IMG/VR virus record: IMGVR_UViG_3300034052_000013 | Location: 1-64,000 of that record | Direction: 5' to 3' (one strand) | Length of the DNA: 64,000 bases | Source of the DNA: a virus | Lineage: Duplodnaviria; Caudoviricetes | Shown: positions 1 through 64,000 of the stretch, in pieces | How the letters are laid out: each line of letters begins with the position of its first letter | Numbering within the stretch: position 1 is the first letter of the stretch | Notes under the pieces: model-generated | Told to the model about the DNA's origin: nothing | What the model saw: only the letters and a program-made list of their open reading frames with translations | Databases searched by the model: none | Position numbers and translations under genes: made by a program

Positions 1-1
1 G

Positions 2-223
2 TCTTGGAAGAAGATTTTAGAAGAAAGATTAAAAGACCATGCAAATGGTGCGATTGAAGTTGCCTCGATAGGAGAAGGAGTAACTTTTGTTAAAGAAGGG
101 GATAAAGTTTTAACTGCAAATTTTGCAAGATTAGAACTTATCTACAGAGAAATAGAAGGTCAAGAGTACCCAAATTGCTTTTGGATTTCTAGAGAAGCTG
201 AAATACTTTTAAAAAGTAAGTAA
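2..223 (+). CDS. GroES/Cpn10-like co-chaperonin, 5' truncated by window edge
   Basis: Not in ORF track. Frame 2 translates ...AIEVASIGEGVTFVKEGDKVL...SREAEILLKSK* (TAA 221-223), resembling the GroES 'V.A.G.G...VK.GDKV' strand pattern. Confidence 0.6.
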   Translation, partial: SWKKILEERLKDHANGAIEVASIGEGVTFVKEGDKVLTANFARLELIYREIEGQEYPNCFWISREAEILLKSK

Positions 224-224
224 G

Positions 225-641
225 ATGGGTAGGAGAGAGAAAGAGACTATAGGTTCAATTCAGAAACAGTTTGTTGTAGAGAGTGCTTCTTCGGAAGCAT
301 TCTTTATGACATTCTTAACTGGATTGAACTCTATTTGTGATCTTGTCAGACCATCAGATGTCAAGTTATTAGCATTATTATGTAATGTTGCTAACCCTGA
401 TACAGGTGTTGTATCTATGACAGCTAAGGTTAGACTTGAGTTTTTAAAAATACTCTCTATAACTACACAGTCTTTATCTAATTCATTACAACGACTACGA
501 GAAGCAGATTTAATAGAAGGTGAAAGAGGGGATTTTGAAATCCACCCAGAAACATTCTGGAGAGGTTCTCTAGAAGATAGAAGAGTTCTATTAAAAGAGA
601 TGTCTGCTGATTTAGCGTTAAATTATAGGAGGTCAGAATGA
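225..641 (+). CDS. RepL-like winged-helix DNA-binding protein
   Basis: HTH (ITTQSLSNSLQRLREADLI) followed by FEIHPETFWRG, like the RepL 'Y.INP..FW.G' wing. RepL-like genes occur near terL in crAss-like phages. Confidence 0.6.
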   Translation: MGRREKETIGSIQKQFVVESASSEAFFMTFLTGLNSICDLVRPSDVKLLALLCNVANPDTGVVSMTAKVRLEFLKILSITTQSLSNSLQRLREADLIEGERGDFEIHPETFWRGSLEDRRVLLKEMSADLALNYRRSE

Positions 642-997
642 AAGATGTATTCACTACCAGAGCAAATGAAGCTGGTGTTATAGACGCATATTTAAAACTT
701 TTTAATGGTGGCTTAAAACTTACTGATAAGGAGTTTGCTATTATGAAGTTCTTTGTTACTTTACAAGTTTCTTATATGAGGGATGGTGTAAAGGAACCTT
801 ATTTATCTGAATTGTTATTCTCTCCAAAGACTTTAAAACAAGTTAAAACAGAGCTAGACATTTCAAAACAAAATTGGAATAATTATAAACAAAAACTGCA
901 GGATAAGAAAGTGTTTCTTAACCTAGATGGTTACTTAACTGTTAATCCTGTATTAATACCAAGACCAGAAATAACTTTTAAATTTGAACTTATATGA
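638..997 (+). CDS. winged-helix DNA-binding protein, possible RepL-like paralogue
   Basis: ISKQNWNNYKQKLQDKKVF...LTVNPVLIP has an HTH+wing pattern; ATGA-coupled to the previous gene. Confidence 0.4.
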   Translation: MKDVFTTRANEAGVIDAYLKLFNGGLKLTDKEFAIMKFFVTLQVSYMRDGVKEPYLSELLFSPKTLKQVKTELDISKQNWNNYKQKLQDKKVFLNLDGYLTVNPVLIPRPEITFKFELI

Positions 998-1383
998 GTT
1001 TTACAGATATTAAAAAAATTAACCAACGTAGAAAAACTAGTTGGGATAGAGAAAGACAAAGTCAAATTGCTTTCTTTAGAAAGAAGTTAGAAGAACATGA
1101 AGCTAAAAAACCTCAGTATGATATTAATGAAACTGATGAGGAAAAACAGCAACAAACAATAAAAGCAATACAAGCTTGGGCTACAAGTTATGGAGTGTTA
1201 ATTAGAAAATTAGGAGATTTAGGTTATGGGTTTGAGAGAGATAGTGAAAGGTTACACAAACAGTCTGCTGAATCAGGTCAACTTGCTAGACAGCAACTTG
1301 AAGAGCAAGGCTCAGTTACGATTGGAGATTTGCAAATTGTGCCCGATTCTAGTGAAGAAAACCAACAAGTGCGACAAGAGTAA
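994..1383 (+). CDS. hypothetical protein (3' part overlaps next gene)
   Basis: 129-aa ORF coupled to the upstream stop; no recognisable motif. Confidence 0.5.
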   Translation: MSFTDIKKINQRRKTSWDRERQSQIAFFRKKLEEHEAKKPQYDINETDEEKQQQTIKAIQAWATSYGVLIRKLGDLGYGFERDSERLHKQSAESGQLARQQLEEQGSVTIGDLQIVPDSSEENQQVRQE

Positions 1384-1456
1384 AGGTGGGTGTGATTGTT
1401 ATGTTCATAAAAAAGTGTTTTGTGAAGAGTGTAAATGTCCTTTAAATAAGTGGTAG
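1226..1456 (+). CDS. small Cys-rich (Zn-binding) protein
   Basis: RLEICKLCP...C..SKGGCDC...K..CEECKCPLNKW, a Cys-rich pattern ending CP..KW that is common in phage genomes. Confidence 0.7.
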   Translation: MGLREIVKGYTNSLLNQVNLLDSNLKSKAQLRLEICKLCPILVKKTNKCDKSKGGCDCYVHKKVFCEECKCPLNKW

Positions 1457-1457
1457 T

Positions 1458-1736
1458 ATGAAGATAAGTTGGAAACAAATAGTTGCAGGGGTTAAAATGT
1501 TATGGTGGGTTGGTTCTAAAGTAAAAACTTTAGTAAAAGATTCTCAAACATATAGTTTAATTGTGTATGACCTCAACAACCGTGTCTATAGTGTAGACAA
1601 TACATATAAAACTTATAATGAAGCTTTTGATATGATTAAAAGATATTGTCCACAAGATGCTGAATTTACTTTTAGTAATGATGACATAGTGTGTAGTACA
1701 ACAGGTAGAAAATTCTCAATTAAACTAAAAATATGA
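1458..1736 (+). CDS. hypothetical protein
   Basis: 92-aa ORF tightly packed in the operon. Confidence 0.6.
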   Translation: MKISWKQIVAGVKMLWWVGSKVKTLVKDSQTYSLIVYDLNNRVYSVDNTYKTYNEAFDMIKRYCPQDAEFTFSNDDIVCSTTGRKFSIKLKI

Positions 1737-2308
1737 AAATAGTTGAAACATTTAATCCAGATGTTAATTTCTGGAACGAACATATACAACTGGCTGCAGC
1801 TGGACCTGTTAAAAAACTCTATGATGAAGATGCTTCAAAGAAAAAAGAAGTGTCTTCTAAATTAATGTGGTGTATTGTCCTTATTTGGGATAGAAATTCT
1901 AAATTCTACAATCTTCCTGAGGAAGATAAAATACAAACCATTTTTATAGATTATTACGGGTCTTTAAAAGCTTTTGAAAAATCTCGTAATATTATTTTAG
2001 AGATTAGAGATTTTTATTTAAAATTACAAGAAACACCTGCTCTGAGGAGTTTAAGAGAAATCGAACAAAAGATAGAAGAACGTACAAGATTTATTCGGAC
2101 AACTAATTACACTTTAGGAACTCCTACAGAGAAAGGTACTTGGGTTGGAGGTACAGCTATTATTATAGATAATATGTTAGCCAATTCTAAAAAGATTTAT
2201 GAACTATATGAACAAGCTATTAAACTTGTAGATTTAGAAAGAGGTCAAAAAGAGACTCGTGTTAAAGGTGGAGGTAATTTAAGTTTAACAGATGAAGAAA
2301 AGATATGA
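1733..2308 (+). CDS. conserved phage protein, candidate terminase small subunit
   Basis: Helical 191-aa protein two genes upstream of terL, ending RVKGGGNLSLTDEEKI. The TerS role is positional inference only. Confidence 0.35.
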   Translation: MKIVETFNPDVNFWNEHIQLAAAGPVKKLYDEDASKKKEVSSKLMWCIVLIWDRNSKFYNLPEEDKIQTIFIDYYGSLKAFEKSRNIILEIRDFYLKLQETPALRSLREIEQKIEERTRFIRTTNYTLGTPTEKGTWVGGTAIIIDNMLANSKKIYELYEQAIKLVDLERGQKETRVKGGGNLSLTDEEKI

Positions 2309-2505
2309 TAAAGAATTATGATATACTTGTAAAACTATCTGAAAAATATAAACTACCTATTAGTGTAGTGCAAGATATTTGTAGATCTCAATTTGATTAT
2401 GTGAAAGATAGTATTGAAGAAGGTTTAGAGAAAGATATTTTACTATCTTTTTTAGGTAAGTTTAAATTTTGTAAAAAGAAAGATGAAGAAGATCAAAAGG
2501 AATAA
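2305..2505 (+). CDS. HU/IHF-like DNA-binding protein
   Basis: Two helices then ILLSFLGKF, matching the HU/IHF 'V.L.gFG.F' motif; typical position upstream of terL in crAss-like phages. Confidence 0.6.
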   Translation: MIKNYDILVKLSEKYKLPISVVQDICRSQFDYVKDSIEEGLEKDILLSFLGKFKFCKKKDEEDQKE

Positions 2506-5500
2506 TGAAGCAAAATATGTTGATGAACATAAACATGAAAAGTTTGTGTCTAATAAACATTTTATTCATGATATAGAAATTCATAACCCACTATCATTAC
2601 AGTATCAAAGGTATTGGAAAGACCTTAAACGTAGGTGTATAGAAGGTTATTGGTATGAGGGTAAATGGATGCCTGGTAATTTATATTTCTATGTTAACTT
2701 TTGGAAAATACGTTTAAATAAAGATAATAATTCTAAAAGTAAAATTGTAGCTAGACCATTCTTAAGAGATTTAGAATGGGAGAAAGCTTATGTTTTTGCT
2801 GAAGCTAAAGGTTTTTCAGGTTTTAAAGATGATACAGAATACACTTGCCACAGATTAGTAGAATATCTAAATAAAAATCCTGAACAAAAATCTTTATATA
2901 ATATTCCAGAAGATTGTTTTAAACCTAATGGAGAGTTTAAGAAATATAAAGACGCTCGTAAATATTTAAGAGAAATTAAAAGTAAAAATTTAGGGAAACC
3001 TCTTTATCATAACGCTGCTCAGAATGTCATAGACATTGAAAGTCGTGGTGGTGGAAAGAGTTTCTGGGCTGCAGGTGGTTTAGTTGCACATAATTTTCTA
3101 ATGGATGGTGCAATAGATTATGATGAATTATTTGCAGGACTTTCTAATGGTAATCGTATGTCATCTGAAACTTTAGTAGGTGCAATTGATGGGGCATATT
3201 CTCGAGATTTATTAAACAAAGTTCAATTAGGTTTTGACGAATTAGTTGGGGAACAAATGTTTCAGGGAGAAACTTACCCTTCTCCTTTTAAAAAGGAGTA
3301 TAATGGGTCTTGGTTTTCAGGTAAGCAATTTATTGAAGCTAAGGTAGATAAATTTGTAGGGGGTAAATGGAAACGTGTAGGGTCTGGTTCAATTGTGCAC
3401 CACAGGTCTTTTAATGACGACCCTTTTGCTGGTAACGGTACAAGACCTTCTTTAAGTGTTTTAGAAGAGGTTGGTTTCTTTCATAATTTAAAAGAATCTT
3501 TAGGTGCGATGAAAGATACTACATATAATGGACCTAATAAGTTTGGTATTATTTATATGATGGGTACTGGTGGTAATATGCAAGGAGGTTCTTCTGAAGC
3601 AGCTATGGAAGTTTTTAATAATCCTAAAGAATTTGATTGTCTTTGTTTTGAAGATGAGTGGGAAGATTCTGGAGATATAGGATTCTTTATACCTTATGAA
3701 AAAACTTTAAATGAGTATAAAGATGAAGAAGGTAACACTCAATGGGACAGGGCGATACACTATGTTGATATAAAAAGAGAAGCTTTACGTAAAGGTAAAT
3801 CTAAGAAACCTTTATATGATGAAATGCAAAATAACCCTAGACTTCCTTCTGAAGCTTTCTTAGTTTTAAATGCAAATATCTTTCCAGTTGGGGAGCTTAA
3901 AGAACAATTAGGTTGGGTACAGTCTAATCAACATGATGCTTTTGTAAAAGGTGAGTGCGGTAAACTTTTATGGGAAACTGTAGATGGACAATTAAAAATT
4001 AAATGGAAACCTGATTTACATGAAGAATTAAAACCTTGTCATTATAAAATGAAAAGGGGTGAAGACACTACAGGCTGTATTCAAATATGGGAACACCCAC
4101 AATACACAAATGGACAAATACCTTATGGGCTATATATCTCAGGTTGTTTACCTCCAGGAGAAAAAGTAATGACAGATAAAGGTCTTCTTAAAATAGAAGA
4201 AGTTACAGAGACTGAAAAACTTTATAGTATTGATGGTAATCAAACAAATATAGAAGCTTTTACAAGATATGAAGTGCAAGAAGAGGATTTATATAAACTG
4301 AAGGTATCTAATACGTACAGAACTACAACTTTTACTAAAGAACACCCTATCTATGCTAGTCTTCCTATTGTAAAATATAGAGGACTTAAAAAAAGAGGGG
4401 AAGGTTTCAAACAGGCTTATAAAACTTTTAACTTTGATTTTATAAAAGCAGAAGATTTAACACTTAACCATTGGGTTAAAGTTCCTAACATATACAGGGA
4501 GGAAAAGGAAATAGATTTAAACTTGTGGAAGAATGATTCTAGGTGTGATAGAAATGTAGAAAACCCTTTAACACAAGAAGATTTTTGGTGGTTTGTTGGT
4601 CTATTCTTAGGAGATGGTTGGACTGAATCTAATGGTCATAATATTTACATAGTTTTTGACATAAAAAATAAACAATCTTTAGAAAAGTTTAGAAGAATTA
4701 TTAAAACACTATTTAATAGAAGTTTTTACGAAAGGGTTAGAAAGAATTCTGTTGAGGTTTCCTTTTCCTGTTTAGAATTGAAAAACTTTCTAGATGAGAA
4801 TTTTGGCAAAGGTGCTGTAGGTAAATGTGTACCTGAATGGGTTAAAAGGTTACATGCAAATTTTAAAATGCAATTAGTGTCAGGGTACATAAACTCAGAC
4901 GGTTGTGTTACAAAATCAGGAAAATATTATACGACAGAGTTTGTAAGTATTAACCTAGAGTTATTAGAATCTTTTCAAGACATATTGTTTTCTATAGGTA
5001 TCGTTTCAAACTTAACCCTTTTACGTAAAGAGGGGAAAAGTATTATAGCAAATAAAGAAATTAATCAACAAGAAGCTTATCATCTTAGATTAAGTACTTA
5101 CGACACTAAGGTTTTATGTAAACACATTATAGACAATGAAAAATTAAACATTATACCTCAACAATATTTAGACAGTGTGAATTTAAAAAGGTATAATAGA
5201 AATTGTTATCTTGAAGAAGATTTAAGCTTTATCTACTTTAAAATCACTAATATAGAAAGAAGTAAATATACAGGTACAGTTTACAGTTTTAAAACAAAGG
5301 ATGATACTTTTATGTGTCACCACATACCTACACACAATACTGACCCTTACGACCAAGATAATGCAGATTCTTCTACATCTTTAGGTTCTACTTTTATATA
5401 TAAGACTTTTATGACATCTGATGGTATTTATGATTGGGTAGTTGCTGAGTACACTGCACGTCCTGGCACAGCCAATGAACATCACGAGAATGTTAGAAAA

Positions 5501-5944
5501 CTTTTAACTTATTATAATGCATTAGATTTATATGAGAATGAGAGAAATACTTTAAAAATGCACTTTGAGCATCACCACTCTTTACACCTATTAGCAAAAA
5601 CACCTACTATACTTAAAGCTACAGAGGGGTCTAAGGTACAACGTCAATATGGAATACATATGACAGAACATATTAAAGATGAGTTAGAAATATATTTACG
5701 AGATTGGTTATGTGAGGAACGTACAGATGGGAGGTTAAATTTACACATGATATACTCTCCTGCTTTACTACAAGAATTAATATACTACAATAGAAAAACC
5801 AACTCAGATAGGGGTATCGCTTTAATGTTAGTTATTTGTCATAAGTTACAAAACTTTCATTTGAAGGTAGAAGATATTAAACAAGAAGCTTTTGTAAATG
5901 ACCCTTTTTTACAAAGAGCATTTAAAGGTCAATTTTTTCGATGA
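2483..5944 (+). CDS. terL: terminase large subunit, interrupted by an intein
   Basis: Walker A ESRGGGKS, Walker B VLEEVG, nuclease motif YISG|TDPYD split by the intein, C-terminal NSDRGIAL; directly upstream of portal. Confidence 0.93.
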   Translation: MKKIKRNNEAKYVDEHKHEKFVSNKHFIHDIEIHNPLSLQYQRYWKDLKRRCIEGYWYEGKWMPGNLYFYVNFWKIRLNKDNNSKSKIVARPFLRDLEWEKAYVFAEAKGFSGFKDDTEYTCHRLVEYLNKNPEQKSLYNIPEDCFKPNGEFKKYKDARKYLREIKSKNLGKPLYHNAAQNVIDIESRGGGKSFWAAGGLVAHNFLMDGAIDYDELFAGLSNGNRMSSETLVGAIDGAYSRDLLNKVQLGFDELVGEQMFQGETYPSPFKKEYNGSWFSGKQFIEAKVDKFVGGKWKRVGSGSIVHHRSFNDDPFAGNGTRPSLSVLEEVGFFHNLKESLGAMKDTTYNGPNKFGIIYMMGTGGNMQGGSSEAAMEVFNNPKEFDCLCFEDEWEDSGDIGFFIPYEKTLNEYKDEEGNTQWDRAIHYVDIKREALRKGKSKKPLYDEMQNNPRLPSEAFLVLNANIFPVGELKEQLGWVQSNQHDAFVKGECGKLLWETVDGQLKIKWKPDLHEELKPCHYKMKRGEDTTGCIQIWEHPQYTNGQIPYGLYISGCLPPGEKVMTDKGLLKIEEVTETEKLYSIDGNQTNIEAFTRYEVQEEDLYKLKVSNTYRTTTFTKEHPIYASLPIVKYRGLKKRGEGFKQAYKTFNFDFIKAEDLTLNHWVKVPNIYREEKEIDLNLWKNDSRCDRNVENPLTQEDFWWFVGLFLGDGWTESNGHNIYIVFDIKNKQSLEKFRRIIKTLFNRSFYERVRKNSVEVSFSCLELKNFLDENFGKGAVGKCVPEWVKRLHANFKMQLVSGYINSDGCVTKSGKYYTTEFVSINLELLESFQDILFSIGIVSNLTLLRKEGKSIIANKEINQQEAYHLRLSTYDTKVLCKHIIDNEKLNIIPQQYLDSVNLKRYNRNCYLEEDLSFIYFKITNIERSKYTGTVYSFKTKDDTFMCHHIPTHNTDPYDQDNADSSTSLGSTFIYKTFMTSDGIYDWVVAEYTARPGTANEHHENVRKLLTYYNALDLYENERNTLKMHFEHHHSLHLLAKTPTILKATEGSKVQRQYGIHMTEHIKDELEIYLRDWLCEERTDGRLNLHMIYSPALLQELIYYNRKTNSDRGIALMLVICHKLQNFHLKVEDIKQEAFVNDPFLQRAFKGQFFR
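4145..5338 (+). mobile_element. intein (398 aa) with LAGLIDADG homing endonuclease
   Basis: Starts CLPPGEKVMTDKG (block A), contains TKEHPIY (block B), LAGLIDADG motifs FVGLFLGDGW and VSGYINSDGC, ends IPTHN; the +1 extein residue is Thr. Confidence 0.93.
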
Positions 5945-5962
5945 AATATAAAATTATTTGCG

Positions 5963-5970
5963 TATATTTG
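5963..5970 (+). promoter_or_regulatory. Bacteroidota-type -7 promoter element TATATTTG
   Basis: Matches TAnnTTTG; intergenic, 20 nt before the portal ATG (5991). Confidence 0.7.
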
Positions 5971-5990
5971 TAAAATTAAATATCGTTACT

Positions 5991-8423
5991 ATGAGTAATA
6001 ACACTTTTTATAATAATTATCTTTACACTACACTGCCTGCACAAAAGGTTCCTGAAAGTGAAAAAAATGAAGATTGGGGTAAACGTTGTGTAACAGCAAT
6101 ATGTTCTATGGGTACTAACAGAATGTCTAATGGACGTAGTACCTGGAGTCATAAACAAGTTAACTATGATTTAGTTAATTCTATTATTGATGAGAGAGAT
6201 TTTGAATTAGTATTAAACCCTTATGGTTTAAGAGAAAAACCAGGGGCACAACCTTCAAAATTACGCTCTTTAAATGTAATAGCTTCAAAGATAAACCTAT
6301 TAAAAGGTGAAGAGATGTTACGTCCTTTTAAACATTTTGTAATGGGTGTTGGAGGGGAGGTTGTAAATGAGAAGGATCAACGTAAAAAAGAAATGATGCT
6401 AGAAGCTGTCAAAAATGAGATAGCTAAACAACTGGGAATATCGTTAGAACCTCAAACAGACCCTCAGACAGGAGAACAACTTCCACCTCCAACTTTTGAA
6501 TCTGTTGAAAAGTATTCCAGACATTCTCTACGAGATATTAGAGAGCAATGGGGTAATGATATTCTAGACTATCTTTCTCATAAAGAGAATATTAAAATGA
6601 AATTTAATGAGGGTTGGGAACACGGTCTTATTGCTGCAGAAGAAATTTATTATGTAGGTATTTCTAATGGAACTGTTAAACTACGTACATGTAACCCTTT
6701 AAATTGTGAATTTGATAGAAACCCTGATAACCCTTGGATACAAGATGGTGATTGGTTTAAAGAAGATAGATGGATGTCTAAAGGACAAATTATAGATGAG
6801 TATGGAGATTTACTTACTTCAGAACAATTAGATGTTTTAGATAAGTATGGAACTAAAGCTGGTTTAACAAACCAAATGTTTCCAGGGTATGGTTATAATC
6901 AAGAAGATGTATCTTATTATGGAAAATCTAAATTCTCTAATACACATTTCCTTGTTTCTCATGTTGTTTGGAGATCTTTAAAAGGTGTTGTATTTTTATC
7001 TTATCCTGATGAAAATGGTGAAATGCAAGAAAGTGTTGTAGATTCAACATTTAAACTCACACCTGAATTAAAAGCTCAAGGTTTTAAAGCTGAGAAACGT
7101 TGGATAGAAGATATTTGGCATGGTACTAAAATCGGTCAAGATATTTATATAGGTGTGGAACCTCTTCCAAATCAAGTTAGAAGCATGGATAATCCTTATC
7201 ATGCTCCACTACCTTATGTAGGGAGAGTTTACAACTCAACTAATTCTTTCCAAACATCGTTTGTAGATTTAATTAAACCTCATCAATATTTATATATTAT
7301 AACATGGTTTAGATTAGAAGCTGAAATAGCTAAAGCTAAAGGTAAGAAGATGGTATTCGATTTAGCTCAACTCCCTCGTTCAGAAGGTTTTGATTTAGAG
7401 AAGTGGATGTACTTTTTTGATAATGTCGGTCTCGCTGTTATAAATTCTTTTGAAGAAGGTAAAGGTAAGTTCCAAGGTCAAACTTCAAACTTTAATCAAT
7501 TCCAAGCTATAGACATGACATTGTCTCAATCTATCCAACAATATATATCTATTATGGATAAGATTGAAGATACTATTAATAAGATAGTTGGTATAACACC
7601 TCAAAGAGAAGGTGCTATTCATCAATCAGAAACTGTTGGTGGAGTACAACGTGCAGTAGCAAATTCTTCATTAATTACAGAACCTTGGTTTTATATACAC
7701 AATGAAGTTAAACGAGAAGTTTTAACACAGATGTTAGAATGCTCTAAATTTGCTTTTCCTAAAAATAAGAAAGTTCATAATATTATAGACGGTGTAGAAA
7801 AAGTGTTTGTAGATTTAGACATGGAGAAATTTTCAGATTCAGATTATTCTGTATTTGTAACAGACTCTACACAAGAACATAACACATTCCAGAAATTAGA
7901 AGGTTTAGCACAACAAGCTTTAGCAGCAGGTGCTGTGTCATATTCAGATATAATAAAACTATATAAAGCTAAATCTGTTGGAGAACTTTCACATCTTATT
8001 GAAGAATCTGAAGCTAAACGTCAAGACCAAGCTCAAGCTCAACAACAAGCTCAACAACAAATGCAGCAACAACAAATACAAGCTCAAGCTGCAGAGAAAC
8101 AAGCTGACAGAGTTTTCACAGCAGAGCAAAATCAATTAGATAGAGAGACTGATATTAGAAGAGCCGTAATAAGTGCAACTTCTTTTGACACAGATACTCA
8201 AGGTTCTGGGGAGTTAGAGGCTATAAAATATGGAGAACTATCTCTTAAACAAATGGACTCTATGCAAAAGAATCAACAAGAGTCTAATAAGTTAAGTCAT
8301 GATGCTAATGAACGAGCAAAAGATAGAGCTTTAAAAGAAAAAGAGATCCAATCTAAAGAGAAAATAGAAGAGTTAAAAGCTAAAGTTTCATTAAAAAATC
8401 CTGTTTCAGGTGAGAAAAAATAA
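5991..8423 (+). CDS. portal protein
   Basis: ~810 aa between terL and the scaffold/MCP genes. crAss-type motifs (LPYVGRVYN, SFVDLIKPHQYLY, GITPQREG) and a Q-rich C-terminal tail. ATG 5991 is preferred over the TTG at 5958. Confidence 0.88.
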   Translation: MSNNTFYNNYLYTTLPAQKVPESEKNEDWGKRCVTAICSMGTNRMSNGRSTWSHKQVNYDLVNSIIDERDFELVLNPYGLREKPGAQPSKLRSLNVIASKINLLKGEEMLRPFKHFVMGVGGEVVNEKDQRKKEMMLEAVKNEIAKQLGISLEPQTDPQTGEQLPPPTFESVEKYSRHSLRDIREQWGNDILDYLSHKENIKMKFNEGWEHGLIAAEEIYYVGISNGTVKLRTCNPLNCEFDRNPDNPWIQDGDWFKEDRWMSKGQIIDEYGDLLTSEQLDVLDKYGTKAGLTNQMFPGYGYNQEDVSYYGKSKFSNTHFLVSHVVWRSLKGVVFLSYPDENGEMQESVVDSTFKLTPELKAQGFKAEKRWIEDIWHGTKIGQDIYIGVEPLPNQVRSMDNPYHAPLPYVGRVYNSTNSFQTSFVDLIKPHQYLYIITWFRLEAEIAKAKGKKMVFDLAQLPRSEGFDLEKWMYFFDNVGLAVINSFEEGKGKFQGQTSNFNQFQAIDMTLSQSIQQYISIMDKIEDTINKIVGITPQREGAIHQSETVGGVQRAVANSSLITEPWFYIHNEVKREVLTQMLECSKFAFPKNKKVHNIIDGVEKVFVDLDMEKFSDSDYSVFVTDSTQEHNTFQKLEGLAQQALAAGAVSYSDIIKLYKAKSVGELSHLIEESEAKRQDQAQAQQQAQQQMQQQQIQAQAAEKQADRVFTAEQNQLDRETDIRRAVISATSFDTDTQGSGELEAIKYGELSLKQMDSMQKNQQESNKLSHDANERAKDRALKEKEIQSKEKIEELKAKVSLKNPVSGEKK

Positions 8424-8530
8424 AGTCAGTGGCGAGTAATTTTACCTAAACTCTATAACGAATAGAAAAAATCTTACTATGGTACACTTTTTTTGTGTAC
8501 TTTTAAATAAAAATGTATTAAATTTGTGAT

Positions 8531-9628
8531 ATGGGAAAGAAAGAAAATCAAGAAGAAAACAACTTCTTAGATATGTGGGGTGTAAGCTCTACAATGTTTA
8601 AGAGTGAAGACGGTTCAGTTGAAGAGGTTGACGAAACCGTATTAAAGACTGTAGATGGAAAGGAACAGATAGATGAGATACCTGAGCCACCAAAAGCAGA
8701 AGAAGAGTTGGAAGAACCTATAAAGGCCACTCCTCCTAAAACAGAAAAAATTAACAAAGAAGAAACTTCAGAGGAAGTTCCCGAATTTTTAGGTTTAATA
8801 GAAAGTCTTGCAGATGTTCTAGCAATAGATGACGAGAAAGAATATGAACCAAATACGGAAGGTTTGAAAGTGTTGATAAAAGATACAGCTGAAAAAGCAG
8901 GTCGTGAAGCTTTAAACAATTTTAAAACAAATCTTGGAGAACGTGAAAAATTCTTTATGGAAGTTTTAGAAAAAGGTGGAACCATTGAAGATGCTTTAAG
9001 TTTTGCTGAACAAGTTGATTATTCTACAGTAGCTTTAACTGATAATAAAGGTTCTGATATAGAAAGGAATCAATTGAACTTAGTAGCTGACTGGATGAAG
9101 ATTCAAGGTTTTGACCAGGAAGATATTGATGAGAAGTTAGAAGATTTAAAAACTACTAACCTTTTACATAAAGAAGCTAAATTGTCTCAGAAGAAATTAA
9201 TTCAATGGCAAGAGAGTGAATATGAAAAATTCAATAAAGAAAAAGAGGAAAAACTTGAAAAAGAGAAAGCTGAACAAATAAAAGCTGATGCTGAGTTTAA
9301 AGATAAAGTTCTTAAAACTACAGAGATTGCAGGTTTTAAAATTTCATCTAAAGATGCTCAAGAGTTATATGATTATATAACTAAACCTGTCTCTAAAGAT
9401 GGTAAAACTAAGTTTGCAAAAGAAGATTCAGAAGAAGGTAGATTATTGTATGCTTATTTTAGAATGAAAGGTTTTGATAAAGAAAAATTATCTAAAGAGA
9501 TAACAACTAAAAACACAATCAAGCTTAAACAAGTTTTATCTAATTATCAAGATACAAACACAAGAACAAGAACGTCTCAAGAGATGAGAAGAAATGTAGA
9601 ATCATTAAACATCCCTTGGTCAATATAA
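8531..9628 (+). CDS. putative capsid scaffolding/assembly protein
   Basis: Acidic, coiled-coil-rich protein immediately upstream of MCP, as in crAss-like gene order. Confidence 0.6.
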   Translation: MGKKENQEENNFLDMWGVSSTMFKSEDGSVEEVDETVLKTVDGKEQIDEIPEPPKAEEELEEPIKATPPKTEKINKEETSEEVPEFLGLIESLADVLAIDDEKEYEPNTEGLKVLIKDTAEKAGREALNNFKTNLGEREKFFMEVLEKGGTIEDALSFAEQVDYSTVALTDNKGSDIERNQLNLVADWMKIQGFDQEDIDEKLEDLKTTNLLHKEAKLSQKKLIQWQESEYEKFNKEKEEKLEKEKAEQIKADAEFKDKVLKTTEIAGFKISSKDAQELYDYITKPVSKDGKTKFAKEDSEEGRLLYAYFRMKGFDKEKLSKEITTKNTIKLKQVLSNYQDTNTRTRTSQEMRRNVESLNIPWSI

Positions 9629-9651
9629 CAAAGTCTAAAATGTAATTAAAT

Positions 9652-11115
9652 ATGAATAAAACACAGATTTCACCGTTGCAAATCTATCAAAGTAGAGATT
9701 TCGCGGGTTTAGTAGAAACGAATCACATTAGCCAAGCTTATTTATCAGAGCCAGAAAAAGTTGGTTCTATATTAGCGTATGCTTTTGGTATTCAAGAAAA
9801 TAATGTAATCTCTTTACTCACAGGTGGGTTAGGGAATACACAGTATGTAACAAATCGTGAGTATGAATGGAATGTACATTTCCAATCAGACCAAGCTATC
9901 GAAGTAGGTGCAGATACACCTAACATAGGAGCTACTCCAGGTCTTGGTGGACAACCTGTACAACTTTACCTTTCTAAAAAATGGTTTGAAGTAACTGACG
10001 TAATTTTAGCAGATGATACCCGTACTGCTGTACGTGTTCAGTCAGAACCTTACCAATCTGGTAACACTTGGGTGTATACAGTAGTAACAACTGACCCAGA
10101 TCCAACAGCTTTCATCAACCCTGCTTTCTTACAATTAGGTGCACGTTGGTCTAAAGAATGGTCTTCTGTTGAAGAGTACTCAATCAAAGGTGGTGGACAT
10201 GGTTATTCTACTCCAGTTAAATTAACTAACCAATTAACAACTTTACGTAAAACTTATAAAGTTACTCGTAACGCTGCATTGGCTGTAATGATACTTGAGT
10301 TATTTGACCCAGCTGACCCATCAAAATCTACAAAATTGTGGACTAAATTAGCAGAGTGGACTGCAATGGCTCAATGGTATCGTGAAGTTGACCGTAACTT
10401 AATCTATTCTAAATATAACAAAAATGCTCAAGGCATGGTTACATTAGAAGGTGAAAATGGTCGTCCAGTTTATCATGGTGCTGGTTTACTAGAGCAAATC
10501 TCTCCAGCTAACAAACGTTTCTATACTAAGTTAACTTATGAAATATTAGATGAGTTCTTATTAGACTTATCTTATGCAGCTTCTAAATGGGGTGGTAATC
10601 ATAAATTTGTTGCCTTAACAGGTAAAATGGGATTACGTGAGTTTGACAGATGTATTAAAGAATACAATAGCACTAACAGTATCCAAGTAACAACTGCAGG
10701 TACTTTCATTACAGGTTCTGGTTCTGAATTAACTTTAGATGGTTATTTCAAACATGTGAAATTCTTAAATGGTATTGAATTAACTATTAAAGAATTTGAA
10801 CCATATGATGATATTATCCGTAACCGTGAGTTACATCCAATCACTAAAAAACCTTTACAATCGTACAGATTTACGATCATGAACATTGGTCAGAAAAATG
10901 GTAAATCTAACATTCGTAAAGTTGTTATGAAAGACAGTGAAATGGCTATGTGGCATGTTAACGGTTCAACTGACCCATTCGGTGGTGTTGCTAAATCAAT
11001 CGCAGAAAGACGTTCATCAGGTATTGATGGTTACGAAGTACACTTCTTAGCTGAGGTAGGTCTTATGGTTGAGGATCCAACAAGTTGTGGTGAATTGATT
11101 TGTAAAATAGCTTAA
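9652..11115 (+). CDS. major capsid protein (crAss-like, HK97 fold)
   Basis: 487 aa with strong high-expression codon bias (GGT, CGT, ACT); motifs REYEW, TTLRK.Y, GAGLLEQI; followed by a terminator. Confidence 0.88.
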   Translation: MNKTQISPLQIYQSRDFAGLVETNHISQAYLSEPEKVGSILAYAFGIQENNVISLLTGGLGNTQYVTNREYEWNVHFQSDQAIEVGADTPNIGATPGLGGQPVQLYLSKKWFEVTDVILADDTRTAVRVQSEPYQSGNTWVYTVVTTDPDPTAFINPAFLQLGARWSKEWSSVEEYSIKGGGHGYSTPVKLTNQLTTLRKTYKVTRNAALAVMILELFDPADPSKSTKLWTKLAEWTAMAQWYREVDRNLIYSKYNKNAQGMVTLEGENGRPVYHGAGLLEQISPANKRFYTKLTYEILDEFLLDLSYAASKWGGNHKFVALTGKMGLREFDRCIKEYNSTNSIQVTTAGTFITGSGSELTLDGYFKHVKFLNGIELTIKEFEPYDDIIRNRELHPITKKPLQSYRFTIMNIGQKNGKSNIRKVVMKDSEMAMWHVNGSTDPFGGVAKSIAERRSSGIDGYEVHFLAEVGLMVEDPTSCGELICKIA

Positions 11116-11123
11116 TAAATATC

Positions 11124-11157
11124 AAAAGGGAGGGGACTAGGAAACCCCTTCCTTTTT
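11124..11157 (+). terminator. intrinsic terminator after MCP
   Basis: AAAAGGGAGGGG-loop-CCCCTTCCTTTTT hairpin with U-tract. Confidence 0.8.
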
Positions 11158-11181
11158 AAATAAAAATAGGAGAAAGAAATA

Positions 11182-11982
11182 ATGATTGTTACAATTAAAA
11201 AAATTGCAAGAGGTATGAACTGGGGTCTTAAAGAAGACGGTAAGTTTGTCCCTAAGTTTTCAGGATGTTTTGATAAATGGGTTCCAGGTTTGGATAAAAT
11301 TACAGGAGCTTTAAAAACAGGTCTGACTAAAACTGAAGAAACAGAGTTTGAAGATAAGTTAGGTTTACCAACAGGTACCTTAGGTAAAAACAGTAAATAT
11401 TGGGAATCTTTTGTAGTTATAATTCCAGACAAAGGTTTGACATTAAATACAGAAAATCCAATGGATGAGTTGATTTACAAAACACTTAAAGCAGACTCTT
11501 TCATAGCAGGTTCAGCAGAATTAGCTAAACAGATGGCAGATGTTGATTATGTTATGACAAGTGAAGTTGATGAAGCTAAAGTTAAAAACACTCGTAGAAA
11601 ACGTCTAGCAGACGCTTATTCAGTGTATAAAGATTTATCTTCAGCTGAAATTATAGATGCTCTATTCTTATTTGGTAAGAACCCTGCAACAACAAGTTTA
11701 GAAATTTGTGAAGGTTTACTAGGTGAGATTTTAGAAAAGAATCCAGACACCTTCTTAGAGAAGTTAGGTGACCCTGATAAAACTGAGAAAATATTTATAA
11801 TGAAGTTAGCTCAGAAGGGTATTATAAGAAAGATAGGTTCATCACCAGGTTATGACATCCCTTTGTATTTTGAAGATACAATGTTAGGTGGTAATATGGA
11901 AGAAGCTGTTAAGTTCTTAAAAAATAAAGAAAATTCTAATATTTATATTCTTCTTAAACAAGAATATGATAAAATAAGATAA
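11182..11982 (+). CDS. conserved virion-module protein downstream of MCP
   Basis: 266-aa ORF at the conserved post-MCP position of crAss-like phages; function not assignable. Confidence 0.6.
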   Translation: MIVTIKKIARGMNWGLKEDGKFVPKFSGCFDKWVPGLDKITGALKTGLTKTEETEFEDKLGLPTGTLGKNSKYWESFVVIIPDKGLTLNTENPMDELIYKTLKADSFIAGSAELAKQMADVDYVMTSEVDEAKVKNTRRKRLADAYSVYKDLSSAEIIDALFLFGKNPATTSLEICEGLLGEILEKNPDTFLEKLGDPDKTEKIFIMKLAQKGIIRKIGSSPGYDIPLYFEDTMLGGNMEEAVKFLKNKENSNIYILLKQEYDKIR

Positions 11983-11984
11983 AT

Positions 11985-12965
11985 ATGACAATAGCAGAAA
12001 TGCATATATTATTTAAAGTTTTTATGGATAAAGTTGATTCATCAGCTTATTCTGAAATCTTACGAGAAGAAATCGACATCTTCTTGAATGAAGCTCAAGA
12101 CCGTTTCATAAAGACTAGATATAATATAAATAATATTTATGGTAAAGGGTTTGAGGAGTCTCAAAAACGTATTGATGATTTAAAAGGTCTAGTTAAGACT
12201 AGATATTGTGCAGTAACAACTGTACCTTATTATAGTGATGTTAATGTAGTCAGAACAAATTTAAATACTTTATATGAAGACGAGGCTTTAACAATACCTG
12301 TAACAGATGAATACATGTTTTTCTTAAAAGGTTTGGCACACTCAGTGATTGCTAATTGTAGTGATGAGTGGAGAAAGTTAAAGTTAGTTCAACAAGATGA
12401 TATAGCTTCAATAACTTCTGACCCTTTTAATAGACCTTTAAGAGGAAAACCTGTAATGTTTTTTGAAGATGGTGAGATAATGGTGTGGGCACATGATGAT
12501 GTAGTAGTAGATAATTTTCTAGTTACATTTTTAAAGAAGCCTAGAATTATTAATAGTATAACAACACAAAACCATACAATACAGTTGACTGTTAATGTAG
12601 GTGATGTAACTGTAACACTTACTGTTTTTGATGGAGATACGTCACAAGATTTTTCAGTTGTAGGAACAGGTTTAACACCTACTCAAATCGCAACAGACCT
12701 TGAGACAGATTTACTGGCAAGTGGTTTAAATATTTTAGGAACAACAGTATCTGGAGGAGTTTTAACAATCCAAGGTACACCTGAAATGGTAATTACAAAT
12801 ACTGTGAACATAAGTTCACGAGATCTAGGACAAGCTGGTGACTGCGAGTTGTCTGAACATACTCACAGAGAGATAGTTCAAATGGCAGTTGCAATAGCTC
12901 TTGAAAACATTGAAGCTCAAAGAGTTCAAACACAAGAGTTGTTGAATATAAGAAAAATAGAATAA
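11985..12965 (+). CDS. head-tail connector / ring protein with beta-rich insertion
   Basis: N-terminal EEIDIFLNEAQ...GFEESQKRIDDL and C-terminal CELSEHTHREIVQMAV motifs typical of crAss ring proteins. Confidence 0.7.
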   Translation: MTIAEMHILFKVFMDKVDSSAYSEILREEIDIFLNEAQDRFIKTRYNINNIYGKGFEESQKRIDDLKGLVKTRYCAVTTVPYYSDVNVVRTNLNTLYEDEALTIPVTDEYMFFLKGLAHSVIANCSDEWRKLKLVQQDDIASITSDPFNRPLRGKPVMFFEDGEIMVWAHDDVVVDNFLVTFLKKPRIINSITTQNHTIQLTVNVGDVTVTLTVFDGDTSQDFSVVGTGLTPTQIATDLETDLLASGLNILGTTVSGGVLTIQGTPEMVITNTVNISSRDLGQAGDCELSEHTHREIVQMAVAIALENIEAQRVQTQELLNIRKIE

Positions 12966-12994
12966 TATATGTTTAATTTAAATACTTTACAATT

Positions 12995-14266
12995 ATGTAC
13001 AAAGGTGTTAACAAAGTTTTAATCGGGGATGGTACCAATACTGGTACAACCCTAGCAGGTATCAAAGCAGGGGATTTATTCCTTTTAAATGAAGCAGGAA
13101 CAGTTTTAACTGCTGCTGCAGCTGCTAGTTTACCTAAATTCGCAAGAGTTACAATCGCAGCAGGGATTGCTGACGGTATCGCAGTTCTTTCTTCTCCTAT
13201 CCAAGGCAACACTGTTTCTGCTTATGTGGGACAAAGTTATGTCGCTCCGGCAGAGCAGGTTGCTTACTTAGGTTTTAATGGAACCGCTTCAACAGGGTTT
13301 GCTGCGACAGCAGGAACAAAGTATCGTTTAAGAATTTTAATCAAAGATGCAGTTCGTGTGAACGGTCAAAGATCAACTTTCTGTGATGTAAACTACACTG
13401 CAACAGCAACAGATACAGACTATTCTGTATTAACAAAATTAATGAATCTTTATTTAGCTAAAGACTATGGAGTAAATGCATTCCAAAATTTAGTAAAAGT
13501 AGAGAAGGTTAGCGATGACGCTACAGTTTTAGCATCTGATAATACAGTTGATGTTGTAAAAGGGTCTAACAAGATCACTTTTGACACAGCAGCAACTTAT
13601 GACACAGGTACACTATATGCTGTAGGTGACACTATCAGATTAGGTGGTGCAGGTATAACTGCTCCAGTTTATGTAATTACTGAAGTAAATGGTTTAATTT
13701 TAACTATTGACTCAGCTTATCAAGGAGCTTCTGCAACAATTGCTGCTGCTAGTGCAGTGTATGTAGACACCCCAACTGAATTTGGTCTAAAACTTACAAG
13801 TATTGCTCAAAGTTCAAAAGTGTCTCGTGCAGCTAATGAGCCTTTAGACCAATATGAGTGGGTTATTTTTGATGCAGCTTTAACGGATGCTGATGATCGT
13901 GCAACTGCACAGTATCAAGCAGCTTATACTGTAGCTACTAAATCAAACCCTGGTCAAGGTTATTGGAAACAAGTTGCTCAAGCTGAAGAAGCAGCTAAAG
14001 GTTACTTAGGAGATACAAACCGTACAACTTATTATGCAAGACGTATTAATAATAAAGTAGTTGTTAATGCAACTTACGATTCTATTATAATTACACATGC
14101 AAATATTATGGGCGGTGATTTCCAAGATACTTATAGAGCACCTTTACAAACAATTGTATATGCTCCGGCAGCTTCAGCTCAAATGACAGATGCTAACGAC
14201 AACTTCTTAGCAGTGTTAAACAACTTCTTCGGAACAGTTTGTGGCTTCCCTGATATCGCAGTATAA
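12995..14266 (+). CDS. auxiliary capsid/decoration-like structural protein
   Basis: Ala/Thr-rich, beta-rich, MCP-like codon bias; followed by a terminator. Confidence 0.6.
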   Translation: MYKGVNKVLIGDGTNTGTTLAGIKAGDLFLLNEAGTVLTAAAAASLPKFARVTIAAGIADGIAVLSSPIQGNTVSAYVGQSYVAPAEQVAYLGFNGTASTGFAATAGTKYRLRILIKDAVRVNGQRSTFCDVNYTATATDTDYSVLTKLMNLYLAKDYGVNAFQNLVKVEKVSDDATVLASDNTVDVVKGSNKITFDTAATYDTGTLYAVGDTIRLGGAGITAPVYVITEVNGLILTIDSAYQGASATIAAASAVYVDTPTEFGLKLTSIAQSSKVSRAANEPLDQYEWVIFDAALTDADDRATAQYQAAYTVATKSNPGQGYWKQVAQAEEAAKGYLGDTNRTTYYARRINNKVVVNATYDSIIITHANIMGGDFQDTYRAPLQTIVYAPAASAQMTDANDNFLAVLNNFFGTVCGFPDIAV

Positions 14267-14294
14267 TTTCTCGATAAGGAAATATTTTTAAAAT

Positions 14295-14320
14295 AAAGGA
14301 GTCTTCGGACTCCTTTTTTT
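14295..14320 (+). terminator. intrinsic terminator (UUCG tetraloop)
   Basis: AAAGGAGTC-TTCG-GACTCC-TTTTTTT. Confidence 0.9.
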
Positions 14321-14321
14321 G

Positions 14322-14329
14322 TATATTTG
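14322..14329 (+). promoter_or_regulatory. Bacteroidota-type -7 promoter element TATATTTG
   Basis: Directly after the terminator; 31 nt before ATG 14361. Confidence 0.65.
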
Positions 14330-14360
14330 TATTATATTTACATAATTTATTATATATAAT

Positions 14361-15077
14361 ATGTTATTATCCGAATTAGTATACAATATTAAAAACCTTA
14401 TTGCAGGTGGAGTACAATCAGATGACTCAGAATTATCTGACCAACAAGTTGCCTTTATAGTTAACTATTATAGAGCAAGATTATTTAAACAAGATCAAGA
14501 AAAAGGTAGACTTAACAAAGATAGTTATGTTCAAAACTTAGGTAAAGTACCTGTTATTCAAGCAGACAGAAATGAATGTTGTGTAACAGATTCTTGTATT
14601 TTAAGAACTGAACTACAAATCCCAATACCTATTGAAGCTTATAATGGTTTAAGTTTAACTTTTGTAGGTTTAGTTAATGGTAAACCTTTTACATATACAG
14701 CGTCAAACACACTACCATGGAAACGTGCAGGTAAATATTCTGGAAAAGAACCGGGTTATTATCTACAAAATGGTTATGTGTACTTAATAGATCCTCCTAC
14801 AAAAGATATAGATTGGATTAATATCCAAGGTGTTTTTGAAAAACCTGAAGAAGCAGTTCGTTTTAGAACTTGTGATTGTCCTGGTAACAATGAAAATTGT
14901 TTTCAAGATTATGATTTTGAATATAAAATGCCTTTGCATTATACTGACACAATTGTTAAATTAGCTGTTGAGACAGAGTTACGTGTATTTAAAGCAATAC
15001 CTTCAGATACATCTAATAACTCTATAGGACAGTTGACAGATATGTTAAGTAAAATGAGTGGTGCTAAAAAAGAATAG
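14361..15077 (+). CDS. tail ring / tubular protein
   Basis: First gene of the tail operon; motifs YLQNGYVYL, INIQGVFEKPEE, EYKMP resemble crAss ring proteins. Confidence 0.6.
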   Translation: MLLSELVYNIKNLIAGGVQSDDSELSDQQVAFIVNYYRARLFKQDQEKGRLNKDSYVQNLGKVPVIQADRNECCVTDSCILRTELQIPIPIEAYNGLSLTFVGLVNGKPFTYTASNTLPWKRAGKYSGKEPGYYLQNGYVYLIDPPTKDIDWINIQGVFEKPEEAVRFRTCDCPGNNENCFQDYDFEYKMPLHYTDTIVKLAVETELRVFKAIPSDTSNNSIGQLTDMLSKMSGAKKE

Positions 15078-15078
15078 T

Positions 15079-15525
15079 ATGAGAGGTGAAGGTACTAGGT
15101 CTATTGTTGACACTTATAAATATTATAAAAAGAAACATAAAAAAGACCATGTTGATTACACAACTTACAGACAAATTTGCAATGATTTTAATCAAATGTT
15201 TGTCCAAGAGTTGTTTGAAGGAAAGATAAAAGATTTATACAATGGGTTAGGTAAGATTTATATTTGTAAATTACCCACAGATTATACAAAACCTTGCTTA
15301 GATTATAAATCAACTAAAGAGTTAGGTAAAAAAGTTTACCATACTAATATACATTCTGATGGTTTTTATGCTAGATTTATATGGGTTAAAGCTCGTGCAA
15401 GAACTAAAAGAGTTAGAAAATTTATTTTCACACCAACCTGGGCAAATAAAAGAGCTTTAGCTTCTATTATGAAAACTCCTGGTGGGCATAAGAAATTTTT
15501 AATAAGACAAAATTATATAAAATGA
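15079..15525 (+). CDS. IHF/HU-like basic protein of the tail operon
   Basis: Lys/Tyr-rich; LYNGLGKIYI resembles the HU 'L..lG.F' strand; conserved position before the tail tubular gene. ATG 15079 chosen. Confidence 0.5.
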   Translation: MRGEGTRSIVDTYKYYKKKHKKDHVDYTTYRQICNDFNQMFVQELFEGKIKDLYNGLGKIYICKLPTDYTKPCLDYKSTKELGKKVYHTNIHSDGFYARFIWVKARARTKRVRKFIFTPTWANKRALASIMKTPGGHKKFLIRQNYIK

Positions 15526-16370
15526 TATATAAATTAGAGACAATAGATAGGGTTATAAATAAAATTATTCGAGACCTAGGATTAGGTCAAGATGAAATAC
15601 CGTATCCAGACTTTGTAGAGTGGATTGCTGCAGCTTTAGAGCATATAGGAACATATTACCAATATGTTGAAAAAGAGTGTTTAATTAATATTGTAGATTA
15701 CTCTGCAACATTACCTTGTGATTTCTATAAACCAATTAGAATGAAGAGAGGGTGTACTATAAATGCAGATAATGGCACTTATTATAGAGGAAGTTTTGTA
15801 AATTTACTAACAGAGTTGGGTATAGATGTACAAGACTTACCTGCTTATGAGCAGTATCATATTGTACAAGCTGCTGCAATAACTTCAGGACATCCTATTG
15901 ACACTATTGTAGAAAAACTTCAAGGTAATAAAAATTTAATAGGTAATGTAACTGTAAATAAATTTACAGATTCAGACTATAATGTTAATTTAAATAAAAT
16001 CACAACATCTTTTCGCTATGGTATTATTCAATTACAATACTTAGCTATACCTATAGATGAAAGAGGTTTCCCTTACGTACCTGATGATGAAGCTTTTAGA
16101 GATGCTTTATTTTGGAAAGTTGCTTATCAAATTTCTATGAGGAATCCTAAGCTATTGTCTAATCAGAGAATGCAAGATATGGAATACTGTAGACAAATGT
16201 GGGATAAATATTGTGGACAAGCAAGAGGTAGTGCAAACATGCCTAACTTAGAGATGATGATTAGAATCAAAAATAACTGGTTACGTTTATACAATAAAAC
16301 TGATGATGATGTTAATGATTTTGCAAATTTAGGTAAACAACAAAAATTAGATCTTAGAGGAAGGGTATAA
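15522..16370 (+). CDS. tail tubular/adaptor ring protein
   Basis: LQYLAIPIDERGFPYVPD motif; immediately upstream of the muzzle gene as in crAss-like phages. Confidence 0.7.
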   Translation: MIYKLETIDRVINKIIRDLGLGQDEIPYPDFVEWIAAALEHIGTYYQYVEKECLINIVDYSATLPCDFYKPIRMKRGCTINADNGTYYRGSFVNLLTELGIDVQDLPAYEQYHIVQAAAITSGHPIDTIVEKLQGNKNLIGNVTVNKFTDSDYNVNLNKITTSFRYGIIQLQYLAIPIDERGFPYVPDDEAFRDALFWKVAYQISMRNPKLLSNQRMQDMEYCRQMWDKYCGQARGSANMPNLEMMIRIKNNWLRLYNKTDDDVNDFANLGKQQKLDLRGRV

Positions 16371-19300
16371 TGGAAGATATTAATAGACTATTAGAAGGGC
16401 TTAACTTAGACAGTAACCCACATCAACAACCTGAGCATACAATGAAAAATTGTATTAATTTTGTAGCTTCTACAGAAGGTGGAAATGTTTATGCTGTAAC
16501 AAATGAGTCAGGTACTCTTGTTTGTGATGTTACTTTTCCTGAAAATTGTAAAGTTATAGGTTGGACAGTCTTAAATAGTGAGATAATAGTAGCTTTAGTT
16601 GATATAGATACTGGGGCTTCTTTTGTAGGTACTATTATTGAGAATACCAGTCCTCATGCTACTTACGGTAATTTTCACCCTATAGCTCCAGTTGATGCTG
16701 GTGGAACACCTTTAATAGACAATACAGAATTAGGTTGGTCAATAGACCACCCTTTAGATTGTGAAGCTAGAACATTAATTAATGGACACAGATTATTTTA
16801 TTTTACAGATAATAACACACCTTTTGGGGTTATAGATTTAGACGCACCTCCTGTAGAGAATTCTGTTGCTGAAACTGTTCAATTAACTTTTAGTCAAGAA
16901 ATACCAACTATTACAGTTGATAGCATTATAGAGAATGTTTCTTCTACCATTGTACCAGGAACATATCAATTTGTAACACGTTATGTTACATCTGCAGGAA
17001 ACACAACTACATATGGAATTCCTACACAACTTTTACCTATGGTCCCTACAAACCGTTCTGTAGGGGTTAATAATTATCATGGAGAATATGCTTCTTATGG
17101 CACTGTTGGTAAAAATGTTAAATTGGCAATTTCAGGTATTGATACTAAATATTCTGAGTTAGAGATTATTGTGATGTATTATGAAAGTTCTACAACAACT
17201 TTTAAAGCAACTGTTTGTGGGAGACTCCCTGTTACAGGTTCAAATGCAACATTTACTTTTACAGGGCCTATTACAGAAAATTCTTTAAATATTACTAAAG
17301 AAGAATTGAGACAAACTCCAATATCTTATACAAAAGCAAAATGTATTTCTCAAAAAGATAATGTTTTATTTTTATCAAATTTATCTACAGGTAGAGCTGA
17401 CTATGATGATGTTTTACAAGAAATAGCTAATGCTGTTGAAGTTTCTTATCGAATTAATGAGTTACCTTTCTCAAGACAAACAGGGAATTTTGACGACTAT
17501 ATAAATGAATTAGAATGCCAGGAAAAGACATATCGTAGAGGTGAAGTCTATTCTTTAGGTTTTTCTCTTTTATATAAAGATGGTTCAAGGTCTGCAAATT
17601 ATCATATACCAGGTGCAGTGACTACAACAGGTCCTACTACAGGAAAAGTTCCTCACAGTTCTTGGTTAAGTTTTTCTGCTGTAGACAACTCTACTGCAAG
17701 ATTAGGTACTTTTGTTTCTGCAGAATTTTATCCGACAGATCAAATGTATCCTGGAGATATTGCAGGAGATGATACTAGTGCTGTAGGTGACACAGGTATT
17801 GAAAGAAACATACGTCATCACTATATGCCCGAACTTGTAAATGAACCTCATTTTAGGACATCTAATACAGGAGATATTTTAGTTAGACTTTTAGAACTTG
17901 AGTTTGAATTTACTAAAGTAATTCCTGATTATATATTAAAAGATACTGTTGAAATCTTATTTACAAGAGAGCAACGAAATTCTTCTACAAATAAATCAGT
18001 ATTATCTCAAGGTGTTATTAATCATCAAGCAATAGTAGGTACTGACTTTGATGATGATGGTTTTGTTACAGGTAATCTTATTAATGGGTACAAAGAAAAC
18101 TATAAATTTATAGAGGTTCCTTTTTTTAATAACTTAAATAAAGCTACATATATAGGTACTGCAGGAGCTCCTGTAGGATCTACTTCAGGCTTTCCAGGTT
18201 TAGGTTTTGCTTTTCCAAATTACACTTGTGCAAACTCTCCAGGTGGTACTTATGCAGATGGGAAAAGATTAAATACAGAAATTAAATATAATAGATGTAT
18301 TTTTCACTCTCCTGAGACAGAATTGATAACTTCTAATTTTATTTTGGATGATAATGAGGTTGAGAATGCAACTTTGAAGTCTGTCTTAACATTAGAAGGT
18401 AGTTATGGATATGTAACTTTAAAAAGGGAAGAGTGGGATTTTGATGTATCTTGGAAATTTTTAGATAAGTATTTGTATTGTGATATTTTTGGCACCTATA
18501 ATAGGTGGACTACAGATACAGATGTAGATGTTACAATAGATGAAGCTCGTTTAGTAGACCCTAATATTAATGACTACCCTCCTTTAGATTCAGGTGTAGA
18601 CCCGTATACTTACACTAGGTTTAATGGTGGAGGTTTAGAATTAAAAACTAATAATAATATACCTGAAAGACTTGGGTCAGAGTTTGAGTTTAAATTAGAT
18701 TATGAAGTCGGTGCATCAAACGACACTCATTTTTGGAGTGCTATTTACAATCAAGGTGATAATGCTGCAGTTGATACAGTTGGTAATAATACAAAATTAT
18801 ACCGTAATCTTTTTAATATTGTTAAAAATAACCCTAGCCAATATGGTACAATAGGAGCAAATCAATACATCTTAATTGCAAGAAAAAGTATAAAAATTGG
18901 AGAGGTTTTTATTTCTAGTTATACAGGTGTTAGAGGTGGGGACACTTTCATAAGTAAATTTGCCTATAATGATGGTGTTCTTATCCCTTATTATCCTTTT
19001 AATTGGCATAATACACAATTAGCAATTTCTTCAGGGTGTGATTATTATAGAGAAGTGGGTTCAAACTACAGATTGTCACAAACCTCAACTTCTAGAGCTT
19101 ATTGGAATATAGATGGACTTACCCCAAATGGCTCTCCAGGAGAGTTGGGTAGAACACCTGGAACAGCTTGTGGACATGATTTAAGATGGACTACATATTT
19201 TTTTGTAGAGTCTGATATTAATACGTATTACAGACATATCCCAGAAGATGAAACTAAAAATAAATACTTCCCACTTCAACCAGATATAGCGACATTGCTA

Positions 19301-20692
19301 GGAGATTGGAAACCTTATCTAGGGAATTATAATCAATTGTATAATGATACATACTCTTTTGAAAATAATACCTTAACTTTTTTTACTAGAGATAGTATTT
19401 CAACTATTTTAGACAAGTTCGAGTGTCGAACAATTTACAGTGAGAAAGCTGCTACAGATGATGTTTTAGATGCTTACAGAAATATTCTAGTAAATAATTA
19501 TTATGATATACCTGCACATACAGGTCCTATTTGGGATAGTTTTGTAGTTTTTAATGAATTATTTCTACATACACCTAAATCTTTATGGAAAACTTTTGCA
19601 CAACCGGCAGCAACACTTCAAGGAGGAAATCTTAGTGAAGTTGTTTTAGGTACAGGGTCTTTATTTGCAAGACCTGCTGTAGAGATGCTAACTTCTAAAG
19701 GTGGGTATGCTGGTACTATTTCTCAATGGGGAGGTGTGCATTGTCCTATAGGATACATTTTCCCAGATGTTTTACAAGGTAAGATTTTTGGAATAGTTGT
19801 AGATGAAGGAGGACCTTCTTTAAAAGATTTATCTCAAGAAGGAATATCTACTTTTACTAATGACACTTTTAAAAAAGGGCTTATTTATGATATTAACACT
19901 CAAGTCTATGATTATACAAATGTCACTACAAATAATGCACACCTAATAGACAACCCTTTTAATGACATAGGTTTTGTTGGGGGTTATGATAATGCTTTAA
20001 AAAGATTTTGGATATCTAAATTAAATGGGGTACCTTTTACACTTTCGTATTCTTTACTATTAAATAAATGGTTTAGTTTTCACACTTATCAACCTAATGT
20101 TATTATACCTTATAATAATAGAGTGTTTTTCATTAAAAACTTTTCTGGTACAGATATAGATTCTAGAGTGTATGAAATGAATAAAGGAGCTAAAGGAGCT
20201 AACATGTTAACTGACCCTAGTGATGTAGACAGTCCTTATACAATAGACAACTCTTTACTACAAATAGTTTCAGCTCAAGATATTCAATCTGCTAAAGTGT
20301 TTCAAAATTTAGAAATATTATCAGATTCTTATGACAGTACAAACTCAATTAAAGTTCGTGATGATAATTTCAATACAATACAAGTATACAATAACAGAAC
20401 TAATTCTGATGTATACTACCTAGTTCCTAGCAACACTTTTGGGGTTGAACCAGGTGCAGGTTCTTGTGCAATTAAATATAGAAATGATGTTTATCATGTA
20501 GCGATACCACGAGATTCTGTTGTAGATAATTCACAAAACATATTTAATGGTGGAAATTTAAATAATTCTCAACTATTTAGAGAACGAATTAAAGGAAATT
20601 ATGCTATCTTTGTATTTGGATATGATAACAGTACAAATTTAGAATTTTACTTAAGACAAATAAAAATTATATTCAATAAAAATACACGTTAA
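16370..20692 (+). CDS. tail stabilisation / muzzle protein
   Basis: 1440 aa, beta-propeller-like; N-terminal GLNLDSNP, C-terminal WFSFHTYQP and RERIKGNY; canonical position before the cargo genes. Confidence 0.75.
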   Translation: MEDINRLLEGLNLDSNPHQQPEHTMKNCINFVASTEGGNVYAVTNESGTLVCDVTFPENCKVIGWTVLNSEIIVALVDIDTGASFVGTIIENTSPHATYGNFHPIAPVDAGGTPLIDNTELGWSIDHPLDCEARTLINGHRLFYFTDNNTPFGVIDLDAPPVENSVAETVQLTFSQEIPTITVDSIIENVSSTIVPGTYQFVTRYVTSAGNTTTYGIPTQLLPMVPTNRSVGVNNYHGEYASYGTVGKNVKLAISGIDTKYSELEIIVMYYESSTTTFKATVCGRLPVTGSNATFTFTGPITENSLNITKEELRQTPISYTKAKCISQKDNVLFLSNLSTGRADYDDVLQEIANAVEVSYRINELPFSRQTGNFDDYINELECQEKTYRRGEVYSLGFSLLYKDGSRSANYHIPGAVTTTGPTTGKVPHSSWLSFSAVDNSTARLGTFVSAEFYPTDQMYPGDIAGDDTSAVGDTGIERNIRHHYMPELVNEPHFRTSNTGDILVRLLELEFEFTKVIPDYILKDTVEILFTREQRNSSTNKSVLSQGVINHQAIVGTDFDDDGFVTGNLINGYKENYKFIEVPFFNNLNKATYIGTAGAPVGSTSGFPGLGFAFPNYTCANSPGGTYADGKRLNTEIKYNRCIFHSPETELITSNFILDDNEVENATLKSVLTLEGSYGYVTLKREEWDFDVSWKFLDKYLYCDIFGTYNRWTTDTDVDVTIDEARLVDPNINDYPPLDSGVDPYTYTRFNGGGLELKTNNNIPERLGSEFEFKLDYEVGASNDTHFWSAIYNQGDNAAVDTVGNNTKLYRNLFNIVKNNPSQYGTIGANQYILIARKSIKIGEVFISSYTGVRGGDTFISKFAYNDGVLIPYYPFNWHNTQLAISSGCDYYREVGSNYRLSQTSTSRAYWNIDGLTPNGSPGELGRTPGTACGHDLRWTTYFFVESDINTYYRHIPEDETKNKYFPLQPDIATLLGDWKPYLGNYNQLYNDTYSFENNTLTFFTRDSISTILDKFECRTIYSEKAATDDVLDAYRNILVNNYYDIPAHTGPIWDSFVVFNELFLHTPKSLWKTFAQPAATLQGGNLSEVVLGTGSLFARPAVEMLTSKGGYAGTISQWGGVHCPIGYIFPDVLQGKIFGIVVDEGGPSLKDLSQEGISTFTNDTFKKGLIYDINTQVYDYTNVTTNNAHLIDNPFNDIGFVGGYDNALKRFWISKLNGVPFTLSYSLLLNKWFSFHTYQPNVIIPYNNRVFFIKNFSGTDIDSRVYEMNKGAKGANMLTDPSDVDSPYTIDNSLLQIVSAQDIQSAKVFQNLEILSDSYDSTNSIKVRDDNFNTIQVYNNRTNSDVYYLVPSNTFGVEPGAGSCAIKYRNDVYHVAIPRDSVVDNSQNIFNGGNLNNSQLFRERIKGNYAIFVFGYDNSTNLEFYLRQIKIIFNKNTR

Positions 20693-22602
20693 TGGATAAG
20701 GAAAATTATTTTGGTGTTCAAAAAACACCTTTAACTCAAGTTAGAACTAATAAAGATATTGCCTTAACAACAGGTGGTGCAGCTATGCAAGGTGCTCAAC
20801 TTGGTGCTCAATATGGTGGAGCTTGGGGTGCTGCTGCTGGAGCTGTAATTGGTGGAGGTGCAACTTTAGTAAAAAACATTCAATCTAAAAAGACTGAAGG
20901 TTACCAACTTGCAACAGATAAATCTTGGAACAACTTTGCAGATGATATGTCAAGACAAGTACGTCCTGGACAAGAGTTTGTAGGTGTTCAAGCAAGTCAT
21001 GGTTTTAAAAGTTCTAAAGATATGTATGTTGAAGCAGAAAATAATGAAGCTGTTCTAGATAAAAATTTAAAACTTAAATCTATTATTAAAGGTAGGACAC
21101 ATGAAGAAGGTGGAGAAAAAATTAAATTAAAAGCAGGAGAAAGTGTTGTTCCTGTTCAAGATGATTTACCTTCTTTCTTAAAAACCTATCAAAGACATGC
21201 TACAGGAAAAGATCTGAAAGCTACAAAATATATTAAAAACCTTGTTGACAGTGTTCCTGAGAATGAGGACTACGCTGCTGCAGGTACAAAAAATCAACCT
21301 TATAATAGGATTGTTTTAAAAGATAATTTACAAAATCAAATCCCTATGGGAGAAGATTTACAAAGCACAAATGCCTTAGCAACACCTGCACCAACATTTC
21401 AACAAGATTCTTGGAAAAATTATACAAGAGATGAAGACCCTTATGAATATCGTTATAATAACGATTTAGGACGTGTACAAGCTCGTAAAATTGCTGAAGG
21501 TCAAAAAGGTCAACCTTGGACAGAAATTACAACAGGAAGCATGAAAACGGCTACTATGAAGAATTTGTTTGGAGATGCTTTTACAGATGATTTAAATCTT
21601 GTTTATGGTATAGACCATGACCAACAAACTTATAAACCAAATCCTAATGAAGGTGCAGAAGAGTTTATGGGAAACATTGGGAGTATTAGTGCAAACAGTT
21701 TAACTGAAAACTCTACACCCACTACACCTGTTACTCCAAGTATAACACAAATCACAGACCCTATAACAGGACAAGTTGTAAATGTGAATCCTGGGTATTC
21801 AGTAGAGAATGACCCTATTTTAAAATCTATGGCAGCTTCTCAACAAGGGTCTCAAAACCCAGCAGCTGTGCCAGGACAAGATGCACTTGCTAATTATAAG
21901 TTACAAGATTATAAAGTTCAATCTAATCCTTTAGAATATGCTAAGATAGCATCAGATATATATTCTTACTCTCAACCTGCAGATAAGGTTACAGGGAGAT
22001 ATGTACAATCTTTAGATGCTAAATATACAGATATGTCAGCACCTCAACGTCAAGCTATTTTAGATGCTCAAGCTGCAACTTTAGGTAGTGTGAGAGGTTC
22101 TGGTTTATCAGCAGCTCAACAAACAGGTATAGCATCTATGGCTCAAGCTGGTACACAAAGAGCTTTAGCAGAGCTTAATGCTCAAAATGCAGGACGTTTT
22201 GATAATATTCAAATGGCTAATGTTGCAGGTAAAAATCAAGCTAATGCACTTAACACTCAAACAGCAATGGCTGTAGACCAACTTCAAGCTGAAAATAATG
22301 CAGCTCGTAGAGCATTTGGTAGAGAAGCTATGAAAGGTGTTGCTGAAAAAGCTCAATTAGGAACACAAGCTAAAAATGCTTATATTAAAAATAAAAATCA
22401 AGAGGTTATGGGTTTATTGCAAGCTCAAATAGTTGCAGACCCTAATAAATATATTACTACTAATGCAGATGGTAGTTTTGGGGTTAAAAAATATGATAAT
22501 AGTCAATATGGTTCAACACCTACATATCAAGCTGTAGAAGGTGAAGATGGAAGTCTTAATTGGCTTTTAAACGGTAAGTTGTGGGGTATTAACAGAAAAT
22601 AA
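20692..22602 (+). CDS. ejected cargo protein with Gly/Ala-rich membrane hairpin
   Basis: GGAAMQGAQLGAQYGGAWGAAAGAVIGGG, GRTHEEGG motif, Gln/Ala-rich helical C-terminus; no Cys. Confidence 0.65.
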   Translation: MDKENYFGVQKTPLTQVRTNKDIALTTGGAAMQGAQLGAQYGGAWGAAAGAVIGGGATLVKNIQSKKTEGYQLATDKSWNNFADDMSRQVRPGQEFVGVQASHGFKSSKDMYVEAENNEAVLDKNLKLKSIIKGRTHEEGGEKIKLKAGESVVPVQDDLPSFLKTYQRHATGKDLKATKYIKNLVDSVPENEDYAAAGTKNQPYNRIVLKDNLQNQIPMGEDLQSTNALATPAPTFQQDSWKNYTRDEDPYEYRYNNDLGRVQARKIAEGQKGQPWTEITTGSMKTATMKNLFGDAFTDDLNLVYGIDHDQQTYKPNPNEGAEEFMGNIGSISANSLTENSTPTTPVTPSITQITDPITGQVVNVNPGYSVENDPILKSMAASQQGSQNPAAVPGQDALANYKLQDYKVQSNPLEYAKIASDIYSYSQPADKVTGRYVQSLDAKYTDMSAPQRQAILDAQAATLGSVRGSGLSAAQQTGIASMAQAGTQRALAELNAQNAGRFDNIQMANVAGKNQANALNTQTAMAVDQLQAENNAARRAFGREAMKGVAEKAQLGTQAKNAYIKNKNQEVMGLLQAQIVADPNKYITTNADGSFGVKKYDNSQYGSTPTYQAVEGEDGSLNWLLNGKLWGINRK

Positions 22603-22608
22603 GATAAT

Positions 22609-25077
22609 ATGGGAATTAATAGATATGATAAACCAACAGATATTAATTACATACAAACGTATGTAGATCAGTATGTACCTCTTCCATTTGAAGCGATGCG
22701 TGAGAATGCTAAATATAGAGCTGTACAAGCTGACGCTGTACAAAAAGATTTAGACGCTCTTCAAGCTGAAACAGGTAAAAGGTTAGACCCTTTAGATACA
22801 GGTTTAAACAGAGAGTATATAATAGCTGTTAATAAAGATATTAAAGAAGCGTATGATGCTGTTGGAGGCGATGTTATTAAACTTAGACAATATGCAAAAG
22901 ACAAAGCTGCAGAAGTTAAAGGTTTTTATGAATATGGTCCAGGTTCTATTGGTGTGAAAACTGTAGAAGAAAAAAAAGCTTGGGAAGAGGTTGTTAAAAA
23001 AGGTGAAATGGATGCTGCTTATGTAGAACGAGCAAGTGAAGTTTCAGATGCTCTTTATCAAAAAAATAATGCAATGTTAGGTGGGGAAGCTTGGGAAGCT
23101 CCTATGGCCTATAAAAATATAGATATCTCTAAAAAAGGTACTGAAGCTAATCAACTAAAAGAGAGTTCACGAGAATCTTGGGGAGCTTTTGTTGATGGTA
23201 TTTCAGGTGACCCTACAGGTAAATATATCTCAGATGTTAAGAATGGTTATAAGAGTGTTTCAGAACAAAGGGTTTATGATTGGTTTAAAAGTTCAATTTA
23301 CCAAGATGCAGATTTTGATAATAAAGTTAGAGCTCACTATACATTAGCTACAAAAACAGCTGAAGTAATGGGTAAAGATTTTTATAAAGAGTCTGGTATT
23401 GTTCCTAAAGACCATAAGGGTAATATTATACCTAACCCAACTGACTACGATTATTATACAGCTTACAAAGACCAGATGTTTATGGAAACTATACAAGGGT
23501 TTGTGAAAGCAATTCCTCATAGTGAGACTACACAATCGGGTTCTGTAAAAGAGACTGCAGAACAAACTGCAAAAGGTACAAAAAAAGGTACTGAATATAG
23601 TACACCTTTTAGTGTAATGAGTACAATACCTTTAAAAAATCCAGGATACGACCAAGATGTTGTTGACAATCCTGATGAAGCTTCTGCTAAAATGGGGGAT
23701 AAGGCTAGTAAAACTACAACTACTTTTACAGATGGTGTAGCGACAATAATGTCTAAAACATCTTTTTTTAAAAATGTTGGGCAAAAAGATGCTAAACAAA
23801 ACTTTCAAAATGCAGTTAATGCTTATATTAAAAATAATAATTTAGAAAGTGATAAAGGTTCTGCAGAAACAAATATGAAAATCTTTATGGGTAAATTAGT
23901 AGGTGGAGGCCCTAAAGCAGAGGCTGCTGCAATTGCTATGGGATTTACTAAAGAAGGGGTAAAAGAGTTAAAACAAACTGCAAAAAATATGTGGAATGAA
24001 GAGGTTAATGCTAACTATCAATTAATGAAAGCTTTAGTGCCAAATCTTCCAGAAGATTATGCTGCTATACTTAAACAACAATGGCAAGCCTACACAACAC
24101 AAGGTCTTTCTGTGAATGCAAACCACAATAATGTAAGTTTCTTACCTAAAGTAAACACTCCAGAGTATAATAAACTTCAACCACAAGTTAAACTTATTAC
24201 TGCTATCGCTCATGGTGATGAAGATGAGATAGAGAAGTTATTTGAAAAATACGAATCAACAGAAGCTAATGGGGCGGAAATTAACATCGGTTTTGCAAGA
24301 CGAATTAGTGAAACTGTTGCAGAGAATATGGCAGCAACTAAAAACCTTAATGTAGAACAACCTTTTACTAATTATATTCCTGTAAGTAATGACAACACAT
24401 CTCATGATGCAGGACAAGCCGTTCTGAAAGATTTTAATAAATTTATTAAAAAAGAAGGGGATAAAATTTGGAATAATGAAACTGTAGATGTTTTATTAAC
24501 AGATGGTACAGTTAAAACAGTTAAGGAGTACTATGAAGGTATATACGGAACTGCGGCCAAAGCTAAAGAAACTTTTTATAAAGATCTTGAAAAAAATGAT
24601 TTCACTTTTGGTGGGAAAGTTCAAGATGGTTTAGTTTTTAAATTAGGTAGTGGTATTTCTTTTAAAATGGATGAATCTTCTAGTTTTAACTTTAACACAG
24701 GTATCATAGATCCGATAGCTAATATAGAAATGCAAGTAAAAAGTCAACTTTCAAATGTTAAAGCGAGAAATGGGATGTGGGTAGACCCTAACTATCAAAT
24801 CACTACACAAATTGATAAAAGTGACAAGGGTCATACCGTTGCTAATATCACCGCTGCTTTAAAAGGTTCAGACGGTAAGTTCCACTACATACCAGCTCAA
24901 GAGGCTGAGAATTATTTATTTGAAATGGAAAAATTAAATTCAGGTCTAATGATAGTACCCCCTTCACAAGAAGGTGCAGGTGGTTATATGGTAACACAAC
25001 CAAATGGAGACCACCATGTATATAGTAAATTAGAAGATGCTAAAGCAGCTTTAACACAAATTTATATTAATAAATAA
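22609..25077 (+). CDS. ejected cargo/internal virion protein
   Basis: N-terminal YIQTYVDQYVPLPFE; helical; no Cys; position in the cargo cluster. Confidence 0.6.
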   Translation: MGINRYDKPTDINYIQTYVDQYVPLPFEAMRENAKYRAVQADAVQKDLDALQAETGKRLDPLDTGLNREYIIAVNKDIKEAYDAVGGDVIKLRQYAKDKAAEVKGFYEYGPGSIGVKTVEEKKAWEEVVKKGEMDAAYVERASEVSDALYQKNNAMLGGEAWEAPMAYKNIDISKKGTEANQLKESSRESWGAFVDGISGDPTGKYISDVKNGYKSVSEQRVYDWFKSSIYQDADFDNKVRAHYTLATKTAEVMGKDFYKESGIVPKDHKGNIIPNPTDYDYYTAYKDQMFMETIQGFVKAIPHSETTQSGSVKETAEQTAKGTKKGTEYSTPFSVMSTIPLKNPGYDQDVVDNPDEASAKMGDKASKTTTTFTDGVATIMSKTSFFKNVGQKDAKQNFQNAVNAYIKNNNLESDKGSAETNMKIFMGKLVGGGPKAEAAAIAMGFTKEGVKELKQTAKNMWNEEVNANYQLMKALVPNLPEDYAAILKQQWQAYTTQGLSVNANHNNVSFLPKVNTPEYNKLQPQVKLITAIAHGDEDEIEKLFEKYESTEANGAEINIGFARRISETVAENMAATKNLNVEQPFTNYIPVSNDNTSHDAGQAVLKDFNKFIKKEGDKIWNNETVDVLLTDGTVKTVKEYYEGIYGTAAKAKETFYKDLEKNDFTFGGKVQDGLVFKLGSGISFKMDESSSFNFNTGIIDPIANIEMQVKSQLSNVKARNGMWVDPNYQITTQIDKSDKGHTVANITAALKGSDGKFHYIPAQEAENYLFEMEKLNSGLMIVPPSQEGAGGYMVTQPNGDHHVYSKLEDAKAALTQIYINK

Positions 25078-25084
25078 GAAAAGT

Positions 25085-28000
25085 ATGTTAGGAGAAGACC
25101 CAATTATAATCCCTAAAGAAGAGGGAGATAAAATAGCACAGCAAAATATAGATGCTATAAGAGCTGCACAACTTCAACAAGATAGAGGTTTTAGTTTCTT
25201 ACATGCACCACAAAATGTAAAAGGTGCTAGTGACACTAGATTAGAAAATTTATACGAGGCTGGTATCAACCCTCAATTAGCTTTATTTGATGACAACTAT
25301 GATGTCAACCAACAACTTTATGATAGACAAAGTTGGGGGGAAGCTTTAGGTACTGCTGTTGGTGGTGGTATTGTTAAAGGTGCTTTAACTTTAGGTGAAA
25401 CTGTAGGGTATTTAGGTGCTGTATGGGATTATGATAATTTAGTAGGTGCAACTTCAGATTTAGATGAGGGTGTTACTAATGCTTTATCTGATACTATGAC
25501 AGAGTGGAAAAAAGAATTTGATGAAGCTAATCCAATTTACTCACAAGGAACAGGTGATGCAGGTTGGTGGATGCAAGGTATTCAATCTACAATAGATTCT
25601 GCAGTAGGTTTTGGTGTTCCTGGTGGGGCTATAGCAAAAGGTATAGGGTTAGCTGTAAAAGCATTAGCAAATCCAATTGTCCGTGAAACCGTTAAGAATG
25701 TTGGTACATCTTTACTATTAAATAGAGTGGAGTCTCAAATGATGGGTAAAGAATTGTATAATAACACAATGCAAAAAGCTTTAGCTGAAGGTTTAGATTA
25801 TTCAGAAGCTAGTCGTATTGCCCAAGAAAAACAACAAGAGTTTATGGTTAGAAACTACTCTAATACACTTTTTAATGCTGTGGGGTTAAGTAAAGCTTTA
25901 CGTAATTCTTATATGTTAAAAGGTGGAGCTGAAAAAGCTCTTAAATATGGTTGGGTAAAAGAGCAAACTTTAAACGCTTTTTCAGAGTCTTTAGAAGAAG
26001 GTGCTTCAGGTTTTTTACAAACTGAATCTGAAAGAGATGCAGATTTAGAATTAGGTATGAGAAAATCTGATGGGTCTAGTATGCTTGGTAGAGTTGGGGA
26101 CTATGTATCTTCTGCTCAAGGTATTACTGAAATGACTTTTGGTGCTATGGGTGGACCTTTCCAACATGGTCTTACAAGAGCTATTGGTGGTATGAATGAA
26201 GCTTACAATAAGAAAGTGGGCAACACATCTTTTACAGAAGAAGCTCCTACACAGTCTTCAGCAACTGTTGCTAAACCTAAATCTACAGTTACTAACCCAG
26301 GAGATTTAAAAGAATATTTACAAAAAAAACACCCAGGTTTAGAAGATGCAAAACTAGAACAAGTTATATCAGGTCAACTTAATGATGAAGCTCTTGAGAA
26401 ATCTAAAGCTGAATGGGAGAAAAAGAATACTCAATGGGAAGACCATAAAACTAAAAATAAAGATTATTATGAAGAGCAAGAGAAACTTGCTAAAGAAAAA
26501 GAAGAATACTCACTTTGGGAAAAGCGTAAGACAGATTTTGAAAAGAAACAACGTTCAAAAGAGCAGATGGATAAGACAGGAACTATTGCTCAAACAACTG
26601 AAGAGATTTCTACTTTTTTAAAAAATGATGTTAAACTTGAGCAAGAGTATCAACAAGCTTTAAAAGAGGGAGATGATATAAAAGCTAAAGATATTGAAAA
26701 TCAAAGATTTGAAACAATGTTTTTACGACATGCTCAAAAAGAGTCTGTGTTTAGAGATGGGGCTAAACCAGATGGGTCTTTACAATCAGCTTTAGAAGAA
26801 CATATAGCTAAAGGTAAAGAAGCAAATGCTACAGTAGAAGATAAAGCTGCTGCTGTTAAAGCTCAAACATTCTTAGATAAATTACCTGCATACAGAGATA
26901 TGTATAAAAAAATTAGAAAGAATAATCCAGGACTTGAGGATTATGCTTTTAGATTACTTGCTCGTAAAGAAAGTGTGGACAGTGTAATAGAACAATTAAA
27001 TGCAGAAGTAGAAAAAGCTAAAGTTGATATTGCTAAATCTGTAGCAAATACTATGGGAGTTACAGTATCTCCTTTAGAAACAAAAATTATAGAACTTAAT
27101 CAAGAATTAGTAGCGTTAAAAGAAATGAAAGAGGACGCACTAAGAAAAGGTAATATGGAAGCTTTAAGCTTATTTGACAAACGTGTTGAAAAAGTTGAAG
27201 CTTTAAAAAAACAAACTGAAGAGTTGAGAGAGCAAGATTCAAATAAATTATCTGCTGCTGATATACAAGAAGTTAATAAACGTGTTGCTGAACAAAAAGA
27301 TTATCTTGATAAAGTTAAAGCTCGTACAGATGCTTTAGTAGCTTATGATGCTATCAGTTCTGCATATAGTAGAGTTGTTGATGGAAGTTTAGCTAAGACT
27401 GTTGAAAAAGAACGTGTAGAACATATTAAAGAGTCTATTGAACAAATGTCAACAGGTTCTGAAGTACTTAAAGTGCAACGTCTTTTAGACAATCTAAAAG
27501 TGAACACCTCATCAAAAGTTAAATTAGAAAAACAATTTAAAGCTAAAAAAGAAACTTTAACTAAAGCAAAAGAAGTTGCTGAAAAAGCTTATGAACAAAA
27601 GCAACAACAAGTAGAAGCTTTTAAAAAGAAAAAACAATCTTTAGCAGATGATAAAAAACTAAGAGTTAAAAGAATAAAAACACTTGAAAAAGCTTTAAAA
27701 AATTATCAAGATAAACCAGGATACGAAGAAGCTGTATCTTATGCTTTAATGGAACTTCAAGAACTTCAAGAACAAGCTCCGGATTATAAAGCTGAACAAC
27801 TTCTTATAGAAGCAGGGATTCTAGAATTAGAAGCAGAATTAGAAAATTTAAATTCTAAATATACATTTGATTTTAAAGCTGCTTTAGAAAAAGCTGCTAA
27901 AAAAGAACACCTGTCTCCTAGTGAAGCTGATGGTGTTGCAAATGCTACTGGAAATACTGCAGGAAATACAATGGCTGCAGGTGTTAGATCACAAACAGAT

Positions 28001-30163
28001 TCCCAAAATAATCAAAAAGCAGAACGTGGTACTGTTATACATGGTACTGCAAAAGGTGGACTTACAGAAAGTGAAGTTCCAACTGCTCCTACAAGAAGTG
28101 TTGCTTATGTTTCTCACTCAGGAGATAAAGGTAATAAAACTTTAAATGAAGATGAGGTTATTGGAGATTGGTTAGAAACTACAAAAGATCTTAATAAAGA
28201 AGGTACTGTTTTAGAAATGCAACCTATAACATCTTCAAAACCATATCATACTGATGAAGAAGTTGCAGCTATAACTTTATTTAAAAAAGTTTCAAAAAGA
28301 AAAGTGAAAAACCCTCTTACAGAAGAAGAGGTAAAAGTTTTGAGACACTTGCCTATGACATTTGTTTTCAAAAAAGATGGTGAAGTTATTATGCATAATG
28401 GTCACCCTGTTGTAGGGAATGTACCAAGAGGTAAGACTCATTCAGATTTAGTTGAAAGAGGTATGATGGTACAGAAGCATTTAAATGAAGGTGTTTATAC
28501 AACAACTGTAACTAAGGTTCATCAAGGAATATTTAAAGTTGAAGAAGACGAAACTTCACAAGCTTTTTCAGGACATATTAAAGATGTTTTTGGAGATGTT
28601 ACATTAGCTATTTCAGACGGTCAAAATTTATATACAAACTTTTCAAGCAATGGTCATACAAAAGCTGAGATTAATGCTTCAAAATCTACTCCAGGTTTTA
28701 CTTATGCTATAGTTCGTACTGCTAATGGTACATTATATCCAATGAGATTAAATCTAAGAAAGTTAGATATGATTGAAAGTAAAGCTCTTGCTACAGCTGT
28801 GGCTCACATTGCATCAGGTACAGCACCAAATGCAGAGATAAAAGATGTACCAGGTTTTGCTGGGTTATCTTACTTACAACTTATAAACCTACTAGTTTAT
28901 GAAGGTTCTAATACAGTAACTTCAAGTTCACATTTTCATATAGATTTAGTTAATAAAGTATTAAAGATAAACGACAATGAAATACCTTTTACTGATGTTA
29001 AAAAGAACTTAAGTGCTATTGAAGACTATGTTTCTAATATGTATCGTACAGTTCGTTCTGACGGATTAAACACAACATTTGAAAAAATGAATTTAGGTAT
29101 TAGTGACTCTTTTACTTGGAAAGGTAAAGAAGTTAAATATAATGCTAACTATAATGAATTCCTATATGGTGATGTTGTTCAAAATGAACATGGTGTTAAG
29201 ACAGGTGTATTAAGTACGAATGCTATAAAACAACCTAATGGTGCTGTGTTTATTCAACCTTATGTAGAATATAAATCTCCTGATTTAATCAAACCCCCTA
29301 AGAAAGAAGTAGCTACACCTAAGACTGAAGCTGCTCCAGTTAGAGAAGAATCTTCTGATGTAAACCAAGAGCAAATTATTTCATCTAAGATTAAAGGTTA
29401 TCAAGACACTGTTACAAACTCTTCAGATCCAATAATTATAGCTGAAGCTTTACGTGATATGTTAACTTATTTTGAAAGTTTAGACAGTCAAGCCTTGGAT
29501 ACAATAATAGTTGATACCGTATCTTTACCAGATATTGAAATCCCTACGCTTAAAGATTATATAGAATTCCTTTCGTCAAGAGGGGCTAAGTTAAGTTCTT
29601 TAAATGTCACTGCTGAAGAATATAACATCTCAGAAGGGACACCTCATGAAACTCTTACAGGAATGCAGATTATATCAAGAGGTGTTCATCGAGGTGGAAA
29701 ATTAATCATTAAAGGTGAAGCAATCAACTATCCAAATGCTGTTAAAGAAGTTAAATCTGTAGAAGAGATAGTTGAAACCACTAGTCAAGAAACTTCACAA
29801 GAATTTGTAGGGCCTTTTACTAACCCTCTAATTAGAGAGTTTGTTAATGAAACTTTAACTACAGGTTATCCAGGTGCTTTACAATCTAAAGCTTTTGAAA
29901 ACCTTTCAGAAGAGGATAAAGATATTGTTATGCAAAAACTTTCAGACCCGTTAGCTGAACCTTTTGAAAACATCACTAAACCTAAAGAAGTTGAAAAAGT
30001 TGTTGAAAATACAGTTGAAGAAGAGGTTGAAGAATTTGAAATACCAGCTTCTGAAAATAGTGTAGGTTTACCAACTTCTCAGACTGAAGAAGATAACGCT
30101 GCGATGTGTGGAAAAGGTGTTACAAAAAAACCTACAGTTAAAAGGGGTGTTAAGAAGCTGTAA
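25085..30163 (+). CDS. giant internal virion protein preceding the vRNAP
   Basis: 1692 aa; Gly-rich hydrophobic N-terminal segments and a long coiled coil; first of the three giant genes typical of crAss-like phages. Confidence 0.65.
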   Translation: MLGEDPIIIPKEEGDKIAQQNIDAIRAAQLQQDRGFSFLHAPQNVKGASDTRLENLYEAGINPQLALFDDNYDVNQQLYDRQSWGEALGTAVGGGIVKGALTLGETVGYLGAVWDYDNLVGATSDLDEGVTNALSDTMTEWKKEFDEANPIYSQGTGDAGWWMQGIQSTIDSAVGFGVPGGAIAKGIGLAVKALANPIVRETVKNVGTSLLLNRVESQMMGKELYNNTMQKALAEGLDYSEASRIAQEKQQEFMVRNYSNTLFNAVGLSKALRNSYMLKGGAEKALKYGWVKEQTLNAFSESLEEGASGFLQTESERDADLELGMRKSDGSSMLGRVGDYVSSAQGITEMTFGAMGGPFQHGLTRAIGGMNEAYNKKVGNTSFTEEAPTQSSATVAKPKSTVTNPGDLKEYLQKKHPGLEDAKLEQVISGQLNDEALEKSKAEWEKKNTQWEDHKTKNKDYYEEQEKLAKEKEEYSLWEKRKTDFEKKQRSKEQMDKTGTIAQTTEEISTFLKNDVKLEQEYQQALKEGDDIKAKDIENQRFETMFLRHAQKESVFRDGAKPDGSLQSALEEHIAKGKEANATVEDKAAAVKAQTFLDKLPAYRDMYKKIRKNNPGLEDYAFRLLARKESVDSVIEQLNAEVEKAKVDIAKSVANTMGVTVSPLETKIIELNQELVALKEMKEDALRKGNMEALSLFDKRVEKVEALKKQTEELREQDSNKLSAADIQEVNKRVAEQKDYLDKVKARTDALVAYDAISSAYSRVVDGSLAKTVEKERVEHIKESIEQMSTGSEVLKVQRLLDNLKVNTSSKVKLEKQFKAKKETLTKAKEVAEKAYEQKQQQVEAFKKKKQSLADDKKLRVKRIKTLEKALKNYQDKPGYEEAVSYALMELQELQEQAPDYKAEQLLIEAGILELEAELENLNSKYTFDFKAALEKAAKKEHLSPSEADGVANATGNTAGNTMAAGVRSQTDSQNNQKAERGTVIHGTAKGGLTESEVPTAPTRSVAYVSHSGDKGNKTLNEDEVIGDWLETTKDLNKEGTVLEMQPITSSKPYHTDEEVAAITLFKKVSKRKVKNPLTEEEVKVLRHLPMTFVFKKDGEVIMHNGHPVVGNVPRGKTHSDLVERGMMVQKHLNEGVYTTTVTKVHQGIFKVEEDETSQAFSGHIKDVFGDVTLAISDGQNLYTNFSSNGHTKAEINASKSTPGFTYAIVRTANGTLYPMRLNLRKLDMIESKALATAVAHIASGTAPNAEIKDVPGFAGLSYLQLINLLVYEGSNTVTSSSHFHIDLVNKVLKINDNEIPFTDVKKNLSAIEDYVSNMYRTVRSDGLNTTFEKMNLGISDSFTWKGKEVKYNANYNEFLYGDVVQNEHGVKTGVLSTNAIKQPNGAVFIQPYVEYKSPDLIKPPKKEVATPKTEAAPVREESSDVNQEQIISSKIKGYQDTVTNSSDPIIIAEALRDMLTYFESLDSQALDTIIVDTVSLPDIEIPTLKDYIEFLSSRGAKLSSLNVTAEEYNISEGTPHETLTGMQIISRGVHRGGKLIIKGEAINYPNAVKEVKSVEEIVETTSQETSQEFVGPFTNPLIREFVNETLTTGYPGALQSKAFENLSEEDKDIVMQKLSDPLAEPFENITKPKEVEKVVENTVEEEVEEFEIPASENSVGLPTSQTEEDNAAMCGKGVTKKPTVKRGVKKL

Positions 30164-30203
30164 AAATAACTGTTTTAATTAGTTATTATTAAAATTTATT
30201 TCG

Positions 30204-30211
30204 TATATTTG
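30204..30211 (+). promoter_or_regulatory. Bacteroidota-type -7 promoter element TATATTTG
   Basis: 19 nt before the ferritin ATG. Confidence 0.7.
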
Positions 30212-30230
30212 TTAAATTAAAATAATTATT

Positions 30231-30725
30231 ATGTTTATAAGTACCAATATTGAGAAATTGCTTAACTTTCGTATAGAACAAGAAGAAGCTTCAAGTCGTT
30301 TATATTTAGCTATCAGTAAAAAATTAGATTATCTAGGTTTTTTTGGTGCAGGTGAATTGTGGAAAAAATACTCTGATGAAGAGTTAAAACATGCACAATG
30401 GGCTTATGAGTTTTTAGAAAATTTAGATATACTTCCTTGTGTACCTTCTTTGGAAAAACCTGATATGAAAGATATTACATGTATTATAGATGCAATAGAT
30501 TTAAGTTTAGCACATGAAGAGTTGATTACAAAACAGTGTAATGATTTAGCTAAAGCTGCAAATGATGAAGGTGATTATATGACTTTAGGTTTAGCTTTAA
30601 GATTTGTGCAAGAACAAAATGAAGAGCTTGCTAAAATTATGTATTGGAAAAACAGATATGACATTGTAGGAGAAAGTTCTGAAGGTGTTTATATGTTAGA
30701 TAAAGAAATGCAATCTAAAATTTAA
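30231..30725 (+). CDS. ferritin (non-haem FtnA-like)
   Basis: Ferroxidase-type residues: EQEEASSRLY, DEELKHA, HEELIT, FVQEQNEE. Confidence 0.85.
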   Translation: MFISTNIEKLLNFRIEQEEASSRLYLAISKKLDYLGFFGAGELWKKYSDEELKHAQWAYEFLENLDILPCVPSLEKPDMKDITCIIDAIDLSLAHEELITKQCNDLAKAANDEGDYMTLGLALRFVQEQNEELAKIMYWKNRYDIVGESSEGVYMLDKEMQSKI

Positions 30726-30730
30726 TTTTT

Positions 30731-33700
30731 ATGAGTAGACAATTTTGCCCTGTTACAAGTTCTCCTGATTGGATTAATCATGAGAGTCTTGTTAAATACC
30801 CTTATACATCTTGGATTGCTAATAAAGGTAATCCTATGAACTTAGCTCCTAATGGGGCTAATAGTGTTTTATTTGAAGATTTAAAAAAAAGTCTGTCAGA
30901 GAAAGTTTCTAAAAATGAATTTTTAAAATTTACCGACTTACACGACAACCCTTCAATTCAACAAACTATTTTTAATAAACAAGGCAAAGTTAAGAAATAT
31001 GACTATAATGTAGCTTTAGAAATAATGGTACGTTTAAATAGTGCATATGAAGAAGAGGGTTTTAAATTTCAAGTTACAAAAGACCTAGTTACCCCTACTC
31101 ATTTTAATATTATTGTTTCTAAAATAGAAGATGGAGTCACTACAGAATTACAAAACAATTCAATAGAAAATACTGCTATAATAGCTAAAGCATCTATATT
31201 ATCTAACCCTAAGAGTGAAAATTTACCTAAAGATGAAAATGGTGAAGTTATTCTTAATGAAGAGTCTAAGAAATTAATAGATTTCACACCTAAACAAAAT
31301 AGTGATGAAATTCTTAAGTTAAACTTATCTGCAGCATTAAGTCAAAATTTTGACCCAGAAGTTTATTTTGCTAACCTGTATGAAAATAAGGTTGGTGCAA
31401 CTCTTTCAGCTAATGCTCCTTTAATAACTTTAGGGTTTAAATCTGGTATGGTTGTAGGTGAACCTGCTTTTGATATGCAAGTTCAAAAACTTTTAACACT
31501 TACAGCAGAATTACAAAATGTTACCATAGTTCAAAGTTCTAATACCGGATCTACATTAACTTCTAGATATACAGAAGGTCTTACAAAAAACCCTCTTAAT
31601 GTTCAAGAAGAGTTGGCAACTTTAAGAAAAATTTTACCTAATGTTCCTATTACTGTGCGTAATGGTTTACTTCATTTAGGTAATGGTGAAGTTGCTGAAG
31701 GTACATTTGCAGATGGTGTAATTACAATCTTTACTGGTGGGAGTGCTGGTGTAGGTTTACATGAAGCTTTCCATGCAGTTAGTACAGGAATTTTAACTGA
31801 GAAACAAAGAAATATTGTTTATAATGAGTTAAGAGCTTTAAACCCTAGTTTATCAGACGAACAAATTGAAGAAGAACTTGCTGAGAAATTTAGAGAGTGG
31901 TATTTAGGAAAAGGTGATATGAAAGATATGCCAAGTTTAATTAAATACTTATACAACATTTGGAAAGATTTAGTTATGTACTTTACTAACAGTAGTGAAG
32001 TTGATAAACTATTCAATAGAATACGTAATGGAAAATATGCTAGTAGTAAATTTACAACTAATCAAAAACAATTGTTCTCTAAATTAGGTATATATAATGA
32101 TATGCAAGTGGAGATTGTAGAAGCATTAACATATTTATTTGTAGAGAAAGCTGGTTTTCGTTTAACAGAAAAAGATTTAGATTTAGATTCACCTAAAGCT
32201 GCTAAGTTTTCAGAACAAGTGTTTGTTGAAGTTCATAATGCTATTATAGATATAATTGAACAAGCTGAAGAGAATGGAGAAGATGAAGAGTTAATAGACC
32301 GTCTTTACTTTATAGTACAAAAAGGTGAAGATGGTGCAGAGGACAATTGGACACCTTTAAAACAAATTGTCAAATATGAGTTAATGAAATACTCAATTGG
32401 TTTTGAAGATAAAAAATCTAAAGCTGCAAAAGAATCTGCTGAGAAAGCTGCTGCAACTGTTGAAGAAGATCAAAAAGTTAAAGGTGGTCTTAATATAGGT
32501 AACGCTGTTAATTTTGAAGGTAAGCAAAATGCTACAGGACAAACTAAATTGTTAATAGCAATGTTACAAGATTCTAAAGAACCTTCTAAATACTTTGGTG
32601 AATACTTACCTAAGTTAGCTAATTATGATAAAACTTATAGAGCTCTTGAAGATGGTTTAGCTAATGTTACTGGTGGTAAGATTGTTGATGGTAAACCTCA
32701 AAGTATTCGTGAAGCTTTGTTTGAAAGACTTAAAGAAATCTCACAAGAACACCCACAGTTGCAAGAGTTAGTCCATAATTTTGAAACAAAAAAAGTTTCT
32801 GATTTTAAACAGAGACAATTTTTTACAAATTTTCATAAAACAAAAGTTAATTATAGGAGCTCCTTATATCGTAAAGATAATGAAAGTTCTTACACTGTTA
32901 AGAAAGGGGATGCTGACCAAAATAATAAAAGTAGAATTATACGTGCTGAATGGAGTAATGATTTTATTTTAAAACATGTAAACTCAAAAGGTCAAGTTTT
33001 TAATGTAGATATTTTAGAAGCTTCTATTAAAGCTTTTGAAGATGCTTATAAATACTATTCTAAAAAAGAAACAACTCTAGAAAATGTAGAGCAAAGTTAT
33101 AACACTGCTATTGAAAGACTTACAGAATATTTAAACAATTTAGGTATTGAAGTTTCTGAAGGAGGCCTTGCTAAATTTGTCACACAACAATACGGAGAAG
33201 ATTTAAAATATCAAATGAGTAGAGCTTTTGAAAAAATTTCTAAAGCTTTAAGTGGAACTAAAGTTAAAAATACTTTAGTTAATAATATTAAAAATGGTAT
33301 AGACCCACATAAGAATTTTATAACTGACCAACGTGTGTTTTTAGAACTAGCAGAAGTTGAAGTTCCTTTTAGAAAACTTCCTACATCTAATGTTATTAAA
33401 GGTTCTGACAATAAAGATTACTGGACAAAATCTTTAAATAACAATATGACAAAAACATTACAACTTTGGAAAAACAACCCTGAGTTGATAAAACAACTTA
33501 ATGATAAACAATATCATAAAGGTTCTCATTGGTTACCTATGTTATATGAAAACAATCTTTTAAGAGACCAAGTAGAAGTAACTGTTTGGTTATTTAATAA
33601 ATTAGAACAATCTTCTGACGTAGGTGTAGACTATTCAGATTTAATTGAAAAAGATGAGTTTATAGAAAGACTTAACGACACATTATATGGTCGTGTAGGC

Positions 33701-36700
33701 AAAGCTTCACACTCAACATTAACTCTTGCAGATAAATCTTTATGGTATAATTTTGAGGGTTTCCCTACAGAAGTATTATCTAATTTTCAAAAAGAAGGTT
33801 CTAAAGGTATCAGTGAAAAGGGTGTAGATATATTTTATAAATATGCTTTAGCTGAAGCTGAAAAAATTTCTTACAATTTAAGAAACAGTAATGATTATAC
33901 AGAATACAAAGGTACAGAATCTTTTTGGTTTCCTGAATTAAACTATGACTCTAAGTTTGCTAAAGATAATGCATTATACAATGCAGATTTTTCAATCAAT
34001 ATTAATGCTGAAGAAGCTATTAAAGAGATGATTGCTGACACTCTTGTTAAACGTATTGCTGAAGTTAGACAAAAGCTTACAGATAATGGAGTTCTTTTAA
34101 CTAACACTGAGAAAGGTAAGAAAGTAGAGTACCTTTTAGGTGTAGATAAATCTATCCAAGCAAAATATTCACTAGGGTCTGCTGCCTCTAAACAAGCAAT
34201 AGATAATATGATTGGAGATTTTGTTATGAATAATATGATAGCTAATATTGAAACTACAATGTTATTTACAGGAGACCCTGCTTTTTATAAAGATTTAGCA
34301 AAACGTACTCCAGCTATTAGTTCTACTGGTACAGATTATATACCTGATGAAACTGCAGGTATTCCTGAAAATTATAATTTAGCAATCTCAACAGAACCAA
34401 TTTCATCTACAATCTATGAAGATTCTTTAAAGAAAGCTTTTATAAAAGATGTTAAAAAACGTAACCCTAAAATATCTAAAGAGGATTTAAATAAAAAGGT
34501 AGATAGTTTAATGAAACCTTATTTAAATATGAAAACTTCAGATGGTGGGGGTTTAATTACACCTAAACGTTGGAGAGATATTATGAGAGCTGTAGGTGTT
34601 TTTAATGATGAGAAACACGGACCTTTATATGATAAGTTAATTGAAGATTTTAGTGCAGAAGGTTTAACTGATTTAATGAAACAAATGGGTTTTCCTTATG
34701 GTAACCCTATTAAAGGTCACCATTTTGAATTAATACAAAAAGAGGATTCAGAAATTGCTCAACCTTTATTTTTAAAATATTCTCAGTTTGTAGCTTGGGC
34801 ACCTGTTGTTAAAGGTACAATATTAGAAGATATCGTTAAGAATATGGAAGCTAATAATATTGATGAACTAGTTCCACCTTCAGCTGTTAAAGTTGGTATG
34901 GAGTCTTTAGTAGACTTTGATATGTTATCGACTTTAGGTGTTAAATTAAAACCTATAACTTTATCTAATATGGGTTGGAAACTACAAACAGAAACACCTT
35001 CTAAATATGAGAAAAAAGGAGAGTCTTTAGTAGGTTCTCAACCACAAAAGAACATCTTAGTAGGTATTTTAGGTAAGAGTTTTGTTATAGATGGTGAAAC
35101 TGTCTCAGGAGAAGAGATGTTTAAACGTCTACAAGAAATTCAAATAAGACTTTCTGACAAAGGTTTAGCTAACACTAGACGGTCATGGGGTATGAAACCT
35201 GTTGAGGTTACAATAAAAGGAGAGACAGTCGAGATATATGACGATAAGATTCATAGACGTAAACACTTATATGATGAATTAATAGAGGAGTTCAGAACAG
35301 AAGGCACTCCTGAAAATATTATAGAAGCTCTTGAAATGGGGGTGCCATTTGATGCACTTTTCCAAGGGGTTACTAAAATACAAAATAAGTTAAGAGGTAA
35401 AGTTAAAAATAATGCAGTTCAAACACAAGCACATGGTGGAGCTTTTATACAAATACCTAACACAGGTTTTGCTAAAAAACAAGGTTTTACTAACCATGCT
35501 GAACTTGTAGTTGCCAGTAGAAATGAACTTATCTACTTAAAAGATGTAGACCAGATTCATGGTCCTCATATAGATAAATCAGGTAAAGTTATTCCAGGTG
35601 ATGTTTTCTTACCTTATAGTGTAATTAAAAAAATACCTAACATAGACCAATTGATTAAAGAAGGAAAAGTTACAGGTAAATGGTTACGTGAACAATTGGG
35701 AGAAGGTGTATTAGATGTTATTGGATATCGTATACCTAACCAGGGTTTATCTTCTATTGACACTTTAGAAATTGCAGGTATACTACCACCTTTCATGGGA
35801 GATAGTATTGTTACATACACTGAAATTGTTGGTAAGACTGGATCTGACTTTGACATTGACAAAATGTATGTGCTTATGCCAAATACTGTATATAATAAAA
35901 ATACAGGAAAAGTAGAAATAGTTACTCCTAATACAAGTTCTAAAAAAGGTTTAGAAAATTTACGTATTAAACTTTGGAAAGCTGTATTAGAAAATCCAGA
36001 ATCTTTTGGTGAAGTTATGACCTCTGTTGATGCAGATTGGTTAGCTGAAGATGCTTATTATGTAGAAGCTTTATCTATTCTTAAAAGTGACAAATCACTA
36101 TTAAAAACTTTAGGTTTTGAGACAATTGAACAATTTACTACAGCTGAGAATAAAAAACAAATAGCTAGAAAAGCTCTTTCTAATAGAAAATATAAAGCTT
36201 TAGAATTTGCTTCTCCTTTAGAACAGGTACGTTTAAAGAAAGTAAACTTAGCTGGTAAAGCTGGTGTTGCTCAAAACGCTAACCATATCGTACATATTCC
36301 CCTTGCTCAACAAGCACATTTAGGATTTAATGGTAATATTACAAATGTTGTAAAAGGTACTAACACTTTAGATTCAATTTTAAATGCTGATAAAGAAGAT
36401 ATTGCACAAGTAACTTCAGCATGGGTAACAGCTTATGTTGACTGTGCTAAAGACCCTTACATTGCATTATTAAACAATAATACAAAAACAAGTAACACTG
36501 TATCTTTAATGGTACGTATGGGGATTTCTCCTGAATACGTTAACAGATTTATGACACAACCTATAATTGTAGATTATATAAATGAACTTTACAATCAAGA
36601 TAGTAGATTTAAAACTTTTGAAAAAGAAAGATTAAACTATTACTCTTTTAAAGTAGATTCTACAGGGTCTTTAGTTAAAACTAAAAAAACAGGTCGTCCT

Positions 36701-38467
36701 GACATTGTTAACAGAGTGTTGTCAAAATATGAGGATGTGTCTAAAATTAAAACAATAATTAAAGAAATTACAACTGTTCAAGGTTTAGAAGCAGAACTTT
36801 TAAATCCTACTAAAAACCAAGTAGAGATATTTAAACAATTTTTAATATTTCAAAAATATGGTTCAGATTTAAGTAAAGTTGTAAAAGCAAGTCGTTATGA
36901 TGTTACTGCAGGTGAAAAAGACTCAGCTTCAGCTTATGCTCAACAACAAGTGTTTGCAGAGGCAATGTCTCTTGAGACTATTACTAATGTTGAAAACTTA
37001 TTTGAGGATACTGCTTTAGGAACTTATAAAAGAAACTCTGCAGATTTTCTAAACAGAGTGTTGTCAAGAGAGTTTTTAACAGATAGTAAAGGTGCAATTG
37101 TTGCTTTAGAGGAATATAAGAAAGCAAAAGGTATAGAATATCTTACAAATTATACAGAAATTAATGAGGTTCTTAAAGCTCTTAAAGCTTATTCACATTC
37201 TGCATCTTACATGACTCAAAGAAATGGTAGACAAATTCAACAAATGTTCTTTGGTGAGAACACTATGGTACACAAACTTACAAAACTTAAAGAGATGTAT
37301 CCTGAAAGTGTTTTAATTGACTCTTTAGTAAGATACATTGAAAGAGAAGACCCTAAAGCTCCTATGTTTATATATTTACCTTCATCTAAAATTACAGATG
37401 TTAATGACATTAACACTTTATTAGGAGACTTTGAAGAATTGTATAGTGAATTTGGAGATAATGTAATTGAAGATGGTTATACTGTAAGAAACTTCTTAGA
37501 TGATTTAGCAGCTATGTCTTACTACACTTCAGGGTTTAACAGGTCTTTTAATTCATTTTTTGAAATTTTACCAGCTTCTTACTTAGCAGGTAAATTAGCT
37601 GGGCAAAGTCCAAATAAAAGTTTCTATAATAATTATGATATACATAATAGTTCTAATGTCTACAACAGATTACGTTCTTTAGATTCTATGGAGAATTTCT
37701 CAGACCAATTTTTTAGACATAATTTTGGTAATGATGGGGTTATGCCAGTTATAAACTTATATTCGACATATGATTATAATACTTTTACAACAAGTTTAAA
37801 TACTGCTAAATTAACTACATATGGTATAAAACCTTATCTAAATTTTACAATGGGTTTTACTATTGAAGATGAAAATTTACCTGAACTTTTAATAGCAAAT
37901 ACTTCTCCTGTAGATCCAAGAACAGGTGAAAAAGGGGAAGTTAAAATTCCTGTTGCATATATGTCTATTGTAAATAACTTTAATGATACTGTGCACGGAT
38001 ATAAATATGCTGGTAAACGTGGTAATACACATTACTTTACAGCTGTTACTCCATTAGGTTTAAATAATAAAGGTTATAAAATATTAGAGTATCAAGTTGA
38101 TAAATCTGTAATAAGTGCTGTTAACCCTACTGTTCAAGGTTTACCTCTTGAAGTGTTAGCCTCAGTACAAAAAGAAAATAGTTATGGAGACTCTGCTATA
38201 AATTTTGGAAAAAGAGTTGATATTGACGAAGAAAGTTTTACCTTTGACAATATTAAAAATAAAACCTTTAAACTTAAAGAGATTATTAAAGATAATCAAA
38301 CTTACTATCAAGGTGTAGTAGAGTATGTAAAAGCTGGTCTTACTTATACAAGAACTGTAACAGAGCTAATGTACCCAAATAAAGAAGAAGCTTTAACAGC
38401 TTTAGAAGAAAAACTGAGAAAACACTCAGTAGATATTGTAGATGATGTAATAACTAATATGTGTTAA
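30731..38467 (+). CDS. virion RNA polymerase (double-psi beta-barrel) with N-terminal zincin-like domain
   Basis: Catalytic GSDFDIDK (35846-35860) preceded by YRIPNQG; HEAFH (31760-31774) plus downstream EEELAE. DFDID is the known motif of crAss-like vRNAPs such as phi14:2 gp66. Confidence 0.9.
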   Translation: MSRQFCPVTSSPDWINHESLVKYPYTSWIANKGNPMNLAPNGANSVLFEDLKKSLSEKVSKNEFLKFTDLHDNPSIQQTIFNKQGKVKKYDYNVALEIMVRLNSAYEEEGFKFQVTKDLVTPTHFNIIVSKIEDGVTTELQNNSIENTAIIAKASILSNPKSENLPKDENGEVILNEESKKLIDFTPKQNSDEILKLNLSAALSQNFDPEVYFANLYENKVGATLSANAPLITLGFKSGMVVGEPAFDMQVQKLLTLTAELQNVTIVQSSNTGSTLTSRYTEGLTKNPLNVQEELATLRKILPNVPITVRNGLLHLGNGEVAEGTFADGVITIFTGGSAGVGLHEAFHAVSTGILTEKQRNIVYNELRALNPSLSDEQIEEELAEKFREWYLGKGDMKDMPSLIKYLYNIWKDLVMYFTNSSEVDKLFNRIRNGKYASSKFTTNQKQLFSKLGIYNDMQVEIVEALTYLFVEKAGFRLTEKDLDLDSPKAAKFSEQVFVEVHNAIIDIIEQAEENGEDEELIDRLYFIVQKGEDGAEDNWTPLKQIVKYELMKYSIGFEDKKSKAAKESAEKAAATVEEDQKVKGGLNIGNAVNFEGKQNATGQTKLLIAMLQDSKEPSKYFGEYLPKLANYDKTYRALEDGLANVTGGKIVDGKPQSIREALFERLKEISQEHPQLQELVHNFETKKVSDFKQRQFFTNFHKTKVNYRSSLYRKDNESSYTVKKGDADQNNKSRIIRAEWSNDFILKHVNSKGQVFNVDILEASIKAFEDAYKYYSKKETTLENVEQSYNTAIERLTEYLNNLGIEVSEGGLAKFVTQQYGEDLKYQMSRAFEKISKALSGTKVKNTLVNNIKNGIDPHKNFITDQRVFLELAEVEVPFRKLPTSNVIKGSDNKDYWTKSLNNNMTKTLQLWKNNPELIKQLNDKQYHKGSHWLPMLYENNLLRDQVEVTVWLFNKLEQSSDVGVDYSDLIEKDEFIERLNDTLYGRVGKASHSTLTLADKSLWYNFEGFPTEVLSNFQKEGSKGISEKGVDIFYKYALAEAEKISYNLRNSNDYTEYKGTESFWFPELNYDSKFAKDNALYNADFSININAEEAIKEMIADTLVKRIAEVRQKLTDNGVLLTNTEKGKKVEYLLGVDKSIQAKYSLGSAASKQAIDNMIGDFVMNNMIANIETTMLFTGDPAFYKDLAKRTPAISSTGTDYIPDETAGIPENYNLAISTEPISSTIYEDSLKKAFIKDVKKRNPKISKEDLNKKVDSLMKPYLNMKTSDGGGLITPKRWRDIMRAVGVFNDEKHGPLYDKLIEDFSAEGLTDLMKQMGFPYGNPIKGHHFELIQKEDSEIAQPLFLKYSQFVAWAPVVKGTILEDIVKNMEANNIDELVPPSAVKVGMESLVDFDMLSTLGVKLKPITLSNMGWKLQTETPSKYEKKGESLVGSQPQKNILVGILGKSFVIDGETVSGEEMFKRLQEIQIRLSDKGLANTRRSWGMKPVEVTIKGETVEIYDDKIHRRKHLYDELIEEFRTEGTPENIIEALEMGVPFDALFQGVTKIQNKLRGKVKNNAVQTQAHGGAFIQIPNTGFAKKQGFTNHAELVVASRNELIYLKDVDQIHGPHIDKSGKVIPGDVFLPYSVIKKIPNIDQLIKEGKVTGKWLREQLGEGVLDVIGYRIPNQGLSSIDTLEIAGILPPFMGDSIVTYTEIVGKTGSDFDIDKMYVLMPNTVYNKNTGKVEIVTPNTSSKKGLENLRIKLWKAVLENPESFGEVMTSVDADWLAEDAYYVEALSILKSDKSLLKTLGFETIEQFTTAENKKQIARKALSNRKYKALEFASPLEQVRLKKVNLAGKAGVAQNANHIVHIPLAQQAHLGFNGNITNVVKGTNTLDSILNADKEDIAQVTSAWVTAYVDCAKDPYIALLNNNTKTSNTVSLMVRMGISPEYVNRFMTQPIIVDYINELYNQDSRFKTFEKERLNYYSFKVDSTGSLVKTKKTGRPDIVNRVLSKYEDVSKIKTIIKEITTVQGLEAELLNPTKNQVEIFKQFLIFQKYGSDLSKVVKASRYDVTAGEKDSASAYAQQQVFAEAMSLETITNVENLFEDTALGTYKRNSADFLNRVLSREFLTDSKGAIVALEEYKKAKGIEYLTNYTEINEVLKALKAYSHSASYMTQRNGRQIQQMFFGENTMVHKLTKLKEMYPESVLIDSLVRYIEREDPKAPMFIYLPSSKITDVNDINTLLGDFEELYSEFGDNVIEDGYTVRNFLDDLAAMSYYTSGFNRSFNSFFEILPASYLAGKLAGQSPNKSFYNNYDIHNSSNVYNRLRSLDSMENFSDQFFRHNFGNDGVMPVINLYSTYDYNTFTTSLNTAKLTTYGIKPYLNFTMGFTIEDENLPELLIANTSPVDPRTGEKGEVKIPVAYMSIVNNFNDTVHGYKYAGKRGNTHYFTAVTPLGLNNKGYKILEYQVDKSVISAVNPTVQGLPLEVLASVQKENSYGDSAINFGKRVDIDEESFTFDNIKNKTFKLKEIIKDNQTYYQGVVEYVKAGLTYTRTVTELMYPNKEEALTALEEKLRKHSVDIVDDVITNMC

Positions 38468-38469
38468 TT

Positions 38470-41400
38470 ATGGCAAGTTGTCCTTATAAAAAAGATCCTG
38501 ATTGGATTTCATTAGTAGCAAAACATGGTGAGCTTGAAGCTTATTACTTATATGTACATAACGGGTATAAAATACCTACAAATGTATCTGAGGTTCCACC
38601 TCAACATACTTGGGCTAAAGAAGATGAAGAGTTAGTACAAAATTTAAAAGATATTACTCAACTTCGAGAAGAAATACTTATAAGTTTAGTTACCAAAGCA
38701 AACATCTTTTCAAAACAAGAGGAATTTACAGGTAACCTTAAAACTTTAATAAAAGATTTAGTTGAAGCAGATATTCAAAAAAGTATTATTATTTTCTTAG
38801 ACAATACTAATAAAAAGATGGAAGCTTTAAAACAAAGAATGAGAGACAATTCTGATGACATTGAAGCTCTTAAACTTATTAAAGATTTCTCTACAACATA
38901 CGAATTAGTTTATGATATGGGTAGAGTGTTGGCAAAATCTGATAAAACCTCTTCTAAAAAATTAAAAAAGTATATTAATAAAATAAAAGGTGACCTTAGT
39001 GAACTTAATGACATGTATATCAGATACTCTAGGGATATTCTTGCAAAAAGTTTAGCTCAACACTCAACTGTTATTCGTCATGAATACAAAGTAAAGTTTG
39101 CAAAAGAGTTTAAAGATAATCATGATAAAAAATCATTTAAAGATGAAGCTACTTATGAAGAAGCTAAATTTAAATATGTAGATGAAAACATTACACGATT
39201 ACACGACCAAATACAAAAAGAGGAAGAGCAAAATATTAAAAGATTATTAATAACAGCTCCTGAAGATATTAGTGAAATAGTTAAGTCTATATCAGACCCT
39301 AGAAATATTAAAGACCATATTTTACAATTGGCTGTTCTTACTTTAGATAATGCAGACCATAGAGCATATTCACAATTTATCGAAGATGAAAGAACTGTTT
39401 TAGAAAAGTTTAAAAACTTTCAAGGAAAACGTGGAGCTGTGATGACTGACCAAACTAAATTGTACAATGGTATTATTGAAAAGATAGATGGTGTTGAAAC
39501 ACAATACTATGTGAGAAAACATTACAGCACTTATTATGAAGCTTTAAATAGATTTTTTAAAGAGCGTAAATCTCTTATAGATGAAAGAGATTATTATGAA
39601 CATAAAGACCTTGAAAAATATAATGAACTTGTACAAAAAGAGCAAGAGTTGGTGACAGAATTTAGAGATAAATGGTTCGATATGCCTTCTGATGCAAAAA
39701 GTAATACAGATTTTTGGCATGCAATTAAGTATGATAAATGGGTTAAACAAGAATTTGTTAACCCTCAATTCACAAATATGTCTGCAGATACTAAACAAAT
39801 GTACGATTTTTTAATTGAGTTTAACCAGGAGTCAGATAAATTAGTTCCATATCGTGCACGTCTAGGGTACAGATTACCTTCTGTAGATAAAACTAAAAGT
39901 GAAAAGATTCAAAGTTCTTTAAAGAAAGAAGGTTCTGTTTGGGGAAATATTAAACGTAGTGTACAACAAACTTTAGGTCTTGTTGAAAGTGATACAGAGT
40001 TTGGGGATTTAGAAACTTCAGTTGATAGTGAAGGTAATAAGATAATAAAAGTTATTCGTGATGTTGGTGGTAAAGCTTATGAACACATAGCAGTACCTTT
40101 TAGACAACCAATTAGTGCACAAAACCAATCTTATGATTTAGTTGGTATGGCTTTATCTAATAGATATGTCTCACTCAACTATGCTGAGAAATCGAATATA
40201 AAGGTCGAATTAGAGGTTTTAAAAGATATTACAGCAGATAGGACTGTAGTTAAACGAAAAGGTCTTAAAACGCAAGTTATACATGCTTTTAATTATGAAA
40301 AATTAACGGGTGAAGAGTTGTCAAATATTCCAGACACTCTTAAAGGTATAGAAAGTAAATCTCATAAACGATTAGTGTCACTTTTAGAAGACAGGTTATA
40401 TGGTAAACATAATGTGCCTACAATGATTGGTAGTGTGTCTATGGATAAAGTTGCTTCATTACTTACAGGTTGGTCAGCTGATTTAATGTTGATTACAAAT
40501 GTTTGGGGTGCTGTTGCAAATACATTGAATGGAAAAACTATGAACTTTTTAGAAGGTACTAGACGTATTCACTATGATAGAAAAAACTTAAGACATGCAG
40601 AGGTTTCTTATTGGAAAGATATGGGTAATATTGCAATGGATTTTGAAGAACTTTCTCCTAATAGTATTACCAATATTTTAATGCAAGAGTTTTTAGACTC
40701 TTCTATAAATTTTGACCCCCTTTCTAATAACTTAGTTAAAGATAATAAAGTTAAAAGGTTATTCAATAAAAAAACTTTACATGCTGCTAATACAATGGCA
40801 GAACATTATATTCAAGGCACACTTATGTACGCTGTTTTAGACAATTATAAAATATTAAAAGACGGTAAATATATAGATGCTAAAGGTAATGTTACTACAA
40901 GAGAAAATGCTTTAACTTTACGTGAAGCTTTTAAAAATGTAAAAGGAAAAGCAACCTTACCAAATGGGTATACTGTAGAAGGTTTTTCACAAAAACAAAT
41001 GGAAGAAGGTTTGTATAAAGAAATTATTCGTAGAAAAATTAAGGATGTCACAGCAGATTTACAGGGTCAATATGACAGTGTAAATAAAGCTGAATGGGAA
41101 CGTATGTTCTATGCTAAATTAGTTTTATTCTTACGTAAATGGGTTATTAGAGGTTCTCAAAGAAGATTTATGGGATTAAAATATGTAACTACAGATTTTA
41201 ATGAGATGAGTAGAGATGATAAATTTTATTCTGAAGCTGCTCAAGAATATAAGGAAGGTACTTACACTACAATGTTTAGATTTTTTAACTCAGCTAGAAA
41301 AAATTTAATCTCTTTAAAAGGGCAAACAGAAACTTTATCAATTGGAGATAAGTGGAAAGATTTGTCTGATTATGAACAAGCTCAAATTAGATCTGCTTTA

Positions 41401-41814
41401 ACTGAAATATTAATTTTATCTGTCACATTTTTAACAGCAAAACTTATTTATGGACTGTCTAAAGGTGATAAGGATGATGATAAAATGTTACTTACAACAG
41501 CTTATTTTTCTAGAAGGTTATTTGGAGAGCTAGTTTTTTACTTACCAATACTAAGCCCTTCAGATGCTTTAAGAACTGTTAGAACCCCTTCAGCTACACT
41601 TTCTACAATTGAAAGTTTAACTAAATTCATTGACCAATTTGTTTTTGAAGATTTATTTGCAGATGAATGGGAGACATATCAAAGAGGTAGACATAAAGGT
41701 GAATCTAAATCTTGGGTGATGTTTAATAAGACATTTAACCCTTTATATAAAAACTATTTAGACAGAGATATAGAAGATTCTGCAAATAGATTATTTAATG
41801 TTGGTGTAAGATAA
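38470..41814 (+). CDS. giant internal virion protein following the vRNAP
   Basis: ~1114 aa from ATG 38470; helical, with a hydrophobic segment near the C-terminus (ILILSVTFLTAKLIYGL); third giant gene. Confidence 0.65.
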   Translation: MASCPYKKDPDWISLVAKHGELEAYYLYVHNGYKIPTNVSEVPPQHTWAKEDEELVQNLKDITQLREEILISLVTKANIFSKQEEFTGNLKTLIKDLVEADIQKSIIIFLDNTNKKMEALKQRMRDNSDDIEALKLIKDFSTTYELVYDMGRVLAKSDKTSSKKLKKYINKIKGDLSELNDMYIRYSRDILAKSLAQHSTVIRHEYKVKFAKEFKDNHDKKSFKDEATYEEAKFKYVDENITRLHDQIQKEEEQNIKRLLITAPEDISEIVKSISDPRNIKDHILQLAVLTLDNADHRAYSQFIEDERTVLEKFKNFQGKRGAVMTDQTKLYNGIIEKIDGVETQYYVRKHYSTYYEALNRFFKERKSLIDERDYYEHKDLEKYNELVQKEQELVTEFRDKWFDMPSDAKSNTDFWHAIKYDKWVKQEFVNPQFTNMSADTKQMYDFLIEFNQESDKLVPYRARLGYRLPSVDKTKSEKIQSSLKKEGSVWGNIKRSVQQTLGLVESDTEFGDLETSVDSEGNKIIKVIRDVGGKAYEHIAVPFRQPISAQNQSYDLVGMALSNRYVSLNYAEKSNIKVELEVLKDITADRTVVKRKGLKTQVIHAFNYEKLTGEELSNIPDTLKGIESKSHKRLVSLLEDRLYGKHNVPTMIGSVSMDKVASLLTGWSADLMLITNVWGAVANTLNGKTMNFLEGTRRIHYDRKNLRHAEVSYWKDMGNIAMDFEELSPNSITNILMQEFLDSSINFDPLSNNLVKDNKVKRLFNKKTLHAANTMAEHYIQGTLMYAVLDNYKILKDGKYIDAKGNVTTRENALTLREAFKNVKGKATLPNGYTVEGFSQKQMEEGLYKEIIRRKIKDVTADLQGQYDSVNKAEWERMFYAKLVLFLRKWVIRGSQRRFMGLKYVTTDFNEMSRDDKFYSEAAQEYKEGTYTTMFRFFNSARKNLISLKGQTETLSIGDKWKDLSDYEQAQIRSALTEILILSVTFLTAKLIYGLSKGDKDDDKMLLTTAYFSRRLFGELVFYLPILSPSDALRTVRTPSATLSTIESLTKFIDQFVFEDLFADEWETYQRGRHKGESKSWVMFNKTFNPLYKNYLDRDIEDSANRLFNVGVR

Positions 41815-41825
41815 TAAAAATGTTG

Positions 41826-41833
41826 TATATTTG
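41826..41833 (+). promoter_or_regulatory. Bacteroidota-type -7 promoter element TATATTTG
   Basis: Intergenic; 15 nt before ATG 41849. Confidence 0.65.
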
Positions 41834-41848
41834 TAAAAAATAGTGATT

Positions 41849-44062
41849 ATGAAATTAAATAAATTGACGAATGCAGATACTATCAATTTAATTGAAAATG
41901 CTTCTGAGCTTAAGCAATTAAATAAGTATCAGTCTAAAGATTTTGTAGAGGATTTTATAGGGCTTAGTTTAGCTAGGTCTGGTTTTTATGGAATTTTAGA
42001 TGGTGAATCTGCTAGACCTATAAAAAATAGCCAAACAAGTTTTAACTCTAAAAGAGATTTTACAATCCTTATCGAAGGGTATGTTGAATTGATTAAAGAA
42101 CCAGTTAATACTGGAACAGGAATTATATCTTATACGGGATATGGGGTGCTTGTTGTAGGTGGAAGTGTTGTTTATGATGGACGTGTTATTCAAGTCTCAG
42201 AAGACCTTGCTTCTTTAGAAGAAGATGTTGAAACAATAGAAGAAACTTTACCTTTAAAAGCAGATTTAGTAGGGGGACTTGTTCCAGCAGAACAATTACC
42301 TTCTTATGTTGATGATATTATAGAAGTCGCAAATTATGCAGCTTTACCAGACCCAGGTGAAGCTGGTAAAATTTATATCACTTTAGATACAGGAAATTCT
42401 TACAGATGGAGTGGTAGTGTTTATGTAGATTTTTCTGCAAGTATTAACCAAACTCAAACTAAATATGTAGATTCAATTTATGGGTCTAATGCTGGAAATG
42501 GTACGATAGCAAAACCTTACCAAACCCCAGAACATGCTATTACACAAATAGACCCTATTATAGAAACATTTTCAGCAAACACAACACTTAACAGTAATTC
42601 AATCTTTATACCAACAGGTTTAACAGCTAATATGACTGTAGGTAGAATGATTTGTGGTACAGGTATTCCTTATGGCACAACGATTATTGGAGCAGGTAGT
42701 CCTAATGCTTTAACAATATCACAAAATGCTACTGCAAATGGTACAGGTGTTTCTCTTACAGTAGAAGAAGAGATTACTATTAAAACATTTGGTAATTTTG
42801 AGATAACAGCAAGTCAAATATTTAAAGATGGTGTTAATTGGGATTTCGGGGATAGTGTGATTACTTGGGGTGACCTTACATTGTTTGATATAACTACAGT
42901 ATTGAAACATGACTTTAAAGTAATAGGGGGAAGATTTGTAGGTATTCATGCAAATAGCTACATGTATCGTAACTCATCAGCACAAAACATTGAAAATATA
43001 ATCGAATTTAATAATATGCAAGGTTATTCAATAACCACTAGTTATTTGTTTTACGATTGGGTTAGTTTTGATTCAACATTTAAAATACGTAATTGTAAAT
43101 TTTCTGCACCTTTTGGAAGATTAGGGAAAATAGCCAAACTAAATAACTATATTGATATTCAAGGATATGCACTATTAAGTGGATTTGAACTAGGTGGTAA
43201 TAATAAAATAGACGGAATTATAACAACACCATCATCTATATTAGCTTTTTATCAATCTGAAAATGCTAATAGAAATGTAAAAATAGATGCAAATATATTT
43301 GGTTCATTATTCCTTACAACAAGAGGAGTGTCACAAATAAATGGAGACATTACAGGAGATTCTGTATCATTAGGAATGATTGGAAGTACATCTGAAAATA
43401 TTTTAATAAATGGTGCGGTTGTGTCTAATATGGTAACAAAAACAGGTTATGGTACAATAACAATTAATGGGAAGTGGAGTGGTAATATTTCATTATCGGA
43501 AGGGACGATAATAAATAATTCAAATACAAATTATTTTAATATTGCAATAACAGGAAATGGTCGGTTTATAAACAATGCTGACTTTAAAAATAATGGTGGT
43601 ATTATGTTTGTTTCAATTAATGGAGCCAATGCATATTTTGAAAATAATGGATTTTGGTATTCTAATTCAAATGGACAAATGGTTTTATTAACATCGGGAA
43701 AGGTTGTTAATAAAGGGACAATAGAAGAAGGATTTTTTTATGCTCCTATTGTTCAAAATGGTGGAACATTTATAAATGATGGAACTTTAATACAATCAGA
43801 TACGGGAAATCCAAATGCGTGTCTTATAAAATCAGCAGGAACATTTGTAAATGACGGTGGTCAGTTAAAAACTGTTGGGAGTAAATCTCCTATTAAATGT
43901 ACAGCAGACACATCAGCATCAAAAGATATATATGTATTAGGTTGTACTACTAACTGTGATGGCACTACTTATGGGTTACTTTTTGCTTTTGATGGTGGAA
44001 GTTTTGCACCAAACCCAATAATACTTAATAATTTAAACGAAGCAACAACTTATATTTGGTAA
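41849..44062 (+). CDS. tail fibre/spike with beta-helix-like C-terminal region
   Basis: KADLVGGLVPAEQLPSYVDD...GKIYI fibre module, YVDSIYGSN...GTIAKPYQT tailspike-type entry motif, then Gly/Asn/Ile-rich repeats. Confidence 0.7.
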   Translation: MKLNKLTNADTINLIENASELKQLNKYQSKDFVEDFIGLSLARSGFYGILDGESARPIKNSQTSFNSKRDFTILIEGYVELIKEPVNTGTGIISYTGYGVLVVGGSVVYDGRVIQVSEDLASLEEDVETIEETLPLKADLVGGLVPAEQLPSYVDDIIEVANYAALPDPGEAGKIYITLDTGNSYRWSGSVYVDFSASINQTQTKYVDSIYGSNAGNGTIAKPYQTPEHAITQIDPIIETFSANTTLNSNSIFIPTGLTANMTVGRMICGTGIPYGTTIIGAGSPNALTISQNATANGTGVSLTVEEEITIKTFGNFEITASQIFKDGVNWDFGDSVITWGDLTLFDITTVLKHDFKVIGGRFVGIHANSYMYRNSSAQNIENIIEFNNMQGYSITTSYLFYDWVSFDSTFKIRNCKFSAPFGRLGKIAKLNNYIDIQGYALLSGFELGGNNKIDGIITTPSSILAFYQSENANRNVKIDANIFGSLFLTTRGVSQINGDITGDSVSLGMIGSTSENILINGAVVSNMVTKTGYGTITINGKWSGNISLSEGTIINNSNTNYFNIAITGNGRFINNADFKNNGGIMFVSINGANAYFENNGFWYSNSNGQMVLLTSGKVVNKGTIEEGFFYAPIVQNGGTFINDGTLIQSDTGNPNACLIKSAGTFVNDGGQLKTVGSKSPIKCTADTSASKDIYVLGCTTNCDGTTYGLLFAFDGGSFAPNPIILNNLNEATTYIW

Positions 44063-44064
44063 TT

Positions 44065-44466
44065 ATGGAATTAAAACAAATAATATTAAACAATGAATAT
44101 AGACGTTTTGTTATAGTAACAGATGTCAATAATGTAGGAATTAAACTAGATGATGACAATGTAGACGATGGTTTTGTTGTGTTAAATGATGAAGAAGATT
44201 TAATAACAAATAAGGCATTTGATGCAGTGTTGTTTATCCTAGAAAATGGTACACAAGAAACAAGTTTACAATATGCTATATATAGTGGAGATGGAGATAG
44301 TCTTAATGTACAGTCTTTAAATAATAAAGTGTTTGACACTGGTTCGGCACAAGTATATGCACAAGGACTTCCTACTGATACTCCAGAGGTTAAATCTAAA
44401 AAACTACAATCAATATTAGATTTAACAGATTTTAAGAGAATGTGTGTTGAAATAATAAATAGATAG
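44065..44466 (+). CDS. hypothetical protein (tail-fibre associated)
   Basis: Follows the fibre gene; ATG 44065. Confidence 0.5.
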   Translation: MELKQIILNNEYRRFVIVTDVNNVGIKLDDDNVDDGFVVLNDEEDLITNKAFDAVLFILENGTQETSLQYAIYSGDGDSLNVQSLNNKVFDTGSAQVYAQGLPTDTPEVKSKKLQSILDLTDFKRMCVEIINR

Positions 44467-44468
44467 TT

Positions 44469-45080
44469 ATGGCAAAGACAATATTTGGAAACCTATATTT
44501 AAAAGTAGTTGATGCTGCAACAAGAATATTTCAGTTGGAGCAAGGTAACTATGATGATATGTTAGGTCAGTTGAGGACTGCTTTAACAGGTGCAGCACAA
44601 TGGAATCTAAAACAAATATCTAATACAGGTTTTATTGCTGGGTTTTTACGTAATAATAGTGGTGATTTTTATCAATGTACTATTCAAGTCCCTCATAGAC
44701 GACAATTAGGAAGTGTTCTAGGAGATATTCATGCACATTATGTATTAGATACGGCAGCAACTGCTGGTCAAGAGATTATATTTACAGGTAAATATACTTG
44801 GCTTAAAGTTGGTGATACAATACCTGCTGATGCTTCATGGACAGATTTTGGAACAATGACATTAACAGTACCAGTTGGAGGCTATCCTCAATGGTATTAT
44901 GGTTTATTTGGTTTTGCAACTGAGATTAATCCCCCTGCTGATGAAGGATATGGTGGTATGCTATTAATAAAGATTACAAGAGGTAATGGTAGTTATGGTG
45001 GAGAGATAGGTATATTAGATACTGATGCTCACAGTAGAATGGATAAATTTGGCAGTATTAATCGCTTTACAGATATATAA
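44469..45080 (+). CDS. putative virion accessory protein (beta-rich)
   Basis: IQVPHRRQLGSVLGDIHAHY motif; begins MAKTIFG. Confidence 0.5.
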   Translation: MAKTIFGNLYLKVVDAATRIFQLEQGNYDDMLGQLRTALTGAAQWNLKQISNTGFIAGFLRNNSGDFYQCTIQVPHRRQLGSVLGDIHAHYVLDTAATAGQEIIFTGKYTWLKVGDTIPADASWTDFGTMTLTVPVGGYPQWYYGLFGFATEINPPADEGYGGMLLIKITRGNGSYGGEIGILDTDAHSRMDKFGSINRFTDI

Positions 45081-45595
45081 TGGCTAAAACTAGATTTGGA
45101 GATATATTGAGAATTAAAAGTAATGGGTTTATAGACTATAATGATTTAGCAACTCAAAGTGTCCCTATTGCTTATACTTCTGGTACTATTAAAATAACAA
45201 ATGATGGGTTAGGAGCCTATACTCAAGATACATATAAACCAAAAGGTAGTTCACCTTTATGGAAAACAGATGTAAATCAGTTTGATTTTTCAAGTTTAGA
45301 TATTGGAAATGAAGCAATGGTTCGTATAGATGTTGAAGTAGAGACGACTGTAAGTAATCAAGAGGTTTGTTTTGATATGGTATTTGGAATTGGAGAGTCA
45401 GAATATTCTTTAAATGTAGAAACGGTATCATATAAAACTGCCGGTTGGCATAAAATTGTAAGAGCTTGTCATTTTTACATTGGCAATACCATAACAAAGA
45501 ATAACCCGGCAGAACTTAGATTTCATTCTGATGGTGATGATAATGCAAATATTAAAGTAAATGGATTTTATATAAGTGTATTAAGAAGATTGTAA
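45080..45595 (+). CDS. putative virion accessory protein (beta-sandwich-like)
   Basis: Beta-strand-rich; begins MAKTRFG. Confidence 0.5.
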   Translation: MAKTRFGDILRIKSNGFIDYNDLATQSVPIAYTSGTIKITNDGLGAYTQDTYKPKGSSPLWKTDVNQFDFSSLDIGNEAMVRIDVEVETTVSNQEVCFDMVFGIGESEYSLNVETVSYKTAGWHKIVRACHFYIGNTITKNNPAELRFHSDGDDNANIKVNGFYISVLRRL

Positions 45596-45606
45596 TAAAT
45601 ATTTTG

Positions 45607-45614
45607 TATATTTG
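45607..45614 (+). promoter_or_regulatory. Bacteroidota-type -7 promoter element TATATTTG (lysis operon)
   Basis: Intergenic; 16 nt before ATG 45631. Confidence 0.65.
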
Positions 45615-45630
45615 TATAAATATAATTGCT

Positions 45631-45819
45631 ATGGAAATAATCTTAGAAGAAGTAGAAAAACAAGCTTCAATAAACTTAAAAAAAGAGGAAATAAAACTTC
45701 GTAGAAAAAATGAAGATTTAATTTTCATATCATTTTCAGAACTTTCTGAAGAAGATCAAAAACTAGTCAGTCAAATATTTAATTTAATTAATAAACTTAA
45801 TAAGAGTAAGGGGGTTTAA
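45631..45819 (+). CDS. small hypothetical protein
   Basis: ATG 45631; the track's longer start overlaps the promoter. Confidence 0.5.
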   Translation: MEIILEEVEKQASINLKKEEIKLRRKNEDLIFISFSELSEEDQKLVSQIFNLINKLNKSKGV

Positions 45820-45820
45820 A

Positions 45821-46267
45821 ATGGTGAATTTGGTCATATCTTTAGTAACAGTAATTGTTGGAATTGTTGGTGTTTATTGGAAACTTGTATTAAAAATACA
45901 AGCTTTACGTATACAATTTAATACATTAAAAGAAGAATTTGATGAACATAAAAAACAAACTCCAATATGTTTAAAAAATTTTGAAGATATGAATAAAAGC
46001 ATAGCTCTTCTTCAAACTGAAGAGCGTATTAAAGAGCAGTATCAGACACAAATAATAAAAGATTTACTAGCTCCTATGATAAAAGATATTACAGCTACAC
46101 TTTCAGAATATGTAGATATTAAAACAGGTGTTATTACTAGAGAGGTAGAATATTTGAAGACTGAAAATGTAGAATTTAAAAAAGATATAAAAGAACTTTT
46201 TATTGATTTTAAAGAACATACAGAAAAAATGATTGACAGATTAGTTGATAAAAAATCTAAATCGTAA
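45821..46267 (+). CDS. holin-like membrane protein (1 TM + coiled coil)
   Basis: N-terminal TM LVISLVTVIVGIVGVYW, two genes upstream of the endolysin. Confidence 0.45.
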   Translation: MVNLVISLVTVIVGIVGVYWKLVLKIQALRIQFNTLKEEFDEHKKQTPICLKNFEDMNKSIALLQTEERIKEQYQTQIIKDLLAPMIKDITATLSEYVDIKTGVITREVEYLKTENVEFKKDIKELFIDFKEHTEKMIDRLVDKKSKS

Positions 46268-46270
46268 ATT

Positions 46271-47389
46271 ATGAAAAATTCACAATTAATATTATCTACT
46301 TTTACGGATAATCATACACATGTCTTTGATGAGAAGTGTGTTGCTGATGGGTATATAGGACATCCATTATTACAAAAACTTGTGAATACTTATCCTAAAA
46401 CAGTCACTTGGATTTTAGATAAAATTATACCTTCTAAAAAAGATACTTTAAGTAAGTATGCTTCTTTTACAAGGAGTGTCAATCGTACTATGTTACAAAA
46501 CTTAAATGAGTTAAAGAAACTTTATCCTAAAAACACAAGTTTTGCTGTTCTTGCTATTAATATGCATTACATGAAAGCAGGTAAAGTTGAAAAACCTTTT
46601 GCTAAGCAGATGCAAGAATTAATAGGTTTAAAACAAGCAGGGGAACCTATTTTAATTTATTACCATGCTGTACCAGATGATCCAGAATGCATGTCTTTAT
46701 TAGACAAATATAAAGATAAGATTGAAGGTATTAAAATTTACCCTTTAATGGGATATTTCCCTTATGATAAGTGTATGTTTGAGGTTTATCAAATTTGTTC
46801 GGATTTAAACCTTCCTGTAATATCTCATACAGCACCTGTAAACCCTACACATTATAGAGATGAAAATGATATCCACCAACGTTTAGAAAATTCTGTAATA
46901 ACTTTAATGCCAGATACAAAAACTCAAGCAGAATTGTGTGCTAATTTTTCACACCCTTTGAATTTACGATATACAGCAAAACAATTTCTAAAAGTTAATT
47001 TTTGTGCTGCCCATTTAGGTGGTAAGGATGAAATACAAAAGTTTATAGATAATAATGAAATAGATTATATCATAGGTAAACGTAGATTAGGTACTAAAAA
47101 ATTACATGATTTATCTTGGACTTACCACATCTTACAAGCTTGTATAGATTTACCTAATTTTTATACTGACACTAGTTTTTCTATTTCTAATCCAGAATAT
47201 TATAATTTAATATCTAAATTATTAGATATACCAATCTTACAAAATAAGATTCTTTTTGGTTCAGATTATTACATGAATAAAACTGTAGCAACTCAAGACG
47301 CTTATTATAGAAATTTTAAAAGTGCAATTGGTATTTTTAAATTTAGTAAAATTTCAAGAGAAAACCTACTTAAATTCTACAAAATATGA
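46271..47389 (+). CDS. amidohydrolase-superfamily (TIM barrel) metallohydrolase
   Basis: DNHTH, GIKIYP, VISHT, AAHLG, YTDTS and LFGSDY form the full Amidohydro_2-type motif set. Confidence 0.85.
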   Translation: MKNSQLILSTFTDNHTHVFDEKCVADGYIGHPLLQKLVNTYPKTVTWILDKIIPSKKDTLSKYASFTRSVNRTMLQNLNELKKLYPKNTSFAVLAINMHYMKAGKVEKPFAKQMQELIGLKQAGEPILIYYHAVPDDPECMSLLDKYKDKIEGIKIYPLMGYFPYDKCMFEVYQICSDLNLPVISHTAPVNPTHYRDENDIHQRLENSVITLMPDTKTQAELCANFSHPLNLRYTAKQFLKVNFCAAHLGGKDEIQKFIDNNEIDYIIGKRRLGTKKLHDLSWTYHILQACIDLPNFYTDTSFSISNPEYYNLISKLLDIPILQNKILFGSDYYMNKTVATQDAYYRNFKSAIGIFKFSKISRENLLKFYKI

Positions 47390-47826
47390 AAAGAGTACAA
47401 GTTTCAAAAAACTTTTATTTAGATGAGTATTTTGATAAAGACACTTATAAAAAATACGAAGCTTCTGGAGAACTTTGGAAATTATGTTTAAAATTAGATA
47501 CAAACATAGTTGAAGGTGTTCAACTGTTACGTGATAAATTGGGTGTTTCTTTAACAATTAACAATTGGCATTCTGGTGGGGTAAGAGAATGGTCTGGTTA
47601 CAGACCTAAAGGTACACCTTATTATTCAGAAAATTCAATGCATTCTATTTGTAGAGCTGTAGATATTGTCTGTTCAATACCTGCAGAAGATGTTAGAACT
47701 TTTATCAGAACAAATTGGAATGATTTTAAAAAATACTTTAAAAGAACAGAAGCTAATACTTCTTGGGTACATTTAGATAGTGGTTTTGTATTAGATTATT
47801 CTAAATTAACTTACGTTAACCCTTGA
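47386..47826 (+). CDS. endolysin, peptidase M15 family
   Basis: SKNFYLDEY, SGYRP, SMHSICRAVD and WVHLD zinc-peptidase motifs. Confidence 0.85.
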   Translation: MKRVQVSKNFYLDEYFDKDTYKKYEASGELWKLCLKLDTNIVEGVQLLRDKLGVSLTINNWHSGGVREWSGYRPKGTPYYSENSMHSICRAVDIVCSIPAEDVRTFIRTNWNDFKKYFKRTEANTSWVHLDSGFVLDYSKLTYVNP

Positions 47827-47844
47827 TTTTAAGAAAAAATCTAG

Positions 47845-47852
47845 TATCTTTA
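47845..47852 (+). promoter_or_regulatory. variant -7 promoter element TATCTTTA
   Basis: One mismatch to TAnnTTTG; 19 nt before ATG 47872, the same spacing as the other sites; TTG upstream at 47823. Confidence 0.4.
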
Positions 47853-47871
47853 CATTAAAATAATAATAAAT

Positions 47872-48774
47872 ATGAATAGTTTACAAATGGTTTTAGAAGT
47901 TACGTATGTAACAAATGGTTTAACACCCACTGCAGTAGAGGGTGTTGATTTCTTTTTTAGAAATTATACTTTAAAAGGTTTAATAACTTATACATTGCCT
48001 TTAGGAGCAGTTCCTGCAGAATGGAATGTTCATTATACAGTTATAAACCCTTCTAATCAATATATTACATATCCTGTAACAACTTGTGATGTTGCTCCAA
48101 ATGCAATACAATTCACTCCAACAGAATTAGGTAATTATACAGTTCAATGTACAATTGAAGATACAAATACAGGTAATATGTATGAAGAGTCTCTTACAGT
48201 TGGGTGTTGGAATTTTTTGACATCAGAGTTAACAGCATGTGGTAGTTTCATTATTACTAATAATTCTCCAGTAGATGTTTCTATTTCTGTAGATGGTATT
48301 GATGATAGTGTTGTTATAACTGACCAAAATATCCCTACCACAGAATCTTATACTTTAGAAGTTACTGACCCTTTAATTTATTTTTTAACAGCTACTTATA
48401 TACCTGTAGGGGAAATTGATGAGGTAGAAGAAGTATATGTATTAAATAACTATTGTGCTGTTAATGATTGTATCAGTTCTTATATCCTTGATGTAGTTTG
48501 TGAAGATACTAGAGAATGTAAAGAGTGCCCTTCAGAAACAGATTTAAATCAGTTGTTGTTATTAGTGTATACTTATACTATGAAGTTAAATGAAGAGTAC
48601 GGTATCAGTAATTTTTACACAACTTTAAATCAATCTCAATTGCAAGATTTTACAACTATACAATCTGTAATGGATAGGTTAGTTAAATTTTGTAATCGCC
48701 GCAATTGTGCGGGGGTTAGTAATAATAATCCAGGGTATAGTTGGTCAAATTCAGGTTGTACATCATGCAATTAA
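47872..48774 (+). CDS. structural protein (Ig-like folds, Cys-rich C-terminus), possible tail hub
   Basis: Thr/Val-rich beta N-terminus and Cys-rich helical C-terminus. Confidence 0.45.
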   Translation: MNSLQMVLEVTYVTNGLTPTAVEGVDFFFRNYTLKGLITYTLPLGAVPAEWNVHYTVINPSNQYITYPVTTCDVAPNAIQFTPTELGNYTVQCTIEDTNTGNMYEESLTVGCWNFLTSELTACGSFIITNNSPVDVSISVDGIDDSVVITDQNIPTTESYTLEVTDPLIYFLTATYIPVGEIDEVEEVYVLNNYCAVNDCISSYILDVVCEDTRECKECPSETDLNQLLLLVYTYTMKLNEEYGISNFYTTLNQSQLQDFTTIQSVMDRLVKFCNRRNCAGVSNNNPGYSWSNSGCTSCN

Positions 48775-49673
48775 CAGGTTTAAGAGCACCTTCAAAGTAC
48801 AAGGCTACTTTAGTTGGGAAAGATAAGTTATTTTATAAAGGTTGGGGTGTTATTGAAAATAAAGTCACCACACTATCTGATTTAGCTAAAACTTACACAT
48901 CAAATGGTGTAGCTGATAAAGCTTTATATTATTTTAAAGCAGCTAATATGTATTTTTATTATCTTCACTTATTAATTTGTATTAAAGAAGAGTGTGATAC
49001 GTATGGTTATACAATAGATAGTGAAGAAATTATAGAGAAGTATAAATTAACATGTGTTGAAGAAAATCTTGTTTGTCTTAGTAAATATTACGGAACAGAT
49101 TACACAACAACTTATAACAACCTTGTAACAGCTATTTTTTCTACAGATTTAGTAGTAACTCCTACATATTTTACAATTTTTGATGATTGGTATGTACCTA
49201 CAATTGGAGATATGGCTGAAATTTATACAAATTTAATGTTAATTGGTAACCCTGGACAATATGATTTACAAGGTGTTTATGGTACTTGTACAGCTGTCCA
49301 AAGTATTGGAGACCATAATGTAGTAGCTTTAGATGCAGCTATTGGTGTTGCAGGACAAAACCGTGCACGTACTTTACCCTTACTTACAATTCCTGTTAGA
49401 CAATTTAAATCTCCTGATTATTCAATAGGAGATGTTGGTCCAGCAGGTGGTTATATTTATTCTGTCAGTAATGCAGATGTTTGTTATGAAGCTTTAGATG
49501 TTACTCATGTAGTTGAATTACCTTTTGGTTTAGATGGTGTTTTTGTAAACCCAATTTATCAAAGTGTAGGTGAAGGTCTCCAAGCTCAAGCTGATTTATT
49601 GTTATTAATGGAACCTTTAGAGGATTATCACAACTCTACAGTTAATATTTCTAGAAAAGAATATTTAGTTTAA
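48765..49673 (+). CDS. structural protein with C-terminal DUF1566/C-type-lectin-like region
   Basis: DDWYVPTIGDMAEIYTNL and YSIGDVGPAGGYIY motifs; ATG 48765. Confidence 0.5.
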   Translation: MQLTGLRAPSKYKATLVGKDKLFYKGWGVIENKVTTLSDLAKTYTSNGVADKALYYFKAANMYFYYLHLLICIKEECDTYGYTIDSEEIIEKYKLTCVEENLVCLSKYYGTDYTTTYNNLVTAIFSTDLVVTPTYFTIFDDWYVPTIGDMAEIYTNLMLIGNPGQYDLQGVYGTCTAVQSIGDHNVVALDAAIGVAGQNRARTLPLLTIPVRQFKSPDYSIGDVGPAGGYIYSVSNADVCYEALDVTHVVELPFGLDGVFVNPIYQSVGEGLQAQADLLLLMEPLEDYHNSTVNISRKEYLV

Positions 49674-49686
49674 TTATACGTTAAAA

Positions 49687-49720
49687 CATATAAAATAGGA
49701 GTTTAACCCTATTTTATATG
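49687..49720. terminator. bidirectional terminator between convergent modules
   Basis: Perfect 13-bp inverted repeat CATATAAAATAGG / CCTATTTTATATG with an 8-nt loop. Confidence 0.75.
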
Positions 49721-49735
49721 TGATAGCATATAATA

Positions 49736-49945
49736 TTAATCATTATCTAAACTTTGCCAATTTTTATTAAGATTAATATATTCAATACACTTTAGTACAA
49801 TTTCTTTAGCTTCTTCTTTTGTTCTGTATTGTAAGATTTTTGCAATGTGCTGAGCAAAATTATCTGATGAGATGTTTTTATACTCCCAACCACATTGGCA
49901 AGGAGTGTCCCAACATTTAGGACAGTCTGACAAGCTCATAATCAC
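49736..49945 (-). CDS. small Cys-motif hypothetical protein
   Basis: DCPKCWDTPCQCG at the N-terminus. Confidence 0.55.
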   Translation of the reverse strand: MIMSLSDCPKCWDTPCQCGWEYKNISSDNFAQHIAKILQYRTKEEAKEIVLKCIEYINLNKNWQSLDND

Positions 49946-50922
49946 AACTTAATAAAACCGTTATTAATCATCTCATAAGGTATAGAAAAGTCTCCTGTTA
50001 ACCTTTGTTTTTTAAAATCGTCATAGATTTCTCCAATACTTTTAAGAAGTCTTGTTGATGTTCTATGTTTCTTTCTCCAAGAGTAATAATCTAATTCATA
50101 AACAAAAGGTTGTTCAACATTCTGAAAAGAGCTTACTATAAATTTAAAAGGTAAGATAGTATAAGTTGGATAAAATTGTTTTGCCCAATACACCATACCT
50201 ATAGTATAAAGTTCACCTTGTAAATCGTATCTATATTTCATAACATTGTTATTAAAATAGATTGCTTTTTCTTCCATAGTTTTATAATCTGCAGGTTGAA
50301 TAGTTCTAGTTACATGGTCCACTTGTACTTGATCCAACATCACTTTAAATAAATCTTCTTCATGTTTAAATGAAAAAGCTAATTGATAATGATTTACTAA
50401 TTGATTAGGGACTTCTGTAAAATATTTAGCTGTATAACAATTACTCTTGACAAATGCAATCATATTCTTAATAGCAGCATCATCTTCTTGACTTAAACAA
50501 ATCTTATCTTTTTGAGCTACACTTTCTATAATATACGCATTTAAATCAGGTGTAAGTTTAGCTAATCGTTTAACAGGGTCTTTTATATTACTCCATAAAT
50601 TTAAAGTCTCAGATGCTTGTAAAAATATCTCCTCTGTTATAGGTTCTTGTGTTCGTTTAGCAAAATCAATTAAATAATTTGCTAAAGTTAAAGCAGATTC
50701 AGTTGGTACAGCAACTCTTGAAATGTAAAACTGTTGGTTATAAGCTTCTATACCATCATAAAGTAGAACATCAGCTGCACTCCCTTTTGAGAGTGCATTA
50801 GATGTTGTTGTATCATCTTTAAGCATATTTGCAGGGTCTGCATCAAATGCTTTTAAACGACTTGTATTTAAAGCGGGAGAGTTAAAATATTCTTCCCGAT
50901 TTTTAAAAATCTTTTCTATCAT
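49942..50922 (-). CDS. PD-(D/E)xK exonuclease (RecE/ExoVIII-like)
   Basis: KVMLDQV...ADYKT...YRYDLQGELY. Confidence 0.75.
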   Translation of the reverse strand: MIEKIFKNREEYFNSPALNTSRLKAFDADPANMLKDDTTTSNALSKGSAADVLLYDGIEAYNQQFYISRVAVPTESALTLANYLIDFAKRTQEPITEEIFLQASETLNLWSNIKDPVKRLAKLTPDLNAYIIESVAQKDKICLSQEDDAAIKNMIAFVKSNCYTAKYFTEVPNQLVNHYQLAFSFKHEEDLFKVMLDQVQVDHVTRTIQPADYKTMEEKAIYFNNNVMKYRYDLQGELYTIGMVYWAKQFYPTYTILPFKFIVSSFQNVEQPFVYELDYYSWRKKHRTSTRLLKSIGEIYDDFKKQRLTGDFSIPYEMINNGFIKL

Positions 50923-51583
50923 ATATATATTTTAATTCGTTTTGGTACTCTTTGTTTTTTAAAATTCGAGGGTCTTTTTCCTCGGTTATTATGAAAACAA
51001 GTTTTCTTTCTTCTGAACTGCTGACAGGAATAAATTTAGGAACAGGTGGTTGAGTAATAAATAAAATATTATCATCAGGTATCAACTGTTTACTTTTTCC
51101 TCTATCTCCTGTAAGACAATCTTGAAAAGCTTTTATGTAAGGGTAACTTCTATTATCACAATCCCATAAATTGTGACTAGAACTTTCTCTGATTGTATCA
51201 TGTATCTCACAAAAAATACAAATTGGAAATTTTGTAATAGGTTGAAGTTGTTCTACATAAGGTTTTAAATTTTCTTTTATTGCAGATAATAATTTACCTC
51301 TTTGATGTTTTCCTATTTCTTGATTATATATTTTTTGACCATTGATAGTAACATTTTTAGGTGTACCTGCAGATTTAGGATTAGCTACAACACGTTCTCC
51401 TGTTTCTAAATTGGTTAAGAATTTTTTATTATGTAACATAGGATACAATCTGTAGTCGTATTTAGTCCTATCTAAATATTTTTTTGCCTTAGGTGGTTTT
51501 TTCCCATATTCATAATATCTTATTCTTCTTGCTTTAGAGATATTAACTTCTCTAATGTATTGTGGTATTTCTATAGTTTGCAT
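50903..51583 (-). CDS. RusA-like Holliday junction resolvase
   Basis: WDCDN...IKAFQDCL...IPDDN pattern. Confidence 0.6.
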   Translation of the reverse strand: MQTIEIPQYIREVNISKARRIRYYEYGKKPPKAKKYLDRTKYDYRLYPMLHNKKFLTNLETGERVVANPKSAGTPKNVTINGQKIYNQEIGKHQRGKLLSAIKENLKPYVEQLQPITKFPICIFCEIHDTIRESSSHNLWDCDNRSYPYIKAFQDCLTGDRGKSKQLIPDDNILFITQPPVPKFIPVSSSEERKLVFIITEEKDPRILKNKEYQNELKYIYDRKDF

Positions 51584-51605
51584 ATTATATTTTTATAATA
51601 CACAG

Positions 51606-52577
51606 TTAATGAAGAAGCGTCTTAATAGCTTCGAGCATTTTGACAGGTCCTTTAAGTGCTAGATAATCAGCAGGGTCTTTAGCTCCAAAGTTTTTTGTTT
51701 TAAAACGTCCATTAGTTAGAAATAAAGGTTTAATTTTATATAATTTTTTCATCTTATTAGATGTTCGTATTCCTGTTAAGTCAAAATCATATAACGTATG
51801 TATAGTTTCAAATCGAGAACTTAATTCTTCATATAATTTGACATCTATAATTTGTGTTTCTGATTGAGGAGCTATAGCAGGGATATTAAAATTATACAAT
51901 ACCATAATATCTTTTAATGCTTTTGTTATTATTAATGTTTTTCCTGTTTGAGGTAATTGTTTTAGCCCTTGCACTACATTTGTATTGCATAAAAATCTTG
52001 CATTTTTTCTCTTTGGAAAATAAATTTTAAATTTATCTTCTTCAAATATATAAATATATGCAGGATCGTTTTTACTGTTTGTATAATGTAATTTACTATT
52101 TAACCAAATAAGGTTAATAGGGTATACATTGTAGTATTGTAAAAGCTCTTGGCTAATGTAAAATTTATTCCAATATTCTAAATCTTGTTTATCCCATTTC
52201 CGTGTTTGGTAATTAATAACTGATTTAGTTTGTATTAACTTTGTTATTGCTACTTTTTTGAAAGCTTTTTCATTTTCGTAATCAAGTAGTTCAAAGTCGT
52301 TTGCGATAATTAGTAAAGCTTCTTTAAAAGAAACGCTGTACATAAATTGAACTAATGCAAAACAGTTTCCTGAAAAGTGCCCAGAGAAATCTTTCATATG
52401 TAAATTTCCTGCATTAGTAATAAAGAATTTACATGTGGGATTTTTATCTATTCGTAAAGGTGAGCAAAAAGGTTTATTTAAGTCTACCTCTATACCAAGG
52501 TAAAAAGAGAAGATTTCCTCTTCGGAAACCCTCTCTTGTATCCACTTGTAAGTTATATCAGGTATAAACTTAAACAT
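51606..52577 (-). CDS. DNA primase (DnaG-like)
   Basis: N-terminal FCSPLRIDKNPTC; TOPRIM-like IITKALKD and LYDFDLTG. Confidence 0.8.
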   Translation of the reverse strand: MFKFIPDITYKWIQERVSEEEIFSFYLGIEVDLNKPFCSPLRIDKNPTCKFFITNAGNLHMKDFSGHFSGNCFALVQFMYSVSFKEALLIIANDFELLDYENEKAFKKVAITKLIQTKSVINYQTRKWDKQDLEYWNKFYISQELLQYYNVYPINLIWLNSKLHYTNSKNDPAYIYIFEEDKFKIYFPKRKNARFLCNTNVVQGLKQLPQTGKTLIITKALKDIMVLYNFNIPAIAPQSETQIIDVKLYEELSSRFETIHTLYDFDLTGIRTSNKMKKLYKIKPLFLTNGRFKTKNFGAKDPADYLALKGPVKMLEAIKTLLH

Positions 52578-52579
52578 CT

Positions 52580-53227
52580 CTAAAATGGTAAATCGTCCAT
52601 TGCAGGTTGAGGTGGTATTCCAGCTAAATTAAACGCTTGCTCAGGTGCTGAGTTTGTGCTTAAATTAACTGCTGGTGTTTGTGATACAGGCATTGGAATA
52701 GTTCTCTCATAGAAAAGCCCTGTTTTAGGATTTACTTTTAGATTCAACCGTAATACCCTATTTGGAGTTTTATCTGTTACAATAAAATCAGGGAATAGTG
52801 GGAATGTGTTCATATCCTTATTATTCAATACGATTTTTAATTTGCACGGATAATTTAATGCAAATTTTGTAAGAGCTTTCATAATATTAGTTCCAAACTC
52901 TACCCAATTTTTACCTTGTACTTTTAACACAACATCTTCATCCATATAAGCTGCTAAAATGTGTTTTATTTGTGCAATTGTTCTTTTAACAGTGTCTACT
53001 GAATAATATTGGTCAGTATCATTAAAAGTATTTTCCCAAATAATAAAAGTAAAATCTCCTTGATTAGAAGGGTCTGTACCTTTAAATATTAGACTTAAAT
53101 CTTTTGTAGGATTACCATCTTTATCTTTTCTAAATTCTACATTTGATAACACAGCTGCGATATTCACACCTGCAGTTAAAGGTTTGTAACCTGAACTTTC
53201 TGCATCTACGTCTTGTAAATTAAACAT
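52580..53227 (-). CDS. putative single-stranded DNA-binding protein
   Basis: Acidic C-terminal MDDLPF tail; lies between the AAA ATPase and primase. Confidence 0.6.
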   Translation of the reverse strand: MFNLQDVDAESSGYKPLTAGVNIAAVLSNVEFRKDKDGNPTKDLSLIFKGTDPSNQGDFTFIIWENTFNDTDQYYSVDTVKRTIAQIKHILAAYMDEDVVLKVQGKNWVEFGTNIMKALTKFALNYPCKLKIVLNNKDMNTFPLFPDFIVTDKTPNRVLRLNLKVNPKTGLFYERTIPMPVSQTPAVNLSTNSAPEQAFNLAGIPPQPAMDDLPF

Positions 53228-53250
53228 AATTTTAAATTTTTAAATTGTTA

Positions 53251-54009
53251 CTATTTTAAATATATTTGACTCCAATCAATGGTTAAATTTTCATTTTCAT
53301 CAGATTCAATTATGCAAAACTCTTTGTTTTTTAAATGTAAACAACGAGAACCACATACAACATCTTCTGAGGTTGTGAAATTTAATATTGTTTTGTTGTC
53401 TTTTCTGTACAGATATGCGATTGCATCTACATCTGCACAAAGTATGTTGGAGATTTTACCTGTTAAATCTAACTCTTTAGATGAAACTTCTTCTCCTTTT
53501 TTATCAATTAATTTGTCAGCTAAATGCCCAACAAAAATGATATTGTCTGCTAGACTTTTGATGTAGGTAATTAAATTGAAAAATGCTTGTCTTAAATATA
53601 AGTAACCTGCTCCTTTAGGCAACTCTCTAACATCTGTACCTACCCAATTAACTCCCATAGGAGATTGTTTGTAAAGGTCAGCTGCATAAGGTAAACAATA
53701 TTCTTCTAATTTAGTTACAGTGTCTACAATAATCCCTTTATAAGGTTTATTGGCTTTAAGAATAGCTGTACCAATTTCTGCTATGCAAACTTGTACACTT
53801 TTCTTTTCTTGTGACATCATTTTAACGACATCAATTCTAACAGCTTCAACAAAATCTGTACCTCCTGGTTCAAGTGATAATAAAAGCCAACCATGTTTTG
53901 TTGTAAGTTCAGCTACAGCTGTTGTTTTACCTGTTTTAGGTTTGGCAAATATTATTAAACTTTGAGGATTTTGTCTTTGTACTGGTGTTACTTTAGTTGG
54001 TAATTCCAT
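53251..54009 (-). CDS. AAA ATPase (Sak4-like annealase)
   Basis: Walker A AKPKTGKT, Walker B IIVDT, IIFVGH. Confidence 0.75.
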   Translation of the reverse strand: MELPTKVTPVQRQNPQSLIIFAKPKTGKTTAVAELTTKHGWLLLSLEPGGTDFVEAVRIDVVKMMSQEKKSVQVCIAEIGTAILKANKPYKGIIVDTVTKLEEYCLPYAADLYKQSPMGVNWVGTDVRELPKGAGYLYLRQAFFNLITYIKSLADNIIFVGHLADKLIDKKGEEVSSKELDLTGKISNILCADVDAIAYLYRKDNKTILNFTTSEDVVCGSRCLHLKNKEFCIIESDENENLTIDWSQIYLK

Positions 54010-54012
54010 AAT

Positions 54013-54301
54013 TTATTTTTTAAGGTTAAAACTACATTCTCCTCGTAATCGAAATTCGGTTACAAGTTCATAGAATATTTCTTTGGACATCTCTTCAAAA
54101 TCAAAACGATGAAGATTATTCCACATTGGTATTGTTAAATCAGACTCTCCTGATCGTTGTTTTAATAATTCAAAATAAGCCATTTGCATATAGTTATCAG
54201 GCCCCATTTTAACCTTTACAGGGTAATTTTGAGATGTGTAAGATGTGATACCTAATTTTGCAGGGATATGATTTATTATTATGTAGTCACAACAGTGTTC
54301 T
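54013..54301 (-). CDS. dnaB: DnaB helicase, exon 2
   Basis: Reads (I)EHCCDYIIINH...FELLKQRSG. It completes the SSIEH..D motif and supplies the K.R.G arginine finger; the track's 54013-54207 ORF is its tail. Confidence 0.85.
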
Positions 54302-54616
54302 CAGTTTTGTTATCTCTAAGGCTCTTTATCCCTAGATTCTGCAATTTCATTTCATTATAGTTGCAGCTCAGACTATATCATCATCTTACGGACTGTAAGA
54401 TGTCGGATGTTCGTGGATATGTTATATTCTAATAAGAGGACTCTCTCCGGTGAGTAATTTAAGCTTGAGTACGTGAATACAGAGCTCCTATTTAGTAGTT
54501 TCAATATCTAGTCGTTGAACCCGCCAAGAGCATTTAACTCTTGGATAGGCTGCTGATTATCTATCTCTAGGTTTTCCAGCAATTTATCCGATTTAACGAG
54601 TACTTAATTTGTACAA
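54302..54616 (-). ncRNA. group I intron (IA-like, 315 nt, no ORF)
   Basis: P AAATTGCTGGAAA, Q AATCAGCAG, R GTTCAACGACTAG, S GATGATATAGTCT. P1 pairs exon CGAGTAT with IGS GTACTCG including the U.G pair; terminal G; splicing restores the frame (S-S-I-E-H). Confidence 0.9.
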
Positions 54617-55383
54617 ATACTCGAGGCTCCAAACAAGTCTGAACAAGATGGACGATGTAAATCTGAAACTTTAATTCTTTCTTTATCTCTAATATCTCTA
54701 TTCATTTGAGATAAAACAATTCCGATAGAATTTCCACCATCAGCTACAATCTTTTTCTTAAATTGTATTAAACTGTACATCAATTCATCTATTCTTTCTT
54801 TTTCTGAAGAACCTTGTCTACCTTTAGTTAAAAGAGCATGGTCAATTTCATATACAAGAACTTTATTGTAAGGTTTACATTCTGTTTCATAGTAATGCCA
54901 CAAACTATCAACAATAGTTTGAGCTGTACCTGGAACTTCAATAAACCATACATTATCTTTTTCTGACATTTTCTTATAATGTTTTTTTAACTCCTCATAA
55001 TCTTGTTCACTTAAAGGTTCATCAACAGAGTAAAGTTTTTTTAAACTTATATTTGCTTCAGTTACAATTGCTCTTGCCACCTCTTGATGAGATAACATTT
55101 CAAAATTGAAAATGTACTGGTTAAAATCTACATCTTTGTTTAATTCACATAAAGATTCTCTTATGCATTTTGCAATAGTAGATTTACCTGCACCAGAAAG
55201 TGCTGATATACAAGTTATCGTATTAAGCTCTACTCCACCCATAAGGTAGCTGTTTAATCTTGTAAACTTTGTTTCAAGTGATTTAATTAAACCTAATTTT
55301 CTATCTGTAACATATTTAAAATTTTGTACAGTTGCATCTCTTATAGAGACTTTAGGTGAAATTATATTAACCGAGCTTGACAT
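54617..55383 (-). CDS. dnaB: DnaB helicase, exon 1 (spliced product 351 aa)
   Basis: ALSGAGKS Walker A, FNFEM, EIDHALL, LSQMNR, SDLFGASS. Confidence 0.9.
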
Positions 55384-55960
55384 CTGAAATACTTTTAGGA
55401 TTAAATTTTGAACGTTGGTCTCTGATAAATAGCCAATACCTAGAAGCTACAAATTGCTTTAAACCAACTGGTAACATATTGTTTTTTACAGCCCATTGTA
55501 AATCATCAAGAACCTTTTCATGTTCTTCAGATTTTTTACCGATAGCTTTTAAATAATCTTTTGCAATTTCTTCAGCAGAAGCTGTTTTTGCAAAGAATTC
55601 AAAATTATCTTTTACAATTCTGTAGGGATATGCTTCCCACAATTGGGATGGCAAACCTGTCACTTGAAGTACAAACTTTTTCAAGTATTTAGGATTGATT
55701 TCAAAAGAGTCATAATACAACTGCCCTTTTACATTATAATCAATAATAATTTCTCTTTTAAGTAAATCTTCAAGCTCTTCATGCGAAAGTGGACAAAGTG
55801 TTTGATATTCAAGTGCCATCGCAGCACTATATCGTGTCCATTCCGAATCTGTTAGAGAATAATCTCTTGCTAACATTTTTATAAACATTAATTGTTTAGG
55901 TGTTAGTTTCAATTCTCTTAACAGTGTTAAATCTTCTTTTACAGTAAATAACATAGTCAA
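55367..55960 (-). CDS. hypothetical replication protein (possible helicase loader/initiator)
   Basis: Lies between the two helicases; LWEAYP motif as seen in phage replication organisers; function inferred. Confidence 0.4.
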   Translation of the reverse strand: MTMLFTVKEDLTLLRELKLTPKQLMFIKMLARDYSLTDSEWTRYSAAMALEYQTLCPLSHEELEDLLKREIIIDYNVKGQLYYDSFEINPKYLKKFVLQVTGLPSQLWEAYPYRIVKDNFEFFAKTASAEEIAKDYLKAIGKKSEEHEKVLDDLQWAVKNNMLPVGLKQFVASRYWLFIRDQRSKFNPKSISDVKLG

Positions 55961-56017
55961 TATGTGTTAAATGAATAATAAATACTATAAAAGAGTTTTG
56001 TTCGTACAAAGTTGACA

Positions 56018-57124
56018 TTACATTTCTGTATTCCTGTCTTTCAAGATAGTTTGTAACATATCTTTAAGTTCTTGAAAATCGTCAACCCAATAAACATCAG
56101 CTTCACAGTCTTTCTGACATTTTCTTAATTTTTGTTCATCTCTAGAATTTGGTACACTCCAATCTGGCACATACAAGTTTATATAAACTTTAGGGATAGG
56201 TTTACCATCTCTTAAAGAGATTCTTCCTATTCTTCCTCTTTTTTGTGTGTGTGTTGCAGGGTTTTCTGAACGTGACCCGTCAATACCTAGTTGAACATCA
56301 GGTACATCTACACCCTGGTCTAATGCTTTTGCAGATAAAAGTACTCTTACTTTTCCTTCAACAAAATCTTTTAAATTTTGTTTTGCTAAAGTTGAACCAG
56401 ATGTTGATTTAAACTCTGACCATGTTATTATAATTGTAGGTGATTTCTTTAATTTATACGGGATGTTTTTACTATTTAATTTTCGCTTAAATTTTTCAGC
56501 AGCAAGTATAGTTTTAAAAACTTTAGATTTTTCAATCGGTATAAGTTTTGATTCCATATTTGAGTGGTAAGCGACAGCTGTATCCCCTAATTGTTTTTGT
56601 AATTCATCTACAAATTGTGTGGATTGAGAAAAAGTGATTGTACGTACATTAAACTCTTTTATAAGTTCAATAGCGACTCCAATCTTATGCTGAGTATTAT
56701 CAAGAAAGTCTTTCCTTTTTCTTATTAAACGCAACCCATTTGTTGCCCATTTAATAACTTCAGGTGGCTCTATTCCTAATATTAAAGCATATCTTGCAGC
56801 GTTTCTCCTATCCATACAAGATAACATATTGTTAAAATCCCCAAATCTAGACATATAATATCTAATTTGTTTTCCTAAATTAACTTGTTCATTAGCCTCT
56901 TTTGGGGTTATTGGTACGGCTAAGTTAAACTGAATAAAATCAGAGACCCAACCATTTAATATTGCTTCTTTTTGTGTGACTGTATCACAAATAGGAGCAT
57001 AGTGTTCTAATAAAGCATGTTTACCATCTAATCTCTCTAGAGTAGCTGTTAAACATAATAACCAAGAATATGTAACTTTTCTGAACACTTGAGAAAAGAC
57101 AGGGGCAGCGTATAAATGAACTTC
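56018..57124 (-). CDS. SF2 (DExH) helicase, exon 2
   Basis: EVHLY, LTAT (motif III), TITFS (IV), LDQGVDVP (V), QKRGRIGR (VI). Confidence 0.88.
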   Translation of the reverse strand, partial: EVHLYAAPVFSQVFRKVTYSWLLCLTATLERLDGKHALLEHYAPICDTVTQKEAILNGWVSDFIQFNLAVPITPKEANEQVNLGKQIRYYMSRFGDFNNMLSCMDRRNAARYALILGIEPPEVIKWATNGLRLIRKRKDFLDNTQHKIGVAIELIKEFNVRTITFSQSTQFVDELQKQLGDTAVAYHSNMESKLIPIEKSKVFKTILAAEKFKRKLNSKNIPYKLKKSPTIIITWSEFKSTSGSTLAKQNLKDFVEGKVRVLLSAKALDQGVDVPDVQLGIDGSRSENPATHTQKRGRIGRISLRDGKPIPKVYINLYVPDWSVPNSRDEQKLRKCQKDCEADVYWVDDFQELKDMLQTILKDRNTEM

Positions 57125-57169
57125 CGTATACCTAATATCTTTCAATATTAGCCCGACTATATCTTAATT

Positions 57170-58111
57170 TTATTTTGTTATATAATATACTTTTAAAACA
57201 GGAGTTTTGTTTTGCAAACAATTTTTTAATTGTTTAGCATTTAAATTCAAAAACTCTTTTGCTTCTTTATAATTTTTTAATATTTTACACGTCTTATTTG
57301 TTCTTAAAGATTTTAATAAAATAGTATTAGAACTATTTTTAGCTTCTTTTAAATCAGTCAGGCACATGCTCCAGTAGTAGTTATGCCACAAAGTTTTATT
57401 TTTAACAGCATTATCAAGACCATCACCATTAGACCTAGCATTTTTTAACATTTTGTTTAAAACACTGGCTTTTGTGGGAAAAATTTGAATAAGTTTTTTT
57501 GTTTTATTATAACAATAGTACTTATTAGAATAACACCTTTCAAAAGTTTTTTTATTTGTATAATTTTTATAATTTTCACTATTATAATAATCTAAAGTAA
57601 CCCAAGAATAACCATAAGCAGTTCTTCTTTTTTTATTTAAAATATTACTGATAGAGGTGTGATGTTTTATTGACAAGCTCTCTGCAGCTTCTGTTATAGA
57701 ATTGTATATCTTAATTAAATTAAGTTTTTTATCTAATTGTACAACAGATATTTTGTGAGCATCTATACTAGCTTGTAGTCCTGTAACATTTCTTCTGTTC
57801 TTTAACATCACTCCTTCTCCACCTTCTTGTATATTTAATAGTGAAAAACCCCAAGTCTTAAACTGAGAAATCCAATATTTTTCAGTTAGACTCCATACAT
57901 CTTCTTCTACAGTTTCTAATAATCTGATAAGTATTTGATTATTATTTTTAAGATTTTTATACATCCATTTTGAAACTTTTGTAGACTTATTATGCAAAGC
58001 ATTATACTTATGTTGTGCAAACCTTATTTGTAAATTATTAACAGTAACTCCTACATAACGAATGTTATTAGGTTCTACATTTGAACTTAGTGTGTAAATA
58101 TTATATAACAT
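57170..58111 (-). CDS. intron-encoded GIY-YIG homing endonuclease with NUMOD1-like repeats
   Basis: NIY...RYVGVT...RFAQH; later VVQLDKKLNLIKIYNSITEAA; very Lys/Asn-rich. Confidence 0.88.
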   Translation of the reverse strand: MLYNIYTLSSNVEPNNIRYVGVTVNNLQIRFAQHKYNALHNKSTKVSKWMYKNLKNNNQILIRLLETVEEDVWSLTEKYWISQFKTWGFSLLNIQEGGEGVMLKNRRNVTGLQASIDAHKISVVQLDKKLNLIKIYNSITEAAESLSIKHHTSISNILNKKRRTAYGYSWVTLDYYNSENYKNYTNKKTFERCYSNKYYCYNKTKKLIQIFPTKASVLNKMLKNARSNGDGLDNAVKNKTLWHNYYWSMCLTDLKEAKNSSNTILLKSLRTNKTCKILKNYKEAKEFLNLNAKQLKNCLQNKTPVLKVYYITK

Positions 58112-58130
58112 ATTTTTGTATTAAACAACA

Positions 58131-58138
58131 CAAAGATA
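58131..58138 (-). promoter_or_regulatory. intron-internal -7 promoter TATCTTTG
   Basis: Consensus match 19 nt upstream of the endonuclease ATG. Confidence 0.65.
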
Positions 58139-58377
58139 CATAAAATTTCTACCATTTCCATTAAAAAGCGTCGGCTTTTTATGTACTTCCTTTCGGAATA
58201 GTCTGTGAACCTTACTCTAAAAAGAGTCTTGGCTGCGGATTGTCTAATCTTTTTATTTTTTACTATACTGAGGTAATTATTCTCACCATATTTATATCAC
58301 TATAAATACTTAGTATAAAAAGCTCTAAAGAGTTTCCCGTCAATTAGATAGATTTAGACTCGACAAAATTTTCACCT

Positions 58378-58734
58378 ATCGAGTATGAGTAAATCAACTT
58401 GGTATAATTTACTCTTTAGTGCAACAGTATTAATAACTAATACACTAACATTTTTAAAACCTCCTTTTTTTATATTATTTTCCCACTGCTCTTTTAATGA
58501 AGTAGTTGGTACTACAATTAGAACAGTTCCCTTAAAATTCATTTTAGTAAGATCCTTTTTAAAGAATTTTGCTAATACTAGTAAAGCACAAGCACTTTTA
58601 CCAAAGCCAGTAGCCATTTGTAAAGTACCTCTACCTCTTGTTTTAACCCATCGTACAACAGCTCTTAATTGTCTTCTATATCTTAGAATATCAAAATTAG
58701 GATGGGTTGTGTCAAAACCAATCATAGTCTTCAT
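58378..58734 (-). CDS. SF2 helicase, exon 1 (spliced product 487 aa)
   Basis: MATGFGKS Walker A, LIVVPT (Ia), ends VDLLILD. Confidence 0.88.
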
Positions 58735-59159
58735 CAGACTAATTTTTTAAATTTTGAAACTAATCTAAAAGTCAATTTTAATAATCTGTTTTGCTCTTCT
58801 GATTTTTCATCATAAGTTTGTAACATTTCTTCTGTTGATTTATTAGGTTTAGGTATTTCATCTATACTGTAATAGACAGGAATACCTGCTTCATTAGCTT
58901 TTTTAACTTCTAAATCAGCACCTTTAGACTTTCCTGGTAATCTTAGAAGACCATCACAACAAATTAACCATTGTAAATCCCATTCCATCCACTGTTCCCA
59001 AGACATTGGGTGGACTAAGTGTTGAAAACCACTCCAAAGAGGGGCAAATGGGGTATAGCCTTTGTCAATTAATAATTTAAAAGTGTCTAATTGTATACGG
59101 ATATTTTCTAAATTGTCTCCGTTTGTATAGGGAGAGGCGATGTATATTCGTTTCTTCAT
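58734..59159 (-). CDS. nucleoside 2-deoxyribosyltransferase-like (DUF1937/DUF4406-type) protein
   Basis: IYIASPY...CDGLLRLPGKSKGADLE; ATG 59159 overlaps the upstream TGA. Confidence 0.65.
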   Translation of the reverse strand: MKKRIYIASPYTNGDNLENIRIQLDTFKLLIDKGYTPFAPLWSGFQHLVHPMSWEQWMEWDLQWLICCDGLLRLPGKSKGADLEVKKANEAGIPVYYSIDEIPKPNKSTEEMLQTYDEKSEEQNRLLKLTFRLVSKFKKLV

Positions 59160-59434
59160 ACATATAAAGTTTTTGGAGAGCAACCTAAGTAATAATTTAT
59201 TCTTAATTTACGTCTCATAGGTTTACTTAATTTATATTCTTTAGAAATATTTTCTAAAATTTCATCAGCAAGTGCATCTGTTATCTCATATTTCATAAAA
59301 TCTATAACTTTTTCGCCCCTTTCATTTATAGTAGCATTTTCTACTAATTCATCAAAGTCTGCTGAAGGTGTTGCTTTTGCATAAGCTTCTTTATAAGCAG
59401 CTAATAAAGCGTCTTCAAATGTTGGTTTTTTCAT
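59156..59434 (-). CDS. hypothetical protein
   Basis: 92-aa ORF coupled to the downstream gene. Confidence 0.6.
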   Translation of the reverse strand: MKKPTFEDALLAAYKEAYAKATPSADFDELVENATINERGEKVIDFMKYEITDALADEILENISKEYKLSKPMRRKLRINYYLGCSPKTLYV

Positions 59435-59451
59435 AAGTTTTTGATTAAGGT

Positions 59452-59486
59452 AAAAATTACCTTGAGTATTTTACTACTCAAGGTAA
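59452..59486 (-). terminator. intrinsic terminator after the phosphoesterase gene
   Basis: 12-bp perfect stem TTACCTTGAGTA/TACTCAAGGTAA followed by TTTTT on the - strand. Confidence 0.75.
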
Positions 59487-59492
59487 GATTGA

Positions 59493-60332
59493 TTAAAAAA
59501 CAATAAAATTTACACGGGTACATCTTAACTCATGGTCGCATAGAGATGTTTGATACTCTAATTCAACAAAGCCTGAAGCTCTGTTTCCTTTATTAGTTTC
59601 ATGATGAAATCCGTTTCTTTTCTTTTGTGTTTCTTGTTTTGCAGCGATATTTTGTACATACCATTTTGCGTGTTGTTTTATTTGTCCTGTTCTTGTTAAG
59701 AATTCATGTCTCACAGGGTGTATAAAACCATCATGGATATGTTCAGTAATCCACACATCTGCAGAAGGGTAACTAGCTTTAGCTAAGTCAATAGATAAAC
59801 TACCTTTTGACCTTGTACCTCCTGCAAAAGGGCTGTGCGAGAAATGGACGGCAGAAGTTGCAACAAACTTTTTACCTACACCATGTTCTGCTGATAAGAT
59901 GATGTAACCAGAATATTCATGAACAGGGACATCAACACCACAAATTAAACCTAAAAGGTCTAAATTATGTCTTCTGATAATTGAATTATCATGATTTCCT
60001 CTATTCCAAGAAATTATTCTATCTTTAAAAGGTAAAACAACTTCTTCTCGTACATCTCTAATAACTCTGTTAGCATAATCTGTATGATTATAAATGTCTA
60101 ATGTAGAAGATTTAGTTCCTCTTTTATCATTTACAAACTGCATTACATCTAAAGAGTCTCCTCCAATAACAATGTACACATCAGGGTTTTCTTTTAAGTA
60201 TTTTTTGACTTTACTCCACTCAGAGTATTCTGAGTCTTTATGCAAATCGGATATCCAAACTATTTTAAAATTAGGTGTAGGAATTTTGCAGTGTAAGACT
60301 TCATGAGATAATCGTGTTATTTCCATAAGCAT
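59493..60332 (-). CDS. calcineurin-like metallophosphoesterase
   Basis: SDLH, GGDSLD, RGNHD, HFSH, TEHIH. Confidence 0.8.
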   Translation of the reverse strand: MLMEITRLSHEVLHCKIPTPNFKIVWISDLHKDSEYSEWSKVKKYLKENPDVYIVIGGDSLDVMQFVNDKRGTKSSTLDIYNHTDYANRVIRDVREEVVLPFKDRIISWNRGNHDNSIIRRHNLDLLGLICGVDVPVHEYSGYIILSAEHGVGKKFVATSAVHFSHSPFAGGTRSKGSLSIDLAKASYPSADVWITEHIHDGFIHPVRHEFLTRTGQIKQHAKWYVQNIAAKQETQKKRNGFHHETNKGNRASGFVELEYQTSLCDHELRCTRVNFIVF

Positions 60333-60351
60333 TAGTTTTGATTAAAGTCTA

Positions 60352-60359
60352 CAAATATA
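60352..60359 (-). promoter_or_regulatory. Bacteroidota-type promoter (TTG-N19-TATATTTG)
   Basis: The -7 element is 19 nt before ATG 60332 and has a TTG 19 nt further upstream. Confidence 0.7.
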
Positions 60360-60419
60360 AGACTTTTTTATTGAATATCAACACTTTTGATATTTTTTAT
60401 ATGTGTAATACATACAAAG

Positions 60420-60824
60420 TTATTCTAATACTTTTTCAATTAAGGATTGTAAATCTAAAATTTCCCGTTTGTAATTAGGGATACTTGAAAGTGTATTTTT
60501 TACTGCTTTTTTTGCATAATAAACGGAAGATCTATCTTGATGACAAACTTCATAAGCAACTTTTACAGGTGGTAGACCAGTATACTTATCACAAAAGTAT
60601 ACAATTATCATACGTCTATCAGAAAAAGGTTGTTTTCTAGTTTTTAAAAATAAATCTTTTCGTTGTATATTCCAATAATCACAACAAATTTTAACAATTT
60701 GTTCTATTTTAGAATAATTTTTTTCAATTTTTAAAAAGTTAATACTGTTCTGATTAAGAAAATTTTCAATATAATGTTGATTATTTTCATCAGATATTGT
60801 TATATTGTAGATAATATTCCTCAT
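60420..60824 (-). CDS. stand-alone DnaA domain IV-like HTH protein
   Basis: IEQIVKICCDYWNIQRKDLFLKTRK...RMIIVYF...QDRSSVYYA aligns by eye with the DnaA C-terminal 'I...V..YY.I...DL.SK.R...R..AM......RDHTTV.HA'. Confidence 0.7.
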   Translation of the reverse strand: MRNIIYNITISDENNQHYIENFLNQNSINFLKIEKNYSKIEQIVKICCDYWNIQRKDLFLKTRKQPFSDRRMIIVYFCDKYTGLPPVKVAYEVCHQDRSSVYYAKKAVKNTLSSIPNYKREILDLQSLIEKVLE

Positions 60825-60842
60825 TATATTGTTTTTAAAGTT

Positions 60843-61115
60843 TTAAACTGTTTCAGCTTTTTCGTCATTAAATCTGTCAATAATCTTATACCATTCATTT
60901 TTATCACATTCATCTCCTAAAGAGTCAAATAATCTTTCATGTTCTAATATTTCATCCACTAACTTTTGTTTACTGTGTAAATCTAAAATTTCCCAATTAT
61001 TAAATATCTCAGTTACAGTGTGCGACACCATATAAGTTCTTCGCCCAAGTGAATATCTAAACATACACATTAAAGCTAACCAAGGGTCGTTGAGTGTTAT
61101 TTTACTTCTATCCAT
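60843..61115 (-). CDS. hypothetical protein
   Basis: CMFRYSLGRRTYMVS motif; small phage protein. Confidence 0.6.
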   Translation of the reverse strand: MDRSKITLNDPWLALMCMFRYSLGRRTYMVSHTVTEIFNNWEILDLHSKQKLVDEILEHERLFDSLGDECDKNEWYKIIDRFNDEKAETV

Positions 61116-61118
61116 AGT

Positions 61119-61403
61119 CTATTCTTTTTCATTATAAGCATCTTTATACCATATAGCCATACTTATAACTTTAGTTATAAGTTCTTTCTTAGAATTTTTA
61201 GCTATTTCTATTATATAATCTTCAGAAACTTCATCAGAAGCCAGTTCTAAAATTGCATCTATTAATACACTTCTTGTAGAAATATTTACTATTTTTCCAC
61301 TACCATCACATTTTTCACAAATATAAGGGTTTGGTGGTACACTTCTATCTGTACCATCTGTACCTGTTCCTAAACAATTTGGACAGTTTATCATTTCAAT
61401 CAT
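61119..61403 (-). CDS. small protein with DnaJ-type CxxCxGxG zinc finger
   Basis: CPNCLGTG ... CEKCDGSG. Confidence 0.65.
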   Translation of the reverse strand: MIEMINCPNCLGTGTDGTDRSVPPNPYICEKCDGSGKIVNISTRSVLIDAILELASDEVSEDYIIEIAKNSKKELITKVISMAIWYKDAYNEKE

Positions 61404-61407
61404 AATT

Positions 61408-61770
61408 TTAATCTTTTTCTAAATATTTGCGTGCTTGTTTATAAACTGTGAAAAAGTTATCTTTTTCTTTTTCAGTTAAATCTAATAACCTATCACCTAC
61501 TGTAACTAAATCGTAGTTATCATCTTTATCTATTTCTAGATAAGCTACTACTAAACAGTTTTCTTTATTTTCAAAACAAGAATAATGAATAATATGTGAA
61601 TCAGAAGATAACCCTCCATTTTCCAGTAGTGTGTACTTACCACCAGATAATATCTCTTCTCTTTTACCATAATAAGTATTAGGGTACCAAACTATAAATT
61701 CATAGTAATAGTTGTTATGTCGAAAAGATATAGAACCTTCTCTTATCTCTTTGTGGATTATAGTTTTCAT
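61408..61770 (-). CDS. hypothetical protein
   Basis: Start MKTIIHKE (61770) chosen to avoid overlap with the upstream gene. Confidence 0.55.
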   Translation of the reverse strand: MKTIIHKEIREGSISFRHNNYYYEFIVWYPNTYYGKREEILSGGKYTLLENGGLSSDSHIIHYSCFENKENCLVVAYLEIDKDDNYDLVTVGDRLLDLTEKEKDNFFTVYKQARKYLEKD

Positions 61771-61774
61771 AATT

Positions 61775-62065
61775 TTATCTTTTAAAATTCCATGTGTATA
61801 TATCACTACATTTTTCTTCACAAGTGTGTTTAGGTAAGTGCATGTCAACATACTCACCCTCCCACTGCTCATTTAATATTGACATAGCTTCAGAACAAAG
61901 ACTCATACCATCTAGTTGATTTCCACCAAAAGTGGATTCATGTTTGAATGGTACTTTATCTGTGTATCTTTGTTCAAATTTTGCTGCAACCCATCTCCAA
62001 GAACCTTCACACTTTTCTCTTAAATATTTTATATAAAGAGCTTGAAATTTAGTTAAGTTTCTCAT
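61775..62065 (-). CDS. hypothetical protein
   Basis: 96-aa ORF in a tightly packed run. Confidence 0.55.
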   Translation of the reverse strand: MRNLTKFQALYIKYLREKCEGSWRWVAAKFEQRYTDKVPFKHESTFGGNQLDGMSLCSEAMSILNEQWEGEYVDMHLPKHTCEEKCSDIYTWNFKR

Positions 62066-62424
62066 AGTTTTATCTTTTTAAGTAAATATTCTGTTGATTT
62101 AGATTTTCCTAAAAGGTTTGTCCCTTTAAAAAGGAAATACTTTCTATCTTTTACATATAATTTATAAAGCCCATGTTTTTCAAAAATATTTATTTGGTAA
62201 CGATAAGAACCTCTTTTTACAGGTATTGGATGGGACAGCTTTAAATTTAATTTTAAACCTAACATTGCAAAATCAAAACATATCATACCATAAACACCTG
62301 TAAATAATGTTATAGTTCTGTTAAGCTTTTTAAAAGATTCTTTTAGAATTATATCGGATAATATTTTATCTAGAGTACTGTGAGAGAGTTTCTTATATTT
62401 TATAATATCACTTTTCAATTCCAT
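62062..62424 (-). CDS. hypothetical basic protein
   Basis: 120-aa Lys-rich ORF. Confidence 0.5.
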   Translation of the reverse strand: MELKSDIIKYKKLSHSTLDKILSDIILKESFKKLNRTITLFTGVYGMICFDFAMLGLKLNLKLSHPIPVKRGSYRYQINIFEKHGLYKLYVKDRKYFLFKGTNLLGKSKSTEYLLKKIKL

Positions 62425-62428
62425 AATT

Positions 62429-62650
62429 TTAATCTTGTATTGTTAATACTTCTATTAAAGAATCTAATCTTTCAATAGTGTTAAATGTTCCTAAATAAAT
62501 CGTTACCTCTCCTTGCGTAAGCCAGACAGATTCATTAGAATAAACCTCTAATGTAATTTCTTCAGATAAGTTTTTTGTGTAGATGTTGCAATAATCTAAT
62601 TCTATTTCCGTAAAACCTCTGTCTATTAATTGTTTGTAGCTCATTTCCAT
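62429..62650 (-). CDS. hypothetical protein
   Basis: 73-aa ORF. Confidence 0.55.
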   Translation of the reverse strand: MEMSYKQLIDRGFTEIELDYCNIYTKNLSEEITLEVYSNESVWLTQGEVTIYLGTFNTIERLDSLIEVLTIQD

Positions 62651-62651
62651 A

Positions 62652-62906
62652 TTAATCTATTATTAGGTAGTCATATTGCATAAATAAAACCCTATTTAAG
62701 AACTCTTCTATATAAAGACCTTCCTTTGTATGTGGGATGTTTAAAACTTTCTTAAAATCAATTATAATAAGCCCTAAAGCATTCCTTTTAAAAGAACTTT
62801 CAAAAGCTTTTAACATATTAATCCCATCAGCTTCTTTATCTAATTGTTGTTTAGATAAATAAAGGAGAGTTTTGTTCTCTCCTTTATTAATTATTGTTGT
62901 AAACAT
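62652..62906 (-). CDS. hypothetical protein
   Basis: 84-aa ORF. Confidence 0.5.
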   Translation of the reverse strand: MFTTIINKGENKTLLYLSKQQLDKEADGINMLKAFESSFKRNALGLIIIDFKKVLNIPHTKEGLYIEEFLNRVLFMQYDYLIID

Positions 62907-62910
62907 AAGT

Positions 62911-63063
62911 TTAATTTTCTAATTTAAAATAAATTCCACACTCATTACATAAAATATCAATTATAGGTAAGTTTAATTTACTATAATCATAATTGAAATG
63001 AAAATTTTCTTTGTTTCCACATTCAGGACAAACAGTTTCTTCTTCTTCTATAAAATTTCCCAT
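62911..63063 (-). CDS. 50-aa zinc-ribbon protein (missed by ORF track)
   Basis: MGNFIEEEETVCPECGNKENFHFNYDYSKLNLPIIDILCNECGIYFKLEN*; CxxC...CxxC; fills the only gap in the run. Confidence 0.65.
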   Translation of the reverse strand: MGNFIEEEETVCPECGNKENFHFNYDYSKLNLPIIDILCNECGIYFKLEN

Positions 63064-63275
63064 TGATAAATAGAATTTAATGTCTTAAATGTATTTTCAG
63101 ACAATATTTCTGTTACTACAGAAGTGCCAAAAGAACCTATCCAAAAACTTTCTCCTATTACAGGTTCTCTAAAGTATTCTGAGAAAGTTTCTTTTATTAT
63201 AGTATAACCTTCTTCAATATTATTAGGATGGTAGGCATCTTCTAACTCTTTTAATTTTGTTATTTTTACTTTCAT
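63048..63275 (-). CDS. hypothetical protein
   Basis: 75-aa ORF ending FKTLNSIY.WE. Confidence 0.55.
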   Translation of the reverse strand: MKVKITKLKELEDAYHPNNIEEGYTIIKETFSEYFREPVIGESFWIGSFGTSVVTEILSENTFKTLNSIYQWEIL

Positions 63276-63335
63276 AATTTAAATTTTAAGGTTATAACTT
63301 GAATTACCGTAAATAATATAAGGTTAAAACCTTAT

Positions 63336-63608
63336 TTAATCCCATTCACTTATAGTTAAGTCTCTATTTTCTAATCCACACGCTACAGCTAATTCTATAT
63401 CATGAGGATAAGTTATAAATTCTCCTTCAATCAGCAAACCTGTATTACACATCAAAGCATCATAAAACTTTTCTTCACTGAAACCTTCAACTCTTTTACA
63501 AGTTTTTAAAATGGCTGTAATTTCTGTATGGACAAAACCTTGTTCATGTTTTCTTGGATACGTTGTTACGAAATCGTCAGCAAGAGTATATTTATTCTTT
63601 TTTGTCAT
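63336..63608 (-). CDS. hypothetical protein
   Basis: 90-aa ORF. Confidence 0.55.
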   Translation of the reverse strand: MTKKNKYTLADDFVTTYPRKHEQGFVHTEITAILKTCKRVEGFSEEKFYDALMCNTGLLIEGEFITYPHDIELAVACGLENRDLTISEWD

Positions 63609-64000
63609 GAGTTTAAAAATTTTTGTGTGATTAATATTTCAATTGTATTATACGACAAAGGTCTGTAAGAATCTGCATATAAAGTGTCTACACCAACATC
63701 TAAAGCAGCATAATGAGGGTGTTTAAAACTCCCATGACAATGCCCAAATAAATGCCAAGAACCTTTTTCTTTTTTATACCAAGTGCTTAAAGGATAGTGA
63801 CATAATATTATTTTCTGTTCAACCTCATCTTCATTATCATTTTGCACATTAATTTCTAAAATGTCGTAAAGAGTTTTTTCTTGAAGTTGCTTATCAGGTG
63901 TTATTTGATATTTGTCATGATTACCTCTTACATGGTAAATTGTCCCATTAAGTTGAGAAACATATTTTTCCCAAGCAGATTTTCTAGAATGAAAACAAAA
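63605..64000 (-). CDS. calcineurin-like metallophosphoesterase, 5' truncated by window edge
   Basis: The frame is open from the window end: FCF...RGNHD...LCHYP...LFGHCHG...DVGVD. The track's start at 63847 is internal. Confidence 0.85.
   Translation of the reverse strand, partial: FCFHSRKSAWEKYVSQLNGTIYHVRGNHDKYQITPDKQLQEKTLYDILEINVQNDNEDEVEQKIILCHYPLSTWYKKEKGSWHLFGHCHGSFKHPHYAALDVGVDTLYADSYRPLSYNTIEILITQKFLNS

Follow-up and report, generated by a model that had tools for sequence, protein, structure and literature searches.

We analysed a window of 64,000 nucleotides (positions 1 to 64,000 of IMG/VR record IMGVR_UViG_3300034052_000013) in which five cargo genes lie on the plus strand. Two small ones come first, encoding a protein of 636 aa (20692..22602), the positional counterpart of the small cargo proteins gp45/gp46 of crAss001, and one of 822 aa (22609..25077); neither is a member of the chain discussed below. 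They are followed by P1 (1692 aa, 25085..30163), vRNAP (2578 aa, 30731..38467) and P3 (1114 aa counted from its ATG, 38470..41814), the putative first, middle and last links of that chain. Using BLAST to map P1 and P3 regions across a comparison set of 80 related IMG/VR loci, we found both to be homologous to the partner proteins of other crassviruses, with crAss001 gp47 and phi14:2 gp67 as counterparts of P1, and crAss001 gp49 and phi14:2 gp65 as counterparts of P3. vRNAP aligned with phi14:2 gp66 at 27.6% identity over residues 586-1718 (tblastn, E = 2e-82) and contains a HEAFH motif (residue 344) and, at residue 1706, the catalytic motif DFDID (1361 in gp66). Judged by these similarities, the trio makes up the RNA-polymerase cargo block of a crAss-like phage, and all three proteins are most likely packed in the virion and injected; the virion presence of such cargo has been documented by mass spectrometry only for crAss001 (PMC10172136) and phi14:2 (bioRxiv 10.1101/2020.03.07.982082). 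The phage itself is distant: identity to any locus found was at most 36%. Megablast against phage records gave no match.

The junction between P1 and vRNAP also holds a 164-aa ferritin-like ORF (30231..30725, plus strand; Pfam PF00210, E = 2.5e-19) with three cysteines, which the preliminary description of the locus had omitted. Homologues occupy junctions in six other loci, or seven including the window. Among ferritin loci in IMG/VR, the 54 nearest have other, ordinary neighbours, none of them Cys-tipped, and we rejected ferritin as a component of the mechanism proposed below. We read the ORF instead as a probable accessory gene that occupies one of a few permissive sites between genes.

Cysteines of the cargo proteins

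Translation of the ORFs bore out the earlier count of five cysteines among the five cargo proteins, with each position correct and none in the 636- and 822-aa proteins. P1 has a single cysteine, Cys1675 (codon TGT, 30107..30109), 17 residues before its C-terminus. vRNAP has three: Cys6 (30746..30748), the internal Cys1905 (codon at nt 36443), which is common to the nearest relative (L002), and Cys2578 (38462..38464), its last residue, after two terminal helices. The only cysteine of P3 is Cys4 (38479..38481), placed by structure prediction in a 9-residue coil ahead of a two-helix hairpin. As also first described, each C-terminal cysteine faces an N-terminal cysteine of the next chain protein, and we propose P1 Cys1675 and vRNAP Cys6 as one pair of partners and vRNAP Cys2578 and P3 Cys4 as the other. 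In the predicted folds, the two members of the second pair appear in flexible tips beside helices.

Cysteine is strongly depleted in this cargo set (5 of 6,842 residues, 0.07%). At the 1.25% cysteine content of the window's 40 other ORFs, ~86 would be expected (Poisson P ~2e-30), and non-cargo neighbours have an ordinary content, with 15 cysteines in a 1440-aa protein and 6 in a 739-aa protein. Four of the five that remain sit at junction-facing ends, and the probability that at least four of five would fall within the four junction-facing 18-residue end zones is ~6e-8. Chance is excluded as the source of the pattern in the window.

Two traits are specific to the window, namely the ferritin-like gene in the P1|vRNAP junction and an outlying P1 cysteine with a basic tail. 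Of 106 C-terminal cysteines, Cys1675 alone lies farther than 8 residues from the end of its protein. It is followed by a basic tail of 17 residues, GKGVTKKPTVKRGVKKL, similar to the basic stretch of the Cys-free linker found in the fused relative L005.

Conservation across related loci

In the 80 related loci, separately encoded module proteins form 96 distinct junctions, and 94 of these have cysteine on both facing ends, while the outer ends of the module lacked it throughout (0/46 N-termini and 0/58 C-termini). Internal cysteines made up 0.031% of 404,692 module residues, compared with 0.67% in other ORFs, and the small cargo ORFs upstream were Cys-free in nearly all loci. Within the last 250 aa of vRNAP, the terminal cysteine is the sole invariant column (alignment A1), and the C-terminal tails carry a conserved helix followed by the cysteine. 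At the N-terminus of P3, Cys-Pro is invariant (alignment A2) and a head motif, CPN..(E/D)W..LV, is conserved. The exact position of the cysteine varies, from 0 to 8 residues before the C-terminus (window P1 excepted) and from residue 3 to 7 at the N-terminus, and both TGT and TGC serve as its codon. Partner genes are separated by a median of 6 nt, with gaps of 200-6,173 nt at 12 junctions.

The same rule is followed by the cultured phages crAss001, crAss002, phi14:2 and FpV4. In crAss001, gp47 (Cys 2339 of 2341) is encoded on the strand opposite gp50 (Cys 5 and Cys 2404 of 2412) and gp49 (Cys 5); the predicted pairs are gp47 Cys2339 with gp50 Cys5 and gp50 Cys2404 with gp49 Cys5, which would give a linked species of ~694 kDa.

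Split and fused cargo genes

Some relatives encode neighbouring module proteins as one fused protein (FpV4 gp32 and crAss002 gp33 among cultured phages), and in every fused case the facing cysteine pair is absent. At P1|vRNAP, the N-terminal cysteine was present in 46/46 split vRNAP-bearing proteins and lacking in 19/19 fused ones, which requires at least five changes by parsimony and provides 4-5 independent pairs, all in the same direction. At vRNAP|P3, the C-terminal cysteine was present in 60/61 split forms and lacking in 10/10 fused forms, representing two independent events. Proteins in which all three are fused (5,472-5,639 aa) contain no cysteine at all. The replacement can be followed directly where fused L006 aligns over the junction of its split sister L008: the residues '...SENPLTC|MKSC...' give way there to Cys-free residues. 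With so few independent events (4-5 and 2), phylogenetic sign tests for the two junctions fell short of 0.05 when each was taken separately.

The comparison of homologues that the preliminary description had called for came out clearly in its favour: the terminal cysteines are conserved and co-vary. They also co-vary with gene fusion and fission. That the rule is kept where the genes are split and lost where they are fused suggests that each protein is joined by its ends to the next, and the sequence comparison supports the linkage originally put forward. In the phi14:2 preprint, the fused forms were read as polyproteins that are cleaved (bioRxiv 10.1101/2020.03.07.982082); if so, their products would be unlinked, and fusion would argue less strongly for a need for linkage.

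A different account of the same ends is that the terminal cysteines are not bonded to each other, each end instead being bound or recognised by a capsid, portal, scaffold, packaging or processing factor, or aiding a non-covalent docking of tail and head. Conservation at the tails (helix and cysteine) and heads (CPN..W..LV) does extend beyond the cysteine itself, which makes docking of tail into head probable, and a Cys-Cys bond has never been seen in any crassvirus. However, binding to separate targets or docking alone would leave unexplained why both cysteines disappear together exactly upon fusion, why the outer ends are Cys-free and why each junction has a constant two cysteines. We regard this account as improbable.

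Nature of the proposed link

The link might also be made through a metal ion such as Zn or Fe, shared by the facing cysteines and perhaps by nearby side chains, which would produce the same end-to-end tether. The pairwise pattern and its co-variation with fusion suit any link between two cysteines, and a ferritin-like gene is present in the junction at the seven loci mentioned above. Against this, a pair of thiolates by itself binds metal poorly, alignments A1 and A2 show no conserved His, Asp or Cys beside the terminal cysteine, the same signature in cyanopodophage A4 corresponds to a disulfide (PMC12002296), and the closest ferritin homologues are mostly found in unrelated contexts. A metal bridge is very unlikely on this evidence.

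That the pattern is merely a by-product of gene-junction signals (translational coupling or start and stop context), of gene calling or of chance deserves almost no credence: partner genes are mostly adjacent, but the use of both codons, the variable position of the cysteine, the persistence of the rule over gaps of up to 6,173 nt and with an opposite-strand partner in crAss001 (gp47), and the window P value all contradict such an origin.

Several further candidates were set aside. The N-terminus of vRNAP (CP....PDWI) could have been a copy of the P3 head, but the P3-head profile gave it an E value of just 0.008 (10.6 bits), and several other vRNAP heads scored as well or better. Inteins, native chemical ligation and lipidation were rejected on general grounds: no intein-sized domain is present at the protein ends, the terminal cysteine is not residue 1 as native chemical ligation would need, and there is no lipobox for lipidation.

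A putative disulfide-linked thread

On the basis of these patterns, we consider it probable that the three cargo proteins are linked end to end by their terminal cysteines, most likely through disulfides, and are ejected as one thread. In the virion, the C-terminal cysteine of P1 would bond to the N-terminal cysteine of vRNAP, and the C-terminal cysteine of vRNAP to the N-terminal cysteine of P3, each inter-protein bond taking the place of the peptide bond in relatives with fused genes. The product would be a single unbranched thread of ~5,400 residues with short stubs only at the joints, and the linkage would hold the three proteins at 1:1:1. The proteins would then exit the capsid through the tail in succession, as a single unfolded chain, and the scarcity of other cysteines would prevent wrong pairings and closed loops impossible to thread.

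We infer that the bonds form after assembly or release and are reduced in the host cytoplasm. No match to thioredoxin, glutaredoxin or DsbA was detected in the 82-kb record (87% complete); Erv was likewise without a match there, in a search whose Erv control found no match in any control genome. The absence of thioredoxin, glutaredoxin and DsbA matches counts against the model, as do the reducing host cytoplasm and the anoxic guts that many crassviruses inhabit, since the moment of oxidation is then hard to place. The outlying position of P1 Cys1675 likewise counts against it. A co-folding run on 250-aa end pieces, C-terminal for vRNAP and N-terminal for P3 (14-row alignments), scored 0.03, which we take as evidence neither for nor against binding. 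Disulfides are present in the tails of crAss001 (PMC10172136).

Significance

No phages are more abundant in the human gut than crassviruses, whose polymerase cargo of ~700 kDa per copy has to pass in order through a narrow tail. Structures were still called for in a 2026 review of ejected polymerases (PMC13434306). By predicting which ends are joined, the cysteine rule makes the order of the cargo a question that can be tested simply in four cultured phages. The rule also accounts for the free interchange of split and fused gene forms, can help annotation by marking starts, stops and broken genes among the giant crassvirus cargo ORFs, and suggests a redox-controlled release at the onset of infection.

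Comparison with known systems

Large ejected proteins poor in cysteine are known from other phages. T7 gp15 and gp16 contain no cysteine and no pairs. In the Schitoviridae, cysteine makes up 0.00075% of the ejected proteins (N4 gp50; DEV gp71/gp72/gp73) versus 0.865% of the proteome, a depletion attributed to passage through the envelope (PMC11445570). These giant proteins, including a virion RNA polymerase, resemble the window cargo in being nearly Cys-free. In contrast to the window, however, their polymerase is one chain and terminal cysteine pairs are undescribed, whereas depletion in the window spares the junction-facing ends.

Close parallels are crAss001 gp47/gp50/gp49 and phi14:2 gp67/gp66/gp65, which share with the window both the gene order after two small cargo proteins and the terminal cysteine pattern; the window differs from them in the ferritin-like gene of the first junction and the 17-residue tail past the P1 cysteine. 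Cargo cysteines are not mentioned in the papers on crAss001 (PMC10172136) or phi14:2 (bioRxiv 10.1101/2020.03.07.982082).

The preliminary description had held that no such mechanism was described. For Crassvirales this stands, as we found no description of cargo linkage through terminal cysteines, but the claim is only partly right because a structural precedent exists: in cyanopodophage A4 (Anabaena phage A-4L), cryo-EM resolved a Cys1715-Cys5 disulfide between gp27 and gp26 in the virion (PNAS 2025, PMC12002296). Cys1715 is the sole cysteine of the 1717-residue gp27, 2 residues from its C-terminus and following a long C-terminal helix, and Cys5 is the sole cysteine of gp26. As in the window block, the genes are adjacent and encode large ejection proteins that are Cys-free apart from a single facing terminal cysteine. 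Unlike the window block, A4 has one cysteine pair rather than a chain of at least two, and no RNA polymerase; its authors saw the bond as a stabiliser of ring layers, not as a threading device, and reported no co-variation with fusion, but they do mention CRISPR editing for A4 (PMC12002296). A phmmer search with A4 gp26-gp29 gave no match at E 10 to any module protein, so homology of gp26/gp27 with the crassvirus proteins was rejected, and the resemblance is one of mechanism only. With slightly more doubt than confidence, we advance a broader proposal: throughout Crassvirales, disulfides may replace peptide bonds such that the cargo exits as a single covalent thread, unbranched and 5,000-7,000 residues long, regardless of the number of genes, with cytoplasmic reduction as the switch that frees the active polymerase. 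The device may have arisen independently in A4, which would make it a solution of general use where proteins must be ejected in order.

Cysteines of the window cargo proteins

The source IMG/VR virus record is linear, 82 kb long and ~87% complete. Between 16 and 44 kb of the window, a single-strand, ordered run of genes opens with a 1440-aa virion structural protein, continues with proteins of 636 aa and 822 aa, a 1692-aa protein (P1, 25085-30163, + strand), a 164-aa ferritin-like protein, a 2578-aa protein (30731-38467, +) and an 1114-aa protein (P3, 38470-41814, +), and closes with a 739-aa tail-like protein. Judged by sequence, the 2578-aa protein is a crAss-type virion RNA polymerase (vRNAP). 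It is 27.6% identical to gp66 of Cellulophaga phage phi14:2 (E 2e-82) and carries the DFDID catalytic motif at residue 1706. In an IMG/VR scan with vRNAP, no locus exceeded 36% identity to the window phage, which is thus a distant member of the group.

Translation of the window ORFs confirmed all cysteine counts and coordinates of the preliminary description. The 636-aa and 822-aa proteins contain no cysteine, P1 has a single one (residue 1675, 17 residues before the C-terminal end), vRNAP has Cys6, Cys1905 and Cys2578, its last residue, and P3, taking the ATG at 38470 as its start, has one at residue 4. While cysteine makes up 1.25% of the window's 40 other ORFs, only 5 were observed among the 6,842 residues of these five cargo proteins, against ~86 expected (P ~2e-30). 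The chance of four of the five landing in the four end zones that face a junction (P1|vRNAP or vRNAP|P3) is ~6e-8. The internal Cys1905 is common to L002, the nearest relative.

Paired terminal cysteines are conserved at module junctions

We analysed 80 loci from the IMG/VR scan with vRNAP as query, calling ORFs (in eight loci under a TAG-recoded code), mapping the P1, vRNAP and P3 regions (the module) by BLAST and tabulating cysteines per locus. A junction between separately encoded proteins was scored as paired when cysteine lay ≤20 residues from the upstream C-terminal end and ≤15 residues from the downstream N-terminal end. The enrichment of terminal over internal cysteines proposed as a check on the earlier claim, that terminal pairs may link P1, vRNAP and P3 tail to head, was borne out across relatives: 94 of 96 distinct junctions had cysteine on both facing ends, while internal cysteines amounted to 0.031% of 404,692 module residues, compared with 0.67% in the remaining ORFs of those loci. 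N-terminal cysteines occupied residues 3-7, the sole other being residue 13 in L057, which reads as a start-codon miscall. C-terminal cysteines lay 0-8 residues from the end, with window P1 the one outlier at 17. The outer ends carried none (P1 N-terminal end, 0/46; P3 C-terminal end, 0/58 distinct ends). We also aligned the C-terminal 250 aa of vRNAP and the N-terminal 250 aa of P3, where mean column identity is only 22-25%. Cysteine was the sole invariant column in the vRNAP alignment; among the invariant columns of the P3 alignment, Cys-Pro was foremost.

Both exceptions fell in L053, where the polymerase gene is broken by a 1161-aa ORF. In this locus (L053:7562-19553), the tail-like sequence '...EDIENCK' stands at residue 1656 of the first polymerase piece, which continues 287 residues further; next come the 1161-aa ORF, of unknown family, and an 871-aa fragment that has Cys3 and ends in a cysteine. 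The arrangement suggests a cassette insertion that brings a new Cys-tipped junction.

Eight human-gut loci (L048, L050, L059, L060, L062-L064 and L078) gave long ORFs only with TAG as a sense codon (table 15). The fused P1+vRNAP protein of TAG-recoded human-gut loci has 7 cysteines, yet keeps the terminal one, facing the 'MIC' of P3. In L070-L072, cysteine depletion is relaxed, with 6 to 21 in the polymerase protein; the cysteines facing the vRNAP|P3 junction are still there.

As artefact controls, we noted that the end cysteines use both Cys codons at about the background ratio, and that at twelve junctions the partner genes lie 200 to 6,173 nt apart, frequently with further genes in between. 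Cultured crAss001, phi14:2, FpV4 and crAss002 all conform to the cysteine rule. In crAss001, the gene for gp47 (the P1 counterpart) lies on the other strand from those of gp50 and gp49. The sole cysteine of gp47 is at 2339 of 2341; gp50 (2412 aa) has cysteines at 5, 1334 and 2404, and gp49 has just one, at 5. In phi14:2 (L021), P1 ends in Cys1797, gp66 (2180 aa) carries cysteines at 3 and 2179, and P3 has Cys3. FpV4 gp32 (4,287 aa) has its sole cysteine at 4286 and gp33 has Cys3. crAss002 gp32 has Cys2019 of 2020, and gp33 has 'MSC' at internal Met33, probably its true start. Among small cargo or ejection proteins, lone terminal cysteines with no evident partner were seen in FpV4 gp30 (L083; Cys5), crAss002 gp30 (L084; 7 residues from the end) and T7 gp14 (L140; Cys2).

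Junction cysteines track gene fusion

Which of the three genes are fused differs among lineages, and junction cysteines tracked gene structure with zero exceptions. Over 65 scorable rows, the N-terminal cysteine was missing in 19/19 with P1+vRNAP as one protein and present in 46/46 where these were split. Similarly, the C-terminal cysteine was missing in 10/10 rows with vRNAP+P3 as one protein, and fully fused proteins (5,472 to 5,639 aa) had none at all. On a FastTree phylogeny built from 77 rows and 684 columns of the polymerase core, state changed at least five times at the first junction and at least twice at the second, giving 4-5 and 2 independent pairs, respectively, all in the same direction. 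With so few events, neither sign test reaches 0.05 by itself, so the weight rests on the perfect agreement. L005 and L003, the sister clade of the window lineage, are fused and lack the pair. The fused L006 protein aligns with both flanks of the junction in L008, its split sister, and has a Cys-free stretch of similar length where L008 has '...SENPLTC' and 'MKSCEFK...'.

The first junction of the window

P1 Cys1675 is followed by a basic, 17-residue tail (30110-30163) that includes an A7 run and is unique among 106 C-terminal cysteines. In fused L005, the Cys-free linker is likewise acidic at first and then strongly basic, so the P1 tail may be a linker remnant. GGA directly follows the cysteine codon; an extension by stop-loss of TGA is conceivable, but only a guess.

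The ferritin-like ORF (30231-30725, 164 aa, PF00210) lies exactly in the P1|vRNAP junction and, by eye, has ExxH and other ferroxidase-type motifs. Six other loci (L013, L031, L051, L074, L025 and L047) have junction-sited homologues, all at vRNAP|P3. Because the 54 ferritin loci closest to it in IMG/VR lie in unrelated contexts with other neighbours, we treated it as a putative accessory gene. An HExxH motif (HEAFH) lies at vRNAP residue 344 (nt 31760-31774), in the N-terminal extension, and is kept in L005 and L001 (HEGFH, HEAFH); in the window clade this zincin-like motif is thus just past the first junction. In L013, L031, L041 and L056, which belong to other lineages, HExxH occurs within the N-terminal 250 aa of P3.

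A proposed end-to-end tether

The best reading of these patterns is that P1, vRNAP and P3 are probably joined end to end by a tether, most likely a disulfide. Bonds between facing terminal cysteines would make them a single unbranched thread, the Cys-Cys joint substituting for the peptide bond of fused forms. With cysteines so near the ends, only short stubs would protrude and the thread would be effectively linear; the absence of further cysteines would preclude loops and mispairing. The predicted structures fit such a tether: P3 Cys4 sits within a coil of 9 residues that precedes a two-helix hairpin (mean pLDDT 78), and vRNAP Cys2578 follows two terminal helices (overall pLDDT only 50; last 80 residues, 60-82). 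Equal stoichiometry, ordered ejection and release on reduction are the purposes we infer. A weak point of the tether reading is that no thiol oxidoreductase gene was found in the 82-kb, ~87% complete record. The phi14:2 preprint noted fused 'polyproteins' and expected cleavage (10.1101/2020.03.07.982082); fused forms might be cleaved, which is a further weak point.

Comparison with known systems

Crassvirus ejection proteins were still listed as unresolved in 2026 (PMC13434306). The crAss001 atlas describes five cargo proteins, partly unfolded on ejection, and disulfides in the tail (PMC10172136). In N4-like phages, cysteine suppression in ejected proteins was put down to envelope passage (PMC11445570). 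T7 gp15 and gp16 have no cysteines and no pairs, so the paired signature is not general to ejection proteins.

The preliminary description knew of no such mechanism. This holds for the crAss001 atlas and the phi14:2 preprint, neither of which mentions cargo cysteines, but cryo-EM of cyanopodophage A4 provides the one direct precedent, a disulfide between gp27 Cys1715, at the end of a C-terminal helix, and gp26 Cys5 (PMC12002296). In the A-4L genome, these are the sole cysteines of gp27 (1,717 aa) and gp26 (1,114 aa). The only two cysteines of A-4L gp28 (L085; 1,058 aa) form a CxxC at 1036 and 1039, near the C-terminal end. Although the A4 and crass proteins share no sequence similarity, gp27 and gp26 carry the same cysteine signature, which in A4 is a real bond.
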